Source of the DNA: Thermoleophilia bacterium
GTDB taxonomy: Bacteria > Actinomycetota > Thermoleophilia > RBG-16-64-13
Direction: 5' to 3'
NCBI GenBank assembly: GCA_040768135.1
Contig: JAXGNF010000001.1
Coordinates: forward strand, 16,257 to 80,256
Length of the DNA: 64,000 nucleotides
Numbering within the stretch: the stretch's first letter is position 1; each line of letters opens with the position of its first letter. This document shows, one piece after another, positions 1 through 64,000 of the stretch. A model generated the notes under the pieces. That model saw only the letters and a list, made by a program, of their open reading frames with translations, ran no database searches and was not told the origin of the DNA. Position numbers and translations under genes: made by a program.

Positions 1-651
1 TCAACCCGGCTCATCCCGTACGACGAGTCTGCGTGTTCTTCGACGGCGTCGGGGCTGATGGGTTGCCAGAAGCTGGGCCAACCGGAGCCCGAATGGAATT
101 TCGTGGCGGAGTCGAAGAGCGGCAGATCGCAGGCGTAGCAGTGATAGACGCCGTCCTGCCAATGGTCATCGTATTCCCCTGAAGACGGGAACTCAGTCCC
201 TTTTTCGCGTAGGATCTTGTACCGGTCGGGCGGCAGAATGGTCTTCCACTCCTGCTCGGTATGTACCACCTTGTCGATCGATGTCACTATCGTCTCCTCC
301 ACGCCATCACGCCCATCACTTTCATCGGTGCATGCTCCTAGGCCGAAGGCCAAAGCGCAACCGGCCGCCGCTGCCACCAATACCATCAACACGGATCTCG
401 TATAGGTACTCAACGTCTCTTCCCCGCTCACTTCTCTCTTGACGTAGCCACCGGTCTACCCTTCTGTAGTTGCGACTATCCTCCGTGAATGGTGTAGAGG
501 GACCGGCACGTTCATTGGCTAGACACCAGTACCACGAATCGGCGGATTCCATTCCTCTTTGGAGCCGGACGGTGCCGCGTTTAGACTATCACCGGCCCTC
601 TCCCGTAGGCGGTTAGTTTAGTCGTGCTTATCTCCTGGTATCTTTCCCGGC

Positions 652-1446
652 ATGGAAGATGTCGTTCCTCGGAGGTTGTCGATGGCGATGGGGTTGTTTG
701 CGGGTGCGCTGGCAGTCGTGGCCGCTCTATTCGCGTTCATGAGCGGTTGTGGGGAGTCGGATGCCCTTGGTACCGGGGGCTCCGGAGAAGGCGACTCCAC
801 GAGCGTCGCGCTTCCCCCGATCGATCTGGCCGCTCCAAGTCACTTTCGTACTGCCTCTTTTGCTCTGGGCTGATTCTGGGGTTCGGAGGCCCAGTTCGGG
901 TGCCTCGAAGGAGTCATAAGGACTCGGGTCGGTTACACGGGAGGGACGAAAGAGGGGCCGACTTATTACAATCTCGGCGATCACTCCGAGACCGTGCAAC
1001 TTGATTTCGACCCCGACGTGATTACGTACGAGAGGCTTCTGGAGGTGTTCTTCGCGAGCCACGACGCTTCGCGTCGTAGTTCATCCCGTCAGTATATGTC
1101 GGCCATCTTCTTCCATAGTGTCGAGCAGGAACACGCTGCTCAGGCAGCCAAGGCGAAGGAGGAGCTGAAGCTGGGGAGGGCCGTGGAGACCCAGATCCTG
1201 AGGGCCGAGGTCTTCTATCCGGCCGAGGATTACCACCAGAAGTACGCGCTTCAAGCCGACTCGGCCCTTCTGGCCGAGTACCGAAGGATGTACCCGGATT
1301 TTGCCGGTCTAGTCGATTCCACCTCGGCCACTCGGGTCAACGCATACCTGTATGGGTGTGGAGACGCGGAGCAGTTGCGGCGTGAGCTGGACAGCCTGGG
1401 TTTGTCGGCGGAGGGCCGGAAGCGGCTGGTCGACAGGGTGGAGTAG
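652..1446 (+). CDS. msrA: Peptide methionine sulfoxide reductase MsrA, lipoprotein-type signal peptide, with an in-frame TGA (871-873) at the catalytic Cys position (candidate selenocysteine)
   Basis: ORFs 652..873 and 994..1446 are in the same frame and separated only by TGA. Read-through gives ...TASFALG-U-FWGSEAQF...GYTGG...PTYY...DFDP..ITYE.LLEVF...AEDYHQKY, matching the MsrA GCFWG/GYTGG/AEDYHQ motifs. The N-terminus has RR, a hydrophobic stretch and an FMSGC lipobox. Confidence 0.6.
886..906 (+). promoter_or_regulatory. SECIS-like stem-loop 12 nt downstream of the in-frame TGA (gaggc cc agttcg gg u gcctc)
   Basis: 5-bp GC-rich stem (886-890/902-906), bulged U at 901, 2 further bp, and an apical loop containing GUU. 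The position relative to the UGA is typical of bacterial SECIS elements. Confidence 0.4.
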
Positions 1447-1462
1447 GGACAGGGTTACTCTG

Positions 1463-1482
1463 CGGCCGGGTAGGACCCGGCA
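1463..1482 (+). terminator. GC-rich hairpin (gccggg-tagga-cccggc) just after the msrA stop, no U-tract
   Basis: 6-bp perfect inverted repeat 17 nt after the TAG stop. Confidence 0.25.
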
Positions 1483-1821
1483 GCCTGTCATCGCTGCAGT
1501 CCATTGGGATCACGCCAATCCAATCGGGAGAACTTAGATGATGAACCCGGCCGTCGTCGTTGCGCCTCGGGTTGAACTCCTTCGAGGCGTCGACTCCGGA
1601 TGACCGCCACTCCTCTGTTCATGCATATCGGTGTCGATCGCGAATGGTTGTAACGCCGCACGGTATCAGCTCGAGCGGAGTGGTTGCCCTCAGAGTGGCC
1701 GCGTTTCGAGTCAGGGCCGCCTGAGGCCCCGCGGTCTCGGGAGCCCCCAAAGGCCGTCCGGCAGGATAATTGCTAGTATGGCTCGGGGTGCGTCGGTTGG
1801 AGTTAAGACGCGGGATAGGTT

Positions 1822-3102
1822 TTGCTGAGAGATTATTATTTGGTCATCTATCTGGTGGTGGCCTTACGGCTCCTGCTGCCGCTACTCATCCCTCGCTGGC
1901 CCCTGTTCGGGATTCTCGTCTGCATGTTCGTGGACTCCGCCGACCAAAGTATCATGCAGGTCTTTGGGTTCGATCCGCCTTGGTATCAGGGTTACGACAA
2001 GGCTCTCGACATCTATTATCTGTCCATCGCCTATTTGGCCACCCTGCGAAACTGGGAGAATGTAGGGGCCTTTCAGATCAGCAGGGTTCTCTATTACCTC
2101 CGCCTCGTGGGAGTGCTTGCGTTCGAGTTGAGCGGAGCGCGCTGGCTGTTGTTCGCTTTTCCTAACGCCTTCGAGGCGTTTTTCGTCTATTACGAGATTG
2201 TTCGGCGTCGCGGGAGTCCGATGCTGCTTACCCGCAACGCTGCGGTGGTCGTGGTGGCTGTTATCTGGTTCCTATTCAAGTTGCCGCATGAGTGGTGGGT
2301 GCATATCGCCGGCCTCGACGCGACTGATTTCATCAAGACGAAGATCTTGGGTGCGACACTCAACACCCCGTTCTGGCGAGCGGTCGTTCAGGCTCCGGCA
2401 GTCACGGGAGCGCTCACCTTCATGGCGGCGCTAGCGGCTTTCAGCCTTTGGCAGTTCAAGAAGAGGAGAAGACGGAAGGCGGCCGAGGCCGAAGCTGCCG
2501 GTGAGGCTCCGAAGAGGCAGAGACGTAGACCGGCCCATTGGGCGCGGCCGGCTAGGGTGGCCGGGTTGCTTCACGCTGCGGATCCCTTGTATCAAGCGCA
2601 GCGGAGGCTTCGCATAGTCATTATGCGGGGCCATACCGCGACTACGGTGCGGCCGTGGGTACTTATAGAGAAGACCGTCTTGGTCAGCATCGTGTCGGTG
2701 GTATTTCAGCAAATTCTGCCCGGTCTGAAAGCCAACGGGATCCAGACCGCCCTGTTCATCGCACTCGCGATAATTGCCACCGACTTCCTGTTACGTTGGG
2801 TGCTTAGGCGCTTCGGAGTACCCAGCTCGCCGGGCGTGGACCTCCTCGTCACTGCGTTACTGAACTTCTCGTTTGTGCTGATCTTCCAGTTGGTCGTTCC
2901 GCTGATCCCACCGCAGTACACCCTGCGCTCGGCCCTCACGTTCGCAGGGTTGATCACCCTGTTCGTCACTCTATACGATCACTATAGGCCCATTTATGAC
3001 GTGCGGGCCCATGATCCAAGCAGGCAGCGAGACGATGTGGGTAGGCGTCTTCTGGAATCGCCGTTGAGCCGGAGCGGGGCCGGAGACCCGCAAGGGTCGT
3101 GA
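1822..3102 (+). CDS. Hypothetical polytopic membrane protein with a polybasic internal segment (KKRRRRKAAEAEAAGEAPKRQRRRP)
   Basis: Long ORF with multiple hydrophobic segments and no recognisable family motif. Confidence 0.45.
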   Translation: MLRDYYLVIYLVVALRLLLPLLIPRWPLFGILVCMFVDSADQSIMQVFGFDPPWYQGYDKALDIYYLSIAYLATLRNWENVGAFQISRVLYYLRLVGVLAFELSGARWLLFAFPNAFEAFFVYYEIVRRRGSPMLLTRNAAVVVVAVIWFLFKLPHEWWVHIAGLDATDFIKTKILGATLNTPFWRAVVQAPAVTGALTFMAALAAFSLWQFKKRRRRKAAEAEAAGEAPKRQRRRPAHWARPARVAGLLHAADPLYQAQRRLRIVIMRGHTATTVRPWVLIEKTVLVSIVSVVFQQILPGLKANGIQTALFIALAIIATDFLLRWVLRRFGVPSSPGVDLLVTALLNFSFVLIFQLVVPLIPPQYTLRSALTFAGLITLFVTLYDHYRPIYDVRAHDPSRQRDDVGRRLLESPLSRSGAGDPQGS

Positions 3103-3105
3103 GAG

Positions 3106-3753
3106 ATGGATCTCGTTCTGGATTATCTCGTCAATGCGAACGTGTATGTCGCCGACCTCGTCGAGACGCTCGGCCCGTGGGCCTATGTGGTGATCTTCAT
3201 GACCATATTCGCGGAGATCGGCCTGGTGGTGCTCACCATCCTGCCCGGAGAGTCGCTTCTGTTAGCAACCGGGACATTGGCCGGTCTCGGTATTCTTAAT
3301 ATCGGTGTTCTGGCCCCCCTACTGTTCGTTGCGGCCTTCGCCGGGATCCTCTCCAATTTCTTCATTGGACGTTTTGCAGGGCGTTGGTTTGTGAGCAGGC
3401 CTCGGCGTCTGCTGGATCCGGAGAACATAGCCCGAGTGCGACGCTTCTACGAAAGATACGGATCTCTTACCATTGCGGTGTCGCGCTTTTTGCCCGTCTT
3501 ACGGACTTTGGCGCCCTTCGTGGCCGGATTAGTTCGCATGGAGGTCCACCGCGTGGCCCCGTTTGCCGCTATTGCTGCCGGTGCTTGGATAGGGGTCTTC
3601 TTAGGCTCGGGCTATGGGTTGGGGACGGCCGACTGGGTGAGGAGGTATTTGGTCGTGGTGCTCGTCGGTATTGTCATCGTGTCCGGAATACCAGGTATCG
3701 GGGGCTACGTAGTGGAGCGCCGGCGGCGGAAGGGCGGGCGCGGGGGTAGTTGA
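3106..3753 (+). CDS. DedA/SNARE-associated family membrane protein
   Basis: Carries the ...VVLTILPGESLLLATG... signature and multiple TM segments; size ~215 aa. Confidence 0.7.
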   Translation: MDLVLDYLVNANVYVADLVETLGPWAYVVIFMTIFAEIGLVVLTILPGESLLLATGTLAGLGILNIGVLAPLLFVAAFAGILSNFFIGRFAGRWFVSRPRRLLDPENIARVRRFYERYGSLTIAVSRFLPVLRTLAPFVAGLVRMEVHRVAPFAAIAAGAWIGVFLGSGYGLGTADWVRRYLVVVLVGIVIVSGIPGIGGYVVERRRRKGGRGGS

Positions 3754-4115
3754 CAAGAGGTGCTGCGCTGATCGATGTAGGAGGCGCTTACCGATAGAGC
3801 GCCGGCGCCTCACTTGGTTCGCGTGTTGTTGCCTGAAGATGCGCTGTTACAGATCGATTGTGGAGAGCAGGTCCGTATCCCAAACCGGTTGCTGGTTTCT
3901 CGCTTTCGTGCATGTCTGGAGACGGACTCTATTCCAACCAGGAGTTTCGTCTAGTGACCGGTCTCGCAGGTCCTCGAAGCCGAACAGGGTAACCCCGCGT
4001 TCAGGGTCCTATTTGTTCCGCCTGCCGGCAGGGATCAAAGTGAAACCAACCTTGCTCCAATGGGGGTGGGGGCGTAGCCGGCAAGGAGGGGGCCAGGTCA
4101 AAGGCCCGGGAAAAG

Positions 4116-4610
4116 TCAGTGCGCGACGTCTTCCTTCTTGGCCGCAACCATATCCAGGGTCCGTTCTACGGCGAATCGAATGTAATTGTTGGTACATCTC
4201 TCTGGGCCGCCACTGGACTGGAACTCATTCCTGTTCGCATCGTCTCGCAGCAATGGATATCCGCTTAAGTCGGCACAGCGCACCGACCCATGTGCCTCTA
4301 CCCAGCCGTCGTAGTACGTCTGGACATCGTCAATGATGAGCTCGCTGATGCAACCTTCAGGCCCGTCTTGAGTTGCTCGGGCCGCACCTATTGCCATAAG
4401 CCCGGCGGCAAAAGCTCCACAGAGTGAACCGTTGCCACCTATCCCGCCTCCGAAGCCGGCGGCGACGAAGCGCAGGCTAGTCCCTTCCAACAGCAAGGCT
4501 TTGCTCAGTATTTCAGCGGTGATCTCGGCGCAGCTGCAATGGGGACCGACATCCAAAGCGGCAAGCGTGTCTGCCAGCACGGCGTTGAAGTCAATACTGT
4601 TGTTGCTCAC
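4116..4610 (-). CDS. C_GCAxxG_C_C family putative redox-active protein
   Basis: N-terminal HCSCAE and central CGAFAAG motifs with a Gly-rich FGGGIGG segment; ~164 aa. Confidence 0.5.
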   Translation of the reverse strand: MSNNSIDFNAVLADTLAALDVGPHCSCAEITAEILSKALLLEGTSLRFVAAGFGGGIGGNGSLCGAFAAGLMAIGAARATQDGPEGCISELIIDDVQTYYDGWVEAHGSVRCADLSGYPLLRDDANRNEFQSSGGPERCTNNYIRFAVERTLDMVAAKKEDVAH

Positions 4611-4709
4611 GCGTGTTCCTCTTCGCTTAGAACTGGTGCCCCTCGAAGAAGGGCATTCCCCACCGACCGGTCAACGTGGCCCGGCCGGTGGGGACTTTGG
4701 CGGTTGGGG

Positions 4710-5999
4710 TTAGCCGATTGGACGCACGGTCACAATCTTGTTGTCTTCTATCTGCATGAGATAGACGGCCGCCTGCAGTTGGCCATTGATCCAACTGAAG
4801 GGAGCTTGGAGTCCCTTGAACTCACGTGAGTTGTTAAGGGCCTCGGCGATTGCCTGTCGTTCTTCCGTTCTCTTGGCCGGATCGCCGGTGATCTTCAGAT
4901 CCTCCATGACACCTGCGATGGCATACATGGCGTTGTAATGGGTGACGGGGGTGTTGATGACGAGGGGCTGACCGTCGTGGGCGGCACTGAAGGCTTCTGC
5001 AAAAGCCACATACTCGGGGTTTGTGTTATTCGGGTCGAAGTTGTTGTAGCCGTAGGCTCCTTCCAGAGTGCCCTGGGCTAGATCCAGCAGGCCGGCACCC
5101 AAAGCGGCGAACGTCATGTATATGCGCCGAGCCTCGGTCATGCCGCGCTTGTTGAGTTCGATGCCGATTTTGGCCATCTCTTCCTGGCGGAGAATACATA
5201 CGTAGCCGTCGGCTTTGGCATCCAGCGCCTGGACCGCCGGAGTGGCTAGGTCGAGCTGGCCGGCCTTGACTTCTATTTCTTTGACGTAGGTCACGCCGGC
5301 TGCTTCAAGCGCCTGCTTGGCAAGTTTGTAGCCGTCGTAAGCGCCCGGGTCGGACGGGTCACCGAAGGCGACTACTTTAGTGATGTCAGGATTCTCCTCG
5401 ATCCAAGCCACCACGGCTAGGTGGTCGGCGTTGTCGGCCATATAGAAGCAGGTGTAGGGAGCCGAACTCTCCCGGATGGCTTTGTTGGACACTGCGCATA
5501 TGGCCGGCACTTTGTTTTCAAAATAGATGGGGGCGCACGCCTCACCGCTAGGTGCGTCCATTGGACCCAGTACCACCAAGGCATCACCGATCGCAGCTGT
5601 GGCGAGCGATACGGCCTTGGCAGTGTCGAAAGCGGTATCGGACAGCTTGAGTTTTACCGGCACACCCCTGATGCCGCCCGCCGCATTGATCTCGTCGACC
5701 GCGCGCTGAGCTCCCCAAGCGGCAGGTTCTCCCGCGAAGGCCACTGGGCCGCTCGTCACACTAAGCTGAGGGATAACCCATTCATTAACCGCCACGGGCG
5801 CCTCCGCAACGGTCGTTTCCGTGGGAGCCGCCGTGGTGTCAGTCGGGGCTGCCGTAGTATCGGTTGGAGCCGCTGTAGTTGCCGTGGGCGCAGCAGTTGT
5901 AGTTGTGGCTTTGTCGTCACCGCACCCCGCGAAGGCGAGCACCATGACGCCCAGCAACAGTGCTGCCAGCAACAGACGGCCATACGTCTTCATCTTCAT
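4710..5999 (-). CDS. Branched-chain amino acid (Liv-type) ABC transporter substrate-binding lipoprotein with a Thr/Ala/Pro-rich linker
   Basis: MKMKTYGRLLLAALLLGVMVLAFAGC lipoprotein signal, a (TTAAPTxT)n linker, and a periplasmic binding fold. GGGAGG RBS upstream of the ATG at 5999. Confidence 0.8.
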   Translation of the reverse strand: MKMKTYGRLLLAALLLGVMVLAFAGCGDDKATTTTAAPTATTAAPTDTTAAPTDTTAAPTETTVAEAPVAVNEWVIPQLSVTSGPVAFAGEPAAWGAQRAVDEINAAGGIRGVPVKLKLSDTAFDTAKAVSLATAAIGDALVVLGPMDAPSGEACAPIYFENKVPAICAVSNKAIRESSAPYTCFYMADNADHLAVVAWIEENPDITKVVAFGDPSDPGAYDGYKLAKQALEAAGVTYVKEIEVKAGQLDLATPAVQALDAKADGYVCILRQEEMAKIGIELNKRGMTEARRIYMTFAALGAGLLDLAQGTLEGAYGYNNFDPNNTNPEYVAFAEAFSAAHDGQPLVINTPVTHYNAMYAIAGVMEDLKITGDPAKRTEERQAIAEALNNSREFKGLQAPFSWINGQLQAAVYLMQIEDNKIVTVRPIG

Positions 6000-6113
6000 C
6001 GTCTTGTTCCTCCCATAACTCCCATAATCATCGTCATCTTGTCTCCTCCACAACCCACGCCCATGTCCAGTCCAAACACCTCCCCTTCCGGCTTTCTGCA
6101 GGCAAGTCTTCGC

Positions 6114-6992
6114 TCACTCCGTCTTGGCGACCCTGCCCCTGTCGTGTCCGAATCGAGCGAATAGACTCCGTACTCGACGCTCGATACCGCGCGTTATGAT
6201 CCCCTCTGGCCTGGAGACCAGGACGATAATAAGTACCGCCCCGTAGATGAAGTTCGTGTACGCCACTGCTTGAGAAGGAAGCCACTGCGGCAGCCCCCAC
6301 AGGATGGGGACCGAGATGAAGGCGCCCCACATCGTGTAACGACCCCCGAGGAAAAGCATGGCTGCCGTCGTCAGCATAACCGAGAAACCAAATGTCTCCG
6401 GCCGCAGAGTTCTCAGATTCACGGCGTATACGGCTCCTGCCAGGCCGCCGATGATTGATGACGCCGTTAAGGCAAATACAGTGAGCCGGCGGATATTCAC
6501 TCCCATCGATCGGGCGAGGTCGGGGTCGGTCCCGATTACCTCTATCGCCCGCCCGATTCGCGAATGATCAAGCCGGTAGATCAGCGCCCCGATGACTACC
6601 ACCAGTGCCCATGTGAAAGGCAGGAGGTAGGTGATCTTGGGTACTCCCCAGAAGCCTTTCGCGCCACCCACGAAGTCGACATTGCCGATGATGGCCTGGA
6701 TTATGAAAATCAGAGCCATGGACGCGACGGCTGTGACTACCCCGGTGGTGCGTGAGAACCCAAGGGCGGGGAAGAACCCGAAGATGCCACCTAGGATCGC
6801 AGAGCCGATGACTGCCACTATGAAGGGGAGGCCCAATTTGGTGACCGCATAGGCAGCGAAGTAGCCGCCTATCGCCATGCAGTAGACGGGACCGTTATAA
6901 AGCTGGCCTGCCCGAAACGGTATGTAGAACGCCCACACAAGCAGGATGTAGGCTCCCGTAAAAACTAGATAGAGGCTGAGGGATGCCGACAT
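6114..6992 (-). CDS. Branched-chain amino acid ABC transporter permease (LivM-like)
   Basis: Polytopic permease. Likely start is the ATG at 6992 with an AGGAGG RBS; the longer ORF extension is not supported. Confidence 0.8.
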   Translation of the reverse strand: MSASLSLYLVFTGAYILLVWAFYIPFRAGQLYNGPVYCMAIGGYFAAYAVTKLGLPFIVAVIGSAILGGIFGFFPALGFSRTTGVVTAVASMALIFIIQAIIGNVDFVGGAKGFWGVPKITYLLPFTWALVVVIGALIYRLDHSRIGRAIEVIGTDPDLARSMGVNIRRLTVFALTASSIIGGLAGAVYAVNLRTLRPETFGFSVMLTTAAMLFLGGRYTMWGAFISVPILWGLPQWLPSQAVAYTNFIYGAVLIIVLVSRPEGIITRGIERRVRSLFARFGHDRGRVAKTE

Positions 6993-7041
6993 GTCTCGTG
7001 ATCCTCCTAACCCGCCTCGTTTGTCTGGCCGAAATGGAGGC

Positions 7042-7917
7042 TCATGTCCGGCTCCCAAACAAGCCCTGAGGTCTCCATAGGATGACCAGCATCAAGACCC
7101 CGAAGAAGACCGCCTGCGACCAGCGGCCGGGCAGATGGAAGATAGCCATGGACTCGGCAATGCCCATAACAACGGCGCTGATCAAGCCTCCTTTGAGATT
7201 GCCCATGCCCGCGAAGAGCACGAGAATCATGCCCTTGACCGCGTACGAATCGCCCAATTCCGCGGAAACCGACCCAACACTCATGGCCATGAGCACTCCG
7301 ATCAGTCCTGCGAGAGCACCGGCTACTGCGAACCCATAAACCCCTGTTCTGCCGAAGGGGATTCCCAGGATCTTGGCAATTTCAGTGTTCTGGGCCATGG
7401 CTCGAACGGCTCGTCCCTGGCGTGTACGATAAAGGAAGTAGATCAGCAAGATCACGGCTACGATGCCGGCGGCGATAACGTAGATGTTCGCAAGGGTGAA
7501 GCTGACGAGACCCAGCTGGACCATGCCCCCTCCGCCGTACAGTGTCTGCGGGAAGCTCATGGGGACGCCCTTGTTGAAAAAGTGCGACACCACGTCTGTG
7601 AGGATGATGGCCACTCCCTGCGCCACTACGACCGTCTCGAGAAAGGATTTGCGGGCGACCAGCCGTCGGAATAGCGGCTCGGTGAGTAGGGTAATCGCGA
7701 TGCCGGCGATAAGAATCACGATGATGCCGGCAGCCAGGTTTCCACCCGTCTTAGTGAGCACAAGCCAGCCGATCGCCATAGAGACCATGACGATGTGTGC
7801 GTAGCCGAAGTGAACGACCTGTCGTACTACAATGAGCAGGTTTGTACCGAGTACTATGAGCGCGTAGACGCTTCCAATAACGATCCCGTTGATTACTTGG
7901 GCCGCGAAGACGCTCAC
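7042..7917 (-). CDS. Branched-chain amino acid ABC transporter permease (LivH-like)
   Basis: N-terminus MSVFAAQVINGIVIGSVYALI is typical of LivH. Confidence 0.85.
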   Translation of the reverse strand: MSVFAAQVINGIVIGSVYALIVLGTNLLIVVRQVVHFGYAHIVMVSMAIGWLVLTKTGGNLAAGIIVILIAGIAITLLTEPLFRRLVARKSFLETVVVAQGVAIILTDVVSHFFNKGVPMSFPQTLYGGGGMVQLGLVSFTLANIYVIAAGIVAVILLIYFLYRTRQGRAVRAMAQNTEIAKILGIPFGRTGVYGFAVAGALAGLIGVLMAMSVGSVSAELGDSYAVKGMILVLFAGMGNLKGGLISAVVMGIAESMAIFHLPGRWSQAVFFGVLMLVILWRPQGLFGSRT

Positions 7918-8699
7918 TGGGCATCTCCTCCCTCCGGCCGACCCTCAGCCGTTTCGTCTTCAACGCCGGCCTCAGTGCCTCCTAGATATGCTCGTTGTAC
8001 GTCCGGATCGCAACTAAGTTCAGCACAGGTGCCTTCGACTGCGTTGGTGCCCAGGTGGAGCACATACCCTCTGTCTGCGTACTGAAGTGCCTTTCTCGCG
8101 TTTTGCTCGGAGAGCAGAATTGTTTGCTTGTTCTGTTTCAGTTCAGCGAGGGTCTCCAGGATTTGGTTGATCACCAGCGGTGCGAGCCCGATGGAAGGCT
8201 CATCGACCAGAAGTAATCTCGGGGAGGAGACCAAAGCGCGGGCTATGGCTAGTAACTGCTGTTGACCGCCGCTTAGAGTGCCGGCGTTCTGGCCACGTCG
8301 CTCCATTAGAAGCGGAAACCGCTCGAGTACGTTGTTTATGTGGGCAGTGGCATTGCGTCTGACGTGGTAGGCGCCCAGCTGGAGGTTCTCCATGACCGTC
8401 ATCCCAGCCAGGATGCCTCTCCCTTCGGGCACCATCGATATGCCGGCAGCCACCAGGCGCTCTGTCTTCTCGCGAGTGATGTCTCGACCTAAATACTCCA
8501 CACGTCCTCTTTGAGCGGGCTGGACACCCAAGATGGCATTCAGAAGGGTCGACTTGCCTGCACCATTGCTCCCGAGCAGGACGACGAACTCGCCCTCGTG
8601 GACTTCGATGCTCACGCCTCGTAATGCCTGGATGTGACCATACGAGACCCAGAGATCGGCGACGCTTAATACCGTACCGGCACCGCTGGTGTCACTCAT
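7914..8699 (-). CDS. ABC transporter ATP-binding protein (LivF-like)
   Basis: Walker A GSNGAGKST, LSGGQQQ signature and Walker B LLLVDEP. Confidence 0.85.
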   Translation of the reverse strand: MSDTSGAGTVLSVADLWVSYGHIQALRGVSIEVHEGEFVVLLGSNGAGKSTLLNAILGVQPAQRGRVEYLGRDITREKTERLVAAGISMVPEGRGILAGMTVMENLQLGAYHVRRNATAHINNVLERFPLLMERRGQNAGTLSGGQQQLLAIARALVSSPRLLLVDEPSIGLAPLVINQILETLAELKQNKQTILLSEQNARKALQYADRGYVLHLGTNAVEGTCAELSCDPDVQRAYLGGTEAGVEDETAEGRPEGGDAQ

Positions 8700-9414
8700 T
8701 ATCAGCCCCCAGGTAGGCTTCGATAACTGCGGGATCCGTCTGGACGTCCGCCGGCCGACCGTCGGCGATTTTCTCGCCGAAGTTGATCACGGTGACGAAG
8801 TCGGCGATGCGATTGACGAGTTTCACATCGTGGGATACCAGCAGGATCGTGACCCCGGAGTCTCGGACCTGCTGGATGATGTTCTGAACAGCAAGAGACT
8901 CAGACTCTCCCATACCGGCCGTAGGCTCGTCTAAGAGGAGAAGCTTGGGCTCAGCGGCTAGAGCGCGGGCGATCTGCAACAGCTGTCGTTGTACCCACAC
9001 CAGATCAGAGGCCGGGCGATCGGCGAATGACGCCAGCCCGACGAATTCAAGCAACTCGTGAGACCGTCCCCGCATATCTCTCTCTTGCTTTGAACGGGTA
9101 AACGGCGGTCGGAAATACGTTCCCAGCAGGTCGGTCTTCGTCCGACAGTAGCGTCCGGCCATGACGTTCTCGAGGCAGGTCATGCGTTCCATGACTCTGG
9201 CCATCTGAAATGTACGAGCTATCCCTAGCTTGGTGATGTCTTTCGCGGGCAACCCTAAAATGTGTGACCCTTGAAAATAGATCTGCCCTGAGGTTGCAGG
9301 TAGAAGGCCTGACACAAGGTTGATGAAGGTCGTCTTGCCCGAGCCATTGGGGCCGATCAGTCCTCGGATGGTTCCTTCTTCAATGGACAGGTCAACACCA
9401 TCGAGAGCGTGCAC
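8692..9414 (-). CDS. ABC transporter ATP-binding protein (LivG-like); true start probably upstream of the annotated GTG
   Basis: Walker A GPNGSGKTT. A conserved LivG-like N-terminal strand (TLETLVTIGLSKHFEG) continues in frame upstream to ~9480 with no ATG/GTG/TTG. Confidence 0.8.
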   Translation of the reverse strand: MHALDGVDLSIEEGTIRGLIGPNGSGKTTFINLVSGLLPATSGQIYFQGSHILGLPAKDITKLGIARTFQMARVMERMTCLENVMAGRYCRTKTDLLGTYFRPPFTRSKQERDMRGRSHELLEFVGLASFADRPASDLVWVQRQLLQIARALAAEPKLLLLDEPTAGMGESESLAVQNIIQQVRDSGVTILLVSHDVKLVNRIADFVTVINFGEKIADGRPADVQTDPAVIEAYLGADNE

Positions 9415-9629
9415 CCCCTCAAAGTGCTTGCTAAGCCCGATTGTGACGAGTGTCTCCAGAGTCTTCCTCTGTGTCTTATGGTAGAATTATCAGGTAAATA
9501 AACCTTTGTTGGCCCAAAGAATAGAGGTCCAGCGGGTCGGTGTCAACTATCCATTGAGCCTGCGCGCGACATGATTCGTTCTTCACATATGCAAGAGGTT
9601 GCTACCTTGGGCTATCGCACCTTACCGCA

Positions 9630-10403
9630 GTGGGGGATGTTGCTTTGAACAGCGAGCTCCAGAATCCCACAGCCTTCATGGTAGATGGACCGATCGCACA
9701 TACCAGAGCCAGTGATACCGCCCGGCAGTTCATCCTGTCGCGCATCTTCACGGGCGAACTCGGCCCCGGCGATAGACTGCCGAACGAGAGAGAATTGTCC
9801 GCCCAGCTCGGCATTTCGCGTCTCACTTTGCGGGAGGCATTGAAGTCCCTCGAGACGGCCGGCTATCTGGTGACCAAAGTGGGGGCACAGGGCGGTACCA
9901 GAGTCAGTGATGCCCAAGCGCTCACTCGGTGTTTTGATGAGTGGTTGCGGGCACAGGGCGAGCGCCTCAAAGATCTGCTGGAAACGCATGGCATCATCGA
10001 GGTGGCGATAGCGTCTCTGGCTGCAGAGAGACGGACCGAGACTGATCTGAGGGCGATGGAGGCGGCGCAGGTCCCCCCCGATGCCCCCAGACGACTTATG
10101 CAAGAACGTCACAGGGCATTCCACGATGCGCTGGCGAAAGCCGCTCACAACGAATTGCTCCGGGCCATCGAAGTGGGAGTCCGAAATGAGATTTTCATCC
10201 CCCTCGACCATCTGTTGTCTGATGAGTTATCCGACCGCTTCAGCAGCGAGATGCACGACTATCATGCCCGGATCCTTGATGCAGTGCGCAATCGGGATCC
10301 GGCCCGGGCAGCAGCCGAAATGCGACGTCACTTGGTCGATCCGCACAATTGGGGCATCTCGCTGGCGGAAAACGTCCGGTGTCCTGACGCATTGATCCGC
10401 TGA
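9630..10403 (+). CDS. GntR family transcriptional regulator (FadR/FCD subfamily)
   Basis: N-terminal wHTH (ARQFILSRIF.GEL.PGDRLPNERELSAQLGISRLTLREALKSL) plus a C-terminal all-helical FCD-like domain. An alternative ATG start lies at 9678. Confidence 0.8.
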   Translation: MGDVALNSELQNPTAFMVDGPIAHTRASDTARQFILSRIFTGELGPGDRLPNERELSAQLGISRLTLREALKSLETAGYLVTKVGAQGGTRVSDAQALTRCFDEWLRAQGERLKDLLETHGIIEVAIASLAAERRTETDLRAMEAAQVPPDAPRRLMQERHRAFHDALAKAAHNELLRAIEVGVRNEIFIPLDHLLSDELSDRFSSEMHDYHARILDAVRNRDPARAAAEMRRHLVDPHNWGISLAENVRCPDALIR

Positions 10404-10577
10404 TCATAGTTGCCCGGTTTCCCGCGCCTTAGATCCTACACTCGCGGGAGTCGTTCATTGCTTTGTGTATCTCCAGGTGGGTTTGGATCTCTCGGCAGAT
10501 CCACTTGAGTAACCTGAGAAGTCCAAGAGCCTCGTGGAGTGGGCAAAGATCAACGACGACCCTCTTGAAGGCCTGCC

Positions 10578-11219
10578 CTACGCGAGTGGAGTGTTGTCAT
10601 CCCCACTGCCGCCGCGCCGGTACTGGGGTGGAAGGGCGCCCCGGCGGTAAGACTTGGTCTGAAACGGTTTGCACAGGACCTCGGTAATGTGCAGGTCATG
10701 GAGCGCCCTGGAAGTCGAAGCGAGGGCTACCACCGCAGTGTCGGCTCCGCGGTGGGTCCCTGATACGGCGATGATCTCCTCGCCTTTGGCCACTAGGCCA
10801 CCGTCGGCGGCCATGAGCACGATCTCCACGCACACCTTCATGCCTTGGCATATGGTCCGCAGTACTATGGCCATCGCTTCGGACGTTCCCGATCCATAGA
10901 GGTTGTCGGTGTGGAAGAGCATGGTGCCAAAATGCACCCGGTGTCCCTGTTGTTGCAGTTCGGCGACCAGATCCTGGGGGAAGCGCTGGCTTCGGGTGAA
11001 CCCGAACTGGTGAGGGATCACGATCAAGGTGATGCCGGTCCCCGCCACCCGTGCCGCCGCCATTTGGGCCGTCTCACCGGTCGTCGAGGCAAGCACGATC
11101 TTGGTGATGCCCCGCTTCTGAGCTTCGCCTACCGCGAGATCGAGCGTGACCTCGGTGTTTTCGTGACCCGGCTCACCGGTCTCGAAGTAGACGATCTTCT
11201 TCTCGATCTTCTTCTCCAT
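10578..11219 (-). CDS. Pyruvate kinase alpha/beta (PK_C)-like domain protein, uncharacterised
   Basis: MEKKIEKKIVYFETGEPGHENT... start with a GGAGG RBS and an alpha/beta-type sequence pattern. The longer upstream extension is rejected. Confidence 0.35.
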   Translation of the reverse strand: MEKKIEKKIVYFETGEPGHENTEVTLDLAVGEAQKRGITKIVLASTTGETAQMAAARVAGTGITLIVIPHQFGFTRSQRFPQDLVAELQQQGHRVHFGTMLFHTDNLYGSGTSEAMAIVLRTICQGMKVCVEIVLMAADGGLVAKGEEIIAVSGTHRGADTAVVALASTSRALHDLHITEVLCKPFQTKSYRRGALPPQYRRGGSGDDNTPLA

Positions 11220-11369
11220 TGAGGCCTCCTTGCCGTTGGAAGTTGGGAGGAAGGCGCGATGGTAGTGACATCGGTAGTCACCGCCGACGCCTTGGCACGG
11301 TCGGGGCCGTACACGGTGCCACAGAGCGGCCCGTATCACCATACCGCCTAGGTTATCGTGGCGCCCTCG

Positions 11370-13004
11370 TCAACGAGTGGTCTCTTCCTCTACCAAGCCC
11401 TCAACGTTATAGCGCCTTCGCAGCGCCGGCTTGTCTATCTTGCCCGTAGCGTTGCGTGGCACCGAGTCGAAGATGATCCGACGCGGACGCTTGTAGCGGG
11501 GGAGTTCGGCGCAGAACTCGAGGATCTCCTCATCCGTGCACTGGTGGTCCGGCTTCAACTGGATGATGGCCGCCGCGATCTCCCCAAGACGTTTGTCGGG
11601 CAGGCCGATTACCGCCACGTCTTTGATGGCCTCGTGACGGTGGAGGAAATCCTCCACCTGTACCGGATAGATGTTCTCACCGCCGCTGATGATCACGTCC
11701 TTCTTGCGGTCGACCAAGTAGATGAAGCCGTCCTCGTCTTCGCGGGCCATGTCGCCCGTGAGCAGCCAGCCGTCTTCGAGCACTTCGGCGGTGGCTTCGG
11801 CGTCGCGGTAGTAGCCTTTCATGACGCCGGGTCCCTTGACGGCCAACTCTCCGACCTCGCCAAAAGTGACCGGCTCTCCGGACTCCAGGACGATCTTCGT
11901 CTCCCACAAATAGCCTGCCTTGCCAATAGCGCCGACCTTGTGGACGTTCTCCACTCCCAAGTGCACGCACCCGGGTCCCACGGATTCGGTGAGTCCGTAG
12001 TCGGTATCGTACTGATGATGTGGGAAGTATTCCAGCCAGCGTCGCACCAGGCTTGGGGGGACGGGCTGGGCCCCGATGTGCATGAGACGCAGCTGACTCA
12101 GCTCGTAGTCCTCCAGCTTGATGTCGCCTCTGTCGAGAGCATCGAGGATGTCCTGCACCCACGGAACCAGCAACCAGACGATCGTGACCTTCTCGTCGGA
12201 GATGGTCTGAAGTATCCATTCAGGTTTGGTGCCTCGCAGGAGCACCCCTCGACTGCCCGAGAACAGGCTACCGAAGTAGTGCATCTTGCCGCCCGTGTGG
12301 TAGAGAGGCGCGATGCACAGGAAGTTGTCATCACGGTCCTGCCCATGATGGGCCTGCTCGACGACCGCCGACGACATGATGCTCCGATGGTCGTGCAGTA
12401 TGGCCTTGGGGAAGCCCGTAGTGCCTGAGGAGAAGTAGATGGCGGCGTCGTCCTCCTCGGAGATCTCGATTTTCGGAGCTCGATGCGAATACCCTTTGAC
12501 TGCTTGTGAAAAGCTCTCAGCAAACGTCGGACAGCTCCCATTTAGGAAGAAACGAGGCTCAACTTCTGGGATGCGGTTGATAATGGCCTCCACGCGACCG
12601 ATGAACTCGGGTCCGAAGACAACAGCATCGACTTCAGCGAGCTTGAGGCAGTACTCGATCTCCTCAGAGGTGTAGCGGTAGTTCATCGGGACCGCTACCG
12701 CACCGGTCTTGAGGATACCGAAGTATATGGGCAGCCACTCAAGGCAGTTCATGAGAAGGATGGCGACCTTGCTGCCCTTTCCGATACCACGACCAAGAAG
12801 AAGGTTGGCGAAGCGGTTGGCGTGTCTGTCGAACTGTCGCCAAGTCATCTCCCGGCGGGAGTGCGCGAAGGGGTTGGTCTCCATGAGCTCGTACTCGTGC
12901 CAGGTGATCTCGCGTCTTTCGGTAACCTCAGGATTGACCCCCACGAGACAAATCTCGTCTCCGTAGAGCGTAGCGTTGCGCGCGAGTACCTCAGTGATCA
13001 GCAT
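11370..13004 (-). CDS. AMP-dependent synthetase/ligase (acyl- or aryl-CoA ligase)
   Basis: AMP-binding motif YFSSGTTGFPKAI and a conserved C-terminal ...GEIAAAII...PRNATGKIDK; 544 aa. Confidence 0.85.
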   Translation of the reverse strand: MLITEVLARNATLYGDEICLVGVNPEVTERREITWHEYELMETNPFAHSRREMTWRQFDRHANRFANLLLGRGIGKGSKVAILLMNCLEWLPIYFGILKTGAVAVPMNYRYTSEEIEYCLKLAEVDAVVFGPEFIGRVEAIINRIPEVEPRFFLNGSCPTFAESFSQAVKGYSHRAPKIEISEEDDAAIYFSSGTTGFPKAILHDHRSIMSSAVVEQAHHGQDRDDNFLCIAPLYHTGGKMHYFGSLFSGSRGVLLRGTKPEWILQTISDEKVTIVWLLVPWVQDILDALDRGDIKLEDYELSQLRLMHIGAQPVPPSLVRRWLEYFPHHQYDTDYGLTESVGPGCVHLGVENVHKVGAIGKAGYLWETKIVLESGEPVTFGEVGELAVKGPGVMKGYYRDAEATAEVLEDGWLLTGDMAREDEDGFIYLVDRKKDVIISGGENIYPVQVEDFLHRHEAIKDVAVIGLPDKRLGEIAAAIIQLKPDHQCTDEEILEFCAELPRYKRPRRIIFDSVPRNATGKIDKPALRRRYNVEGLVEEETTR

Positions 13005-13105
13005 CGATCGAGCCCCTTCCTATCGTCCTGACGGCCGCGTCCATTTTACACGTCCGCTCTATCGCCACACAGGCCGGCCGTTTAGAATGGTATCTGCACA
13101 TCCTG

Positions 13106-14077
13106 GTGACCGGTGGGCGCACCCAGTCGAGGGAGGCCACGCTGAAATCGTCCCGCTATCTGGCGCCGGCGACGCTGGTAGTAATCGCCCTCATATGGGG
13201 ATACGGTTGGGTTCCCTTCAAGATCGGCGTTGGGCACAGCAGTCCGTTCGTGTTTGCCGCACTGCGGACATTCCCGGGTGGGATCCTGATGCTGATGCTG
13301 ATGGCGGCGCTCCGTCAACCGCTTAGGCCGAAGGCCCCCGCCCTTACTGCCCTTCTCGGTCTTCTGCAGACCAGCGGTTTCATGGGTCTGACTATGGGAG
13401 CACTCGTGAGTGGCGGTGCGGGTCGGACCAGTATTCTTGCGAATACGTGGCAGTTCTGGATCCTGTTGATGGCTTGGCCTATCCTCAAGGAGAGACTGCG
13501 CGGGCTGCAGTGGCTCTCCGTCGCTCTAGCGCTCGGAGGATTGGTTCTGATTATCGAGCCTTGGAACCTGCGTGGCGTTACCAGCAGTCTGTTGGCTCTC
13601 GGGGGAGCCGTATCCTGGGCCGGAGGTTCGATTGTCGCCAAGATCCTTCGTCGCCGTCATCAGGTTGACAACTTGTCACTCACTACCTGGCAGATGCTGT
13701 TTGGCTCTCTGCCCCTGGTCCTGCTGGCTGTGTTCCTGGAAGGCGATCTTCCGGATTGGTCGCTTGCCTTCGCATGGTCACTCGCCTTCAGCCTGGTCAT
13801 CATCACCTGCCTGGGATCGTTTCTCTGGCTCTACATCCTTCGAGAACTGCCGGCCGGCATCGCCGGCTTGGGGACTATGGGTACGCCTGTAGTGGGCGTG
13901 CTTTCCTCGTGGGCACAATTAGGGGAGACGCCTACCGTTCTTACAGTCGTGGGTATGGTCATGATCTTGGCTGGGATGGGGCTCTTGTTCGCCAGGGGGA
14001 TGAAAAACAGTGGACAGGCGATTGCGCCTGTAGCGCCGAAAGCAACGCGTTCGCCCAGACCCGTGCCGCTCGACTGA
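13106..14077 (+). CDS. EamA/DMT family transporter
   Basis: Ten hydrophobic segments and duplicated EamA-like halves. Confidence 0.65.
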   Translation: MTGGRTQSREATLKSSRYLAPATLVVIALIWGYGWVPFKIGVGHSSPFVFAALRTFPGGILMLMLMAALRQPLRPKAPALTALLGLLQTSGFMGLTMGALVSGGAGRTSILANTWQFWILLMAWPILKERLRGLQWLSVALALGGLVLIIEPWNLRGVTSSLLALGGAVSWAGGSIVAKILRRRHQVDNLSLTTWQMLFGSLPLVLLAVFLEGDLPDWSLAFAWSLAFSLVIITCLGSFLWLYILRELPAGIAGLGTMGTPVVGVLSSWAQLGETPTVLTVVGMVMILAGMGLLFARGMKNSGQAIAPVAPKATRSPRPVPLD

Positions 14078-14264
14078 GCCGGCGTGTCGAGCCCTCCCGT
14101 CTTATTGAATCGACCGGCGGGCAAGGGGAGTGGTTCCCAGTGCTGCCCTGGCGAAGGTTACCGTTGGTCCTCCACTCGTGGCGAGGAATGCGGGCGATCC
14201 GTTCCCACTTGGCCGATGAAACGTGCCATTATGATCATGGACACGAACTGACGGGGGGCTGCGT

Positions 14265-15470
14265 ATGTCAGGATCACCAGACGATGTCACTCCGGTAAAG
14301 GTCGAACCCCCTCCTCACTCGCTCGGCTATCTCTTCCCGGTGATGTTCTTCTCGGGGATCGTGCTCATCTCTCTGGGGCCGGTCCTAGACCCTATCATCC
14401 GAGACCTTGATGTACCGCTGTCGCAAGGCGGCATTCTGGCGATTGGGTTCGCGGCGGGGCGCGTGTTGGCGCTCTTGGTCTTAAACCTCTTCCTGGCAAG
14501 GGTCCCTTTGAAGTGGTTGGTCGTTGGTGCCGCCCTTATCCAGACGTTGGGATTCGCGGTGCCGGCCTTCTTCGCCAACGGGCTGGGGCTCGTGGTCGGC
14601 GGACTGGTGTTCGTTGGAGCAGCCGCGACCATTCCGATTGTCGTACCGGTGATCTGGATCAGGGCGTACGCGAAACAGACCACGGAACGAGCGATGCTTC
14701 TGACGCTGCTCTTCTTCGCACTTGGTGTGGTGGTGTCACCGATGGCCATCGGGGGAGCCCTCGCCCTCGGTGCCGGTTGGCGTTGGGTGTTCGTGGGTGA
14801 GGCGGCATTCTCCTTGTTCATGGCTGTGGTGCTGGCGATCCTCCCCTTGGCCGACGTGCCCGACAGACAAAACATCCGATTCAGACATCTCCGCGAGGCC
14901 GCGATGCACTCGCCTCGCCTCTTGGCTTTGATGCTTGTGGGAGTGTTCCTCTACATCGGAGCCGAGCATATCCTCAACATCTGGCTGCCGGAGTTTCAGG
15001 TGGAGACGTTTGGTGCGAGCCAAGGGGCCGCCGCAGTAGCCGTGGCCCTGTTCTTCGGAGGCATCATGGTGGGGCGCTTCTTCTCGGCTCGACTGACGCG
15101 CCGGCTGGTGGCCTCGAGGATTCTCGCGATGTCGTGTGCTCTCATGAGCGTCCTCATCGTGGTGACGGCGTTCGCACCATCTTTTGCGGTTTCGGAGTTT
15201 CTCATCTTCCTGGTTGGGCTCGGTGCGTCGGCTTCGTATCCGTTGCTCTCGAGCTACGTGGGCCGGTTCCCTGCTACGTATTCGGGGCTGCTCTTCTCGG
15301 CCGTCACCTTCGTCGCCATTGTGAGTGGAGCGGTGTTTGCTTACGTGGCGGGGCCGATAGCCGATGCTCTCGGCATGCGGACGGCGATCGGGCTTGCGGC
15401 TGTGCCGGCGGCAGCTGTGGTGGCCCTCACCTTCTTGATGCCTAAGAGGGCCTCGGAAGCGGCAGAATAG
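14265..15470 (+). CDS. MFS transporter
   Basis: ~400 aa with ~12 TM segments, Gly-rich loops and MFS-like G..GR motifs. Confidence 0.65.
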   Translation: MSGSPDDVTPVKVEPPPHSLGYLFPVMFFSGIVLISLGPVLDPIIRDLDVPLSQGGILAIGFAAGRVLALLVLNLFLARVPLKWLVVGAALIQTLGFAVPAFFANGLGLVVGGLVFVGAAATIPIVVPVIWIRAYAKQTTERAMLLTLLFFALGVVVSPMAIGGALALGAGWRWVFVGEAAFSLFMAVVLAILPLADVPDRQNIRFRHLREAAMHSPRLLALMLVGVFLYIGAEHILNIWLPEFQVETFGASQGAAAVAVALFFGGIMVGRFFSARLTRRLVASRILAMSCALMSVLIVVTAFAPSFAVSEFLIFLVGLGASASYPLLSSYVGRFPATYSGLLFSAVTFVAIVSGAVFAYVAGPIADALGMRTAIGLAAVPAAAVVALTFLMPKRASEAAE

Positions 15471-15572
15471 GAGTTATCCGCGGGGTCGAGACGGGTTTGG
15501 CCGCTGTCGGACGGGGTCTCGGTCTACCGGTCTATCCGCGCAACGCCAGAAAGACGAGCGCCCACATATCTT

Positions 15573-16094
15573 TTACGACCAGGTGGAAATGACGGCCTCG
15601 GCGTACTCATCATTGCGCGTGGCTGCGAAGGCAAGCACTGCGTCGTATAGCAGCACAATAGCGAAAATGAACATGGCGAGCGCCTCAACGTAATAGAACG
15701 GGACAAGGGGGATGTGCAGTACCGCGGTGACCGAGCCCCTCTGCATGGCCGACTGTGCCTGCAGGATGGCGGCATAGCCGACTGCTCCAGCCGTAGCGGC
15801 CGAGAAAACGCCGGTGAGGGCGTACAGAAACAGAGCGATAGGCCGGGGAAAACGTTTGAGTACCATGCCCATGTTGATATGGCCGTGGCGAGACTGCGTG
15901 TAGGCAAAAGAGGCCATGACTGTGCACAGGAGAAACACTTCAGTGATCTCATACGCGCCTTGGATTGGTTTGGTGAACGTTTTAGTCATTAAGACGTCTG
16001 CCACATTTAGCAGCATGATGGCCAGGACTCCGGCGTAGCTCACCAAACTCACAGCAAAGGTAGCCTTGCCGATTACTTGTCCATATCTCAACAC
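15573..16094 (-). CDS. TRAP transporter small permease (DctQ-like)
   Basis: 173-aa 4-TM protein immediately downstream of DctM. Confidence 0.7.
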   Translation of the reverse strand: MLRYGQVIGKATFAVSLVSYAGVLAIMLLNVADVLMTKTFTKPIQGAYEITEVFLLCTVMASFAYTQSRHGHINMGMVLKRFPRPIALFLYALTGVFSAATAGAVGYAAILQAQSAMQRGSVTAVLHIPLVPFYYVEALAMFIFAIVLLYDAVLAFAATRNDEYAEAVISTWS

Positions 16095-16109
16095 GGATAG
16101 CTCACCCCT

Positions 16110-17408
16110 TTATAGAAGGTTCGGAAGGACGAGGACTATCTGCGGAAAGAAATAAATAAGCACGATGCCGACGAGGATCGTAATGACGAACGGCAACGCT
16201 CCTAGATATATCCTAGCAAGGGGTATGTCCTTAGTGATGCCTTGGATGATGAAGCAGTTCAGACCAACCGGGGGAGCTATCGCGCCCAATTCCATCACCA
16301 GGATGATGTAGATTCCGAACCAAATGAAGTCTACCCCGTAGCTCCGGACGATCGGCAGAAATATGGGGACAGTCAACATGATCATGGGGAGCTCGTCCAT
16401 GAGCATGCCCAAGATGATGTAAATGACGGTCATAATAATGAGGACCACTCCAAACGACACGTCCATCGATTGAAGCGCGTCGGCGAGTGCCAGGGGCATC
16501 TTGGTGACTGCCAAGAAGTTGGCGAACACACTTGCGCCAATGACGATCAGGAACATCATCGAGAACGTGGTGACCGTGTCCCTCATTGCACCCCTGAAAG
16601 AACTCCAGGTGAGCCTCCTGTTGACGACCATGAGGATAAGCGCGAGGAAGGCGCCAACAGCAGCGGCCTGGTTAACAGAGAAAAAGCCCGAAAACATGCC
16701 TCCCAGCACAGCGCCGAACAACACGACGACTCCCCACAGACCTACCAAAGAGGAGAACTTCTCCTTCCAGGTAGAACCCACAGGGGTGGGTGCTATCGAC
16801 GGTTTGAGTTTGACCATGAGTACAATAGTCCCGATACCGAGTAGGGCCACCATTATGCCGGGCAGGATGCCGGCTATGAACTGCTTGCCTATGGACTCCT
16901 CCGCCATGATGCAGTAAATGATCATGGGCGTGCTGGGGGGGATGAGGATACCCAGGGTGCCGCCGAATGCGATGGCCCCCGTGGATAGTCTGTCGGCATA
17001 GCCGTACTTGCGCATCTCGGGGAGGGAGATCGTACCCATGGTTGCGCATGTAGCGGCGCATGACCCGCAGATAGCGCCGAAACCAGCGCTGGCTGCGACA
17101 GTGGCCGCGGCCAGACTCCCCGGCAGCCGGGCAAGCCACGCGTGGCCGGCTCGGTATAGGTTGCCGGACAGCCCCGCTTGGAAGGCGAAATTACCCATCA
17201 TGATGAAGAGGGGTATGACGATCAACGCGTAGGTGCTGGCCTGGGTCGCTGGTACCTTACGAAGCATCCCTATGGCGGCGGCCGGGTCGAGGATAACCGC
17301 GTAACCGACGGCGCCCACCACCAGCAGGGCAAGGCCGATGTTCATGCCCAAGAATATCAGTATCAAGAAAACAACGATGCCTATGATGCCTATGACCGCG
17401 GCCGACAC
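16110..17408 (-). CDS. TRAP transporter large permease (DctM-like)
   Basis: 432 aa with a typical DctM N-terminus MSAAVIGIIGIVVFLILIFLGMNIG. Confidence 0.85.
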   Translation of the reverse strand: MSAAVIGIIGIVVFLILIFLGMNIGLALLVVGAVGYAVILDPAAAIGMLRKVPATQASTYALIVIPLFIMMGNFAFQAGLSGNLYRAGHAWLARLPGSLAAATVAASAGFGAICGSCAATCATMGTISLPEMRKYGYADRLSTGAIAFGGTLGILIPPSTPMIIYCIMAEESIGKQFIAGILPGIMVALLGIGTIVLMVKLKPSIAPTPVGSTWKEKFSSLVGLWGVVVLFGAVLGGMFSGFFSVNQAAAVGAFLALILMVVNRRLTWSSFRGAMRDTVTTFSMMFLIVIGASVFANFLAVTKMPLALADALQSMDVSFGVVLIIMTVIYIILGMLMDELPMIMLTVPIFLPIVRSYGVDFIWFGIYIILVMELGAIAPPVGLNCFIIQGITKDIPLARIYLGALPFVITILVGIVLIYFFPQIVLVLPNLL

Positions 17409-17537
17409 GGAATACCGTTCCTCCCCTACTGCTTCGCGAATAAGTGGGTGATGGTCATATTCGAGGGTTTGCAGAGGGACGAACCCCGGCCGGGCGGGTT
17501 TGTGCCCGGCCGGGGTTCGTCCAAAGATCCCCGCAAC

Positions 17538-18698
17538 TTACTTCTTGTACGTCTGCAAGATCGAGAGTGCGTCCTCCAGGTAGGCGGCAGCGTCAAAGCC
17601 ACTCAGCTTCACAGTGGCGGACCACTTGGCGCCAACGCCTTTGGCTACTTCAGCAAACGCTGCCTTTGCCTCATCGGTCGGAGTGACCCACTCGGCTCCG
17701 GCATCGATGAAGATCTGGTAATTGGTATCCGCTGCGGCCTGCATGTCCGCTGAGGCCGCAAGAGAACCTTCTCGATAGGAGATACTCTCGATGGCGGCCT
17801 GGTACTTCGCCGGCAGCGCGTTCCACTTGTCCCAGTTCATGACGAGACCGAAGACACCGATGTAAATGGGCAGTTCAGTATAGTAATCGGTGACTTCTTC
17901 GAGTTTGAAGTTGTGGATCCCTGCGGGTTCGAAGATGTAACCACTAATGTTGCCCTTCCCCAAAGCTTCGTAGATGTCTCCCGGAGCCATCATGACCGGG
18001 CTTCCACCCATGGCAGCCATGAGGTCGGTGACCAGGCCGGCGGGGCAGCGGAGGGTACGGCCCTTCACGTCATCAGGTGTCAGGATGGGCTTCTTGATGG
18101 TACCGAAGATGGAAGCGGGAATTCCGTACATGTTAAGGAGCTTATAGCGACCCCATTCATTCTGCAGTTCGGGATACTTGTCGTAAAGATCCCAGAGGAC
18201 GTTTGTCGCGAGAGAGCCGTTGTCAAAACCTACCATCGGGATACTCGCGACCTCGGTCAGCGGGAACTGGGCCGGGTAAAACGGAGTGAACAGCCAGCCT
18301 ATGTCTACGCCGCCGGTCTCTACCATCTCACCCACGTCGGGGGCGGCCGCCAACTGGCTGCTCGGGTAGACGACTACTTTGACATGACCGTCGGTGAGTC
18401 TACCGACCTCTTCGGCCCAGCTAATCCAGTGCTTGGTGTTATTGGACTCCAAAGGATCGTGGACCGATAGCGAAAACTCAAAATCGCCCAGATCCGCCTC
18501 CGGCGCCGCTGTGGTTTCGGTTGGTGCCGCTGTGGTTTCGGTTGGTGCCGCTGTGGTTTCGGTTGGCGATGACGTGGTCTGAGTCTGTGCCGCTGTGCTG
18601 GTCGTTTGTGTCGCCGGACCGCCACAGGCAGCCACTACGAAGACCAGTGCCAAACATGCCAAACCAAGGATCACGAGCTGTAGTATCCGCCGTTTCAC
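17538..18698 (-). CDS. TRAP transporter substrate-binding lipoprotein (DctP-like) with a (TETTAAP)3 linker
   Basis: Signal peptide with an AAC lipobox, a T/A/P linker encoded by tandem 24-nt repeats, and a DctP-type binding domain. Confidence 0.8.
   Translation of the reverse strand: MKRRILQLVILGLACLALVFVVAACGGPATQTTSTAAQTQTTSSPTETTAAPTETTAAPTETTAAPEADLGDFEFSLSVHDPLESNNTKHWISWAEEVGRLTDGHVKVVVYPSSQLAAAPDVGEMVETGGVDIGWLFTPFYPAQFPLTEVASIPMVGFDNGSLATNVLWDLYDKYPELQNEWGRYKLLNMYGIPASIFGTIKKPILTPDDVKGRTLRCPAGLVTDLMAAMGGSPVMMAPGDIYEALGKGNISGYIFEPAGIHNFKLEEVTDYYTELPIYIGVFGLVMNWDKWNALPAKYQAAIESISYREGSLAASADMQAAADTNYQIFIDAGAEWVTPTDEAKAAFAEVAKGVGAKWSATVKLSGFDAAAYLEDALSILQTYKK
18502..18575. repeat. Three tandem ~24-nt repeats (gccgctgtggtttcggttggtg...) encoding the TETTAAP linker of DctP
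   Basis: Near-perfect direct repeats are visible in the sequence. Similar Thr/Ala/Pro-encoding imperfect repeats occur at ~5800-5900 and ~52370-52460 in the two Liv-type SBP genes. Confidence 0.8.
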
Positions 18699-18931
18699 AA
18701 CATCATCCTCCTAAACATGGCTTACCCTGCCGCCCCCTCCCCCCACAAGCAGGCGGATGTCCGGCGACATTTTCCAGGAAAGGTCGCTATAAGTCAATGA
18801 AGATCCCCGAGCACACTAACTGATTGACTCCTTTTGGGGGATCGGTGGCCGCTTCGTCAGCGGCCGCTTCCCCTACAGCCCGCAAGTGACCTCCGTGAGC
18901 TCCCCGCCTGGGAGCTCTTTCGATAACAGAC

Positions 18932-20968
18932 TCATAGGTCTCGGGCGATGGCGAACGCCATGCGCGTAGCCTGGTGCACGTTTGTCACACTCAGACAGTC
19001 GCCGATCTGATGGAACTCAGGCGCGCAGAAACGGAGGGTATCGGCCTCGGCGTTGAGTGACTGCATGCCTGTGGCACAGACGACGGTGTCGGCCTCGTAG
19101 AGCTTTCTGCTGCCTACCTCCGCATCGGCTCTGATCGCTTTGCTGAAGCTGCTGGATTGCAACACGGCTGCTTGGACGGTGGGACTGGGCGGGAGCGTAT
19201 ACGCATCGCCCACGTATTTACCAACGACCCCTGTCTGGGCGATCTCCACGGCTTCCGTTGCGGTCAGGACTCGTATCCCATACTTGTGAATCTCGTTCAT
19301 CAAAGCCAGTCCGTGGACAGGATTGCCGCCGTCGCTGAGGGTTTCCATCATCTCCATGATGGTCACCTCGCGTCCCAGGCCGGCCAAGTAGATAGCCAGT
19401 TCGATCCCCGCGGGCCCGCCCCCCAGAATGATCACTCTATGATCCGTCTTCTCCGGGTGGCGGTAGGCCTGCTCCACATCCAGGACATTGCCGTCTTCCA
19501 CTCCCGGAATCTTCGGCACGCGCGGTCGGGAGCCCAAGGCGGCGATTATCACATCGGCACCGGTTTCCGTCGCGTACTCGGGAGTCACTGCGAGGCCGAG
19601 CCGCACGTCGATCGGCGCACGCGAGACCATGCGTGATTGATAGTCTAGATAATTGGCGAGGAGTCTTTTGAAAGGTACTCTCTCCTCACAGCGAAGGATA
19701 CCGCCGAGTTGCCCTTGTCGCTCGCAGAGGATGACGTGGTGTCCGCGCTCCGCAGCGGTGAGTGCCGCCTGCATGCCGGCCACCCCGCCACCGACTACGA
19801 GGACTCTCTTGGGCCGCGCCGCCGGGAGTGCGTGTCTAGAGTCCTGCTCGAAGCCGATCTCAGGGTTCACGGCACATCGGTTCTGGCGTTTGGTGGTGAT
19901 ACCGGCGAAGCACTCGAAACAGCGGATACACGGCCTTATCTCCTCCGCTCTGCCGGCGCGCGCCTTCTTGGGCAGATCGGGGTCGGCGAACAAGGCTCGG
20001 GCCACCTGGACCACGTCGGCCCGGCCGGAGGCTATGATCTCCTCCATCATCTCGGGATCGTTCAGGGCGCCAACGGTCGCGACCGGGGTGTGCACATACT
20101 TCTTGATCTCGGCTGCGTAGACCACGTTCACTCCGTCGGGCAGGAACATGCTGGGGTGGGTCACCGTGAAAACCTCTGCGACCTCATGGCTCCCGGCCGA
20201 CACGTGGATCAGGTCGACTTTGCCGTCGAACTGCTTGGCAATGGCGACGCCCTCGTCTATGTCGTAGCCACCTTCGTAGCCCTCCGATCCACTGATGCGG
20301 ATCTCTATGGGGTATCCCCTGCCGCATTTCTTCCTGATCCGATCGACGATGGCCAGAGCGAAACGACAGCGGTTCTCGACGCTACCTCCCCACTGATCCT
20401 TACGGTTGTTAACCTTCGAAGACAGGAACTGGGCGAGAAGCCAGCCGTGCCCGGCGTGGATGGTCACCAGGCCAAAGCCGCAGAATTTGGCGAAGGCGGC
20501 GGCATTGCCGAAGGCCTCTATTGTCTCTTCGATGGCCTCGTCGGGCATCGCCGGGACGAATTGCCCAAGGGCGTTCTCACCGTCAACAGCGCCGTAGATC
20601 TGATTACCCCGGGCTGCTGAGATGTAGGCGTTCGCTCCGCAGTGTTGCAGTTCAATGGCCGGGATGGCTCCGTGCCGGCTTATTGCCGATGCTAGGCGGT
20701 ATATAGGGGGGAGCGCTGTGGGATCGTCGAGGTAGAGGTTGCTGAGGCCTATTGGGCCGCGTCTGCTGTCGGGGACGGCAGATCCTACACTCACCGTTGC
20801 CGGCCCTCCGATGGCCTTACGTTCATAGAAAGCGAGGGTCTCGTCGAGTGGATAGTTCTGCGACGAGAGGTACTCATAGCCCACCGGCGCGGCGAAGAGG
20901 CGATTCCGGAAGATCGTGTCCCCCAACTTGATGGGAGTGAAGAGGCGCGGGTATCTACACTTGTACAC
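18932..20968 (-). CDS. 2-enoate reductase / 2,4-dienoyl-CoA reductase family flavoprotein (OYE-like TIM barrel with 4Fe-4S, plus FAD/NAD(P)-binding domain)
   Basis: N-terminal OYE-like domain, Cys cluster RPCIRCFECFAG, and a C-terminal GGGVAG...dinucleotide-binding domain; 678 aa. Confidence 0.8.
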   Translation of the reverse strand: MYKCRYPRLFTPIKLGDTIFRNRLFAAPVGYEYLSSQNYPLDETLAFYERKAIGGPATVSVGSAVPDSRRGPIGLSNLYLDDPTALPPIYRLASAISRHGAIPAIELQHCGANAYISAARGNQIYGAVDGENALGQFVPAMPDEAIEETIEAFGNAAAFAKFCGFGLVTIHAGHGWLLAQFLSSKVNNRKDQWGGSVENRCRFALAIVDRIRKKCGRGYPIEIRISGSEGYEGGYDIDEGVAIAKQFDGKVDLIHVSAGSHEVAEVFTVTHPSMFLPDGVNVVYAAEIKKYVHTPVATVGALNDPEMMEEIIASGRADVVQVARALFADPDLPKKARAGRAEEIRPCIRCFECFAGITTKRQNRCAVNPEIGFEQDSRHALPAARPKRVLVVGGGVAGMQAALTAAERGHHVILCERQGQLGGILRCEERVPFKRLLANYLDYQSRMVSRAPIDVRLGLAVTPEYATETGADVIIAALGSRPRVPKIPGVEDGNVLDVEQAYRHPEKTDHRVIILGGGPAGIELAIYLAGLGREVTIMEMMETLSDGGNPVHGLALMNEIHKYGIRVLTATEAVEIAQTGVVGKYVGDAYTLPPSPTVQAAVLQSSSFSKAIRADAEVGSRKLYEADTVVCATGMQSLNAEADTLRFCAPEFHQIGDCLSVTNVHQATRMAFAIARDL

Positions 20969-20977
20969 CTTCAGGTC

Positions 20978-21253
20978 CTACCTCTCTCGCGATTGCGTTT
21001 GGTCCTTGATCCATCCGGCTGCCGACACTCCAGTGGCGGGATCGTACTCACGTTCCCGCTCGAACGCCTCGGGGTAATCCCGCTTCCAGCCGGCCATCTC
21101 TTCGTCGGTGACCTTCTGCACCTCCACCAGGAAGCCGCTCACCACCATCCCGGTGGCTCTTTTGGAGGAGCCGATGTGGGCTGTATGGCCACTTGATGTG
21201 GTGGGGCATGCTATCTGTAATCCCGTGGTTTGCCGCGAAGCAGTCGAGGTCAC
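20978..21253 (-). CDS. Small hypothetical protein (possibly shorter, from the ATG at 21148)
   Basis: ORF only; no convincing RBS. Weak call. Confidence 0.2.
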   Translation of the reverse strand: MTSTASRQTTGLQIACPTTSSGHTAHIGSSKRATGMVVSGFLVEVQKVTDEEMAGWKRDYPEAFEREREYDPATGVSAAGWIKDQTQSRER

Positions 21254-21383
21254 CTCTCAGACCTACTGGCGGTCGTTGGCTATCCTTTCGACCGGCTCAC
21301 ACTGATGAATCCTAGCCGGTGAGTCCCAACAGGCTATCTCTTTGTTTCTCGACCTCGTGACTTCTGGCCGCTTTTTCTATCAC

Positions 21384-22751
21384 TCAGGTCCTCCAAGCCC
21401 GGCCTGTCTCTATCATGGCTTTGAGCGTCTCCGGTTTGGCGTCGTCGACCACCGCGCCGCTCATGAGCATGAAGCCGCCGTCTCCGGCGCACGTATCAAG
21501 CAGCTTGGTTACATATTCCTCGACCTCTTGTGCAGTACCGAGGGCCAGTAGCGAGCTTGGTACGTTGCCGGCTATGCAGGCCCGACCCTCGAGGGCGCGC
21601 TTGGCAGCAGCCATATCTGTCTGATCGAACAGCCAGATGACGCTTCCCGCTGGTATCTCGTCGTCGGCGATCACGTCGAGGCGAGAGTTGTACCCGCCTT
21701 CGGCAAACATGACCGGAACCAGGCCCTGGTCTATCACCCCGTTCATCACGGCCTTCAGGGTCGGCCAGTAGAACGTGCGGAAATCGGCATCGGACATGAA
21801 GCCGTCGGCCCCCTTATGCAGGACGAAGATGATTAGGGGTGCGTCCCCAAGCGCGGCTTGACCGAGAGCCCAATCGATCATGAGTGGGGTGAGGCGCTCC
21901 ACCGCCGCGAGTATCTTCTCTGGTTGTCTAAAGCGGTCCATGGCGATGCCCCTGGTGCCCCGTAGGGTATCGGCAAGAACATCATAGGGGGCCTTTGCAA
22001 GGCCTGCCGCTATGGGTGGGATTCCCAGGCGTGCGGCTGCGTCGGTATTTGCCGCTCCTACTGTTGACAGATAGCGGATACTCTCCTCAGCAGCCTCGGC
22101 AAGCCGACGCACACCATCCAAAACAGCGGGGTCGGCGAACGGCAGGATGTTGACAGGGATCATCGACGCTTCCATGATATTTGCGAACGATTCGAGTCCT
22201 GCCAAGGCGGCGAAGGAAGAGCCGATACGTGGGAGAAATGTCCGTCGGAAATAGTCTGACGGATCGGCGATGAGCGCATCGTACTCATGGGGTTTCATGT
22301 ACTCAGCTTCGAGGTACTGCCACGGTGTGTTGTCATCGACTCCGCGGCCCGGCCACTGTATAAACTGTAGGCCCAGAAGGTCGAAGACGGGCGCGGGGGG
22401 CGCTGGCTGGGACTGGTAATCGGGCCGGAACTCCTCATAGAAGGCGATCTGAGCCGCTGCCAGTCTCTCATAGTCGTACATGGCTTCTCTGTGCGAGAGG
22501 CCGGCGTAACGCACCGGATAGAAGCCCATCATCGGGGACACGGGTACGCGGTCGGGCTTGAGAAGCCGCAGGGCATCGATGAGCAGCTGCACTCGTTCGG
22601 CATACGCTGAGCGGGCTGAGGTGGTTGCGAAGGGGACGTTCTTGGCGCCTATCCAGCGCCGGAGGCGGCGGGCCCGCCGTTCTCGCCACTTCAGCCGATC
22701 CCAACCAGGGATCAGCAGGTCGTTCGGTACCGGCTTGTCGACGTCATTCAT
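21384..22751 (-). CDS. Uroporphyrinogen decarboxylase (URO-D)/MtaA-like family protein (putative methyltransferase)
   Basis: C-terminal ...FAEGGYN...CIAGNVPSSLLALGTAQEVEEYVTKLLDTCAGDGGFMLMSGAVVDDAKPETLKAMIE resembles the URO-D/MtaA family core. Confidence 0.5.
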   Translation of the reverse strand: MNDVDKPVPNDLLIPGWDRLKWRERRARRLRRWIGAKNVPFATTSARSAYAERVQLLIDALRLLKPDRVPVSPMMGFYPVRYAGLSHREAMYDYERLAAAQIAFYEEFRPDYQSQPAPPAPVFDLLGLQFIQWPGRGVDDNTPWQYLEAEYMKPHEYDALIADPSDYFRRTFLPRIGSSFAALAGLESFANIMEASMIPVNILPFADPAVLDGVRRLAEAAEESIRYLSTVGAANTDAAARLGIPPIAAGLAKAPYDVLADTLRGTRGIAMDRFRQPEKILAAVERLTPLMIDWALGQAALGDAPLIIFVLHKGADGFMSDADFRTFYWPTLKAVMNGVIDQGLVPVMFAEGGYNSRLDVIADDEIPAGSVIWLFDQTDMAAAKRALEGRACIAGNVPSSLLALGTAQEVEEYVTKLLDTCAGDGGFMLMSGAVVDDAKPETLKAMIETGRAWRT

Positions 22752-22883
22752 CAGAGCCTCCAGGTTAGACTCCTACGTTCCTCATAGGCCGGGCAGACGC
22801 GCCCCGGTTCTGACCCTTCCAACCTACGCCTCGCCATCTCATTCGGTAAACTCCTCCATAGTCACGAAGCGATTCTGAGGGAG

Positions 22884-23123
22884 TTGTTCTTGGGGAGCGA
22901 AAGCAGACCGACGGTGACGGTAGAGACACTCCCCCCGCGCAGGGGATATCCGGCAAAAGACGTATGCTTGATCCCCGGCATGACACTGGGGGAGCTTATG
23001 GAGATCCTCCAGTTGCCCGGCAACACCGAGGCCGTGATCGTAAACGACGTGTATGTACGGCCCGACTACCGGTTGCAGGCTGGCGACCGAATAAAGGTCA
23101 TCCCGTTCATGTCGGGTGGTTGA
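22884..23123 (+). CDS. MoaD/ThiS-like beta-grasp sulfur-carrier-type protein ending in Gly-Gly
   Basis: 79 aa ending ...DRIKVIPFMSGG. Lies divergent from the AOR operon end. Confidence 0.5.
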   Translation: MFLGSESRPTVTVETLPPRRGYPAKDVCLIPGMTLGELMEILQLPGNTEAVIVNDVYVRPDYRLQAGDRIKVIPFMSGG

Positions 23124-23139
23124 ACGCACGCTTAGCAGG

Positions 23140-24984
23140 TTAGACCAGAAGCTCTGCGACCAGGTCATCCAGGCCGTACTTCTTCAGGGTGTCGGGTAGC
23201 GGTATGCCGGTCTCGACATCCCAGCCCATCTGCTCGTAGTAGTTGTCGCGAATCGTATCCCAGTGCTCTCGTATACCAATGCCCGCAGCGGGTCCGTCGA
23301 GTGGGGTGGAGCTGTAGCGGACCGACGGCGCCTCCATCTCCTTGTTGAGGCCGTGACGGAAGTTGAACATCCGCATCAGGTTGACGATGCGAAGGCCCAT
23401 CTCTTTCGCGCTCTCTATGTCCCAATCCCAGCCGGTAACGGCGTTGATGATCTCCAAGGTGAGAGCCAGACTGGGCGTGCAAAGGCGGCAGATACCTAGA
23501 GAATCCTCGACATTGCGGCCTCCGTTGAGCCAGGCGTTCATGGTTGACATAGCAATTGGGTCGAACCGGTCTTTCACTCGTTCCAAGCCTAGGTTGGGCG
23601 GGGTGAACAAATGACCGCCGGTTTCGATGGTGCCGGTATTGGAAAGGCAGGTATCGATGAATTCCGACCAGTGGCCCCGGTGGTCGTGACCGCGGGGAGT
23701 GGCTCCCTTCATGGTGTAGACGCAACAGTCCTGGGCTTCGCCCCCGACCCTCTCGGCCGACCGCTTGGTGCCCTCGGCAAAGAGATCACCGCAGCCTTCC
23801 CGGTGGGCGATCTTTCTCAAGATGGAGGCGACCGCTTCAGAGTCACCCCAGTTCATCTCGATCCCGTCAAAGTCGTCTGTGGTCAAGTAGCCTTTTTCGT
23901 AGCACTCCATGAACCAGGCGATCATGTAGCCTGATTCGTTGATGTCGAGCCCCAGCCGGTCGACGAGATTGCAGAGATAGAACGTGTCGGCCGGATCAGT
24001 CATGCCGATCAGGGGTCCCATCTCGGCCGTTCCCTCGTATTCGGGTTCTTCGCCGACGAAACCGGCGTACCGCCCCTCCGGCAACTGCGAGATACGGCAA
24101 TGGGCGATAGAGCACATCCAACAGGCAGAGGGTTTGTTCGGAAAATGCTCGCGCATGTATTCTGGTGTGTACTTGTTGCCCTCGGGCCAGACATTGGTTG
24201 TGTAATTGCGCATGGGGACTGCGCCCATGGCGGCGAGCGGGACCAATCCAGCGTTGGTGCCGAACTTGACCAGACCGGGGTCGACTTCCTCGGTGAACTT
24301 GGCCAGCTCCTTCGCCTTGGCCACCAGGAGCTCGGGATTCTCCACCCGGGGCTTCACATTGCCTTTGACTGCCGAGAAGCACTTGAGCTTCTTCGAACCC
24401 ATGACCGCGCCTACCCCGTTATGAGCGGCCACGTGGCCACGGTCGCCTACGATCGCTGAAAAACGAACGAGATGTTCGCCTGCGGGACCAATACTGTAGA
24501 CGCTGCACCTACCTTTGGTCTCAGCTTTGACGGCATCTTCGGTCTCCCAGGTGTCCAGTCCTACCAGATGCTCGGCGTCAAGCAGATGGACCGTGCCGTC
24601 CTGGATGTGAAGGCGCGTCCACTTGTCTGCAGCTCCCTGGACGATGACGCCGTCAATGCCGTTCGTCCGCATGAAAGCGCCCATGAACCCGTTGGCCTGA
24701 GCCGTCCCGGCCATGCCGGTGCAGGCCCCGAGAGTGGTGACGGAGAAGGTCCCCGATCCACAAACCCTTGTCCCTGCCAGAGGGCCGGTGAAGAAGGTCA
24801 GCCGGTTTTCAGGATCCGACCACTTCACGCCGGCGGGAACCTCGTCCCAGAGATATTTGGTGGCGAGGCCGGTGCCGCCTACGTACTTAGCGGTAGTCTC
24901 TCCATCGATGATTTCTTCGGTGATCTCGCCGCTTCCGAGGTCGACCCGCAGAATGCGTAATGTGTATGGTCCTTCTCCTGACAT
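23140..24984 (-). CDS. Aldehyde:ferredoxin oxidoreductase family tungsten enzyme (AOR paralog 1)
   Basis: N-terminal ...ILRVDLGSGEI... AOR domain with conserved AOR core motifs. The ATG at 24984 has an AAGGAG RBS. Confidence 0.85.
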   Translation of the reverse strand: MSGEGPYTLRILRVDLGSGEITEEIIDGETTAKYVGGTGLATKYLWDEVPAGVKWSDPENRLTFFTGPLAGTRVCGSGTFSVTTLGACTGMAGTAQANGFMGAFMRTNGIDGVIVQGAADKWTRLHIQDGTVHLLDAEHLVGLDTWETEDAVKAETKGRCSVYSIGPAGEHLVRFSAIVGDRGHVAAHNGVGAVMGSKKLKCFSAVKGNVKPRVENPELLVAKAKELAKFTEEVDPGLVKFGTNAGLVPLAAMGAVPMRNYTTNVWPEGNKYTPEYMREHFPNKPSACWMCSIAHCRISQLPEGRYAGFVGEEPEYEGTAEMGPLIGMTDPADTFYLCNLVDRLGLDINESGYMIAWFMECYEKGYLTTDDFDGIEMNWGDSEAVASILRKIAHREGCGDLFAEGTKRSAERVGGEAQDCCVYTMKGATPRGHDHRGHWSEFIDTCLSNTGTIETGGHLFTPPNLGLERVKDRFDPIAMSTMNAWLNGGRNVEDSLGICRLCTPSLALTLEIINAVTGWDWDIESAKEMGLRIVNLMRMFNFRHGLNKEMEAPSVRYSSTPLDGPAAGIGIREHWDTIRDNYYEQMGWDVETGIPLPDTLKKYGLDDLVAELLV

Positions 24985-25037
24985 GGGAACGTTCTCCTTC
25001 TGTAGTCCCACAGTAGTCCGACACAGGCAGCCTTTCG

Positions 25038-25889
25038 TCAGCCGGCGCCTCCCGACAGGTTGATGTCTTCTCCAGTGATGTACTTTGCCCGGTCGGACAC
25101 CAAGAACGACACTAGGTCGGCGATGTCCTGTGGGGTGCCCAGGCGGCCTAGAGGGATGGGAGGAGGGCCGGCCTGACCCGTGGGGCCTGTCGTACCGGCC
25201 TTCAGCGATTCCTCGACACTGACGCCTCGTTCCGCCGCCTGTCTGGCAACGCTATCGTCGCGGAAATTGGTGTCGAACCCGCCGGGATTGATGGCGTTGA
25301 CGTTAATCTTGTAGGGGGCGAGCTCCATGGCAAGGGTTTTCATGAGACCCAGCAGGCCGTGTTTTGAGGCGGCATAACCGGCTCCTCCCGGGTAGGGCCC
25401 GACGCCGGCCATGGAGGAGACCAAGACGATCTTCTTGCCTTCGGGGTTGGGGATCATGGTCTTGGCCACCTCTTTGCAGACCAAGAAGGCGCCGGTGAGG
25501 TTGATGTCGAGGAGCATCCCCCAGGTCTCCTCATCAAGATCGACTACCGGCACAGGGACCGGGCCGCGTATCCCCACGCAGTGCACCAAGATGTCGATCT
25601 TACCGCACTCTTCGAGGGCCCAGGCCACTAGGGCCTCGACGTCGGCGCTCTTGCTGACGTCGCAGGTCAAGGGAACGCCCTTGCGACCCAGGGCTCGTAT
25701 TTCGGCTACGACGTCGTCCAAGCCCTGCCACCCCTGGTCCTCGGCCCAGATAGTCTTCGGCACGGCGAACTTGTCGGCTACCACCACATCGGCGCCATCT
25801 TTGGCCAATTGCACCGCGATGGCACGGCCCATACTCCGCTTGGCCGCTGCTCCGGTCACCAGGGCGACTTTGCCGGTCAACCCGCTCAT
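25038..25889 (-). CDS. SDR family oxidoreductase
   Basis: TGAAAKRSMG Rossmann motif with a catalytic Y...K. Confidence 0.8.
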   Translation of the reverse strand: MSGLTGKVALVTGAAAKRSMGRAIAVQLAKDGADVVVADKFAVPKTIWAEDQGWQGLDDVVAEIRALGRKGVPLTCDVSKSADVEALVAWALEECGKIDILVHCVGIRGPVPVPVVDLDEETWGMLLDINLTGAFLVCKEVAKTMIPNPEGKKIVLVSSMAGVGPYPGGAGYAASKHGLLGLMKTLAMELAPYKINVNAINPGGFDTNFRDDSVARQAAERGVSVEESLKAGTTGPTGQAGPPPIPLGRLGTPQDIADLVSFLVSDRAKYITGEDINLSGGAG

Positions 25890-26728
25890 AGTAGACCTCG
25901 CTCTCTCAGGTACCCTTCGATGTTGAAGGTGGCCTGTTGGGACAGGACGGGCTGGCCTCCTGCGACGCAGAGAGTCTGCCCGGTCACGAAGTCGGACAGT
26001 TCGGACGCGAAGAATAGGGCAGCCCCCGCGATGTCTTTGGGGGTCCCCATCCTGCCCAGCGGCACCTCGTGTTTTGACACGGCTGCGAAGAACGCGTCTC
26101 TTTCCGGTCCGGGCGGCATCAGGGAATCCCAGAAGGGGGTCTCGATCGGGCCAGGGACGATGGTGTTGACGCAGATATTGAAGGGAGCAAGCTCGAAGGC
26201 GAGGTTCAGGGCGAGCCCCAACACTCCCGCCTTGGCCGCATGGTAGTGGAGGACCGAGACCACCGGAGACACGGCTCCCATTGACGAGACGAAGACGACC
26301 TTACCGGACTGCTTCTGTTTCATGGTGGGAAGGACGCGTTCAGTGACCAGCCAGGGGCCTTTGAGGTTAATGGCAAGTATCCGATCCCACTCGACTTCGT
26401 CAAAGGTGCCGGTCGCTCCGCTTGCGTGGGTGCCGGGGACGCCGCCTGCGTTGTTAATGAGGATGTCGATGGTCCCGAACTCCTCGAGGGTCGTCGCCAC
26501 CATCGTCGCCACCTCGGCACTATTGGTGATGTCGGCTTTGACGGCGAGGGCCTTGCCACCTTGGGCCGCCACCTCAGCGGCCACGTTCTGGGCGCCGTCG
26601 AGGTCAAGGTCGCACAACACTACTCCTGCTCCCTCTTCAGCGAACTTCAAGGCTATGCCTTTGCCCATGCCTTTTGCTCCGCCGGTCACGATTGCCACTT
26701 TGTCTTTGAGCAACATGTTCTGCTCCAT
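25886..26728 (-). CDS. SDR family oxidoreductase
   Basis: VTGGAKGMGKGIA motif; 4-nt overlap with the downstream SDR gene. Confidence 0.8.
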   Translation of the reverse strand: MEQNMLLKDKVAIVTGGAKGMGKGIALKFAEEGAGVVLCDLDLDGAQNVAAEVAAQGGKALAVKADITNSAEVATMVATTLEEFGTIDILINNAGGVPGTHASGATGTFDEVEWDRILAINLKGPWLVTERVLPTMKQKQSGKVVFVSSMGAVSPVVSVLHYHAAKAGVLGLALNLAFELAPFNICVNTIVPGPIETPFWDSLMPPGPERDAFFAAVSKHEVPLGRMGTPKDIAGAALFFASELSDFVTGQTLCVAGGQPVLSQQATFNIEGYLRERGLL

Positions 26729-26753
26729 GTCCGAGGGAGCCGTATAGCGCTCC

Positions 26754-28649
26754 CTATTCTGTTGATAGGACGTCTTCTAGACCGAGGGCGGTGATGCGCT
26801 CTTTCGCTATGGCCCCCGTCTCAAAATCGAAACCCATGGCTTCATAGAACTGTCGTTTGAGACCCTCGGAGTCGATAGTCACGCCCTTGAGGGTTCCTGT
26901 TTGCAATGGAGGGTTGCCCCTAGCGCGTTCGGGCAGCTTGAAGTCGCCGGGTGTGAAGCCCTCGCGTAAGTTGAAGGCGTGGAGGAGGGTGGTGATCCTG
27001 TAGCCCGTCTCCACTATCTCGTCGTAGTCGAGGCCCCAGCCGGTAATCGCGTTCATGCATCCCAGAAAATCCAGGGGCATGCTGTCGATGCCGAAGAGGC
27101 AGGCGCCCGATGTATTGACCCAGTGCTGCCACCCTGCCAGTATGGCATGGTACTTGCCCTTGTCGGTGGGATCATACGGGTCCATTTGGAAGGGGACTCC
27201 CATGCCCGCATACGCCCTTTCGTTGACTCCGCCGTGCTCCGCGAAGGCCGTGCCGCCCCGGGTATGTCTGCCGGGCGTCGAGTCAGAGATATAGGTGGCC
27301 CCCCAACCGGGGAAACAGCGGGGATCATGCATGGCAAGCATCTCGCCTCCCGCGTGCATGGCGAACTGTTCCGCACCCCCACCGATCTTCTCGGCCGCCC
27401 ACTTGGCGCCGTCGGCAAGGATATCGCCGATGCCCTCACGTCGACACATCTTTTCGAGCACTCCCACATGGGCGTCGCTGTTGCCCCAAGTGAGCTCCAG
27501 ACCGTCGGTATCGGCCCTGGTGATGATGCCGTTCTCGTAGCATTCGATGGCGAACGCCACGGTGGCGCCTGCCGAGATGGTGTCGAGCCCGTAGAGGTTG
27601 CAAAGCTCGTTCGCCCAGATGAGCGACTCCATGTCATCGTTGAGACACATGGGCCCAAAGGCAGCCAGCGTCTCGTATTCAGGCTTATGTGTGTCGCTCA
27701 CCGGATATCGACCGTCTTCGACGGTGAGGACTGAGCCACAGGCCACCGGACAGGTCGCACACGCATACTTCTTTTTTACATACTTGGCCATGCCGTTCCA
27801 GGCCACCGAGTCCCACCTGGGCTCGGGGAAGTCTTCGATGTTGTTGCCGCTCCAGTTCTTAATAGGAACGTCGTGATCGTGCATGTGCATGATCATGGCT
27901 CCCGGAGTGCCACCGTGAGTGAGACCGAAGAACATCCCCGAAGGGTTCTCCTTAGTCTCTCGGATCATCTCCTTCATCATGGCTTTGATGGCCGGTCTAT
28001 CGAGGACTTCAGGACGCATGCTTCCTGTGCAGGCGACCGCTTTGAGATTCTTGGAGCCCATGACCGCGCCCAGGCCGGACCGGGCTGCCGCTCTACCCCG
28101 GTCGTTCATCACGGCGGCGATCCGAGCCAGGCGCTCCCCGCCCGGACCGATGACCGCCACCTTCAAGCTCCTATCGCCGTTCTCCTCCCGGATCATCTCC
28201 TCGGCGACGGCGGTGTCCTTACCCCAGAGGTGGCGGGCGTCTTTGAGCTCCGCGGTGCCATCTCGAATAAGCAAGTAGACCGGCTGCTCGGCCTTTCCTT
28301 CGAAGAAGACCAAGTCATAGCCGCCCGCTTTGAAGGCGTTGGCGAAATCGCCCCCGCAGTTCGCGTCGCCCCAGTAGCCGGTCAGGGGCGACTTACCCAT
28401 GGTGGCAAAGCGGCAGGTAGAGTAGACGCCGGAAAGGGTCAATGGGCCTGTGCCTATGCCAAAGATGTTGTCTGGTCCGAGGGGGTCTACACCGGGCCTC
28501 ATGCGCTCCATGATGACCCGGGCGCCGATGCCGTAGCCGCCGACGAACCGCCGGGCGGTCTCCTCCGAGAGCTCCTCTTCGTGGAAGGTCCTGTTTGTCA
28601 GGTCGACGAAAAGGAGCCTCCCCATATATCCGTATCCAGCTCGTGCCAT
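26754..28649 (-). CDS. Aldehyde:ferredoxin oxidoreductase family tungsten enzyme (AOR paralog 2)
   Basis: 631 aa with an AOR N- and C-domain pattern paralogous to 23140..24984. Confidence 0.85.
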   Translation of the reverse strand: MARAGYGYMGRLLFVDLTNRTFHEEELSEETARRFVGGYGIGARVIMERMRPGVDPLGPDNIFGIGTGPLTLSGVYSTCRFATMGKSPLTGYWGDANCGGDFANAFKAGGYDLVFFEGKAEQPVYLLIRDGTAELKDARHLWGKDTAVAEEMIREENGDRSLKVAVIGPGGERLARIAAVMNDRGRAAARSGLGAVMGSKNLKAVACTGSMRPEVLDRPAIKAMMKEMIRETKENPSGMFFGLTHGGTPGAMIMHMHDHDVPIKNWSGNNIEDFPEPRWDSVAWNGMAKYVKKKYACATCPVACGSVLTVEDGRYPVSDTHKPEYETLAAFGPMCLNDDMESLIWANELCNLYGLDTISAGATVAFAIECYENGIITRADTDGLELTWGNSDAHVGVLEKMCRREGIGDILADGAKWAAEKIGGGAEQFAMHAGGEMLAMHDPRCFPGWGATYISDSTPGRHTRGGTAFAEHGGVNERAYAGMGVPFQMDPYDPTDKGKYHAILAGWQHWVNTSGACLFGIDSMPLDFLGCMNAITGWGLDYDEIVETGYRITTLLHAFNLREGFTPGDFKLPERARGNPPLQTGTLKGVTIDSEGLKRQFYEAMGFDFETGAIAKERITALGLEDVLSTE

Positions 28650-28658
28650 GCCGACCTC

Positions 28659-30761
28659 CTACACGTTCATGGCAGTCCGGAGCCCTGTGCCCACCGCGTC
28701 GGCTATGAGTCCGGGTTGAGCGCAGTCGCCTACCGTGTAAATCTCGGGAACTCGGCCCTCGAGCTTGGCTCTGAGGTCTTCTTTGGCGGTCAAGGGCAGC
28801 GCTGAGACGAAGGTGTCGGCCTGGAGGGTTCTCATCTGGCCTTCCTTGGTGATGATGGTGAGGCCCTCGTCGGTGATTTCTACGTACTCCTTCACTCCCG
28901 AGATCATCTCGACGCCCTTCTTCTTGAACCAGATGGTGAGGTAGCCGAGAAGGGCGGGGACCATGCCCTCACCCAACGTTTCCGCGGTGTCGACGATGGT
29001 CACCTTCCTGCCTCGCTTGACCAAGAACTCGGCCAGCTCACAGCCTTGGAGCGCACCGCCGATCACCACCACGTTTTTGCCTATGCCCGGCATATAGAAT
29101 CGAGTCAGTGATCGTAGGGTGTAGGGCGTAAAGAAGCGTGAGTAGAACTTGAGCTGTTTGTGGAGGTCACCTCCGCTCACTACATTCGGTCCATCGATCC
29201 CTTTGATGGCAGGGACGGTCGGCGAAGCGCCCGTGGCAAGAAAGACCACGTCGGGCTTGAGTTCTTCCACAGTCGAGACATCGGCTTCTTTGCCCAAAAC
29301 CACTTTGACGCCGAGTTTCTTCATCTGCCCTCGCAGGTACTTGACGATCAAAGGCACATCCTCAGGATGCGGTCCTTTGACCATGGCTGCGATCGGAAGC
29401 AGCCCGCCCAGTATGGGGGCTTTTTCATAGAGGGTCACGTCATGGCCTCGCAGAGCCGAGACCCGGGCGGCCTCCATGCCGGCAGGGCCGCCTCCGATAA
29501 CAAGCACCTTCTTCTTGATCTCCGCGTCACGGATGGTGTTGACGGGCAGCCCCATGAGCGCATTGATACGACAGCGCCTGCTGCCGAGGCAGTTGTCGCA
29601 GCCGGTACACGGAGCTATATCGTCCAGCCGGCCCTCTTTGATCTTGTTGACATACTCGGGATCGGCGTGGAGCCGTCTGGTCATACCGATGAAGTCGGCC
29701 ATACCCTGCTCTAGGATCTTCTCACCTAGGTCGCAATCCAGCCTACCCACCACAATGACGGGGATGGAGACCTTTTCTTTGATCCCTGCGGCGAGGAGCA
29801 TGTTGGCACCCGCTCCCTTGCCCTTCGTGTAGTACTCCTTGGGGAAGTTCTTCAGGGGGATAGGTGCATCGGGATAGAAGAGTGCGTCGCACAGGTAGGC
29901 GGCTTCATGGTATCCGATCCAATGGCTGCGCACCATGATGCCATCGGCGCCCGCCTTTTCTATGTACCGAGCGTGTTCCTGGGCCACTTCTGCTGGGATG
30001 CAGGAGCCGTCATCGATGTCGCAGATCTGGCCGACCTCGAGGCCGTTTATGCAGACCGTGACTGGGAAGTCTGAGCCGCACAGCCTCTTGATCTCAGTGA
30101 CGACCTGACAGACGAAGCGGCTACGGTTCTCGGCGTTACCCCCGTATTCGTCCGTGCGTCTGTTCCAGAATGGCGAGAGGAAGTTGTGGAGGAGGTGGCT
30201 GCTCGAAGCATTGATGTCCACCCCGTCGAAGCCCGCCTTCTTTGCCCGAAGGGCACACTGGGCGAACTTCTCCACAACGGCTTCGATTTCGGGGATGGTC
30301 AGCGGGTGGGGGACCTCGTTGTGGAAGTCGGTCTCGCAGGGTACTGTCACGGTTGAGGCGGCGTAGGGCAGGCCGGAGTACGGCGGGTTTGGTACGAAGG
30401 GTAGGTGTACCTGCCAAGTACCGTCATGGTTCATCTGCATGAAGGTCGGGCAACCGTGTTTGTGGATCACGTCAGCGATCTGCGCCATTCCCGGGATGTA
30501 CTTATCGTCATCGAGCCGGTAACGGTCGCGCCAGCGACAGCCTGCCGGGTAGTCGACGGTGGGGGATTCGACGATTATCAGTCCAGTGCCACCTCGCGCC
30601 ATCGCCTCGTAGAAGGCTAGGACCTCGTCTCTCATGACCACGTCGTCTTCATGCCACATCATCACTCCGGCCCCGGTCTTGATGATGCGGTTACGGGTGG
30701 TGACGGGCCCGATGCGGCCCGGTTCGAGCAGCTTCACGTACTTATGGTTACTGTTGGTCAA
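28659..30761 (-). CDS. 2-enoate reductase family flavoprotein (OYE-like + 4Fe-4S + FAD/NAD(P) domain), paralog 2
   Basis: 700 aa; Cys motif CTGCDNCLGSRRC; C-terminal GGGPAG dinucleotide-binding domain. Confidence 0.8.
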   Translation of the reverse strand: MTNSNHKYVKLLEPGRIGPVTTRNRIIKTGAGVMMWHEDDVVMRDEVLAFYEAMARGGTGLIIVESPTVDYPAGCRWRDRYRLDDDKYIPGMAQIADVIHKHGCPTFMQMNHDGTWQVHLPFVPNPPYSGLPYAASTVTVPCETDFHNEVPHPLTIPEIEAVVEKFAQCALRAKKAGFDGVDINASSSHLLHNFLSPFWNRRTDEYGGNAENRSRFVCQVVTEIKRLCGSDFPVTVCINGLEVGQICDIDDGSCIPAEVAQEHARYIEKAGADGIMVRSHWIGYHEAAYLCDALFYPDAPIPLKNFPKEYYTKGKGAGANMLLAAGIKEKVSIPVIVVGRLDCDLGEKILEQGMADFIGMTRRLHADPEYVNKIKEGRLDDIAPCTGCDNCLGSRRCRINALMGLPVNTIRDAEIKKKVLVIGGGPAGMEAARVSALRGHDVTLYEKAPILGGLLPIAAMVKGPHPEDVPLIVKYLRGQMKKLGVKVVLGKEADVSTVEELKPDVVFLATGASPTVPAIKGIDGPNVVSGGDLHKQLKFYSRFFTPYTLRSLTRFYMPGIGKNVVVIGGALQGCELAEFLVKRGRKVTIVDTAETLGEGMVPALLGYLTIWFKKKGVEMISGVKEYVEITDEGLTIITKEGQMRTLQADTFVSALPLTAKEDLRAKLEGRVPEIYTVGDCAQPGLIADAVGTGLRTAMNV

Positions 30762-30794
30762 CGAACGCCTCCCTTGCGTCTCCTAGGGCCCCTG

Positions 30795-31274
30795 TCACTT
30801 GTTCCACCGCGACTTGTCCACTGTATAGGCCTCGGCCTCCACTTCGGGGGGCGAGGCTTCCCAGAAGAAGCGGATCGTATCTATTTTGAGCGCGCCGCTA
30901 TCATCGAGCGAGAGCTCGTATAACGGCAGATAGTCTTTCTCCACCTTCACCAGATCGGTGGACGTCTCATAGATCGTGGCCCGAACGAAGGCCACCGCCA
31001 CCATCCGTTTCTCGTCGACGAAGATGTCGTGGACCACGAATCGCTCGTAGTCCTCTGGGTGGCCCGTCAGCATGTTATAGAAATCCTCGCGGCTCTTGAT
31101 GGCGTTTTGAGGCCCGCCGAACAAGTACATGTAGGGGATGAAGGTGAGGTTGGGTGCAAAATACTTGTCCATGGCGTGGACGGTCTTGGCGTCTTGGGCG
31201 CTGGCGTTGTATTCAGCGAAGTAGTCCTTCATCCACTGAACGATCTCGTCATATGTCGGCTTCATGCTCTTCAT
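30795..31274 (-). CDS. NTF2-like (SnoaL/ketosteroid-isomerase-like fold) small protein, paralog B
   Basis: 159 aa, PTYDEIVQWMKDYF...; clear paralog of the adjacent 31320..31832 gene. Confidence 0.45.
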   Translation of the reverse strand: MKSMKPTYDEIVQWMKDYFAEYNASAQDAKTVHAMDKYFAPNLTFIPYMYLFGGPQNAIKSREDFYNMLTGHPEDYERFVVHDIFVDEKRMVAVAFVRATIYETSTDLVKVEKDYLPLYELSLDDSGALKIDTIRFFWEASPPEVEAEAYTVDKSRWNK

Positions 31275-31319
31275 CCTCTGATGATTTGCCGGGCCTCTCG
31301 TCCGAGGTCCGGGGGCGGG

Positions 31320-31832
31320 TTATGCGTACTTACGTTGAGGTCCCTCCGGGTTGTTCTTCCAATCGCGTTCAAACACGTCGTCGATCTCGAGTGCTCCGGC
31401 CGGCAGGATCTCCCAGAAAAAGTCGAGACGCTCGATCTTGATGGTCCCGTCTTCCTCCACCAGTGGATAGCGGCACAGATAGCGCTTGGTAAGCAGCAAC
31501 TCCTGGGTGTCGCGGTCGATGATGTCGGTCCTTATTTGGGCTACGAAGACCAGCCGCCGCTCGTCGATGACCAGATGTTCGGGTGTCAACCGCTCAATTC
31601 CCGAGGGATGCGAGGTCAGCACCTTGTACCAGTTGTCTCGACCCTCTACCTTGCCCACGTAGGCGATGAAAGGGTTGTACACGACATCTTTCGAGAAATA
31701 CTTGTCCATACGGTGGATCTCGGCTGGGTCCTGGCCGTATTTGTTGAACTCGTCGAAGTATTCGTCGATCCAGGCGGCAAGTTCGTCATAAGTCGGTTGC
31801 ACGGTTGCGTCCTCCCGGTTGCGGGATGCCAT
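31320..31832 (-). CDS. NTF2-like small protein, paralog A
   Basis: 170 aa, PTYDELAAWIDEYF...; start overlaps the stop of the upstream cupin gene by 1 nt. Confidence 0.45.
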   Translation of the reverse strand: MASRNREDATVQPTYDELAAWIDEYFDEFNKYGQDPAEIHRMDKYFSKDVVYNPFIAYVGKVEGRDNWYKVLTSHPSGIERLTPEHLVIDERRLVFVAQIRTDIIDRDTQELLLTKRYLCRYPLVEEDGTIKIERLDFFWEILPAGALEIDDVFERDWKNNPEGPQRKYA

Positions 31833-32311
31833 CAGAAGTTCTTTACGTAGTTCGGATCGTTGGCCGCTTCGAACATGAAGATAGGGGTGTCGATCCTCTT
31901 GATCGTGATGGGACAGTGCTCCACTCCTTTGGGGACGAAGATGAGGCAGGTCTTGGTGACCGTGTGTTTCTCTCCGCCTATGTTGACCTCGATCTCTCCG
32001 CCCAGATCGCGTGGATAATTGCGGTTGGTACCCCCGAAGCCGATGACTTCATCGAAGTCGTGGGTGTGCGGTATTTCGATGTCGACCGGCTTGCCTCCAG
32101 GCAGCCCCCACAGTATCTCGCACCCCACGAAGAGCGGACATCCGGGAACGATGGAGTCCATGATCCCCAAGAGCATCGTCCTGTCGAGGATCTTTCCCTC
32201 CTTGGCCTGGTCTTCCATGGCCTTGACCATGGCCTCAGGCATGGGAGGCATCCGGTCCTCGGTAAGGAAGTACTTTCCGTACTTGGATTCGGTCCTCTCC
32301 GGTTCGGTCAT
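31832..32311 (-). CDS. Cupin-fold metal-binding protein, paralog B
   Basis: Cupin motif 1 PHTHDFDEVIGFGG and motif 2 PKGVEHCP. Confidence 0.55.
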   Translation of the reverse strand: MTEPERTESKYGKYFLTEDRMPPMPEAMVKAMEDQAKEGKILDRTMLLGIMDSIVPGCPLFVGCEILWGLPGGKPVDIEIPHTHDFDEVIGFGGTNRNYPRDLGGEIEVNIGGEKHTVTKTCLIFVPKGVEHCPITIKRIDTPIFMFEAANDPNYVKNF

Positions 32312-32775
32312 CTTGTTTCTCCTTGTTCCATTTTTTCCCGATGGCCACCCGGGTCGGCTTCGGCAAGGCTGCCGGCTCCGATCATCACCGTCATCTCCAG
32401 ATGGGGTCTCGTGAACCTTTTCCAGGTTAGCGGCCCGTGTTTCACTCCTTTGGGGACAAAGACCGAGGAGGTCTTGTTGATGATGAGGGCCTTGCCGTCG
32501 ACCATGAATTCGATCTCCGCTCCCAAGTCTTCTTGATCTTCGGGGTCGATGCCCACATGCATCACGATCTCGTCGTAGTCATGGACGTGTTCCCCGATGT
32601 GTGGATTGGGATCCGGCATCGCTTTTATCCAGCCGACCTCCACGTACATGTTCGTTCCGGGGACGAGGTTGTTGCTCATAAGGGTCATTGCCGGTATACG
32701 TCCTGCCACCTCGAAGGCTGGGATCACCTCATAGGCCGGGCTGCGCACGAAATATCTCTCAGCGTCGAGTGCCAT
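32308..32775 (-). CDS. Cupin-fold metal-binding protein, paralog A
   Basis: EHVHDYDEIVMHVG and PKGVKHGP; 4-nt overlap with paralog B. Confidence 0.55.
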   Translation of the reverse strand: MALDAERYFVRSPAYEVIPAFEVAGRIPAMTLMSNNLVPGTNMYVEVGWIKAMPDPNPHIGEHVHDYDEIVMHVGIDPEDQEDLGAEIEFMVDGKALIINKTSSVFVPKGVKHGPLTWKRFTRPHLEMTVMIGAGSLAEADPGGHREKMEQGETR

Positions 32776-34204
32776 AGTGCTCCGTCCTTTCTAGTAGCTC
32801 GCCCGTCTTCCCGGGGTGGTTCAGTTGCTGCCCGTCACAGGCGACTACATATTTCTGCATGAGTCGCAGCGCTTTTGCCGGTTCACTCTGGGCCAAGAGG
32901 CCCAAGGCGAAAAGCACGTAATCAGCGTCGAGCATGAACTGGGGTGCCTTGGGCTTGAGTAGCAGGGGGTACGCTGTATCGAACACCGCCCCTGCCAACA
33001 CCTCGGCCGGGTCGGCCGAAAACGACACCGGTCCACCGGCCCCCACCACCCATCGTAACTGGGTGAGGTCTTTGCCTCTTTGTACAACGACCTCCCCGTC
33101 GGGGGTCACGATGTGTTTCAGCGAACCTACGTGTCTATCGACCGCGGAGCGTACGGCCACCTTGGCAAGGAGTAGATGGCAGGCGGTCTGCTCATCCCCG
33201 CTGGGGACGCTGTTTTCCCGACACATGACGGCCACCAAGTCGTCGAAGTTGTCGGGTAATTGCTCCATCTCCGCTATCGTCTGCAGGGTATCGAGGTTAT
33301 GGAACAGACCCAAGTCGCCCTCCACAGTGCGCTTGGCGTACGGCTCGGCCAAGCCGAGGAAACGTACGGTACCGGAGGTGGGTGCCCCCGTGGCGACGGA
33401 GTAGACATCAGTTGTGGCCCCACCAACATCGACCAGAAGCAGTTCACCTATGCCCTGGTGGCCGTCGGTGCCGTCGGCCAGAAGCTTCGCGGCTTCGAGC
33501 ACTGCGGCCGGGGTAGGCATGATGACATCGGCTATGAGGCTCCGGGCCCGGCTGATGCCCTTCGCTTCAGTGATCCGGGCGATGAAGAGATCTCTGATCT
33601 TATGGTTGGCCGCGTCAACTTCCAAGATGCCGATCTCAGGCATGACGTTGGTAGTGAAGAGGACGTTTTTGCCCGAGCCGGCGAATAAGGCCTCGACGTC
33701 GTCATAGGCCGACTTGTTGCCGGCGACGATGATGTTGGTGATGCGGGAGCCCGCTCGAGCCAGCAACGTTGCGTTGTGAGTAATGACTTTCTTATTGCCG
33801 CCGTCGGTGCCCCCCGTAAGGAGGACTATGTCGGGAGCGATCTCTTCGATCTCTCGCAGTTCGCGTTCTGACAATTCGAAAGAGTACGAAGCCACTATCT
33901 TGGCCCCGGCTCCTAGAGCGGCTCTGCGACCGGCCTCGGTGGTGTAATCAGGCACCAAACCTACGCACACGACCCGGAGTCCGCCGGCCGCGCTACTGCA
34001 AGCCACGGTCTGTCGTCGTTCGGTCTCTCCGAAAGGAACTTTCTCGGCGAGGAGCGCGAAAGCCTCTTCGAGGGCGATCGTCACATCTCGGTCGACACTG
34101 GAAGGCACCTGCACCCGACCGATGAGCTCCTCGGCCTCCAGGTCGAATGCCACCAATTTGGTGAAAGTACTGCCGAAATCGACGAAGAGCCGTGTGCTTG
34201 TCAC
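32759..34204 (-). CDS. glmL: MutL/GlmL family protein (glutamate mutase accessory ASKHA-type ATPase, putative reactivase/chaperone)
   Basis: N-terminal VDFGSTFTKLVAFD signature; ~480 aa; sits immediately downstream of glmS. Confidence 0.65.
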   Translation of the reverse strand: MTSTRLFVDFGSTFTKLVAFDLEAEELIGRVQVPSSVDRDVTIALEEAFALLAEKVPFGETERRQTVACSSAAGGLRVVCVGLVPDYTTEAGRRAALGAGAKIVASYSFELSERELREIEEIAPDIVLLTGGTDGGNKKVITHNATLLARAGSRITNIIVAGNKSAYDDVEALFAGSGKNVLFTTNVMPEIGILEVDAANHKIRDLFIARITEAKGISRARSLIADVIMPTPAAVLEAAKLLADGTDGHQGIGELLLVDVGGATTDVYSVATGAPTSGTVRFLGLAEPYAKRTVEGDLGLFHNLDTLQTIAEMEQLPDNFDDLVAVMCRENSVPSGDEQTACHLLLAKVAVRSAVDRHVGSLKHIVTPDGEVVVQRGKDLTQLRWVVGAGGPVSFSADPAEVLAGAVFDTAYPLLLKPKAPQFMLDADYVLFALGLLAQSEPAKALRLMQKYVVACDGQQLNHPGKTGELLERTEHYGTRR

Positions 34205-34235
34205 TACGGTCTACCTGTCGACGAGGGCCATCAGT

Positions 34236-34673
34236 CTATAGTTCACGGACGCCGGTCCGTCTACGACCGAGGTCGGCTTTCAGGTCTTCGATGGCCAACC
34301 TCACATCGGTCTCAGGGGGATAAACACGGTCGAAACCCATCCGCCTGAATTTGGCCTCGTCTTCGGGAAAGTTGCGTCTGGACACACCCAGAATGCCCCC
34401 GATATAAAGGATGATGTCCTCCAGGCCGGCCTCGGTGCATTTATCGCGGAAACCCTCGAGGTCCAACTCGGCCATGCCGTAGAGCGAACTGATCATCATG
34501 GCGTCGGCCGCCGTCTCTTGGGCAGCCATGATGAACTCTTCCGGCGGAGTCTGAGCACCTAACTCCACCACCTTGAACCCTGCCTCCCGGAGGGCTCGGG
34601 AGACGATCTTAGTCCCGATGACGTGGGCATCGACTCCGACGGTCCCTGTGATGACGCAGCCTATATGGTCCAT
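34236..34673 (-). CDS. glmS: Glutamate mutase sigma subunit (methylaspartate mutase S chain), cobalamin-binding Rossmann domain
   Basis: DxHxxG motif (GVDAHVIG) and ...SSLYGMAELDLEGFRDKCTEAGL...GG...FRRMGFDRVYPPET... closely match clostridial GlmS/MutS (recalled from memory). Confidence 0.8.
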   Translation of the reverse strand: MDHIGCVITGTVGVDAHVIGTKIVSRALREAGFKVVELGAQTPPEEFIMAAQETAADAMMISSLYGMAELDLEGFRDKCTEAGLEDIILYIGGILGVSRRNFPEDEAKFRRMGFDRVYPPETDVRLAIEDLKADLGRRRTGVREL

Positions 34674-34707
34674 CGTTCTTTCGTCCTCGCTCTCGGACTA
34701 GGATTTG

Positions 34708-35619
34708 TCAAACCGCGACCTCACAGGGGAGACCGCGGGCTTCTACGATATTGCAGGCGGCCTGCATGAATGCCGGTGACGGCGTTTCGGCGGTCGCCAG
34801 TTCATAGTCGAGTCCCAGCATGTCGTACTTCTGCTGACCATAACGGTGGTAGGGGAGGAGGTGTACCGTCGCTCGGGGAGCGTGGGTGGCCACCATCTCG
34901 GTGATATCGGAAATGGCATCGCTTGTGTCGTTGAAACCCGGGACTACCGGTATGCGCACTACCAGGGATACGTCGCTCGCTGCCACCTCGTCAAAATTAC
35001 GTAGGATGGCTTCGTTTGAGCAGCCGGCTTGGATCCGGTGGATTTTTGGATCGATGTGTTTGATGTCGAAGTAGAAGAGATCAGTGTAGGGGATGATCCG
35101 CCGCAGTGCTTCAAGGCTACCTTGTCCCGAGGTGTCGACGCATGTGTGGAAACCCGCCTCGCGACACCTCTTGAGGAGAGCCACGGCGAATTCGGGCTGC
35201 ATAAGGACCTCTCCACCCGACAAGGTGATACCTCCACCTGAGTCCTCATAGAAGTCGGCGTCGCGTTCGAGGACGGCGAACACCTCGGCATCCGTCATCT
35301 CCTTGCCTGTGATACGCATGGCGTCATGAGGACAGGCATCGACGCAATCCCCGCATACAGTGCAGGCGTCGCGGTCGATCACAATACCGTCTGAGCCTAC
35401 CGTGATGGCGCCCCCGGGACAGGCGGTCACACACCGATAGCACCGTTTACAGAGGGAGTCGCGGTGCATGAGTTCGGGAATGATACTCTGGGACTCTGGG
35501 TTCGAACACCACACGCAACTCAGAGGGCAGCCCTTGAAAAAAACCGTAGTCCGGATACCCGGACCATCGTCGATGCTGTACCTCTGGATGTTAAACACGA
35601 TCCCCGTCACCGTTGCCAC
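34708..35619 (-). CDS. Glycyl radical enzyme activating enzyme (radical SAM) with a two-[4Fe-4S] ferredoxin-like insert
   Basis: CPLSCVWC radical-SAM motif (CxxxCxxC variant) plus CKRCYRCVTACP and CTVCGDCVDACP clusters, the glycerol-dehydratase/BSS-type activase architecture. Confidence 0.85.
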   Translation of the reverse strand: MATVTGIVFNIQRYSIDDGPGIRTTVFFKGCPLSCVWCSNPESQSIIPELMHRDSLCKRCYRCVTACPGGAITVGSDGIVIDRDACTVCGDCVDACPHDAMRITGKEMTDAEVFAVLERDADFYEDSGGGITLSGGEVLMQPEFAVALLKRCREAGFHTCVDTSGQGSLEALRRIIPYTDLFYFDIKHIDPKIHRIQAGCSNEAILRNFDEVAASDVSLVVRIPVVPGFNDTSDAISDITEMVATHAPRATVHLLPYHRYGQQKYDMLGLDYELATAETPSPAFMQAACNIVEARGLPCEVAV

Positions 35620-35702
35620 TGCTGCTCACTCCTCGACGTCATCATGGGGGAAGCGGACGCGCCGCCCATGCGGGCGGCGCGTCCGCGTAGAATAATCCCG
35701 TA

Positions 35703-38258
35703 CTAACCTACCTCATGCATGGTCCGCTCAACGATCTCGTCCTGCAGCTCGGGCGGTAGGTCGACGAAGTAAGCGCTGTAGCCCCCTACACGGACCAGTA
35801 GGTCCTTATGGGCTGCCGGTTCTTTGCGCGCCTCCACGAGTTCTTCGACACTGTGGATGTTGAACTGGATGTGCCAGCCCCCACGTTTGGTAAAAGTCTT
35901 GATGAGAGAAGACACTTTGCTCAACTTCTCCGGACTGTTAAGCACGGCCTTGGAGAACTTCATGTTGTGGGCTACTCCGGCGCACTCGTACGGGGTCGGG
36001 TACTTGGTGGCCGAGAGGATCAGGGCGGTTGGGCCGTTGACGTCGCCGCCCGGCATGGCTGAGGTGCCGCCATCGTAGATGGGGGTACCGGCATAGCGCC
36101 CGTTGGGCATCGCACCCACGGCTTTTCCCTGTGTCACATGGCCGGCCGCCGCACCCTTGAACAACATGGGTTTCTCGCCGGTGATGGGGTCGGGACGGCT
36201 TTGCAGGATCCCCTGAGTATCCCGGGATAGCCGGACGTACCAGTCGTCCACATAGTCGTCATCGTTGCCGTATTTGGGGGCTTTGAGGCACATCTGACGG
36301 ATATCCTCATGGCCCTCCCAGTTGGCGTCCATGGCGTCCAACAACTGGGCCATGGTGATCTTTTTCTCGTCGAACACCAGGTATTGGACGGCCGCCATGT
36401 AGTCGGCGCAGTCGCAAATGCCTTTGTCGCCCACCCAGGAGGCCTTGCCGATAGGGTAGCGGCAGCCGCCTTCGCGTGAGGCCAACCCGGCCGGGATACA
36501 GTCACGGAAGAGCATGCCGGCGCGTAACCCGCTCATCGGGCTGTTGGCGATCTCGCTGGTCCACCAGATGAAGTAGTGGTCACGCATCTTTTCCGCGAAG
36601 TAATCCTCCTGCTTGAGAAAGGCTTCGTAGAGCTGTTCGATGGATGTGAACGTTCTCGGGTCGCCGGTGTGCAGGCCCACTTGCTTGCCCGTGCGGGGGT
36701 CGAAACCGTCGTGGAGCGTGACTTCCATGACTTTGGCCTGAACAAGGTTGAAGGCTCCAGCCATGTGTTCGGCGCATTCCAAATGGTAGCCGAGGCACCC
36801 GCTTGCACTCCAGTTGCAGGCATCCTCTATGGGCACACCTCGGTCAAGGTAGCGGCGGGTCCCCAACTCGTCGTTCAAGAAGGCAGGATTACCCCCACCG
36901 AACTCGCGGTTGCATTCGAGCGCATGGATGATGAAGTTCTCGTCCTGCTCGTCGTGATAGCGGACGTAAACGGCCGGCTCCGATAGGTGGACCTGAGCCA
37001 TAACCTCGAGGATCATCCAAGAGAGCTCATTGGTGAGATCGTTGCCGTCTTTGTCTCGGCCGCATAGAGTGACGTTGGGCAGTTGGCTACCGGGAGCGGC
37101 GCGGTGCTCGCGCTTGATGGTGACCAAGTTCTCGACTTCGCGGATCTTCAGCCACATGGCGCCTATCAGCTCAGCTGCCTGCTGGCGGGTAAGGTTCCCG
37201 CTCTCGATATCGGCCTTGTAGTACGGGTACCAGAATTGGTCGATCCGTCCGATCCCCACCTCAGCTCTTTCGGGGCTCTCTTTCCAGGCGGCCAGATGCA
37301 TGAAGCGCACCGATTGGACGGCTTCCCAGAAGTTGCGAGGCGGCTCAGCGGGTACATGTTCACATACGTCCGCGATCTTCTCGAGCTCGGCCTTGCGGAC
37401 CGGGTCAGTCGTTGTGGCGGCCATCTCACGGGCCAGAGCGGCATGTCGCTTGGCAAAATTGATTACGGCCTCGAACATGATGACGATGGACTTGAGTAGG
37501 TACCACTTGCGGAGGGCGTTGACGCTCGAGCGGTCCTCCAACGCGCCTTCAGCCTTCATCTTCTCCATCTCGGCCTTGGCCAGACCGATGACGTGCCTGA
37601 AGCCGAGCCTCAACACCTCGCCGGAAAGCATGATCACGCCGCCGCCCATAGCGCCGTAACCCTGGAAGAGGCCCCGGTCGGGGTTCTCACGCACGCCGCG
37701 GCCCTCGAGGATCATCGCGTGGTCGAAGAGGAGGTCGAAGTGCTCTTTGCCGAGCTCTTCTTCAAGGGCCACGTTCACATAGTTGACCGGGTTCATGTGT
37801 TCGACCCAGTATTCGGCGTCGGCTGTAAGCTTCTCCAGATCTTCGGGGTCGATGACCGTCGAGGAGATATCACTCAGCTTGCGGTCGAAACGGCCACTTT
37901 TGCACATGGCCAAGATCTCACGGGGCTTCACAGCGCAAAGGGTGTTGTTGCCGCGGATGAACTTCGTTGACGAGCCTACGATGATCTCGTCGTCGCGAAT
38001 CAGGATGGGACAGTTCTCCATCCTCTTCTCGAACGCCTTGGCCCAGCGGAAGTCGACCGGCATCTGCTCGGTCTCTTTCCAGGATTCGGTGAACAGCAGT
38101 GTGTCGTCTACATAAACCTGTGGAGCGGCGTCTTCCCACTCCTTCTTCAGCTTATTGAGACGATCGGTCATGACGACTACCGATTTGATCTCTTTTGCGG
38201 CGTCCGGGTGGATGGTGCCTTGGATCACGGGGGTGATGTTCGAGGATTCCACTGCCAT
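35703..38258 (-). CDS. Glycyl radical enzyme (pyruvate formate-lyase superfamily) of unknown specificity
   Basis: 851 aa with a C-terminal glycyl-radical motif RVGGYSAYFVDL...Q.EIVERT and a Cys loop ...EDACNWSASGCLGY.... Confidence 0.9.
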   Translation of the reverse strand: MAVESSNITPVIQGTIHPDAAKEIKSVVVMTDRLNKLKKEWEDAAPQVYVDDTLLFTESWKETEQMPVDFRWAKAFEKRMENCPILIRDDEIIVGSSTKFIRGNNTLCAVKPREILAMCKSGRFDRKLSDISSTVIDPEDLEKLTADAEYWVEHMNPVNYVNVALEEELGKEHFDLLFDHAMILEGRGVRENPDRGLFQGYGAMGGGVIMLSGEVLRLGFRHVIGLAKAEMEKMKAEGALEDRSSVNALRKWYLLKSIVIMFEAVINFAKRHAALAREMAATTTDPVRKAELEKIADVCEHVPAEPPRNFWEAVQSVRFMHLAAWKESPERAEVGIGRIDQFWYPYYKADIESGNLTRQQAAELIGAMWLKIREVENLVTIKREHRAAPGSQLPNVTLCGRDKDGNDLTNELSWMILEVMAQVHLSEPAVYVRYHDEQDENFIIHALECNREFGGGNPAFLNDELGTRRYLDRGVPIEDACNWSASGCLGYHLECAEHMAGAFNLVQAKVMEVTLHDGFDPRTGKQVGLHTGDPRTFTSIEQLYEAFLKQEDYFAEKMRDHYFIWWTSEIANSPMSGLRAGMLFRDCIPAGLASREGGCRYPIGKASWVGDKGICDCADYMAAVQYLVFDEKKITMAQLLDAMDANWEGHEDIRQMCLKAPKYGNDDDYVDDWYVRLSRDTQGILQSRPDPITGEKPMLFKGAAAGHVTQGKAVGAMPNGRYAGTPIYDGGTSAMPGGDVNGPTALILSATKYPTPYECAGVAHNMKFSKAVLNSPEKLSKVSSLIKTFTKRGGWHIQFNIHSVEELVEARKEPAAHKDLLVRVGGYSAYFVDLPPELQDEIVERTMHEVG

Positions 38259-38310
38259 TCTGTCTCCCTTCCCGACTGCGGCCCCGAGTGGCTTGGATAT
38301 ATTACCTAAT

Positions 38311-38326
38311 GTTCCGTATACGGAAC
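38311..38326. promoter_or_regulatory. 16-bp perfect palindrome GTTCCGTATACGGAAC in the GRE operon promoter region (candidate operator)
   Basis: Perfect inverted repeat ~55 nt upstream of the GRE start codon, flanked by an AT-rich TAATAT -10-like element and a partial repeat (gttctgtat). Confidence 0.45.
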
Positions 38327-38492
38327 AGTGTTCTGTATTCTGCCGTAACTATTCTTGCGGATTCCCAGAAGGTTGTCAAGCCAAACCCGCACAGCAGCAG
38401 CCTGAACGGCTTGGTGGGGGCCTCCGCCGTCCCCATCATCCTTTGTGCGAAAGGGAGACGCCAGTCGGCTATGAAGTGTGTGATTGATTGGG

Positions 38493-38771
38493 CTAGCCGC
38501 TACTGTGAAAGCGCGTCAGCAGCAACTCCCCGCCATTCTCTATCAGCCTCTCTTCGTCGTCGGGCCATTGGAGGCGATGGCCGTTCGTCATGAGCACCAC
38601 TGCGTAGTGCATCCTTCCCTGCTGATCAAAAAGCTCTTTGCCAAGGCGGGGATGGAGCCGGGCAAGTTCTCTAAGAGTTGAGGAGAGGGTCTGGCTGCCG
38701 CCCTCGATGTTGACGAGTTCGGAATCGACGAACCGGCGGAGATCGCCAATAAGCCTGACTCGTATAGCCAC
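38493..38771 (-). CDS. MoaD/ThiS-like beta-grasp family small protein
   Basis: 92 aa, MAIRVRLIGDLRRF...VVLMTNGHRL..., matching the MoaD-like pattern. It does not end in GG. Confidence 0.4.
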   Translation of the reverse strand: MAIRVRLIGDLRRFVDSELVNIEGGSQTLSSTLRELARLHPRLGKELFDQQGRMHYAVVLMTNGHRLQWPDDEERLIENGGELLLTRFHSSG

Positions 38772-38780
38772 CCGTGCCTC

Positions 38781-39620
38781 CTACGGCTGCCCTTCCGGGG
38801 GGCAGAGGCGTTCGTCGGCAAGCCGGTTGATTGCGGCCGCAGAGACATCAACTACTGCGGCTCCGCCATCGACGGGAATGCAGGCCGCCGTCAGAAAGCC
38901 CGCGTCGTCACCGGCGAGGAAGCTGCAGAGGCCCGCCATCTCCCGGGGACTAGACACTCGGCGCAGGGGAATATCGTGTGAGAAGGCTCGGAAAACCTCC
39001 TCCACGTCGATGTTACAGGCTTCCGCGAACGGTGTCATGCCGCTGACAAACATCTCGGTCTTGGTGGCGCCCGGGCACACCACATTGCAGCGTATGTTGT
39101 TCAATCCGAAATCGACGGCCACTTGTTTCGTGAGGCTTATAAGTCCGCCCTTCGACGCACAGTAGGCCGGCAGACCGGGGACTCCTAGCAGCCCGGCCAA
39201 CGAGGAGATATTGATGATGGAGCCTCCCCCAGCTTCGATCATGTGAGGGATGACCGCTTTCATCATCAGGAAGGGCCCGGTGAGGTTTGCGGCCATGACC
39301 CGGTCCCACACAACGGGGTCGAGGTCGACCACGGTGTTCATGGGTTGTTCCATCCCGGCGTTGTTGACAAGGATGTGGAGGCCCTCTCCGAACGACAGAG
39401 CGGTCTCAACCACACGGTCTACGCCACCTGGGTCGGTCACGTCGGCCGCACAGGTCTTAATCTGTTCGACCGGAAGGGCGCCTGCCGTCGCCGCCAGCAT
39501 CTCGGGTCTACGACCTGTGATGCAGACTCTGGCTCCGTCTGATACAAAACGAGCGGCGATGGCTCTCCCGATACCGGTGCCCCCTCCGGTGATGATCGCC
39601 ACCTTGCCGCTCAGACCCAC
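38781..39620 (-). CDS. SDR family oxidoreductase
   Basis: ITGGGTGIGRAIA motif with YxxxK. Confidence 0.8.
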   Translation of the reverse strand: MGLSGKVAIITGGGTGIGRAIAARFVSDGARVCITGRRPEMLAATAGALPVEQIKTCAADVTDPGGVDRVVETALSFGEGLHILVNNAGMEQPMNTVVDLDPVVWDRVMAANLTGPFLMMKAVIPHMIEAGGGSIINISSLAGLLGVPGLPAYCASKGGLISLTKQVAVDFGLNNIRCNVVCPGATKTEMFVSGMTPFAEACNIDVEEVFRAFSHDIPLRRVSSPREMAGLCSFLAGDDAGFLTAACIPVDGGAAVVDVSAAAINRLADERLCPPEGQP

Positions 39621-39708
39621 GCCTTTGCCTCCCGGTTCTCGACCGGTCGAGTCTTCATTGGGTAGCGGGCTTCACGTCTAGACCGGACGGTAATGGTTGT
39701 GGACGGTC

Positions 39709-39984
39709 TCACGAACGCCGTTCGACATGCTCTATATACAAGTCTCCGCCGCGTTGCACTACACGTAGGGTGTCGGGATATAACTTACGCACAGTATTGC
39801 GAAAGCTTGTAAGAGCCGACTTCAGGCTCACGTCTCCCAGTTCGATCTTCACTGCTTTGGTATCCTTATGTTCTTGCAGGAAGAGGTATATCGCCTCAAC
39901 GGTGGCCGTATATTTACTCTTCTTGAGACCCCGTGTTGCCTCCGGAACAATTGCCGGTACGAAGTCAAATGGCTCAGCTGCCAT
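39709..39984 (-). CDS. Hypothetical small protein in a locally lower-GC segment
   Basis: 91-aa ORF; GC is visibly lower across ~39700-40210. Confidence 0.3.
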   Translation of the reverse strand: MAAEPFDFVPAIVPEATRGLKKSKYTATVEAIYLFLQEHKDTKAVKIELGDVSLKSALTSFRNTVRKLYPDTLRVVQRGGDLYIEHVERRS

Positions 39985-40216
39985 TCCTCTCAGCTCCTTT
40001 CGATTGGTCTCCGAGGATCAACTAGATATTCACCTTATTCTATCACTCAGCATGTATCGATATCCGGTCTTAACGACCTACCACCGTGTACGCGACCAGA
40101 TTCTATGATTGCTCTGAGCCATCGGTGAACAGAGGTTAGCCTAGGCTAGACCCAGGCTTACAAACCCCTCGTGCTAAGAGGGCAGGGTAGGGGTGTCGCG
40201 CGGGGGAGACGTTATG

Positions 40217-41668
40217 CTACTTACCCATGTATGCGAGCGCGCTCCTACCGGCGATCCGCCCGGAGTTGAGGGCGAAAGCCGAAGCCAGACCCGAAGAACC
40301 TTTGATCGGATAGCTGTCACCGTACATGCCCCCGACATCGAATCCTCCTGCGTACAAACCGGGGATGACGTCGTCCTTTTTGTCGAGTACTTCCAGCCTA
40401 CCGGTGACTCTTAGGCCGCCCATAGTGCCTAGGAAAACGGTGCGGGCCCGAGTTGCGTAGAACTGGGGGCCGGTCAATGGTCGCAGGTATCGGGGATCCT
40501 TCGCGAAAAGCTCGTCATACCCTTGAGCGCAGTACCGGTTGTATTCGTCCACTGTGGCTGTGAGTGTAGCCGGGTCGATCTCCAGCTGTGAGGCGAGTTC
40601 CGCGAGCGAGTCGGCTGCAAACACCTCGGTGCTCTTGTTGTCTAGCGCCGCCTGTATCTCTCGGCGCAGCTCTGTCAACTTGAAGCCCGGAGGGAAGTCC
40701 ATCCCCACCCCTCTGTCCAAACCTCGCTCCTCCAGACGGTCTATGATCGAATCGTCGAAGATACTGTAGGTGTAGCCGTCGCTCTTGTAACGGCCCTGCG
40801 CGTTGCCGACGGGGGTGTCCCAGAAGGTGATGGCCTCGTCGCAAAACCTTTTGCCGCGGGATGTGACCCACAGGTCGGGTTGCGCTGAGGCCTGCTCCAG
40901 TTGGCAGCCCATGGCGAACTCATCCCCGACCGGAGCAACCCGGAACATTTCGATGGTGCCGACTCCCTCTTCGGCTGCCCCAAGTTCCCAGGCCATCCGC
41001 AGGCCGTCACCGGTCTTGCCGGTGTTACCGACCGGGAAAAGATTGACTCCGAGCTCGTAACCCGTGTAGCGCTTCACCCACTCTTTGTTGTTCGCATATC
41101 CGCCGCTGGCGATCACCACGGCCTTGACGGCCACGTCCATCTCTTCGTCATCGGAGTTGACGATGACGCCGGAGATACGCCCGCCTTCTCTTAAGAGGGC
41201 GACGACCGGCGTCCCCGGCATGAATACCACGCCCTTACTCTTAGCCTTGTCGACCAAAGCCTTCACGACCGCCTCGCCTTTGCCCTTGATGACATGGTAG
41301 GTGAGCGGTGAGTCGGGCATGTTGATCGTGGCGTCGGTGAAGACCACCCCTTGATCCTGCAGCCAGCGGATAGTGGGACCGGACTCGTTGATGATCGCTC
41401 TTACCAAATGAGGGTTAGCCCGCCAGTGGCTGGAGTCCATCGTGGCCTTGAAGCATTGGTCACGGGTATAGTCGACGTAGCGTGCGCGTTGCATGTCGCT
41501 CTCGACGGCGAAGGTACCCTGGAAGAAATTGGAGGTGCCTCCCAGAGATCGCTGTTTCTCAAATACAACGACTTTCGCTCCGCCTTCGGCCAAAGTGAGG
41601 GCGGCCGCCAGACCGGTAGCGCCGGAACCGACGACAGCAACATCGGCGTCTGCAGGTACTTCGCTCAT
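40217..41668 (-). CDS. FAD-dependent oxidoreductase, fumarate reductase/KstD-like flavoprotein family (FAD_binding_2)
   Basis: N-terminal VAVVGSGATGLAAALTLAEGG...E dinucleotide fold and a C-terminal flavoprotein domain; 483 aa. Confidence 0.7.
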   Translation of the reverse strand: MSEVPADADVAVVGSGATGLAAALTLAEGGAKVVVFEKQRSLGGTSNFFQGTFAVESDMQRARYVDYTRDQCFKATMDSSHWRANPHLVRAIINESGPTIRWLQDQGVVFTDATINMPDSPLTYHVIKGKGEAVVKALVDKAKSKGVVFMPGTPVVALLREGGRISGVIVNSDDEEMDVAVKAVVIASGGYANNKEWVKRYTGYELGVNLFPVGNTGKTGDGLRMAWELGAAEEGVGTIEMFRVAPVGDEFAMGCQLEQASAQPDLWVTSRGKRFCDEAITFWDTPVGNAQGRYKSDGYTYSIFDDSIIDRLEERGLDRGVGMDFPPGFKLTELRREIQAALDNKSTEVFAADSLAELASQLEIDPATLTATVDEYNRYCAQGYDELFAKDPRYLRPLTGPQFYATRARTVFLGTMGGLRVTGRLEVLDKKDDVIPGLYAGGFDVGGMYGDSYPIKGSSGLASAFALNSGRIAGRSALAYMGK

Positions 41669-41681
41669 CTAGGCCCCTTTC

Positions 41682-43796
41682 TCAGTAGCTGCCCCAGAAC
41701 TTGACGGTCTTGATTTTGAGCCGTAGGTCGCATTGTAGACAGCGGGCCGACTCGTAGACCGCAGTTTCTTCATCCATACCCAAGACGACCTCGCAGAAGC
41801 CGCCCAAACGCTCTTCGGGCGGTACGCATGTCTCCTGAGCCCGTCTCAAAGCGGCAAAATCCTCATCCGGCCCGAGCCAGGGGTCTGGCTCCGCCTGCGG
41901 GGTCGGCCGCCTGTCGATGCGGCCGCTGCCTCCCAAGAATTTGTCCACCGCTATCGCCGCCTGTCTTCCCGAAGCGATCGCCTTGATCGCCGACGCGGTG
42001 CCCGACACCGCGTCTCCCGCGGCGAACACTCCCTCTCGGCTCGTTGACCCGGTGAAGGGGTCCACCTCGAGAAGACCGCCGTCCGTCTTGTCCAGGTCGA
42101 AGTCAACGGGTGCATCCGGTCGCTGGCCCACGGCGAAGATGACGGTGTCGGCGGCAACGACATGGGTCGAATCCTCGACCGTAGTGATCTGCGGCAGGCC
42201 ATCGTCGTCGAAGCAGAAGTTCTCCACATTGAGGAACTCCACGCCGGAGACCCTGCCGTCGTTGGTCAGGATGCGCGTAGAGGTATGCGATGGCGCAATG
42301 GATATTCCCTCGTCTTCACCTTGCTCGATCTCGTCGGCGCCGGCGGGCATGTCAGGCCTGCATTCGAGACAAGCAATGAGCACTTCTTTCGCTCCCAAGC
42401 GGCGGGCTACACGGGCGCAATCGAAGGCCACGTTGCCACCGCCAAGAACGACGACCCGCTCTCCCACATCAGGATGGTCGCCCATGTTCACCGCTCGCAG
42501 GAGGTCTACACCGACGAGGGTTCCCTTGCTGTTCGCACCGGGGATGCGCAGCTTCTGACCTTTGTGTGCTCCGATGGCGACAACTACTGCGTCGTAGCCG
42601 TCCCGGAAAAGCCCGTCGATCGAGTCCACCGGAGTCCCGGTTCTTATGATTACCCCGGCGGCCTCGATGTCATCGATCTCAGTCTCGAGCACGGCTCGTG
42701 GAAGCCGGTACTCAGGAACACCGTAGCGTAGCATCCCTCCCGCTTCGGGGAGAGGCTCGAAAACGGTCACGGCGTGGCCTTGGAGACAGAGGTAATAGGC
42801 GGCGCTGAGCCCCGCCGGTCCAGAGCCGAGCACGGCCACCTTCTTCTCCGAAGGAGGTGCGGGGGTTGCGCTCTCTCTCCATGTGCCGGTTGAATCGTGC
42901 TCAGCAGCGAAGCGTTTGAGTTCTCGGATAGATATCGGATCATTTATTTCGCCTCGGCGGCACACCGTTTCACAGGGATGGTCGCAGATATAGCCGAGCA
43001 CTCCGGGGAAGGGGACCTTCTCGCGGATTACGGCGACGGCCCTGGCGTAATCGCCCTCCTTGACGGCGCGGATGTATCGAGGGACGTCGATTTCGGCTGG
43101 GCAGGTGCTCCTGCAGGGCACGAGAACGGCTTTGCGGTTCTGGTTCTGTAGCAACTCCTCTTTGTCTTGGATGGCGCCGGTGGGGCACACTTCGGCGCAG
43201 GCCCCGCAAAAACGGCATCCTGAGTCGGCCAGCGCTTCATTCTCAGGCGTCGAGATATACATCTCGCCTTGTCGTTTCTTGTAATAGAGGACACCCACCC
43301 CGCGCAGGTCAGAGCAGGCTCGGACGCAACGCCCGCAGAGTACGCACTTGTTAGGGTCATAGACAAAGAGCGGATCACTGCTCCTTAAGGGAAGGAGCCT
43401 CGGGTGTCGCTTGACGCGCAGCTCTTCTACGCCGAGGTACTGCTTCAGCGACTGGAGTTCGCAGTTGAGATACTTCTGGCAACTCCCGCACTCGGGCGGG
43501 TGTCCGACAAGGAGCAGTTCCATGGCGAGCCGCCGCAGCCGCGTGATTTGGTCCGATTGGGTGCGAACCACCATCCCCTCGGCTACCAGTGTGGCGCACG
43601 ACGCGGTCACGCCTTTGACGCCGTCGACCTCCACTATGCACAACCGGCAGCCACCCCCGGGAGGCAGATCCGGATGGTGGCAGAGGTGGGGCACGTAGAT
43701 CCCGGCTTCCAGGGCCGCGTCGAGGATGCTCGTGCCGGCCGGGACGGTCAGGTCATTGCCGTCGATGGCGAAGGTGATGGTGCTCGAGTCGGTCAT
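41682..43796 (-). CDS. Fe-S flavoprotein: [2Fe-2S]/[4Fe-4S] HydA/NuoG-N-terminus-like domains fused to a GltD-like (glutamate synthase small chain/NfnB-like) FAD/NAD(P)H oxidoreductase
   Basis: Has CHHPDLPPGGGCRLC and the 4Fe-4S motifs CVLCGRCVRAC and CRFCGACAEVCP. The GltD-like Fe-S region is followed by a VAVLGSGPAG...AAGD Rossmann domain. Confidence 0.75.
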   Translation of the reverse strand: MTDSSTITFAIDGNDLTVPAGTSILDAALEAGIYVPHLCHHPDLPPGGGCRLCIVEVDGVKGVTASCATLVAEGMVVRTQSDQITRLRRLAMELLLVGHPPECGSCQKYLNCELQSLKQYLGVEELRVKRHPRLLPLRSSDPLFVYDPNKCVLCGRCVRACSDLRGVGVLYYKKRQGEMYISTPENEALADSGCRFCGACAEVCPTGAIQDKEELLQNQNRKAVLVPCRSTCPAEIDVPRYIRAVKEGDYARAVAVIREKVPFPGVLGYICDHPCETVCRRGEINDPISIRELKRFAAEHDSTGTWRESATPAPPSEKKVAVLGSGPAGLSAAYYLCLQGHAVTVFEPLPEAGGMLRYGVPEYRLPRAVLETEIDDIEAAGVIIRTGTPVDSIDGLFRDGYDAVVVAIGAHKGQKLRIPGANSKGTLVGVDLLRAVNMGDHPDVGERVVVLGGGNVAFDCARVARRLGAKEVLIACLECRPDMPAGADEIEQGEDEGISIAPSHTSTRILTNDGRVSGVEFLNVENFCFDDDGLPQITTVEDSTHVVAADTVIFAVGQRPDAPVDFDLDKTDGGLLEVDPFTGSTSREGVFAAGDAVSGTASAIKAIASGRQAAIAVDKFLGGSGRIDRRPTPQAEPDPWLGPDEDFAALRRAQETCVPPEERLGGFCEVVLGMDEETAVYESARCLQCDLRLKIKTVKFWGSY

Positions 43797-44962
43797 GCGC
43801 CTCCCTCCGCATGTGGTCCACCCTCGACATCAGGGCGGAAGTCCTCTGGGAACAGCTTGAGAGCGCTCAACACCGGGATGGAGGCATTCCGTCCTATACC
43901 ACAGATACTGCTCATCAGCATGGCTTCGGCAAGCTCTTGCAGCAATTCGAATTGTTCGTCGGTCGCGTCTCTTTCGGCCAAGTCCTTCAAAACCTCAAGC
44001 AGTTGCCTGGATCCTTCGCGACAGAAAACACACACACCGCACGACTGGTCGTGTAAGTACGCGGTTGCGCGCATAGCCATGTCGAGGGCAGATCGGTGCC
44101 CCCGAAAGACTTGAAGACCCCAGGAGCCGACGGCAGGTGCTCCTTGGTCGTGGTCCTCGTAGGAGATGGGGAGATGGAGGTCCTCTCCGCTCAAGAAGGG
44201 ACCTGAGGCACCGCCGGATTGCACCGCTTTGAGGTCTAAGTCGCCCACCGGCCGGCCTTCTGCCTGCTCGAGTACGGAGGCGATGGTAGTTCCCAATGGC
44301 ACTTCTAGGATGCACGGGTGGGCTACGTCCCCGTGGACCGCGACGATCCTGGTCATCCCGCGTGTGGTGGATTCTCCTGAGGGATGGTCTCCAAAGATCT
44401 CCCCTAAAGCGGCTACCGTCTCGATGCTCACAACGAGAGTAGGTGCTCCATGGACTCCTCGCACGTCTGCGTCGTCGCGGAGGTAGGGGAGTGGTTGTCT
44501 GTTCTCCAGCGAGCGGATGAGGGCGGTGTCTTCGGCGGCCACGAGGGAAGTAGGAACCCTCTGCGTCGAGAGGCTGCAGTCGAACCGTGCCTCGTTTCCT
44601 TCACTCCAAGAAAAGCCGTGTCGCCGCCTCTGTTCAAACGCGCGGTCAAGAGCCGCTATCTCGTCCGTATACTCGGTGTTCACGCACACGGAGCACTGGG
44701 TGGCACCCATCGCGTAGGCGGCAAGGAACAATCCGTCCAACACCATCTCGGGTCGACTGTTGAGCAGGAATTTAGCGATGGGTACCCGCCTGTCACCATC
44801 CACTGCGTTGCAGACGAGATGCTTGGTTTGTCCTTCGGCCTCGCGGCAGCTCTGCAATCGGGATACGAGTGAGCGACCGGCGCCTCTCCCTGCTAATGGC
44901 TCAACCTCACGCAATCGTATGATGATGTCCTCTGGACTCAGCTTCAAAGCACGTCCGTTCAC
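43793..44962 (-). CDS. NuoF-like (complex I 51 kDa family) protein with divergent nucleotide/FMN motifs
   Basis: Conserved C-terminal [4Fe-4S] motif SCGVCVFCREG....SICGIG. The N-terminal GRGAGRS loop is diverged from the canonical Gly-rich NADH motif (canonical sequence recalled from memory). Confidence 0.65.
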   Translation of the reverse strand: MNGRALKLSPEDIIIRLREVEPLAGRGAGRSLVSRLQSCREAEGQTKHLVCNAVDGDRRVPIAKFLLNSRPEMVLDGLFLAAYAMGATQCSVCVNTEYTDEIAALDRAFEQRRRHGFSWSEGNEARFDCSLSTQRVPTSLVAAEDTALIRSLENRQPLPYLRDDADVRGVHGAPTLVVSIETVAALGEIFGDHPSGESTTRGMTRIVAVHGDVAHPCILEVPLGTTIASVLEQAEGRPVGDLDLKAVQSGGASGPFLSGEDLHLPISYEDHDQGAPAVGSWGLQVFRGHRSALDMAMRATAYLHDQSCGVCVFCREGSRQLLEVLKDLAERDATDEQFELLQELAEAMLMSSICGIGRNASIPVLSALKLFPEDFRPDVEGGPHAEGGA

Positions 44963-46350
44963 AACTGCGGCTTAGGGGCCAAGCGGGGTATCTTCTCTAC
45001 GTCGACTTGGTCGTTGCGTTCGACTTGAAGGTAGGGGAAGCGGGCTACTGTTGCACGGATCTCCTTTTGCCGCCACCCGGGAGTACCCCAGACTACGACA
45101 ATCTCGGTGCCGATTCGGGCCAGATCCCTCTCAACGAAACCAAGGGAGATCATGCGCCGGTAGGTCTGACTCACGGCGCGGCCCGACGAGAAGCCTACCT
45201 CGCGGTCGTTCTTCATCACCTTGTCCGCATGGTAGGTGAAGGCGCGGATCTCGCCGGTCTTCTGATCAAGAGTGCCCGGGTCGTAGCGGATGTCGTTGGG
45301 CCGGTCGGAGATAGGCTCATACGGTTCCTCGTCACGGAACTGCGAAGCGTATACGTCGGCTACGTCTTCGGTGTTCCATTCGAGGGTGACGACCGTGCGC
45401 CGCGGTGCCTTAGCCATCTCTTGGAGGGCCTCTTTGCCGACGAAATCATGGTCCCATTTGATGCGGTTCTCCCAGCCCGTATCGAACGGGGTGACGTATC
45501 GTGCCTGGATGTCGTCACCCATGCTCCCAAAGAGACGCGGCCGGTAATGCATCCAGCCGGCACCAGGGCGGGCGTCTAAGTACGCTGCGAAGCCGGCGTC
45601 TTCGTACCAGGGATACGGGAAGTGGTAGTTGGCCTGGGGGAAGCCGTCTTCCGTGTGGTTGAGCATATACGCGATTTGGCCCAGCTTCTGCAAACCGTAG
45701 CTCCGGCCCGCATCCCAGATGGCGTTGTAGACGCTTTGGCCGTCGGCGACGTCACCGTGCACCTCGTAGGCGAGCGACCCGGCCATACCTAAACGGAAGA
45801 TTCGCACCGTGGCGCTTCCGATCCTCGCCGGGCGGTGGCGTCCGAACGCGATGTCGTGAAGATCGGCGTCTGCCGCCCGCTCCAAGATCTCCAAAGAACG
45901 GGGTCCCGCTACCTGGAATAGAAAACGTTTGCCTGTCAGGTCTTCGCCCGCCGCGTCGTAGGAGCCCATAGAGAGTGCATAGTCAACGTATTGTCCGAGC
46001 CAGCAAGTGTAGAACTCGTCCTCGGCAAACCGCATTATCACACCGTCGATCATGATTCGGCCCAGCGTATCGCAGGCAATACCATGCCGGAACCCGCCCA
46101 CCGGCATGTTGGAGAAGTCATTGACGAAGTGCTCGCTGAAGAAGCGTTCAGCGTCGGGGCCTCTCACCACGTACATGGGGCCCCACGTTATTGCCGCTCC
46201 GAGATAGGCGCTGTTCTTCCACGATTGTGACTCAACGCGCCAGCCATCGAACTCCATGGGTCCCAGCAAAGGTCCCAGCATAGCGAAGCCGGTGACGTCA
46301 CCGTGGTAGGGGATGGCCGGGTTGAAGGGGAGCAGAGTGGGCTCATTCAT
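44959..46350 (-). CDS. Aminomethyltransferase (GcvT) family folate-binding protein (LigM/DmdA-like tetrahydrofolate-dependent demethylase family)
   Basis: 463 aa with a GcvT-like domain pattern; 4-nt overlap with the NuoF-like gene. Confidence 0.55.
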   Translation of the reverse strand: MNEPTLLPFNPAIPYHGDVTGFAMLGPLLGPMEFDGWRVESQSWKNSAYLGAAITWGPMYVVRGPDAERFFSEHFVNDFSNMPVGGFRHGIACDTLGRIMIDGVIMRFAEDEFYTCWLGQYVDYALSMGSYDAAGEDLTGKRFLFQVAGPRSLEILERAADADLHDIAFGRHRPARIGSATVRIFRLGMAGSLAYEVHGDVADGQSVYNAIWDAGRSYGLQKLGQIAYMLNHTEDGFPQANYHFPYPWYEDAGFAAYLDARPGAGWMHYRPRLFGSMGDDIQARYVTPFDTGWENRIKWDHDFVGKEALQEMAKAPRRTVVTLEWNTEDVADVYASQFRDEEPYEPISDRPNDIRYDPGTLDQKTGEIRAFTYHADKVMKNDREVGFSSGRAVSQTYRRMISLGFVERDLARIGTEIVVVWGTPGWRQKEIRATVARFPYLQVERNDQVDVEKIPRLAPKPQL

Positions 46351-46399
46351 GGCGCGCCTCCTTGTTCGTTCTCGTCTCCATCATCACGACGCTCCCACC

Positions 46400-46687
46400 C
46401 TACAGGGCCTGCACCCATTTGCCGATGTCCCCCGGCACGGCCATCAGAGGGTCGATCGCCGCTTCGAGAGTGCGGAAGTGGTCGGTTGAGAGGTGGTAGT
46501 CGAAAGCTTTCTCATCTTCGTAGCGCTCATAGAAGATGAACGTGTCGGGATCGTCTATTGACCGATGCAGGCTATACTCGATCGCCCCCGGGTCCCGCAT
46601 GACCTGAGGTTTCATGACTCGTACGGCCTCAAGAAACTCCTCGACCTTGTCGGCCTGTATTTTGACCTTAGCTGTGACTATCACCAT
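46400..46687 (-). CDS. Antibiotic biosynthesis monooxygenase (ABM) fold protein
   Basis: 95 aa ferredoxin-like ABM pattern (VIVTAKVKIQADKVEEFLEA...FIFYERYEDEKAFDYHLSTDHF). Confidence 0.55.
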   Translation of the reverse strand: MVIVTAKVKIQADKVEEFLEAVRVMKPQVMRDPGAIEYSLHRSIDDPDTFIFYERYEDEKAFDYHLSTDHFRTLEAAIDPLMAVPGDIGKWVQAL

Positions 46688-46755
46688 GGTGCTTCATACT
46701 CCTTGGGTAATGCGCGCCGTCTTCCCATAGGCCCGGATGGTGCGCGCTGGCGGAA

Positions 46756-47757
46756 CTACTTAAAATCGATACCGTAGCCCCTTGCATAGAACATGGTGGG
46801 GGCGGGCGTGAGCATCCGCCATACCTCGTCGCATGCTTCTAGGTCCCCAGCGCTTAGGGTCATATCAAGGGAACCGAGGTTCTCTTCCAGTTGGGCGACC
46901 GAGGAGACTCCACAGACGATAGAACTCACCAAAGGATTGGCCAGCATCCAGGCCAGCGAAAACTGAGAGAGACTTCTCTTACCGGCTATCTCTTGCAAGC
47001 GGCTTACTGCCTGGAAGTATCGGGGCTGCCACGTGGACGGATATGGCCTTACCCCCTCTGGCGGCGGTTCGCCTGGGTCGTACGCCAGGTATCGGCCCGA
47101 CAGCATCCCGCCCGCCAACGCTCCCCATACGTTGATGCCGACCCCCTCGGCCTCGCATAGCCTAGTCATCTCTAACTCGGCGTCGCGGGCTACGAGGTTG
47201 TAGACTATCTGGACGCAGTCGATACCCGCTAGGCCCTTTTTGTCTGCATACCACAAAGCTTTGCAGACCTGCCAGGCGTAGTAGTTGGAGAGACCGACAT
47301 AGAGGACCTTGCCCTGCCGGACCAGGTCATCGAGAGCCTCCAACGATTCTTCGAGCGGTGTCTCATAGTCGGGCTCGTGGAGGTAGTAGATGTCTATGTA
47401 GTCGGTCTGCAGACGACGCAGACTCTCATGGATTCCCTCGAAGATATGCTTGCGGCTCAAGCCGCGGTCGTTGGCGCCCGGTCCGGTAATGGCTGCCACT
47501 TTGCTCGCTAGGACGACCGAGGAGCGCCGTCCCCGGAGAGACCGTCCCACTATCTCCTCGGCGGGTCCTCTTTCTGGAGTGTCCCAGCGTTCTTTGCCGT
47601 AGATGTCGGCGGTGTCAATGCAGTTGATGCCGGCAGCAAGGGCTCTGTCGATGATCTTGGCGGCCGTGGGTTCATCCACCTTGTTGCCAAACCACAAGGT
47701 GCCGAGTGTGAGCGCCGACACTTTGAGACCCGACCTGCCCATCCTTCTGTACTGCAT
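46756..47757 (-). CDS. Aldo/keto reductase
   Basis: Starts MQYRRMGRSGLKVSALTLGTLWFG...DTADIYG. Confidence 0.85.
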   Translation of the reverse strand: MQYRRMGRSGLKVSALTLGTLWFGNKVDEPTAAKIIDRALAAGINCIDTADIYGKERWDTPERGPAEEIVGRSLRGRRSSVVLASKVAAITGPGANDRGLSRKHIFEGIHESLRRLQTDYIDIYYLHEPDYETPLEESLEALDDLVRQGKVLYVGLSNYYAWQVCKALWYADKKGLAGIDCVQIVYNLVARDAELEMTRLCEAEGVGINVWGALAGGMLSGRYLAYDPGEPPPEGVRPYPSTWQPRYFQAVSRLQEIAGKRSLSQFSLAWMLANPLVSSIVCGVSSVAQLEENLGSLDMTLSAGDLEACDEVWRMLTPAPTMFYARGYGIDFK

Positions 47758-47813
47758 CTTCTACCTCACCATGTCCCATGCACGCGGCGACGTTGGTCCC
47801 GGCACCGCTTCCC

Positions 47814-48533
47814 TCACCCTCCCAGATATGCTTTTTTGACGATCTCACTGCATCGCAGGGTCTCCACATCTCCGGCCTGCACTACTCGGCCTACCTCGAG
47901 CACGTAGCCGTGGTCGGCGACACCCAAAGCCAGGTGGGCGTTCTGCTCCACCAAGAGGACACTTATGCCCTCTTTGTTGATCTCGCGGATGACTTCGCCC
48001 ACCTGCTCCACTACGATGGGAGCCAATCCCACTGATGGCTCATCCAGACACAGGATCCGAGGGCGGGCCATCAGTCCTCGTCCGATGGCCACCATCTGTT
48101 GCTCTCCACCCGAGAGGGTGCCGGCGTTCTGCTTCTGGCGCTCTTTGAGACGGGGGAAGAGGGTGTACACGTATTCAAGAGATTGGGCGATTCCCGCTTT
48201 GTCGTTTCGGACAGTGGCCCCCAACTTGAGGTTGGTAAGCACGGAGAGATAAGGGAAGAGTTGACGGCCCTCGGGGACCAATACGATGCCCCTGCGCACG
48301 CGGGCGTAGGTCTCCAGGTGGTCGACGGATTCTCCTTGAAAACGGATCGTACCCGCCTGGATAGGGATCAGACCGGCCAGGGCCCTCAGCACCGTACTCT
48401 TGCCCGCGCCGTTGGCCCCGATCATAGTGACGATTCCGCCCTCGGGCACCTGCAAGGAGACCTCGCTGATCGCCAGCGACTTGCCGTAGTAAACGGTGAT
48501 GTTATCGATCTCAACAAACATAGTCGGTCCCAA
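47814..48533 (-). CDS. ABC transporter ATP-binding protein (LivF-like)
   Basis: Walker A GANGAGKST and LSGGEQQ. Confidence 0.85.
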   Translation of the reverse strand: MGPTMFVEIDNITVYYGKSLAISEVSLQVPEGGIVTMIGANGAGKSTVLRALAGLIPIQAGTIRFQGESVDHLETYARVRRGIVLVPEGRQLFPYLSVLTNLKLGATVRNDKAGIAQSLEYVYTLFPRLKERQKQNAGTLSGGEQQMVAIGRGLMARPRILCLDEPSVGLAPIVVEQVGEVIREINKEGISVLLVEQNAHLALGVADHGYVLEVGRVVQAGDVETLRCSEIVKKAYLGG

Positions 48534-49272
48534 AGTAAGCCGAGATGACCTCAGTATTGGCTCGTACCTCCTCCGGAGGGCCTTCTGTGATTTTCTTGCC
48601 GAAGCTGATCACTACCACCCGGTCGCAGAGGCTGAGAATCTGCATGTTGTGCTCTACGATAAGCACTGTGATGCCGTTGTCCCGCATGCCTCGGATGGCA
48701 TCCAAACTGTATTGGATCTCTCCGGGGTTCATCCCCGCCAGGGGCTCATCCAGGAGCAGCAGGCGGGGTTTGGTGGCCAGAGCCCGAGCGACACCCAGCA
48801 TCTTCTGGTGGCCGTGGGCTAGGTTCTTGGCCAGTTCGGCGGCCTCGTTCGACAGCCCTACCATCGCAAGTATCTCGCGCGCCCTTTCCAGTATGAAGGC
48901 CTCGTTGTGGCGGTACCTCCGGGTGTTGAAGAAGACATCAAAGAAACTAGAGTGTGGATGGAGCTCAAATGATGAGGTCACGTTCTCGAGCACAGTGAAC
49001 TCGTGAAACAAAGGGTTGAGCTGGAAGGTGCGGCCGATACCTAATCTCGCCACTTGGTCGGGCACCTTGCGTGTGATGTCATGACCATCGAACACAACCT
49101 TGCCCTGGGAGGCCGGAAGGACCCCTGTAATAAGGTTGAAGACTGTGCTTTTGCCGGCGCCATTTGGCCCGATGAGGCCTACGATCTCACCCTCAGCCAC
49201 CTGGAGGTCAAAATCGTTCACGGCGGTGAGGCCGCCGAAGTTCTTGGTGAGATGCTCAATCTCCAGAAGCAC
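48511..49272 (-). CDS. ABC transporter ATP-binding protein (LivG-like)
   Basis: N-terminus LLEIEHLTKNFGGLTAVNDFDLQV and Walker A GPNGAGKST. Confidence 0.85.
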   Translation of the reverse strand: MLLEIEHLTKNFGGLTAVNDFDLQVAEGEIVGLIGPNGAGKSTVFNLITGVLPASQGKVVFDGHDITRKVPDQVARLGIGRTFQLNPLFHEFTVLENVTSSFELHPHSSFFDVFFNTRRYRHNEAFILERAREILAMVGLSNEAAELAKNLAHGHQKMLGVARALATKPRLLLLDEPLAGMNPGEIQYSLDAIRGMRDNGITVLIVEHNMQILSLCDRVVVISFGKKITEGPPEEVRANTEVISAYFGTDYVC

Positions 49273-50293
49273 CGGGACTCACCCCTCTCCTACTCAGACC
49301 CGCAATGGCCCGATCTCGGATGAGCTTCACCAAACCCACTATGCCCTCAGGCATGGTGAACGCGATTATCAGCAATATGGCGGCAGTGACATACGGGAGG
49401 TCACCCTTCAAATCCCGGAAGAAGAACTCCGGGATGACGAAAAGAATCCCAACACCCACAGTGGGTCCCCAGAATCCGTTGATCCCTCCCACAAGGACGT
49501 ACATGATTATCCAGAGAGTCGCGCCCAGGCCGTAACTACTCGGAGACGCGACTCCTTGGTAGTGGCAGTAGACGGCGCCCATGAGCCCCGCGAAGAAGCT
49601 CCCGAACGCTACCGCCAGGATGCGGTTGCGTCTTTCTCCGATACCGACACTGGCGGCCACCTCGTGTGATTGTGCCACCGCCTTCATTCTGACGCCTATC
49701 CTACTGAACTCGAACCTGTGCATGCAGATCATGCTGATGATTGTCAGGCCGAGAGCCAGGTAGTAGTAGTACTTGCGATCGCTGAACAGCGGTTCTACTC
49801 CACCAAGCCCTGTACTCATGCCGGTTGTCTTCCCGCCCGCCGTAATAAGATTGATGACCACATAGCCCAGGAAAAGTGTCCCCATCGCATAGTAGATCGT
49901 CCGCAAACGTGCGAATGGGAAAGCCAACGCGGCACCCAGAACCGTTGCGGCAACGGCACCCAGTGGGATGGTCACCCACGGCGACCAATGTAGCCAAACA
50001 GAGGGTATCGCAGCTGTGTAGGCGCCAATACCCATGAAGGCGCCAATGGCTATGTTGAATTGCCCCGATATCGAAACTACCCGCCACGAGCTTGAGATGG
50101 TGACGTAAACGAACGTGAGGATCAAGACGTGCATGTAGTACGAACCAGATATGCCCAACGGGAGCAGTGCGAGCACGATGACCAAGGCTCCCAATACGCT
50201 CAGGCCTGGCCAGTTGCGGGACTTCGCCCGGGGTGTCTCTTCGGCCGTCACGTGTGCCTCGGACGCCGGCCGGGTTTTGATAACCTCATTCAT
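49256..50293 (-). CDS. Branched-chain amino acid ABC transporter permease (LivM-like)
   Basis: Polytopic permease with a LivM-like pattern. Confidence 0.8.
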   Translation of the reverse strand: MNEVIKTRPASEAHVTAEETPRAKSRNWPGLSVLGALVIVLALLPLGISGSYYMHVLILTFVYVTISSSWRVVSISGQFNIAIGAFMGIGAYTAAIPSVWLHWSPWVTIPLGAVAATVLGAALAFPFARLRTIYYAMGTLFLGYVVINLITAGGKTTGMSTGLGGVEPLFSDRKYYYYLALGLTIISMICMHRFEFSRIGVRMKAVAQSHEVAASVGIGERRNRILAVAFGSFFAGLMGAVYCHYQGVASPSSYGLGATLWIIMYVLVGGINGFWGPTVGVGILFVIPEFFFRDLKGDLPYVTAAILLIIAFTMPEGIVGLVKLIRDRAIAGLSRRGVSPGASGD

Positions 50294-51152
50294 GGCCGAA
50301 GAACCCCTGGGGCCGGATAATCAGTAGAGCGAGGACCATGATCGAGGCCAAAGCGTCGACTACCGCTCCATTGAGGACGACCGGTAGTGCCCCATAGAGC
50401 ACGCCCAGCAGACCTCCCACATAGAAGATGCCGTTGAAACTACCCAGTCCTGCCAGAATCACCAACATCAACACCTTGATGAGCGTAACGTCGCCAACGA
50501 ACGGTGTCAGGTTATACAGCGTGCCCATGAACACCCCGCCAATAGCGGCCAGCCCAAAACCGACGGCAACGGCGACGGCCGCGATCTGGCCGAAGCGTAT
50601 GCCCTGCAGGGCCGCGCCCTCCCTATTCTGAGTGACCGCCTGCATCCTGGCTCCCCATCGGGAGCGGTCGACGAACAAAATGATCGCGATGAGAATTACT
50701 ATGCCTATACAGAAGGCCAGGATTCGGTCGGTCTCGACTTTGTAGGGACCGATACCGGTTGTCCCCGGGATAAAGGGTGGTATGGAGAGCGCTCGGGTGC
50801 CCATGAATCGGTTGAAGGTGGTCACCAAGATGGTCGAGAGGGCGATACAGATCATGATGGTGCGATTGAAATCGGCCTTCATAGGTCTGAACAGGAACCT
50901 TTCCACGAGGACTCCGAACGCAGCGGCTGCTAGGACGGTCAGGGGAAAGGCTACGAAACCAGGTAGGCCGAGCTTGACCACCATTAGGTAGCAGCCATAA
51001 GCGGCTGATACGAAAATGGCGCCGTGGGCCAGGTTGAATATGCCCAGCAAGTTGAGGATGAACGCGAATCCCATGCCCATGAGGATGTAGACCACCCCTA
51101 GCAGGACCACGTTGATCACTGTCTGAACTGCAGTTTCCACACTTCCAACCAA
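50286..51152 (-). CDS. Branched-chain amino acid ABC transporter permease (LivH-like)
   Basis: Starts MVGSVETAVQTVINVVLLGVVYIL.... Confidence 0.85.
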   Translation of the reverse strand: MVGSVETAVQTVINVVLLGVVYILMGMGFAFILNLLGIFNLAHGAIFVSAAYGCYLMVVKLGLPGFVAFPLTVLAAAAFGVLVERFLFRPMKADFNRTIMICIALSTILVTTFNRFMGTRALSIPPFIPGTTGIGPYKVETDRILAFCIGIVILIAIILFVDRSRWGARMQAVTQNREGAALQGIRFGQIAAVAVAVGFGLAAIGGVFMGTLYNLTPFVGDVTLIKVLMLVILAGLGSFNGIFYVGGLLGVLYGALPVVLNGAVVDALASIMVLALLIIRPQGFFGHE

Positions 51153-51271
51153 TCAGCTCGATTGTTATTTAATTGAGAGCAAGGAGCCGGCCGGCGTGGT
51201 GCGGGAGCATCCTGCCCCCCCCAGCCGGCTCCTTATGCGTTGTCAAGCGGCCATCGATCGATTGCTCGCGA

Positions 51272-52567
51272 TCACGGGGTTACATCTGGAACGATCCAGG
51301 GCTTGTACTCAACCTGTCCGTCGTTGACTAGGGCGACTGGGATCGGATGACCCCACGCATGGTTTGTCAGGCCGAACAGCTCACTGCCACTTGGGAACCC
51401 TTCGCCATAGAGCGTCGGGATGCTGGTCATCGTCTCCCAATGGTCTCTGACTTCGGTCGGATCTAGACTGTCGGCAGCCTGGATGGCGTGCACCAGAATG
51501 TAGAAGGCATTCGAAGCCAGGCCGAACACGTGTCGGTTGACGTCGCCCATCTCCAGCAGCCTCTTCATCGTGGCAGGCATGTGCGGGTCAGTGACCTGCT
51601 TACTGAGCACTCCAACGATGCCGGTAGCTGAATCACCGAGAGCCCCTGTCAGCGAGGGAGCGTCAATCGGGAAGCTGAGGGGGCCTTCGTACCCCAGTGT
51701 TCGTAGGCCCTTGGTAATGCCGAAATACGAGGGGTCGATGGCAACAGGCATCCAGACGGCATCCGGGTTCTGGGCCTTGATTTTGGAGGCCACCGGGTTG
51801 TAGTCCTCAGCATTGGTGGCGAATAGAACCGGGGGGCCGGAGAGGGTGAGGCCAAGCCTGTCGATGAGGGCCTTGAAATGTGGCTCGAAGGCCGGGTAGG
51901 TTGCATCCTCGGTCGCCAAGCAGATAGTCTTGACATCCGGGTAGTAGAGCATAAGGGACTTCAGTTCGGCATTGCCCTGCGTGATAGGGTCGAGACCCAG
52001 GAACGCGTATCTCGTGTCTTTATTCATTTCGGCAGGGTTGAGGCCGTTGTAGTTCGCTACGTGAAGGACTTTGTTCTGCTCGAAAATCGGAGTAGTGGCT
52101 AGGTTGAAGAAGGCCCCAGGGCCGACGACAAACGAGAGCTTCTCGTCCAATACGAGTTTAGTGGCGGCTGCGGTGTTGCCATCGAGAGAGCTCTTGCCAT
52201 CCTCTATGACCAGTTCGATTTTGTAGTTCTTGCCTTGGACCTTGATGCCGCCATCATCGTTGATCATCTGCACTGTGTACTCGAGATCGACTTTGTCGGC
52301 TGCATCTACGACCGAGTACCAATCGGACAACGACAGAATCGCACCTATTTTGAGCGTTTCTGTTGGAGCCGGACCCTCGGTGGTGGCCGGACCCTCGGTG
52401 GTGGCCGGTCCGGCAGTTGGAGCCGGACCCTCGGTGGTGGCCGGACCCTCGGTGGCCGGAGGGGCAGTAGTAGTGGTCTCCTTCTCAGCGCATGCTGCCA
52501 GCAACGGCAGCAGGCCGAGCGCCAGCACCAGCAGCGCGAGACCAATGATCGTCTTGGTTTTTCTCAT
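51272..52567 (-). CDS. Liv-type ABC transporter substrate-binding lipoprotein with a TEGPA-repeat linker
   Basis: Start MRKTKTIIGLALLVLALGLLPLLAAC (ATG at 52567, GGGAGA RBS) followed by a (PATTEGPA)n linker. Confidence 0.8.
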   Translation of the reverse strand: MRKTKTIIGLALLVLALGLLPLLAACAEKETTTTAPPATEGPATTEGPAPTAGPATTEGPATTEGPAPTETLKIGAILSLSDWYSVVDAADKVDLEYTVQMINDDGGIKVQGKNYKIELVIEDGKSSLDGNTAAATKLVLDEKLSFVVGPGAFFNLATTPIFEQNKVLHVANYNGLNPAEMNKDTRYAFLGLDPITQGNAELKSLMLYYPDVKTICLATEDATYPAFEPHFKALIDRLGLTLSGPPVLFATNAEDYNPVASKIKAQNPDAVWMPVAIDPSYFGITKGLRTLGYEGPLSFPIDAPSLTGALGDSATGIVGVLSKQVTDPHMPATMKRLLEMGDVNRHVFGLASNAFYILVHAIQAADSLDPTEVRDHWETMTSIPTLYGEGFPSGSELFGLTNHAWGHPIPVALVNDGQVEYKPWIVPDVTP

Positions 52568-52764
52568 CTCTCTCCCTTTCTTTGAAAAACTCTCGTGGTG
52601 AATTTCGGCCGTCACAACGTTGCTGATCATAACGTCCACTTTCCCCGCTCCCTGATACCCCCTTTCACCTGTCCATACGGGGTGACTTGTCCGGTTCCCC
52701 TGTCTATTGTGCGAGGTCCATATCTATGTGCGAACATCCACATGCCGGGCAAGAGCATCTCGTC

Positions 52765-54225
52765 CTAATCCGGTAGGCCCTTCAACCGCCCCCGACTGAT
52801 ACCCCAGAAGTCTTCGATGGAGGCGTAGTAATCGAGCGTACGCCCCTCGGCCTTCTCCCTTTCGGCCACCTTCTGCCGATGGAAGTCCTTGATCTCTTCA
52901 GGAATGGGCAGGTTCCCGAAATCGAGGTAGCGGCAGGCTCCTGTGTTGTCGCGGATGCCGAGCACTTTGTCCTGAGCATGGATATTGATCGACATGGGCG
53001 AGTCGAGTACGCCTGCTTCCACCGCCTTGACGGTGCCGACGGCGAGATCCCCATCGCCGAGCTCCAAGACTCTGTCAAGGATGGCGTTCACTTCGGCTGT
53101 GGTCACCGCCTCTTCCTCGTCGATGATGGCGTTGTCGATGTCGAGCTGCTGCCCTTCCATCACCCCGAGGATCCACTTGGCCGCCAGATAGCTCTGGCGG
53201 TGAGAGTCCTGCGTGGGTACGCCCGCGGCCTCATCCACAGTCTTGACTGAGACGGCGTCACAGCCTCCAAGGGCAGCCGTTACCGCCGTATAACCGATGT
53301 AACCGAAAGCGCTCCCCATCTCTTGCGGGAAGGGGAACAGGGGGGACTGGCTTCCAAAGACGCCGGGGATGATGACGTCGGTGTGGCCGAACTTATCGAG
53401 GTACTCCCGCATCAGCTTGGGCAGCGTGCGCATATCGGCAAGGTCTTGGAATAGGTTCCCCTGCATGTTCACCTGCGGGAAGACGCTTTTCACCCCTTGT
53501 GTGGCCGAAACCAGCGCTTCGATGATCTGAGTGGCCATGTTGACGCTCATGGGGATTACGAAGTTGGGCAACCAACCGTGGCAATCGGTGGTGATGATGA
53601 CTCCGTGGTCGGCGTAGTAGCCGATAAGCCGCCCCGTGTACTGGGCCGTCTCAATGCACTCTTCGACGGTGGCCTTCTTGTCGTAGCCCGCGATCCATCC
53701 GAAGAAACTGTTGGGGAACGCGTTCATGCCTGAGGCGAAGGCGATCTCGGCTACCATGCTCTGCCCGATACGGGAGGAGCGTGGGTCGAGGGCTCCGTCG
53801 CACGCTTCGACCACTCTTCGGTTGGTCTTGACCCCATGATTGATGATCGGGTAACCATTGAGAGCAGGTTTGCCGGTCCTGATGCTCTCCTGGAGGCCCT
53901 TCTCGACCTTGTCCAGCTGTAGGTTGCGGGTGTAGCTATCGGTTGTGAACGGGAGCAAATGGATGTCGAGCTCGTTCAAAGAGCGGATGAGCGCGATCTC
54001 GTCCTCGACCAGAGGAGTGCCCTGCCGGGGGAAGAGCGAGATACGGCCCTCGTCATGGTACTTCTGCAGGATCTTGTGGAAACGTTTGCTGTCGGGCAGA
54101 GCCTTCTGATACGCGACGGCCTCTTCGAGGTCCACCTCTTTGCCGGTCGGCCAGACGGCAAGCACTTCTTTGCGCTTCTCCATGAACACATCTTCGTCGA
54201 TGCGTTGCTGCTTGACCTTGATCAA
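52765..54225 (-). CDS. glmE: Glutamate mutase epsilon subunit (methylaspartate mutase E chain)
   Basis: EVLAVWPTGKEVDLEEAV... and a C-terminal FGNLPIPEEIKDFHRQKVAEREKAEGR... closely parallel clostridial GlmE (recalled from memory); 486 aa. Confidence 0.7.
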   Translation of the reverse strand: MIKVKQQRIDEDVFMEKRKEVLAVWPTGKEVDLEEAVAYQKALPDSKRFHKILQKYHDEGRISLFPRQGTPLVEDEIALIRSLNELDIHLLPFTTDSYTRNLQLDKVEKGLQESIRTGKPALNGYPIINHGVKTNRRVVEACDGALDPRSSRIGQSMVAEIAFASGMNAFPNSFFGWIAGYDKKATVEECIETAQYTGRLIGYYADHGVIITTDCHGWLPNFVIPMSVNMATQIIEALVSATQGVKSVFPQVNMQGNLFQDLADMRTLPKLMREYLDKFGHTDVIIPGVFGSQSPLFPFPQEMGSAFGYIGYTAVTAALGGCDAVSVKTVDEAAGVPTQDSHRQSYLAAKWILGVMEGQQLDIDNAIIDEEEAVTTAEVNAILDRVLELGDGDLAVGTVKAVEAGVLDSPMSINIHAQDKVLGIRDNTGACRYLDFGNLPIPEEIKDFHRQKVAEREKAEGRTLDYYASIEDFWGISRGRLKGLPD

Positions 54226-54379
54226 CGTTCTTCCTCCAGTCTTACGCCGGCCTATCTGCCCGCCGTCTGGGCCATGTTGTTATTAGTCTCGGCGCTGCCG
54301 TCTTCGGCCTTCGCGCTCTACCATATTTGTGTGTCGTACTCTGCTGGCGTGTGCCACTCTCGCTTGCCCTGGACCATTT

Positions 54380-56272
54380 TCAGTCGTAGATGTAGAGTTC
54401 TTCGACCCGTTCGGGGGTCGGTATTCCTTCGTGATCCCAGCCCATCAACGTGTAGTAGTACCTCTTGGCTTTCTCCATCTTGTCTCGATCGAGTCCGGCA
54501 ACGAACGGCCCGTCGGTCTTGTCTTCGTAGAATCGGGGAGGGAGCCGGTCGTCATCGGCGGTCAGACCCTGTTTGAGGTTAAACAGCCGGGCGGCGGTCA
54601 GGATGCGTTCGGCGGTACGGATAAGCTCGGCCGAACCAACGTCCCAGCCGGCGACTGCGTTCAATATCTCGGCAGGTTGCTTATAGGTGACACCCACATA
54701 CGCCAGGTGACAGGTGAGTAGCACGTCGTTTAGAAACTCTCGGATATGACCTACCTTGAACAAGGCGACCTTACGGGGGCCGATGTCGAGGGCCGGAACC
54801 GTGTCGTAGAAGCCGAGTTGGTGGAAGTCCTTGATACCATGCTCGGCGGCTAGGATGTCGTCGTGGACATTCGCGCAGTGGTCGGCTCCATTGGGGTTGA
54901 CCATGAATCCGAGGGCGAACGCAGGGTTGAGACGCGGCTCGTGCATGCCCGGATGGACGCCTTTGACCTCGATGGAGATTCTGTCGGATCCGCGGCCGAT
55001 CTTCTTGGCTGCCTCGGCTGAACCAAGGGATAGGAGGGCGCCGACACCTTCTCGTCGTCCGATGAGTTCCACGCATTTGACGAGGGCTGCTCCATTGCCG
55101 AAGCGGAGTTCTAGGCCCTCCGTGTCCTCGAGGGTAAGAAGGCCCTTTTCAAAACACTCCATGGCGAACGAGATAGTGTTGCCGGTCGAAATCACGTCGA
55201 GAGAATAGGCATTACACATCTCGTTGGCTTTGACCATAGCCTCCGGGTCGTCTACCTCTACGTTGGTCCCCAATGCGCACATCGCCTCGTACTCGGGGCC
55301 CCCATAATCGGGGTCGACGAAGAAAGGAGCGCCGGATTGCAGCCGTTTCTTGCAACGTAGCGGACATCCGAAGCAGCCCTCCTGAGGAAGGCCCATCCTC
55401 TCCTTGAGGGCCCCGCCGTGGACGTTCTTGACCCCGTCGGCGAACGGAGCCCCTCTCCAGTTGTGCACGGGCAGGTGCCCGACGGCTTCCATGCCCTCCA
55501 TCTCGGGCCCCCCGGTGCCGAACTCAGGGAGGACCTGCTGTATCCAAAAATGACTCCAGTGTTCTTTGGTCAGCCAGTTGTTGAAGGCTCTGACGGCTTC
55601 CCGGTCGAACACACGGGCCCGGCCGGTGCCACGCACGCCGACGGCTTTGAGATTCTTTGATCCCATGACTGCGCCTAGGCCGCCCCGCCCCGCAGCATCG
55701 AAGGGCCCATGCATGATGCAGGCGAAGGGCACGAGGTTTTCTCCGCCCGGCCCGATCATGGCCACGCGTACCCGGGGGTCGCTCAGTTCTTCACGTATGG
55801 CCGCTTGGGTGTCCTTCGTAAGTAGGCCCCACAAAGCGGCTGCGTCGCGGATGGTGACATCGCCGTCCTTGATAGAGAGATATACGGGTCTCTCCGCCCT
55901 GCCTTCCACGATGAGAACGTCGTAGCCGGCCTTTTTGAGCTCCACTCCCCAGTGTTCACCGGCCTGGCAGAGGGCGATTCCGCCGCTTAATGGTGACTTG
56001 GCGCCCACCCCATGACGTCCGGTGGCGTAGACTGCCGTCCCGGTGACCGGGCTGAGTGCGAACACCAGTTTGTTTTCAGGACCCAGTGCGTCCGCCCCGG
56101 CCGGCACCTCGGTGAGCAGTATTTGGGTGATCAGCCCCGAGCCGCCCAGCCATTTGCGGTAGTAGCGCTCGTCTCTTTCTTCAGTGGTAATCGAGCCGGT
56201 GGTTAGATCCACCCGCAGGATCCTACAGGTCATGCCGCCCCAGGGCTGTTCGCCTGCTTTGTTGTCACTCAT
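54380..56272 (-). CDS. Aldehyde:ferredoxin oxidoreductase family tungsten enzyme (AOR paralog 3)
   Basis: 630 aa with ...CRILRVDLTTGSITTEE... and the conserved AOR core. Confidence 0.85.
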   Translation of the reverse strand: MSDNKAGEQPWGGMTCRILRVDLTTGSITTEERDERYYRKWLGGSGLITQILLTEVPAGADALGPENKLVFALSPVTGTAVYATGRHGVGAKSPLSGGIALCQAGEHWGVELKKAGYDVLIVEGRAERPVYLSIKDGDVTIRDAAALWGLLTKDTQAAIREELSDPRVRVAMIGPGGENLVPFACIMHGPFDAAGRGGLGAVMGSKNLKAVGVRGTGRARVFDREAVRAFNNWLTKEHWSHFWIQQVLPEFGTGGPEMEGMEAVGHLPVHNWRGAPFADGVKNVHGGALKERMGLPQEGCFGCPLRCKKRLQSGAPFFVDPDYGGPEYEAMCALGTNVEVDDPEAMVKANEMCNAYSLDVISTGNTISFAMECFEKGLLTLEDTEGLELRFGNGAALVKCVELIGRREGVGALLSLGSAEAAKKIGRGSDRISIEVKGVHPGMHEPRLNPAFALGFMVNPNGADHCANVHDDILAAEHGIKDFHQLGFYDTVPALDIGPRKVALFKVGHIREFLNDVLLTCHLAYVGVTYKQPAEILNAVAGWDVGSAELIRTAERILTAARLFNLKQGLTADDDRLPPRFYEDKTDGPFVAGLDRDKMEKAKRYYYTLMGWDHEGIPTPERVEELYIYD

Positions 56273-56371
56273 GCCGCCGCACCCTTCGCGTATGTCTATC
56301 TTTCACAATGTGTACCCCGACCTGTTTTGGGATGTCCGCGCCCACGAAAGCTCATTTGTCATATCCGACGG

Positions 56372-57163
56372 CTAGCGTTGTACAGGCAGCGGGAGGCCGC
56401 CGGTGACCGGCAGCACTATTCCGGTGACATAAGACGACATCTCCGAAGCCAGGAAGAGGGCCGGACCGGCCATCTCTTCGGGCCGTCCCATGCGTCCCAG
56501 GGGCGCGTTGCCACCAACCATGGTGAAGAAGGCCTCCGCCTCCTCGTCGGTCTTGTCCTCCACGATCTCGCCAAAGAATGGCGTGCGGAAGGGCCCCGGC
56601 ATGATCGCGTTGACGTAGATGTTGTCTTTGGCCAGTTCGGCGGCCATGTCATACGTCAAACCGAGCACACCGGCCTTGGCTGCGTGGTAGTGCGGATGCG
56701 GCGAAGGAGGGCTGATCGCGCCGAGCGATGACATGTTGACGATCTTGCCGTAACCGTTGGCCTTCATGTAGGGCACCGCCTCCCGGCTGCATAGAAAGAC
56801 CCCTTTGAGATTCAGGTCGATGACCCGGTTCCAAGCATCCTCGTCGAGGGCAGTGAGGTTGGTTGGTTTGCCGTGAGCGCCGACAACCGCACCGGCGTTG
56901 TTCACCAAGATGTCGAGCTTGCCGAAGGCGGCGACCGTAGTCTCCACCATCTCTTTTGCCTGAACCCCGTCGGTGACGTCACACCTGACGGCCAGACCTT
57001 CGCCGCCGCCCGCTCGAATGGCTTCCACCGTCGCTTCCGCCTCCGCCATGTCGATGTCGGCCACAGTGACCTTGGCCCCCTCAATGGCGAATCGTTCTGC
57101 GATAGCCCGACCCATCCCTTTGGCCCCGCCCGTGACGATGGCCACCCGGTCTTTCAGAAGCAT
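56372..57163 (-). CDS. SDR family oxidoreductase
   Basis: MLLKDRVAIVTGGAKGMGRAIAERF. The ATG at 57163 has an AGGAGA RBS; the 127-codon upstream extension of the ORF is rejected. Confidence 0.8.
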   Translation of the reverse strand: MLLKDRVAIVTGGAKGMGRAIAERFAIEGAKVTVADIDMAEAEATVEAIRAGGGEGLAVRCDVTDGVQAKEMVETTVAAFGKLDILVNNAGAVVGAHGKPTNLTALDEDAWNRVIDLNLKGVFLCSREAVPYMKANGYGKIVNMSSLGAISPPSPHPHYHAAKAGVLGLTYDMAAELAKDNIYVNAIMPGPFRTPFFGEIVEDKTDEEAEAFFTMVGGNAPLGRMGRPEEMAGPALFLASEMSSYVTGIVLPVTGGLPLPVQR

Positions 57164-57231
57164 CCCATTCTCCTTCTCTCTGGCGGACATGTGGTGATCG
57201 GCAGCATTCCTTTGCGTGCGCTCACTTCTTG

Positions 57232-59556
57232 TCACAGTCTGAGTTCGATGTCCCATAGATAGTCGTGGTCTACGCGGGCGATCTCCGTCGCCAGACGGGC
57301 TCCGCAACGAGGACAGAAGAACTCTCTGAAGCACATCCTCATCATCATCTCCTCGTCGAAAGACGCATATCCAGGACCGAGGGAGTCGACGGAGTCTTGA
57401 TTCACCGTGCAGGAATCCTTGAAATTGGCGCTCCCCGGCCCGAGATCCTGGCCGCATCTGCACAGATAGCGGCTCCCGGCGGTTGTCCGAGCCAGACTCA
57501 AATTGTCGTTGATGCTTATGAGGGTGCGCCCGTTGGCACATGGGGAGTCGGTTATGGTGGCTACGTCGTCCCGTGCGGAGCGTCCGCCGATGCGTGCGAG
57601 CCTACGTGTGGCTCGTTCGGCGTGGGTCGCCTGTTCATCCACCGTACCGGCATCGTCAACGAGGGCTCCATAGACGGTGAAGGCCTGTTCTGCTGTGAGG
57701 GTGCCTTCGAAGAGATCGCGGTTGACAAGCACGGGGTCCCGGTCCAGCGGATCGCCGTAACCTGCGAAGTTAGGCAGGTTGAGCGTCCACACGGAGGTCT
57801 GGTCAAGCCGGACAGGCGTTCCCTTCCAGAAGAGCGGGATCTCTTCGCCCGATATCGCATCAAAGTCCTGCGGGATGGTCCCCGCCGACATTTGCGCGGC
57901 GACATCAGTGTCTCGCTTGAGTCGAAAGAAAGCTCGTCCTCCGGGATTGCCCCCCAGCAGCCCCTGGCATTTGGCAAAACTCTCGTTGTTGTAGACCTGC
58001 GTATCGAGGGTATCGGTGCCGTGGATTAGCCAGGCCTCTTCGGCTGCGACCCCACTCCGGTACTTACCGGCACCGGCTGCGTCTGCGCGGTTCTGCCGCC
58101 GGTACAGGGTGAGGATTGGCCATGAAGTTTCGTTGTCTTCGACATTCGACGCTTCCATGCCCGGCACCCAGTAGATGCCCCCAGTATCGATACCGTCACG
58201 ATTCGGTGAAGCGGGGACGGCTCCCGGAGCCATCCCGGAGTGCATGGCCATGAAGAACTGCCCGTGCTGGTTGATGCCGTTGAAGATCCAACCTCCGTAG
58301 GCGTGCACGTCTGCGATACCGATGGCTTTGTCCCGCAAGGGAGGGTCGGCGCACGCGACCATCTTGGCTGTCGCTCCGGTGGCGGTCGCAACCACCATGG
58401 GCATGTTGCAGACGCCTGCGCCGCTCACGGGCGCCGGATAGTCGGCACAGGTTATGGTCCCGGGGACTGGACGGAACTTGACCCGGCGGGCCACTCCACC
58501 GCAAACGCCTCCTAGATCGTAGGCGAGCATGAGGGTGAGTGGAGCAAGGACCGCCCCTACGAAGCCGGCGTAGGTGTTGTTGATCGCACCTATCTGGGGC
58601 GAGGTCCCTTCGTTATCCACATAGAGGTAGTCACCGTCTTTGACGATGTTCACCTGGCTGACGTAAATGCCTCGGTCGCCCGGCACGGCCGCTTCGGTGT
58701 AGATGCGCTCCGACCAGCGTCCATCTGGGATCATCCGGAGCTTCTCCAGAAACGCACGCTCACTGGCGTCAAGGGTTCTCTTCATGACCGCCTTCACCGT
58801 TCTTGCCCCATAACGCTCGAGGAGTCTGAGGATACGTTGCCGGGAGACGGCGAGGCCGGCAAGAGCTGCATGGAGGTCCATTGCCACCGTCGCAGGTACC
58901 CGAGATTGACGTAGGTAGAGTTGCTCCATGTCTGCCCGCAGGGTGCCGCGCTCGACAAGCTTCATGGGAGGGAAGAGCGGTGGATCTTCCCAGATGGTCC
59001 ACGAACCCAGGCAGAAGCTCCCGGGGGCCGGCCCCCCTACGTCGCTGTAGTGGACCGAGTTGGCCACCCAGCAGAAAAGCTCGTCTTCCCAGAACACGGG
59101 CGAAGTCAGTTCCGTGTCCTGCTGATGGGAGGTTCCCACATACGGATCGCTACACAGGAAGACGTCCCCATCGTCGATACCGGGATTGTCGCTGCGGTTC
59201 TCGAGGACCCACTTGGTCATGATGCCGAGCGTGTTCGCTAGGTACATGAGATAGGGCCCCATGAACATGACGTCCCCCGTCTCCGTGAGGATCGCGCACT
59301 GGAAGTCGCGGTTGATCATGGTAATGGGGGAGATGCTCAGCTTCTGAATGGTATGGCCGTTCTCCAGGTTGATGTTCTGTAGGCTGTTGCGGATTACTTC
59401 GTACGAGACGGGATCCACCACGGGCTCCTCCGCAGTCTGGAGCCGTAGCCGCGGGCTTATAGAGAGCACCTCGGGCGGGGCATAGCCACGGAGTCGTCCG
59501 TCCCAGAGGATGTCGGCTTCGCCGTGAGTGGTGTGGGATGGATCCGGGGCGCTCAT
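57232..59556 (-). CDS. Hydantoinase B/oxoprolinase family protein (acetone-carboxylase alpha-like) with a C-terminal Cys-rich (Zn-ribbon-like) tail
   Basis: 774 aa with a HyuB-type core and a C-terminal CxxC...CxxC motif. Confidence 0.75.
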   Translation of the reverse strand: MSAPDPSHTTHGEADILWDGRLRGYAPPEVLSISPRLRLQTAEEPVVDPVSYEVIRNSLQNINLENGHTIQKLSISPITMINRDFQCAILTETGDVMFMGPYLMYLANTLGIMTKWVLENRSDNPGIDDGDVFLCSDPYVGTSHQQDTELTSPVFWEDELFCWVANSVHYSDVGGPAPGSFCLGSWTIWEDPPLFPPMKLVERGTLRADMEQLYLRQSRVPATVAMDLHAALAGLAVSRQRILRLLERYGARTVKAVMKRTLDASERAFLEKLRMIPDGRWSERIYTEAAVPGDRGIYVSQVNIVKDGDYLYVDNEGTSPQIGAINNTYAGFVGAVLAPLTLMLAYDLGGVCGGVARRVKFRPVPGTITCADYPAPVSGAGVCNMPMVVATATGATAKMVACADPPLRDKAIGIADVHAYGGWIFNGINQHGQFFMAMHSGMAPGAVPASPNRDGIDTGGIYWVPGMEASNVEDNETSWPILTLYRRQNRADAAGAGKYRSGVAAEEAWLIHGTDTLDTQVYNNESFAKCQGLLGGNPGGRAFFRLKRDTDVAAQMSAGTIPQDFDAISGEEIPLFWKGTPVRLDQTSVWTLNLPNFAGYGDPLDRDPVLVNRDLFEGTLTAEQAFTVYGALVDDAGTVDEQATHAERATRRLARIGGRSARDDVATITDSPCANGRTLISINDNLSLARTTAGSRYLCRCGQDLGPGSANFKDSCTVNQDSVDSLGPGYASFDEEMMMRMCFREFFCPRCGARLATEIARVDHDYLWDIELRL

Positions 59557-61730
59557 CGGATGTACTCGCGCTGTCGAGAGTGTGTCGGTTCATGAACTGC
59601 CGCTGATTGCGCTGCGTACTTTCCCGGCTCTTCGAGTCGGAGCACGAAATTCCCGAAGGCGTCGCAGTCAAGAGTCTGTCCACCTCCTACCGCAATTGAA
59701 GTGTAGGGGAGCTCGATCACTGCGGGGCCCACGATACGATTGCCGTGACGGAGTTTCCGTCCGTCGAAGATGTCACTCGGCAGACGCTCCATTCGGTCGG
59801 GCCAGAAGATCGTGCGGGTCCCCAGATATCCGGCGGCGGCCACCGGTGTTGTCGACGCCCTCTCCAGCGCTTGTCGCGGACGTTCTAGTCTAACGAAGGC
59901 GTGGATGCGCAAGGTAATGAGTTCGACGCCCTGGGAGACCACTCCGGCTCCCTGTCCGTACAGACCGTCATATCTCTCGCGAAAGTCGTCGACAACCCGA
60001 TTGAGCTCGGCTTGAGTGAGTGTCCCGGAGGGGATGCGTACCAACAGGCTGTGCAACCACTGCCCGCTGTAACGCATGAGGCCGTAACGTTCGATCTCCA
60101 CGTTTTCGGCCCGCTCACCCATGACGCGCATCGACTCCAGCGCCTGCTCCTCGAGACCGGCAATCAGGTCGTTAAGTCCTTTCACCGGGAACGGGGCGAA
60201 GAAAAGCTGTTCCTGTTCAAGGTTGAGCACGAGGTTCGAGGTCGAGCAGCCGTAGGCTGAGAGTGTGGAGGCTCCATTGCCCAACGGGATCACAACGCTT
60301 CTGACCCCCAACTCTTGGGCGAAGGCGAACGCATGGAGCGGACCGGCCCCTCCGTAGGCGTAGACCACAAAGTCCCGCGGATCGTATCCGCGGACCACGG
60401 TCTGTTGTCGGATGAGCTCCGCCGCCCGGGCGTTGTTGATGCGGATGATACCGGCGGCTGTTTCTTCTGGCCCCAAGCCGACCTGGTTGCCGAGGTGAGC
60501 GATTGCGGCCAGGGCTGCTTCCCGGTCAAGGGGCATGCGGCCTCCCAGAAAACCTTCTGCCGAAAGCAGTCCAAGTACCAGGTCGGCGTCAGTCACAGTA
60601 GGTTCGGTACCGCCCCGCCCGTAGCAAACCGGTCCGGGAGACGCCCCCGCACTCTCCGGCCCCACTCGGATAGACCGGCTGAAGGGGTCGAGTCGAGCGA
60701 TGGTGCCTCCCCCGCACGCGATGGAGTTGGTCTCGATTCGAGGGAGTTTGTATCGGTACTGGTCGATAATGTTCTCATCGCCCACCAGGGGCTCGCCGTC
60801 AATGAGAAGGCCCACTTCAAAGGATGTGCCCCCCATGTCGGTGGCAATGATGTTCTTGTGTCCGAGCTGTCCAGCCAGTGAGAGCGACCCTATCAGTCCG
60901 CCGACTGGGCCGGAGCCCAGGGAGGTCAGTGGGATCTCGACGGCTTTGGCGGCCGGCAGCACTCCACCCGACACCTGCATGATGAGAAGAGGGTTCTTCA
61001 AACCCGAATCGCGCAAGGTGGAGGAGGCGCGACGGAAGTAGGACCGTACAGACGGGGCTATGTAACTGTTGATGACCGTTGCGACCGTGCGTTCGTATTC
61101 GCCCATCCGCGGTGCCACCCGGTGCGAGCAGCACACGTAAACGTCTGGAGCGACTCGGCGGATTATGTCCTCGGCCTGCAGTTCGTGAGCGGGGTTCTTG
61201 AACGAGAAAAGGAAGGCAACGGCGATAGCCTTCACCCCCGCTGCAACCAGGTCTTCGGCGGCCGCTTCGACTGCTGCCTCGTCAAGAGGAACGATCTCAT
61301 CCCCGCAAAAGTCGATACGCTCGTCGATCTCCCTTATGAGTGCTCGAGGGACTAAAGGACGAGGTTTTTGGGTGGCCTGCGGGTGGAACAGCATGTCCAA
61401 CTCAAGCCCTGCCGTGCGACCCGTGCCTCGCATGATGAGAATTGAGTCGCCATGACCGGCGGTGGCAAGTAGGCCGGTCTTAGCACCGTGCCGCTCGACC
61501 AAGAGGTTCGTACCAACGGTGGTCCCCAGACTGAAGCGCTCCGTGGACGCGATGAGTTCGGGGACGGTCGTGTCGCAATCCTCGGCCAGGGCGGAGAGAG
61601 CATTGAACATGCCGACTGCAAAATCATCCTTGGTGGTGGCGGCTTTGGCGTAGTATAGGTGGCCGCCCTCATCCATGGCCGTGCAGTCGGTGAAGGTACC
61701 TCCTCCGTCGACTCCGATGTAGTAACGCAA
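59553..61730 (-). CDS. Hydantoinase A/oxoprolinase family protein (acetone-carboxylase beta-like)
   Basis: 725 aa; N-terminus YIGVDGGGTFTDC typical of the HyuA/ASKHA fold; 4-nt overlap with the HyuB gene. Confidence 0.8.
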   Translation of the reverse strand: MRYYIGVDGGGTFTDCTAMDEGGHLYYAKAATTKDDFAVGMFNALSALAEDCDTTVPELIASTERFSLGTTVGTNLLVERHGAKTGLLATAGHGDSILIMRGTGRTAGLELDMLFHPQATQKPRPLVPRALIREIDERIDFCGDEIVPLDEAAVEAAAEDLVAAGVKAIAVAFLFSFKNPAHELQAEDIIRRVAPDVYVCCSHRVAPRMGEYERTVATVINSYIAPSVRSYFRRASSTLRDSGLKNPLLIMQVSGGVLPAAKAVEIPLTSLGSGPVGGLIGSLSLAGQLGHKNIIATDMGGTSFEVGLLIDGEPLVGDENIIDQYRYKLPRIETNSIACGGGTIARLDPFSRSIRVGPESAGASPGPVCYGRGGTEPTVTDADLVLGLLSAEGFLGGRMPLDREAALAAIAHLGNQVGLGPEETAAGIIRINNARAAELIRQQTVVRGYDPRDFVVYAYGGAGPLHAFAFAQELGVRSVVIPLGNGASTLSAYGCSTSNLVLNLEQEQLFFAPFPVKGLNDLIAGLEEQALESMRVMGERAENVEIERYGLMRYSGQWLHSLLVRIPSGTLTQAELNRVVDDFRERYDGLYGQGAGVVSQGVELITLRIHAFVRLERPRQALERASTTPVAAAGYLGTRTIFWPDRMERLPSDIFDGRKLRHGNRIVGPAVIELPYTSIAVGGGQTLDCDAFGNFVLRLEEPGKYAAQSAAVHEPTHSRQREYIR

Positions 61731-61750
61731 CCGCCCGGCTCCTTCGCGCG

Positions 61751-63169
61751 TCAGCTCGCGAGACTTGTTAGGTCGCGTACGTCATCCAGCGTTTCGAGCT
61801 GAGCGATGGCATCGACTAGGCGTCGGGCGTTGGCCGGAGAGATCGGGTGGCCCGCGTGGGCCAGGCAATCGTCATACTTACGTTCGATATCTGCGAACGA
61901 GAGGGGCCGCGACGGCGTACCGGTGGGTAGGTCGACCTGCTCCGTGAAGGTGATGCCGCCGGTGGTGGTAACGCTCACCCTAGCCGGTTCGATGCCCACG
62001 TCACCACGATTGAGCGTCGGGTCGATTCGCACTGTGGTCTTGGCTGTCAGCCCCAGGACATCAGGATTTTTGATGGCTTCCTCGCTGAAGTCGTCGAGGG
62101 TCGCACGACGTCGAACCAGCGCCGTCGCTACCCCCCAAATGATGCTGAACTGAGCGTCAACATAGGTTTGAGGACGGGCTTTGGTCTCAAACGGGGTGGC
62201 AAGGAGAAAATTGGTCCCCTCGCCGCATTCGATGAGGATGCTCTCGATATCGTCCGGACGGAGGTCGTTGTTGGAGGCCAGCGCGAGGCCTGCATCGATG
62301 AACGGATGAACGCCCCGGCAGCACGGGTAGGGTTTGATGGAGACATTGACGCCTTCGAACCGAGTGCCCAGCTCTCCGACCAGGATGTCGCGGGAGTACG
62401 AGCCTCCATGATAGACCTGGTACATGCCCGACCTGCCCTCGAAGGTGTTCCGTGCACCGGTGATGCCGCGTTTTGCCATGAGGGCGGAAGCTATGCCTCC
62501 CCTAACGGCCATTCCCGGGCCCATGCGTTTGGTCAGTGCTCCGTCCTTCACACACTGGCCGTTCCCCGACGACTGGTGGTAGCCAATGCCGATGGCGTTG
62601 CTGATGCCATCCTCATCCAGGCCCATAAGACGGGCGGCTACTGCACCGGCGGTCATATAGCCGAAGAGGGTGGTGAGGTGCCAGCCGTATTGGTGGATGT
62701 TTTCCCCCGGTCTGGTGGCCAGGCCCAGACGGCAGATGAAGTCGGTACCGAGGGCGATAGACGCGATGAACTCCTGACCACTCAGCCCACCTCTATAGTC
62801 GGCCATGGCCAGAGCAGTAGGGATGGTGATCACCCCTGGATGCATGATGGCGTCCTCATGAACGTCGTCAAAATCAAGAGAATGAGCCATGATGGCATTC
62901 ACTTGGGCTGCGTTTGGCGCGGGAAGCGCATCTCCCCAGCGGAGCGTACGGCTTTGCTTGGCTCCGCCCCATTCCAGCATCAGATCCCGCATCTCATCCA
63001 CCCCGGTCTCGGCGGACCCGCCGAGGGCGACCCCGAAGAAGTCCAAGACTTGGTCTTTTGTAATCTTGACTACTTCGGGAGGCAAGTCGTCATACCTGAT
63101 CCTCCAGAAGTTGGTCACGAACAACGCCGCTGCGTCGGTACCCGCGTCAGGGAGGCTGGATTGGGTCAT
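61751..63169 (-). CDS. MmgE/PrpD family protein
   Basis: 472 aa with a PrpD-like pattern. Confidence 0.7.
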   Translation of the reverse strand: MTQSSLPDAGTDAAALFVTNFWRIRYDDLPPEVVKITKDQVLDFFGVALGGSAETGVDEMRDLMLEWGGAKQSRTLRWGDALPAPNAAQVNAIMAHSLDFDDVHEDAIMHPGVITIPTALAMADYRGGLSGQEFIASIALGTDFICRLGLATRPGENIHQYGWHLTTLFGYMTAGAVAARLMGLDEDGISNAIGIGYHQSSGNGQCVKDGALTKRMGPGMAVRGGIASALMAKRGITGARNTFEGRSGMYQVYHGGSYSRDILVGELGTRFEGVNVSIKPYPCCRGVHPFIDAGLALASNNDLRPDDIESILIECGEGTNFLLATPFETKARPQTYVDAQFSIIWGVATALVRRRATLDDFSEEAIKNPDVLGLTAKTTVRIDPTLNRGDVGIEPARVSVTTTGGITFTEQVDLPTGTPSRPLSFADIERKYDDCLAHAGHPISPANARRLVDAIAQLETLDDVRDLTSLAS

Positions 63170-63204
63170 GTCCGAGGTCCTTTCTGCCCAAGAGGTAGCG
63201 TTCG

Positions 63205-64000
63205 TTAGGTCAGCAGAGGCCGCGTAGTGGAGAAATGTAGGTTGACAGCGCGTAGGAGAGGACCGAGGTCTTGGCTCATCTTGGTAGCTACTTGGACCAT
63301 CTCGAGACCGATCTCATGAGCTCGTTCGGGAGTGAACGAACCCACAGTGACCAGGCATCCGGCAACGTGTTGACCGTCAGGGATATCTACAGACTCCACA
63401 GTGAGCACGGTGCTGACGGCATTCAGCCCCGACCAGGTCGTGCCGAGGCTCACGCCGTATCCCAGCCGCCGGGCGTCTTCGACCTGTGCCCGCAAAACGT
63501 CCCGCTCGATGTGGTCACGGTCAGTCTCACCGGCCTGAAGTAACGTACTCTGAGTCAAACGCCGCTCGAACTCCTCGGGAGGGAGGGCTGCAAGATAAGC
63601 TCGCCCGTGAGCGCCCCAGGTCACGGGGTAGCGGTGCCCTACGTCGATGGCGATGTAGGAGCCACCCGGAGCGTGTCGCCGGGCGACGACAAAAAGCGTT
63701 TCCCCGGACACTGCCCCTAGATGAACACTACACCCTGTGAATGCGGCCAGTTCCTCCAGATAAGGGATCGCCGCCCTGGCTATATCTGTGGTGTTCATGA
63801 ACGCACGGCTCAGCAGGAGAATGTTTGGCCCCAGTGAGTAGTTCTTGGTGCGTTCGTCGCGGGTGACCAACCCGGCGCTGCGAAGCGTGTTCAAGATGGC
63901 AAGACCCTTGCTCTTGCTGATACCTACCTGTTTGGAAAGGTCGGTCAGCGAGGCCTCCCCACCTACGGTGTTGGCCAGTGAGAAGAGGAGGCGGATGGAC
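63205..64000 (-). CDS. IclR family transcriptional regulator (5' end runs off the window)
   Basis: HTH ...LSKQVGISKSKGLAILNTLRSAGLV... plus an IclR effector domain. The reading frame stays open to the window edge. Confidence 0.8.
   Translation of the reverse strand, partial: SIRLLFSLANTVGGEASLTDLSKQVGISKSKGLAILNTLRSAGLVTRDERTKNYSLGPNILLLSRAFMNTTDIARAAIPYLEELAAFTGCSVHLGAVSGETLFVVARRHAPGGSYIAIDVGHRYPVTWGAHGRAYLAALPPEEFERRLTQSTLLQAGETDRDHIERDVLRAQVEDARRLGYGVSLGTTWSGLNAVSTVLTVESVDIPDGQHVAGCLVTVGSFTPERAHEIGLEMVQVATKMSQDLGPLLRAVNLHFSTTRPLLT

Follow-up and report, generated by a model that had tools for sequence, protein, structure and literature searches.

HyuA and the gamma-bearing HyuB of the window (the whole 64,000-nucleotide stretch of Thermoleophilia bacterium DNA analyzed here) are predicted to form a complete three-part relative of acetone carboxylase, in which the gamma subunit is carried as a C-terminal module of HyuB. 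We put the chance that the pair acts as an ATP-dependent carboxylase at about even, and favor this function over that of a lactamase, which we consider a less probable alternative.

Organization of the Operon

The genes for the IclR-family regulator, the MmgE/PrpD-like protein, HyuA, HyuB, the SDR and the AOR are all co-directional on the minus strand. The first-pass annotation had listed them, together with GlmE, within positions 54380-64000; all of the listed genes exist and lie on one strand, but GlmE falls outside that range. The features of the operon and its partners are as follows.

63205-64000 (-): IclR-family regulator; IclR_C 62.7 bits; 5' end beyond the window edge
61751-63169 (-): MmgE/PrpD-family protein, 472 aa; Pfam N and C domains, 195 and 122 bits
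59553-61730 (-): HyuA, ATP-binding (ASKHA) subunit, 725 aa; Hydant_A_N/Hydantoinase_A/Hydant_A_C
57232-59556 (-): HyuB, whole, 774 aa; Hydantoinase_B plus fused gamma
57592-59556 (-): HyuB core, residues 1 to ~655, with the metal site; Hydantoinase_B 304 bits, residues 48-603
57232-57522 (-): gamma module fused to HyuB, residues 679-774, four-Cys zinc ribbon; PF08882
56372-57163 (-): SDR, 263 aa; adh_short_C2 211 bits
54380-56272 (-): AOR, predicted tungsten-type, 630 aa; AFOR_N 251 bits, AFOR_C 338 bits
52765-54225 (-): GlmE*, glutamate-mutase epsilon-like protein without Glu171; Met_asp_mut_E 486 bits
47814-52639 (-): Liv-type ABC uptake system: binding protein, two permeases, two ATPases; Peripla_BP_6, BPD_transp_2, ABC_tran
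35703-38258 (-): glycyl radical enzyme (GRE); PFL-like and Gly_radical domains
34708-35619 (-): GRE activase; radical SAM activase
34236-34673 (-): GlmS; B12-binding domain, motif DAHVIG; NF002612 183 against a cut-off of 110
32759-34204 (-): GlmL/MutL reactivase; MutL 506 bits

The intergenic gaps from IclR through AOR are 35, 20, -4, 68 and 99 nt, the negative value reflecting an ATGA overlap of the hyuB start codon with the hyuA stop, and GlmE begins 154 nt beyond AOR. Ribosome-binding sites are present upstream of the operon starts; that of hyuA is a GAAGGAG 8 nt ahead of a TTG start. There are no minus-strand terminator-like sites in any operon gap, and folding of the intergenic RNA shows nothing out of the ordinary (z = -0.8 to +1.4), with no structured gaps splitting the operon. 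The single operon proposed earlier is therefore upheld: short gaps, the absence of terminators within them and synteny in about 12 species-level MAGs support a model in which the genes act as one unit.

The IclR frame contains an HTH-like stretch and stays open to base 63999, so that the window ends within the gene. Its best NCBIfam match is the PcaR/PcaU subfamily, far below cut-off, and in nine related loci an orthologue (46-76% identity) immediately precedes PrpD. Among solved structures, the MmgE/PrpD-like protein comes closest to IDS epimerase and IRG1/cis-aconitate decarboxylase (74-121 bits). Orthology to PrpD itself was rejected, as the protein scores 32.8 against a cut-off of 950 for the NF042438 equivalog and meets only family-level Pfam domains. 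Its orthologues accompany HyuAB in L006-L019, L088 and L089, and GlmE*/GlmS in L086. The SDR is FabG/3-hydroxybutyrate-dehydrogenase-like and matches no NCBIfam equivalog, and in almost every related cluster an orthologue with 55-89% identity comes after HyuB or gamma; a 389-aa ORF at 56372-57541 is the same 263-aa protein with its start placed too far upstream. The closest solved relative of the AOR is P. furiosus AOR (1AOR, 369 bits; FOR, 243; BamB, 199), and we predict a tungsten-type enzyme closest to AOR proper. It is missing at the equivalent position in L008 and L016; L088 and L089 carry it at another site in the cluster.

The HyuB Tail Corresponds to a Gamma Subunit

The first-pass annotation described a cysteine-rich C-terminal tail on HyuB and considered that no gamma subunit was present. 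The tail exists, and it is the gamma module. Residues 679-772 constitute an Acetone_carb_G domain (PF08882; 30.2 bits against a Pfam cut-off of 21) and match the gamma subunits of both acetone carboxylase (Acx-gamma, 5SVB_C) and acetophenone carboxylase (Apc-gamma, 5L9W_C) by sequence. The tail has a pLDDT of 82-91 in the AlphaFold model, and a Foldseek search with it matches only Acx-gamma (E = 2e-4) and Apc-gamma, the latter being of similar size and superposing on the window gamma with a target TM of 0.61 and an rmsd of 3.2 Å. All four gamma zinc cysteines (C699, C701, C748 and C751) are intact. In addition, gamma is encoded by a separate gene of 107-112 aa in the close orthologues of L018, L019 and L089. 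The 774 aa of HyuB thus divide into a core (~650-660 aa) and a gamma domain (~100-105 aa) with a linker between them, and the previously drawn size match to the acetone carboxylase alpha subunit (774 versus 776 aa) is a coincidence, since the 774 residues include gamma.

The HyuA/HyuB pair falls in a large uncharacterized radiation in which the beta-gamma fusion is the norm. Such a fusion is sterically natural, because a C-terminal arm of the Apc metal subunit embraces gamma (PMC5214803). Gamma is considered structural and far from the active sites (PMC5214803). Among characterized family members it is found in carboxylases only, and the alpha-beta-gamma order is that of the acx type (PMC5214803, section 7); as two characterized enzymes underlie this association, the presence of gamma is only a correlate of carboxylation.

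Catalytic Sites and Family Placement

HyuA contains the ATP motifs as defined previously (PMC8453981), with DGGGTFTD at residue 8, DMGGTS at 298 and GASPGP at 362. The HyuB metal site, D84/H144/D147/H169, aligns with D65/H123/D126/H148 of Apc and E89/H150/D153/H175 of Acx (PMC8453981), and all four residues are invariant among the 14 sequences of alignment A1. With ATP motifs, metal tetrad and all four zinc cysteines intact, the pair is predicted to be catalytically competent. The tetrad is also found in lactamases, however, and so does not discriminate between a carboxylase and a lactamase. The HyuB catalytic core is poorly modeled by AlphaFold (mean pLDDT 56).

Identity of the pair is 26-29% whether it is compared with acetone carboxylase, acetophenone carboxylase, caprolactamase or N-methylhydantoinase (NMHase). 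Against PDB entries, HyuA scores 403 bits with CapA, 366 with Apc and 331 with both Acx-beta and NMHase, and is thus closer to the caprolactamase alpha subunit than to Apc or Acx subunits. Both proteins fall far below every NCBIfam equivalog cut-off, with scores against the caprolactamase models at about half the cut-off or less (CapA, 506; CapB, 158; cut-off 1000 for each) and scores of 371 for ApcC and 185 for ApcD against a cut-off of 1500. In a rough neighbor-joining (NJ) tree, built on 232 columns only and without bootstrap, the window protein lies outside the CapB plus NMHase pair and Acx-alpha lies outside the window clade. The position outside that pair, the scores below equivalog cut-offs and the conserved catabolic cluster bear out the resemblance to an ATP-dependent carboxylase noted at first pass.

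Acx (AcxABC of Xanthobacter autotrophicus; 5SVB/5M45) has the same order of ATP-binding subunit, metal subunit and gamma as the window, with a single ATP-binding subunit, neither alpha' nor epsilon, and gamma downstream of alpha and beta. The His-Asp-His metal ligands are common to both, and the gamma cysteine motif C-P-x-C-G is exactly that of Acx-gamma (CEC ... CPECG). In contrast, the first metal ligand is Asp in the window HyuB and Glu89 in Acx, and the metal-subunit core is ~650-660 aa as opposed to 776 aa. The window gamma is fused and lacks ~50-70 N-terminal residues of Acx-gamma, such that the match covers Acx-gamma residues 72-150 only, and gamma measures 105-112 aa in the window and its orthologues versus ~168 aa, including an N-terminal extension, in Acx. 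Identity to Acx is only 26% in the N-terminal region, Acx-alpha aligns to HyuB in two stretches (105-107 bits), the two do not cluster in the rough NJ tree, and the genomic setting of the window pair differs from that of Acx.

The best match to the HyuB core is Apc of Aromatoleum aromaticum (5L9W; 161 bits; Foldseek E = 1e-21), which has a similar core length (684 aa) and the same Asp-His-Asp-His tetrad, and whose HyuB-type subunit aligns as far as residue 649 of the window HyuB. Apc differs in having a second ATP-binding subunit, alpha', and optionally epsilon; neither a second HyuA-like gene (alpha') nor an epsilon-like gene is present in the cluster. The window gene order is not apcABCDE, and the first knuckle of Apc-gamma is C-x-x-C, unlike that of the window gamma. 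Caprolactamase CapAB, the best HyuA match, has the same ATP motifs and metal tetrad (PMC8453981). Lactamases, hydantoinases and oxoprolinases are nevertheless two-subunit enzymes without gamma, whereas gamma is present in the window, and the Hyd-type HyuB subunit, at ~565-595 aa, is about 70 aa shorter than the ~650-aa window core.

GlmE* Departs from Glutamate Mutase

GlmE barely passes TIGR01503 (406.3 bits against a cut-off of 390.1). Compared with 6H9E_B, it retains Arg66, Arg100, Arg149 and Tyr181, but Glu171 is replaced by Pro, Tyr177 by Trp and the stretch TSNEGGGISY by NAFPNSFFGW, making the surrounding loop aromatic. In glutamate mutase, Glu171 adjoins the claw of three arginines in the active site and binds the amino group. 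The Glu171 change is shared by all 15 orthologues and by almost every one of the 120 best database matches, and so marks a large subfamily. Because this catalytic residue is replaced by Pro, GlmE* is probably not a glutamate mutase, contrary to what its earlier assignment had implied.

Clostridium cochlearium GlmES/GlmL (1CCW/6H9E) has the same GlmE fold and three-arginine claw, and similarly separate genes for GlmS and a MutL-type reactivase. Unlike the canonical enzyme, GlmE* is in every case accompanied by a GRE or a GRE activase. Canonical Glm clusters carry methylaspartate ammonia-lyase, mesaconase and citramalate lyase (PMC4682846); domains of these three enzymes are absent from the scanned window ORFs and from L086-L089.

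The Cluster Is Kept in Two Phyla and Joined to the GRE

About 12 Actinomycetota MAGs, counted at species level, also carry the cluster. PrpD, HyuA, HyuB (gamma) and SDR are syntenic in L006 and L008-L019; in the fragmented L014/L039, PrpD or HyuA fell below the tblastn filter. Clostridia loci L088 and L089 contain orthologues of all cluster genes, 57-77% identical and in shuffled order. The Liv-type ABC system is syntenic in related Actinomycetota loci (BPD_transp_2 and ABC_tran were called in L001 and L002), whereas the Clostridia clusters carry a TRAP transporter instead, which suggests a carboxylate substrate.

In the window, the GlmS and GlmL genes lie directly behind the GRE activase, 20 kb from the operon. 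The GRE has SGCLGYH as its Cys loop, without a CXE motif. In Clostridia and two further Actinomycetota MAGs, the cluster is contiguous with the GRE and GlmS, and mostly with GlmL; in L018, L019, L088 and L089 a single uninterrupted cluster comprises the GRE, Glm genes, PrpD, HyuAB and, in most cases, the SDR. A link between this operon and the GRE operon, guessed at first pass, is supported by this contiguity and by the position of GlmS and GlmL, the partners of GlmE, behind the GRE activase of the window. Neither an aminotransferase nor an ammonia-lyase occurs in the conserved cluster gene set.

Alternative Functions of the HyuA/HyuB Pair

A possible but doubtful alternative to the carboxylase is that the pair is an ATP-dependent cyclic amide/imide hydrolase (Hyd type), opening the lactam ring of a compound derived from an N-heterocycle or cyclic amino acid. 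It is similarly conceivable, though we would not expect it, that the ring-opened product or a deaminated aldehyde then passes to the SDR, AOR, B12 mutase and PrpD-like hydratase. Nicotinate fermentation follows a comparable logic of enamidase, dehydrogenase, 2-methyleneglutarate mutase and hydratase, and the anaerobic indoleacetate pathway also uses a B12 mutase. The AOR and SDR would suit an aldehyde intermediate, of which 2-formylglutarate is an example in such a pathway. The indoleacetate pathway includes a hydantoinase-like lactamase (PMC8453981, PMC5214803), HyuA is closest to the caprolactamase alpha subunit, and a xanthine-dehydrogenase-type Mo hydroxylase and an AMP ligase adjoin the cluster in L089; two OYE-type reductases and the GcvT-like and URO-D-like proteins of the window could process an N-heterocycle. 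Against ring opening, the characterized Hyd enzymes all lack gamma (PMC5214803), which in the window is present with its zinc site intact, and the rough tree leaves the window protein outside the CapB plus NMHase pair. Moreover, the conserved genes of the cluster include none that would handle a released amine, and the amino-binding Glu is missing from GlmE*.

The step common to the family is phosphorylation of an enol or imidate (PMC5214803), and ATP might activate a carbonyl for some other outcome, such as an enol phosphate used by the GRE, the mutase or the PrpD-like protein. The equal distance of the clade from all characterized members (26-29% identity) and the two radical enzymes of the cluster are consistent with this, but it has no family precedent and we regard it as improbable, since the conserved HyuB metal site implies a second chemical step on HyuB. 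A housekeeping 5-oxoprolinase/hydantoinase with unrelated neighbors, as suggested by the Pfam names and by "N-methylhydantoinase B" as the JGI label, is very unlikely indeed. Over the N-terminal region the identity to 7HK5 (N-methylhydantoinase/oxoprolinase-type) reaches only 26%, HyuB carries a gamma module, the gene lies behind an IclR regulator, and the cluster is kept with PrpD, SDR, AOR, Glm genes, GRE and transporters in two phyla. The rough tree places the protein elsewhere, and the clustering with housekeeping 5-oxoprolinase that had been raised as a counter-indication is not borne out in it. These data support the prediction that HyuA/HyuB is not a housekeeping oxoprolinase.

A Model for the Pathway

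We interpret the region as the downstream half of one catabolic cluster, kept in uncultivated anaerobic Actinomycetota and Clostridia. If the pair is an ATP-dependent carboxylase, HyuA would spend ATP both on phosphorylating a carbonyl substrate in its enol form and on activating bicarbonate, and the Asp-His-Asp-His site of HyuB would join the enol phosphate and the activated bicarbonate into a beta-keto acid, the reaction of the acetone and acetophenone carboxylases. Going only by family chemistry and adjacency, the SDR, always adjacent, may reduce the new keto group, the MmgE/PrpD-like protein may dehydrate or isomerize the resulting hydroxy-polycarboxylate, and the tungsten AOR may interconvert aldehyde and acid within the route. 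GlmE*, with GlmS and GlmL encoded by the GRE, would form an adenosylcobalamin mutase that rearranges a nitrogen-free dicarboxylate and thereby connects the two operons. Local regulation probably falls to the IclR protein.

From the lack of a conserved aminotransferase or ammonia-lyase, the change of Glu171 to Pro in GlmE* and the absence of methylaspartate ammonia-lyase from the window, we infer that the chemistry is nitrogen-free. Our best guess for the substrate is a carboxylate-bearing ketone or keto acid. The cluster common to the two phyla probably encodes an undescribed anaerobic breakdown pathway.

Layout of the HyuAB Gene Set

All large ORFs from 47.8 kb to the end of the window lie on the minus strand, and Pfam identifies the following genes among them.

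63205 onward, minus strand: IclR_C
61751–63169, minus strand: MmgE/PrpD, N and C domains
59553–61730, minus strand: HyuA, three domains, 725 aa
57232–59556, minus strand: HyuB, Hydantoinase_B plus Acetone_carb_G, 774 aa
56372–57163, minus strand: SDR
54380–56272, minus strand: AOR, AFOR_N plus AFOR_C
52765–54225, minus strand: GlmE, Met_asp_mut_E
51272–52639, minus strand: Peripla_BP_6 binding protein, then Liv-type ABC genes

The IclR frame is open to the final bases of the window, so the window edge cuts this gene short. The layout of the set is operon-like. The gaps from IclR to GlmE are 35, 20, −4, 68, 99, and 154 nt, an ATGA overlap joins hyuA and hyuB, and ribosome-binding sites were found before the starts of the operon genes. 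The first-pass annotation had asked whether internal promoters or terminators split the operon; a consensus scan found neither minus-strand terminators in the operon gaps nor an excess of promoters, and intergenic RNA folding was no better than that of shuffles (z −0.8 to +1.4). The genes it had listed for 54380–64000 are all real; GlmE lies just outside that range. A 389 aa ORF over the 3′ end of hyuB was rejected as a gene of its own, being the SDR frame over-extended, and a BamB-type function for the operon AOR was also rejected.

The Liv-type binding proteins at 51272–52639 and 4710–6053 carry a Thr/Pro/Gly-rich repeat linker (e.g., PATTEGPAPTAGPATTEGPATTEGP) past the signal/lipobox region. 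This linker gives spurious New_glue Pfam matches on the binding proteins at 4710–6053 and 17538–18698; none scored on 51272–52639.

HyuB Carries a Fused γ Module

HyuB residues 679–772 match Pfam Acetone_carb_G at 30.2 bits (gathering cut-off 21). With the tail alone as query, the three best PDB sequence matches were the acetone carboxylase (Acx) γ chains 5SVB_C and 5M45_C and the acetophenone carboxylase (Apc) γ chain 5L9W_C, the remainder being weaker (E = 0.5 or more). The C-x-C-G and C-P-x-C-G motifs of the tail align with these γ matches, and the zinc cysteines of the module are C699, C701, C748, and C751. The first knuckle, C-x-C, is of the Acx type, whereas that of Apc-γ is C-x-x-C (PMC5214803).

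An AlphaFold2 model of HyuB, built from a 14-sequence alignment, is confident over the tail (pLDDT 82–91) and poor over the catalytic core (pLDDT 56), and its use was limited to the tail and to fold matches at family level. At E ≤ 0.001, Foldseek found 11 PDB matches, to which 5L9W_C can be added at 4.7e-3. Of these, seven are HyuB-type chains (Apc, Acx, N-methylhydantoinase, and caprolactamase) and the other five are Acx or Apc γ; 5L9W_C superposes with a target TM of 0.61 and an rmsd of 3.2 Å. In orthologous clusters at 68–70% identity, γ is encoded separately, from a start of its own.

L018, 12064–12387: separate γ gene, 107 aa
L019, 12557–12895: separate γ gene, 112 aa
L089: separate γ gene, 108 aa, called PF08882

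Only these clean separate γ ORFs were counted as natural splits; the ∼655 aa “γ-less” relatives in loci L004 and L005, which come from long-read assemblies with many broken genes, were not. The β-γ fusion recurs in 92 independent 50% clusters, and an assembly artifact was rejected on this ground.

Because sequence, fold, and split orthologs all identify the tail as γ, the “Cys-rich tail” and the “missing γ” of the first-pass annotation are the same object. Its observation was real but mis-described on the key point: by Pfam, PDB, Foldseek, and separate-gene orthologs, γ is present and fused, and the size match between HyuB (774 aa) and Acx-α (776 aa) is accidental. The enzyme is complete in α-β-γ composition.

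HyuA contains both phosphate motifs and the adenosine motif, as defined in PMC8453981. HyuB D84/H144/D147/H169 align to the metal ligands D65/H123/D126/H148 of Apc and E89/H150/D153/H175 of Acx, and are invariant in 14 homologs with identity down to 45%. The ATP, metal, and zinc sites are all intact.

Family Placement of HyuA and HyuB

To our knowledge, only two ketone carboxylases of the HyuAB family have been characterized, Acx and Apc. Against solved structures, HyuA scores 403 bits with caprolactamase α, 366 with Apc, and 331 with both Acx and N-methylhydantoinase; the values for HyuB are 161 (Apc), 136 (caprolactamase β), 115 (N-methylhydantoinase), and 105–107 (Acx). Neither subunit reached an NCBIfam equivalog, the cut-offs being two to eight times the scores. 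When HyuB was searched against 1.84 billion representatives clustered at 50% identity, 875 proteins matched at E ≤ 1e-30. The best 150 of these include 121 that are N-terminally complete, and 92 of the 121 align over the γ domain (identity 26%–80%); a four-Cys tail motif is kept in 99 of the 103 representatives that are 690 aa or longer. Some homologs are apparently larger fusions (P0298, 1430 aa; P0296, 1030 aa; P0288, 1340 aa), a few of them seemingly α-β-γ triple fusions, and positions 717–1421 of P0298 match HyuB query 43–772, suggesting an α-β-γ single chain.

The phylogeny proposed in the first-pass annotation was run roughly, as a neighbor-joining tree of 232 N-terminal columns with N-terminal fragments from the PDB search as reference sequences. 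Both Acx plus Apc and caprolactamase plus N-methylhydantoinase fall outside the radiation of the window HyuB, which is 26%–29% identical to each reference enzyme. Its clade takes in proteins from Actinomycetota and Clostridia MAGs. The sister group is Amycolatopsis-like, from aerobic actinobacteria, and has mostly lost the zinc cysteines (HyuB alignment A1). Fused proteins of Amycolatopsis, Pseudonocardia, and Streptomyces (P0047, P0053, P0057, P0090, and P0092) have lost three of the four γ cysteines (ATATG ... CPVTG) with the domain kept. A scan of the Amycolatopsis locus L033 for functional hints gave nothing useful (high-GC ORF ambiguity, unrelated neighbors). Under the criteria that Weidenweber et al. 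set for annotation (PMC5214803), the window gene order is of the acx type, its subunit lengths lie between Apc and the amidohydrolase (Hyd) branch, and its phylogeny fits none of the three named branches. The name “N-methylhydantoinase B” is probably wrong for these HyuB proteins.

Conservation of the Cluster and Its Link to a Glycyl Radical Enzyme

In a comparative survey, one genome per species was scanned, followed by tblastn with window proteins. The order IclR-PrpD-HyuA-HyuB(γ)-SDR-AOR-GlmE-...-binding protein-ABC was found in about a dozen uncultivated Actinomycetota MAGs. These MAG loci, L006, L008–L016, and L039, share the window gene order with small variations, and their HyuB is 73%–86% identical. 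L008 and L016 lack the AOR, and in several loci GlmE is followed by two inserted genes, for a further SDR and a FAD_binding_2 protein (L008, L009, and L015 carry these homologs within the HyuAB operon). In the window, homologs of this inserted pair adjoin the glycyl radical enzyme (GRE) gene (38781–41668; SDR 38781–39620).

GlmE requires a B12-binding partner, and none was found within the HyuAB operon. GlmS and GlmL instead lie directly behind the GRE activase and GRE.

32759–34204: GlmL/MutL, beside GlmS
34236–34673: GlmS, motif DAHVIG, NF002612 183 versus cut-off 110
34708–35619: GRE activase
35703–38258: GRE

Elsewhere the two blocks are contiguous. L018 and L019 unite them as (GlmE)-GlmS-GRE-GlmL-PrpD-HyuA-HyuB-γ-SDR, and in Clostridia the orders are GRE-activase-GlmE-GlmS-PrpD-HyuA-HyuB-γ-SDR-TRAP-AOR (L089) and GlmE-GlmS-GlmL-HyuA-HyuB-γ-TRAP-GRE-PrpD-ADH-AOR (L088), which supports the earlier guess of a pathway shared with the GRE operon. 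Conservation of the cluster extends across two phyla. The united blocks, and the 57%–77% identity of the L088 and L089 orthologs to window proteins, suggest that it travels as a unit.

Between the two operons (40217–46350) are a FAD_binding_2 protein, a GltD/NuoG-like iron-sulfur flavoprotein, a NuoF-like protein, and a GcvT-like aminomethyltransferase. On the other side of the GRE block, 18932–32775 holds a gene complement that resembles bile-acid (bai) or alicyclic-acid operons and also includes two SDRs.

18932–20968 and 28659–30761: two Oxidored_FMN plus Pyr_redox_2 reductases
21384–22751: URO-D-like protein
23140–25011 and 26754–28649: two additional AORs
30795–31832: two SnoaL-like small proteins
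31832–32775: two small proteins with no Pfam match, homologs next to GlmL in L087

Loci L003/L007 (Actinobacteria bacterium RBG_16_64_13) keep only HyuA and HyuB-γ of the HyuAB operon (76% and 81% identity), beside homologs of the window FAD_binding_2, URO-D-like, and SnoaL-like proteins and the second AOR. This neighborhood suggests that the entire 18–64 kb island is a functional network.

Atypical GRE and GlmE Proteins

Eliminases and isomerases give good alignments with the GRE, whose Gly motif is normal (RVGGYSAYF). In the Cys loop the GRE has SGCLGYH in place of their GC(V/I)E, so the CXE motif described for eliminases and isomerases in a 2026 GRE review (PMC13450708) is absent; the CC of PFL is absent as well. 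No NCBIfam equivalog was reached (top score 481 versus a cut-off of 1000), and the protein may have a new GRE function. The same review makes no mention of a GRE linked to a B12 mutase, and a literature search for the hydantoinase/PrpD/AOR/glutamate mutase/glycyl radical combination found nothing relevant.

Aligned with the C. cochlearium enzyme, the window GlmE retains Arg66, Arg100, Arg149, and Tyr181, with Glu171 changed to Pro, Tyr177 to Trp, and the loop TSNEGGGISY to NAFPNSFFGW. The Glu171 change is present in all 15 orthologs of the related loci and in about 110 of the 120 best database matches (identity down to 63%). With Glu171 lost, the protein is, as read from this alignment, not a standard glutamate mutase. 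We take Glu171 to handle the substrate amino group in glutamate mutase; if so, the subfamily would rearrange an amino-free dicarboxylate. The window protein might be a 2-methyleneglutarate-mutase-type enzyme. Proteins with Pro for Glu171 form a large subfamily, many fused to GlmS, as in many Clostridia. The altered GlmE adjoins a GRE or GRE activase in all four loci inspected (L086–L089): in L087 it comes after GRE and activase, and in Pelotomaculum thermopropionicum SI (L086), also among those best database matches, it is flanked by a GRE-activase-like gene on one side and by GlmS plus a PrpD-like gene on the other. The L086 cluster is interrupted by insertion elements. Canonical glutamate mutase clusters include methylaspartate ammonia-lyase, mesaconase, and citramalate lyase (PMC4682846), none of which is found here. 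“Methylaspartate mutase subunit E” is probably a wrong name for these proteins.

Candidate Pathways

HyuAB, the SDR, and the PrpD-like protein are the most tightly linked genes of the cluster, and carboxylation, reduction, and dehydration form a coherent triad. We infer, with about even confidence, a route in which HyuA would phosphorylate an enolizable carbonyl and bicarbonate, HyuB would make the C-C bond, the SDR would reduce the resulting β-keto acid, and the PrpD-like protein would dehydrate or isomerize the hydroxy-polycarboxylate, with the AOR and mutase working up- or downstream. The main rival, in which HyuAB would be an ATP-dependent lactamase of an N-heterocycle pathway, draws support from the closer similarity of HyuA to caprolactamase and from the Mo-hydroxylase beside the L089 cluster. 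We consider it rather unlikely, as γ is present and the rough tree places HyuB apart from caprolactamase and N-methylhydantoinase.

The altered GlmE and the finding of no conserved amine-handling enzyme in the cluster favor nitrogen-free intermediates, and the TRAP transporters favor a carboxylated substrate. One speculative scheme leads from 2-oxobutyrate through 3-methyloxaloacetate and 3-methylmalate on to 2-hydroxyglutarate; an equally speculative alternative is a nicotinate-fermentation-like route.

More broadly, we tentatively read the HyuAB and GRE operons, 20 kb apart, as one ∼12-gene set, conserved across phyla, for an anaerobic pathway not yet described, where three types of energetically demanding enzyme would act on one carboxylated carbonyl with no CoA esters, and the β-γ-fused radiation as a new ketone/keto-acid carboxylase branch, a reading we hold with less than even confidence. 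Its assigned members would be the GRE without CXE and its activase; the GlmE/GlmS/GlmL adenosylcobalamin mutase without the amino-binding Glu; the α-β-γ ATP-dependent carboxylase; the PrpD-like protein, SDR, and tungsten AOR; and a carboxylate transporter. In the search for new anaerobic pathways, the wider cluster makes an attractive candidate.

Beyond the two characterized ketone carboxylases, these data reveal a very large γ-fused radiation, one clade of which resides in a gene cluster that is defined, portable, and anaerobic. The likely annotation errors in the two names discussed here are corrected. By physically joining a GRE, a B12 mutase whose active site is altered, and an ATP-dependent enzyme that activates carbonyls, the cluster provides a handle for finding a new anaerobic catabolic route and for establishing whether γ truly marks carboxylases.
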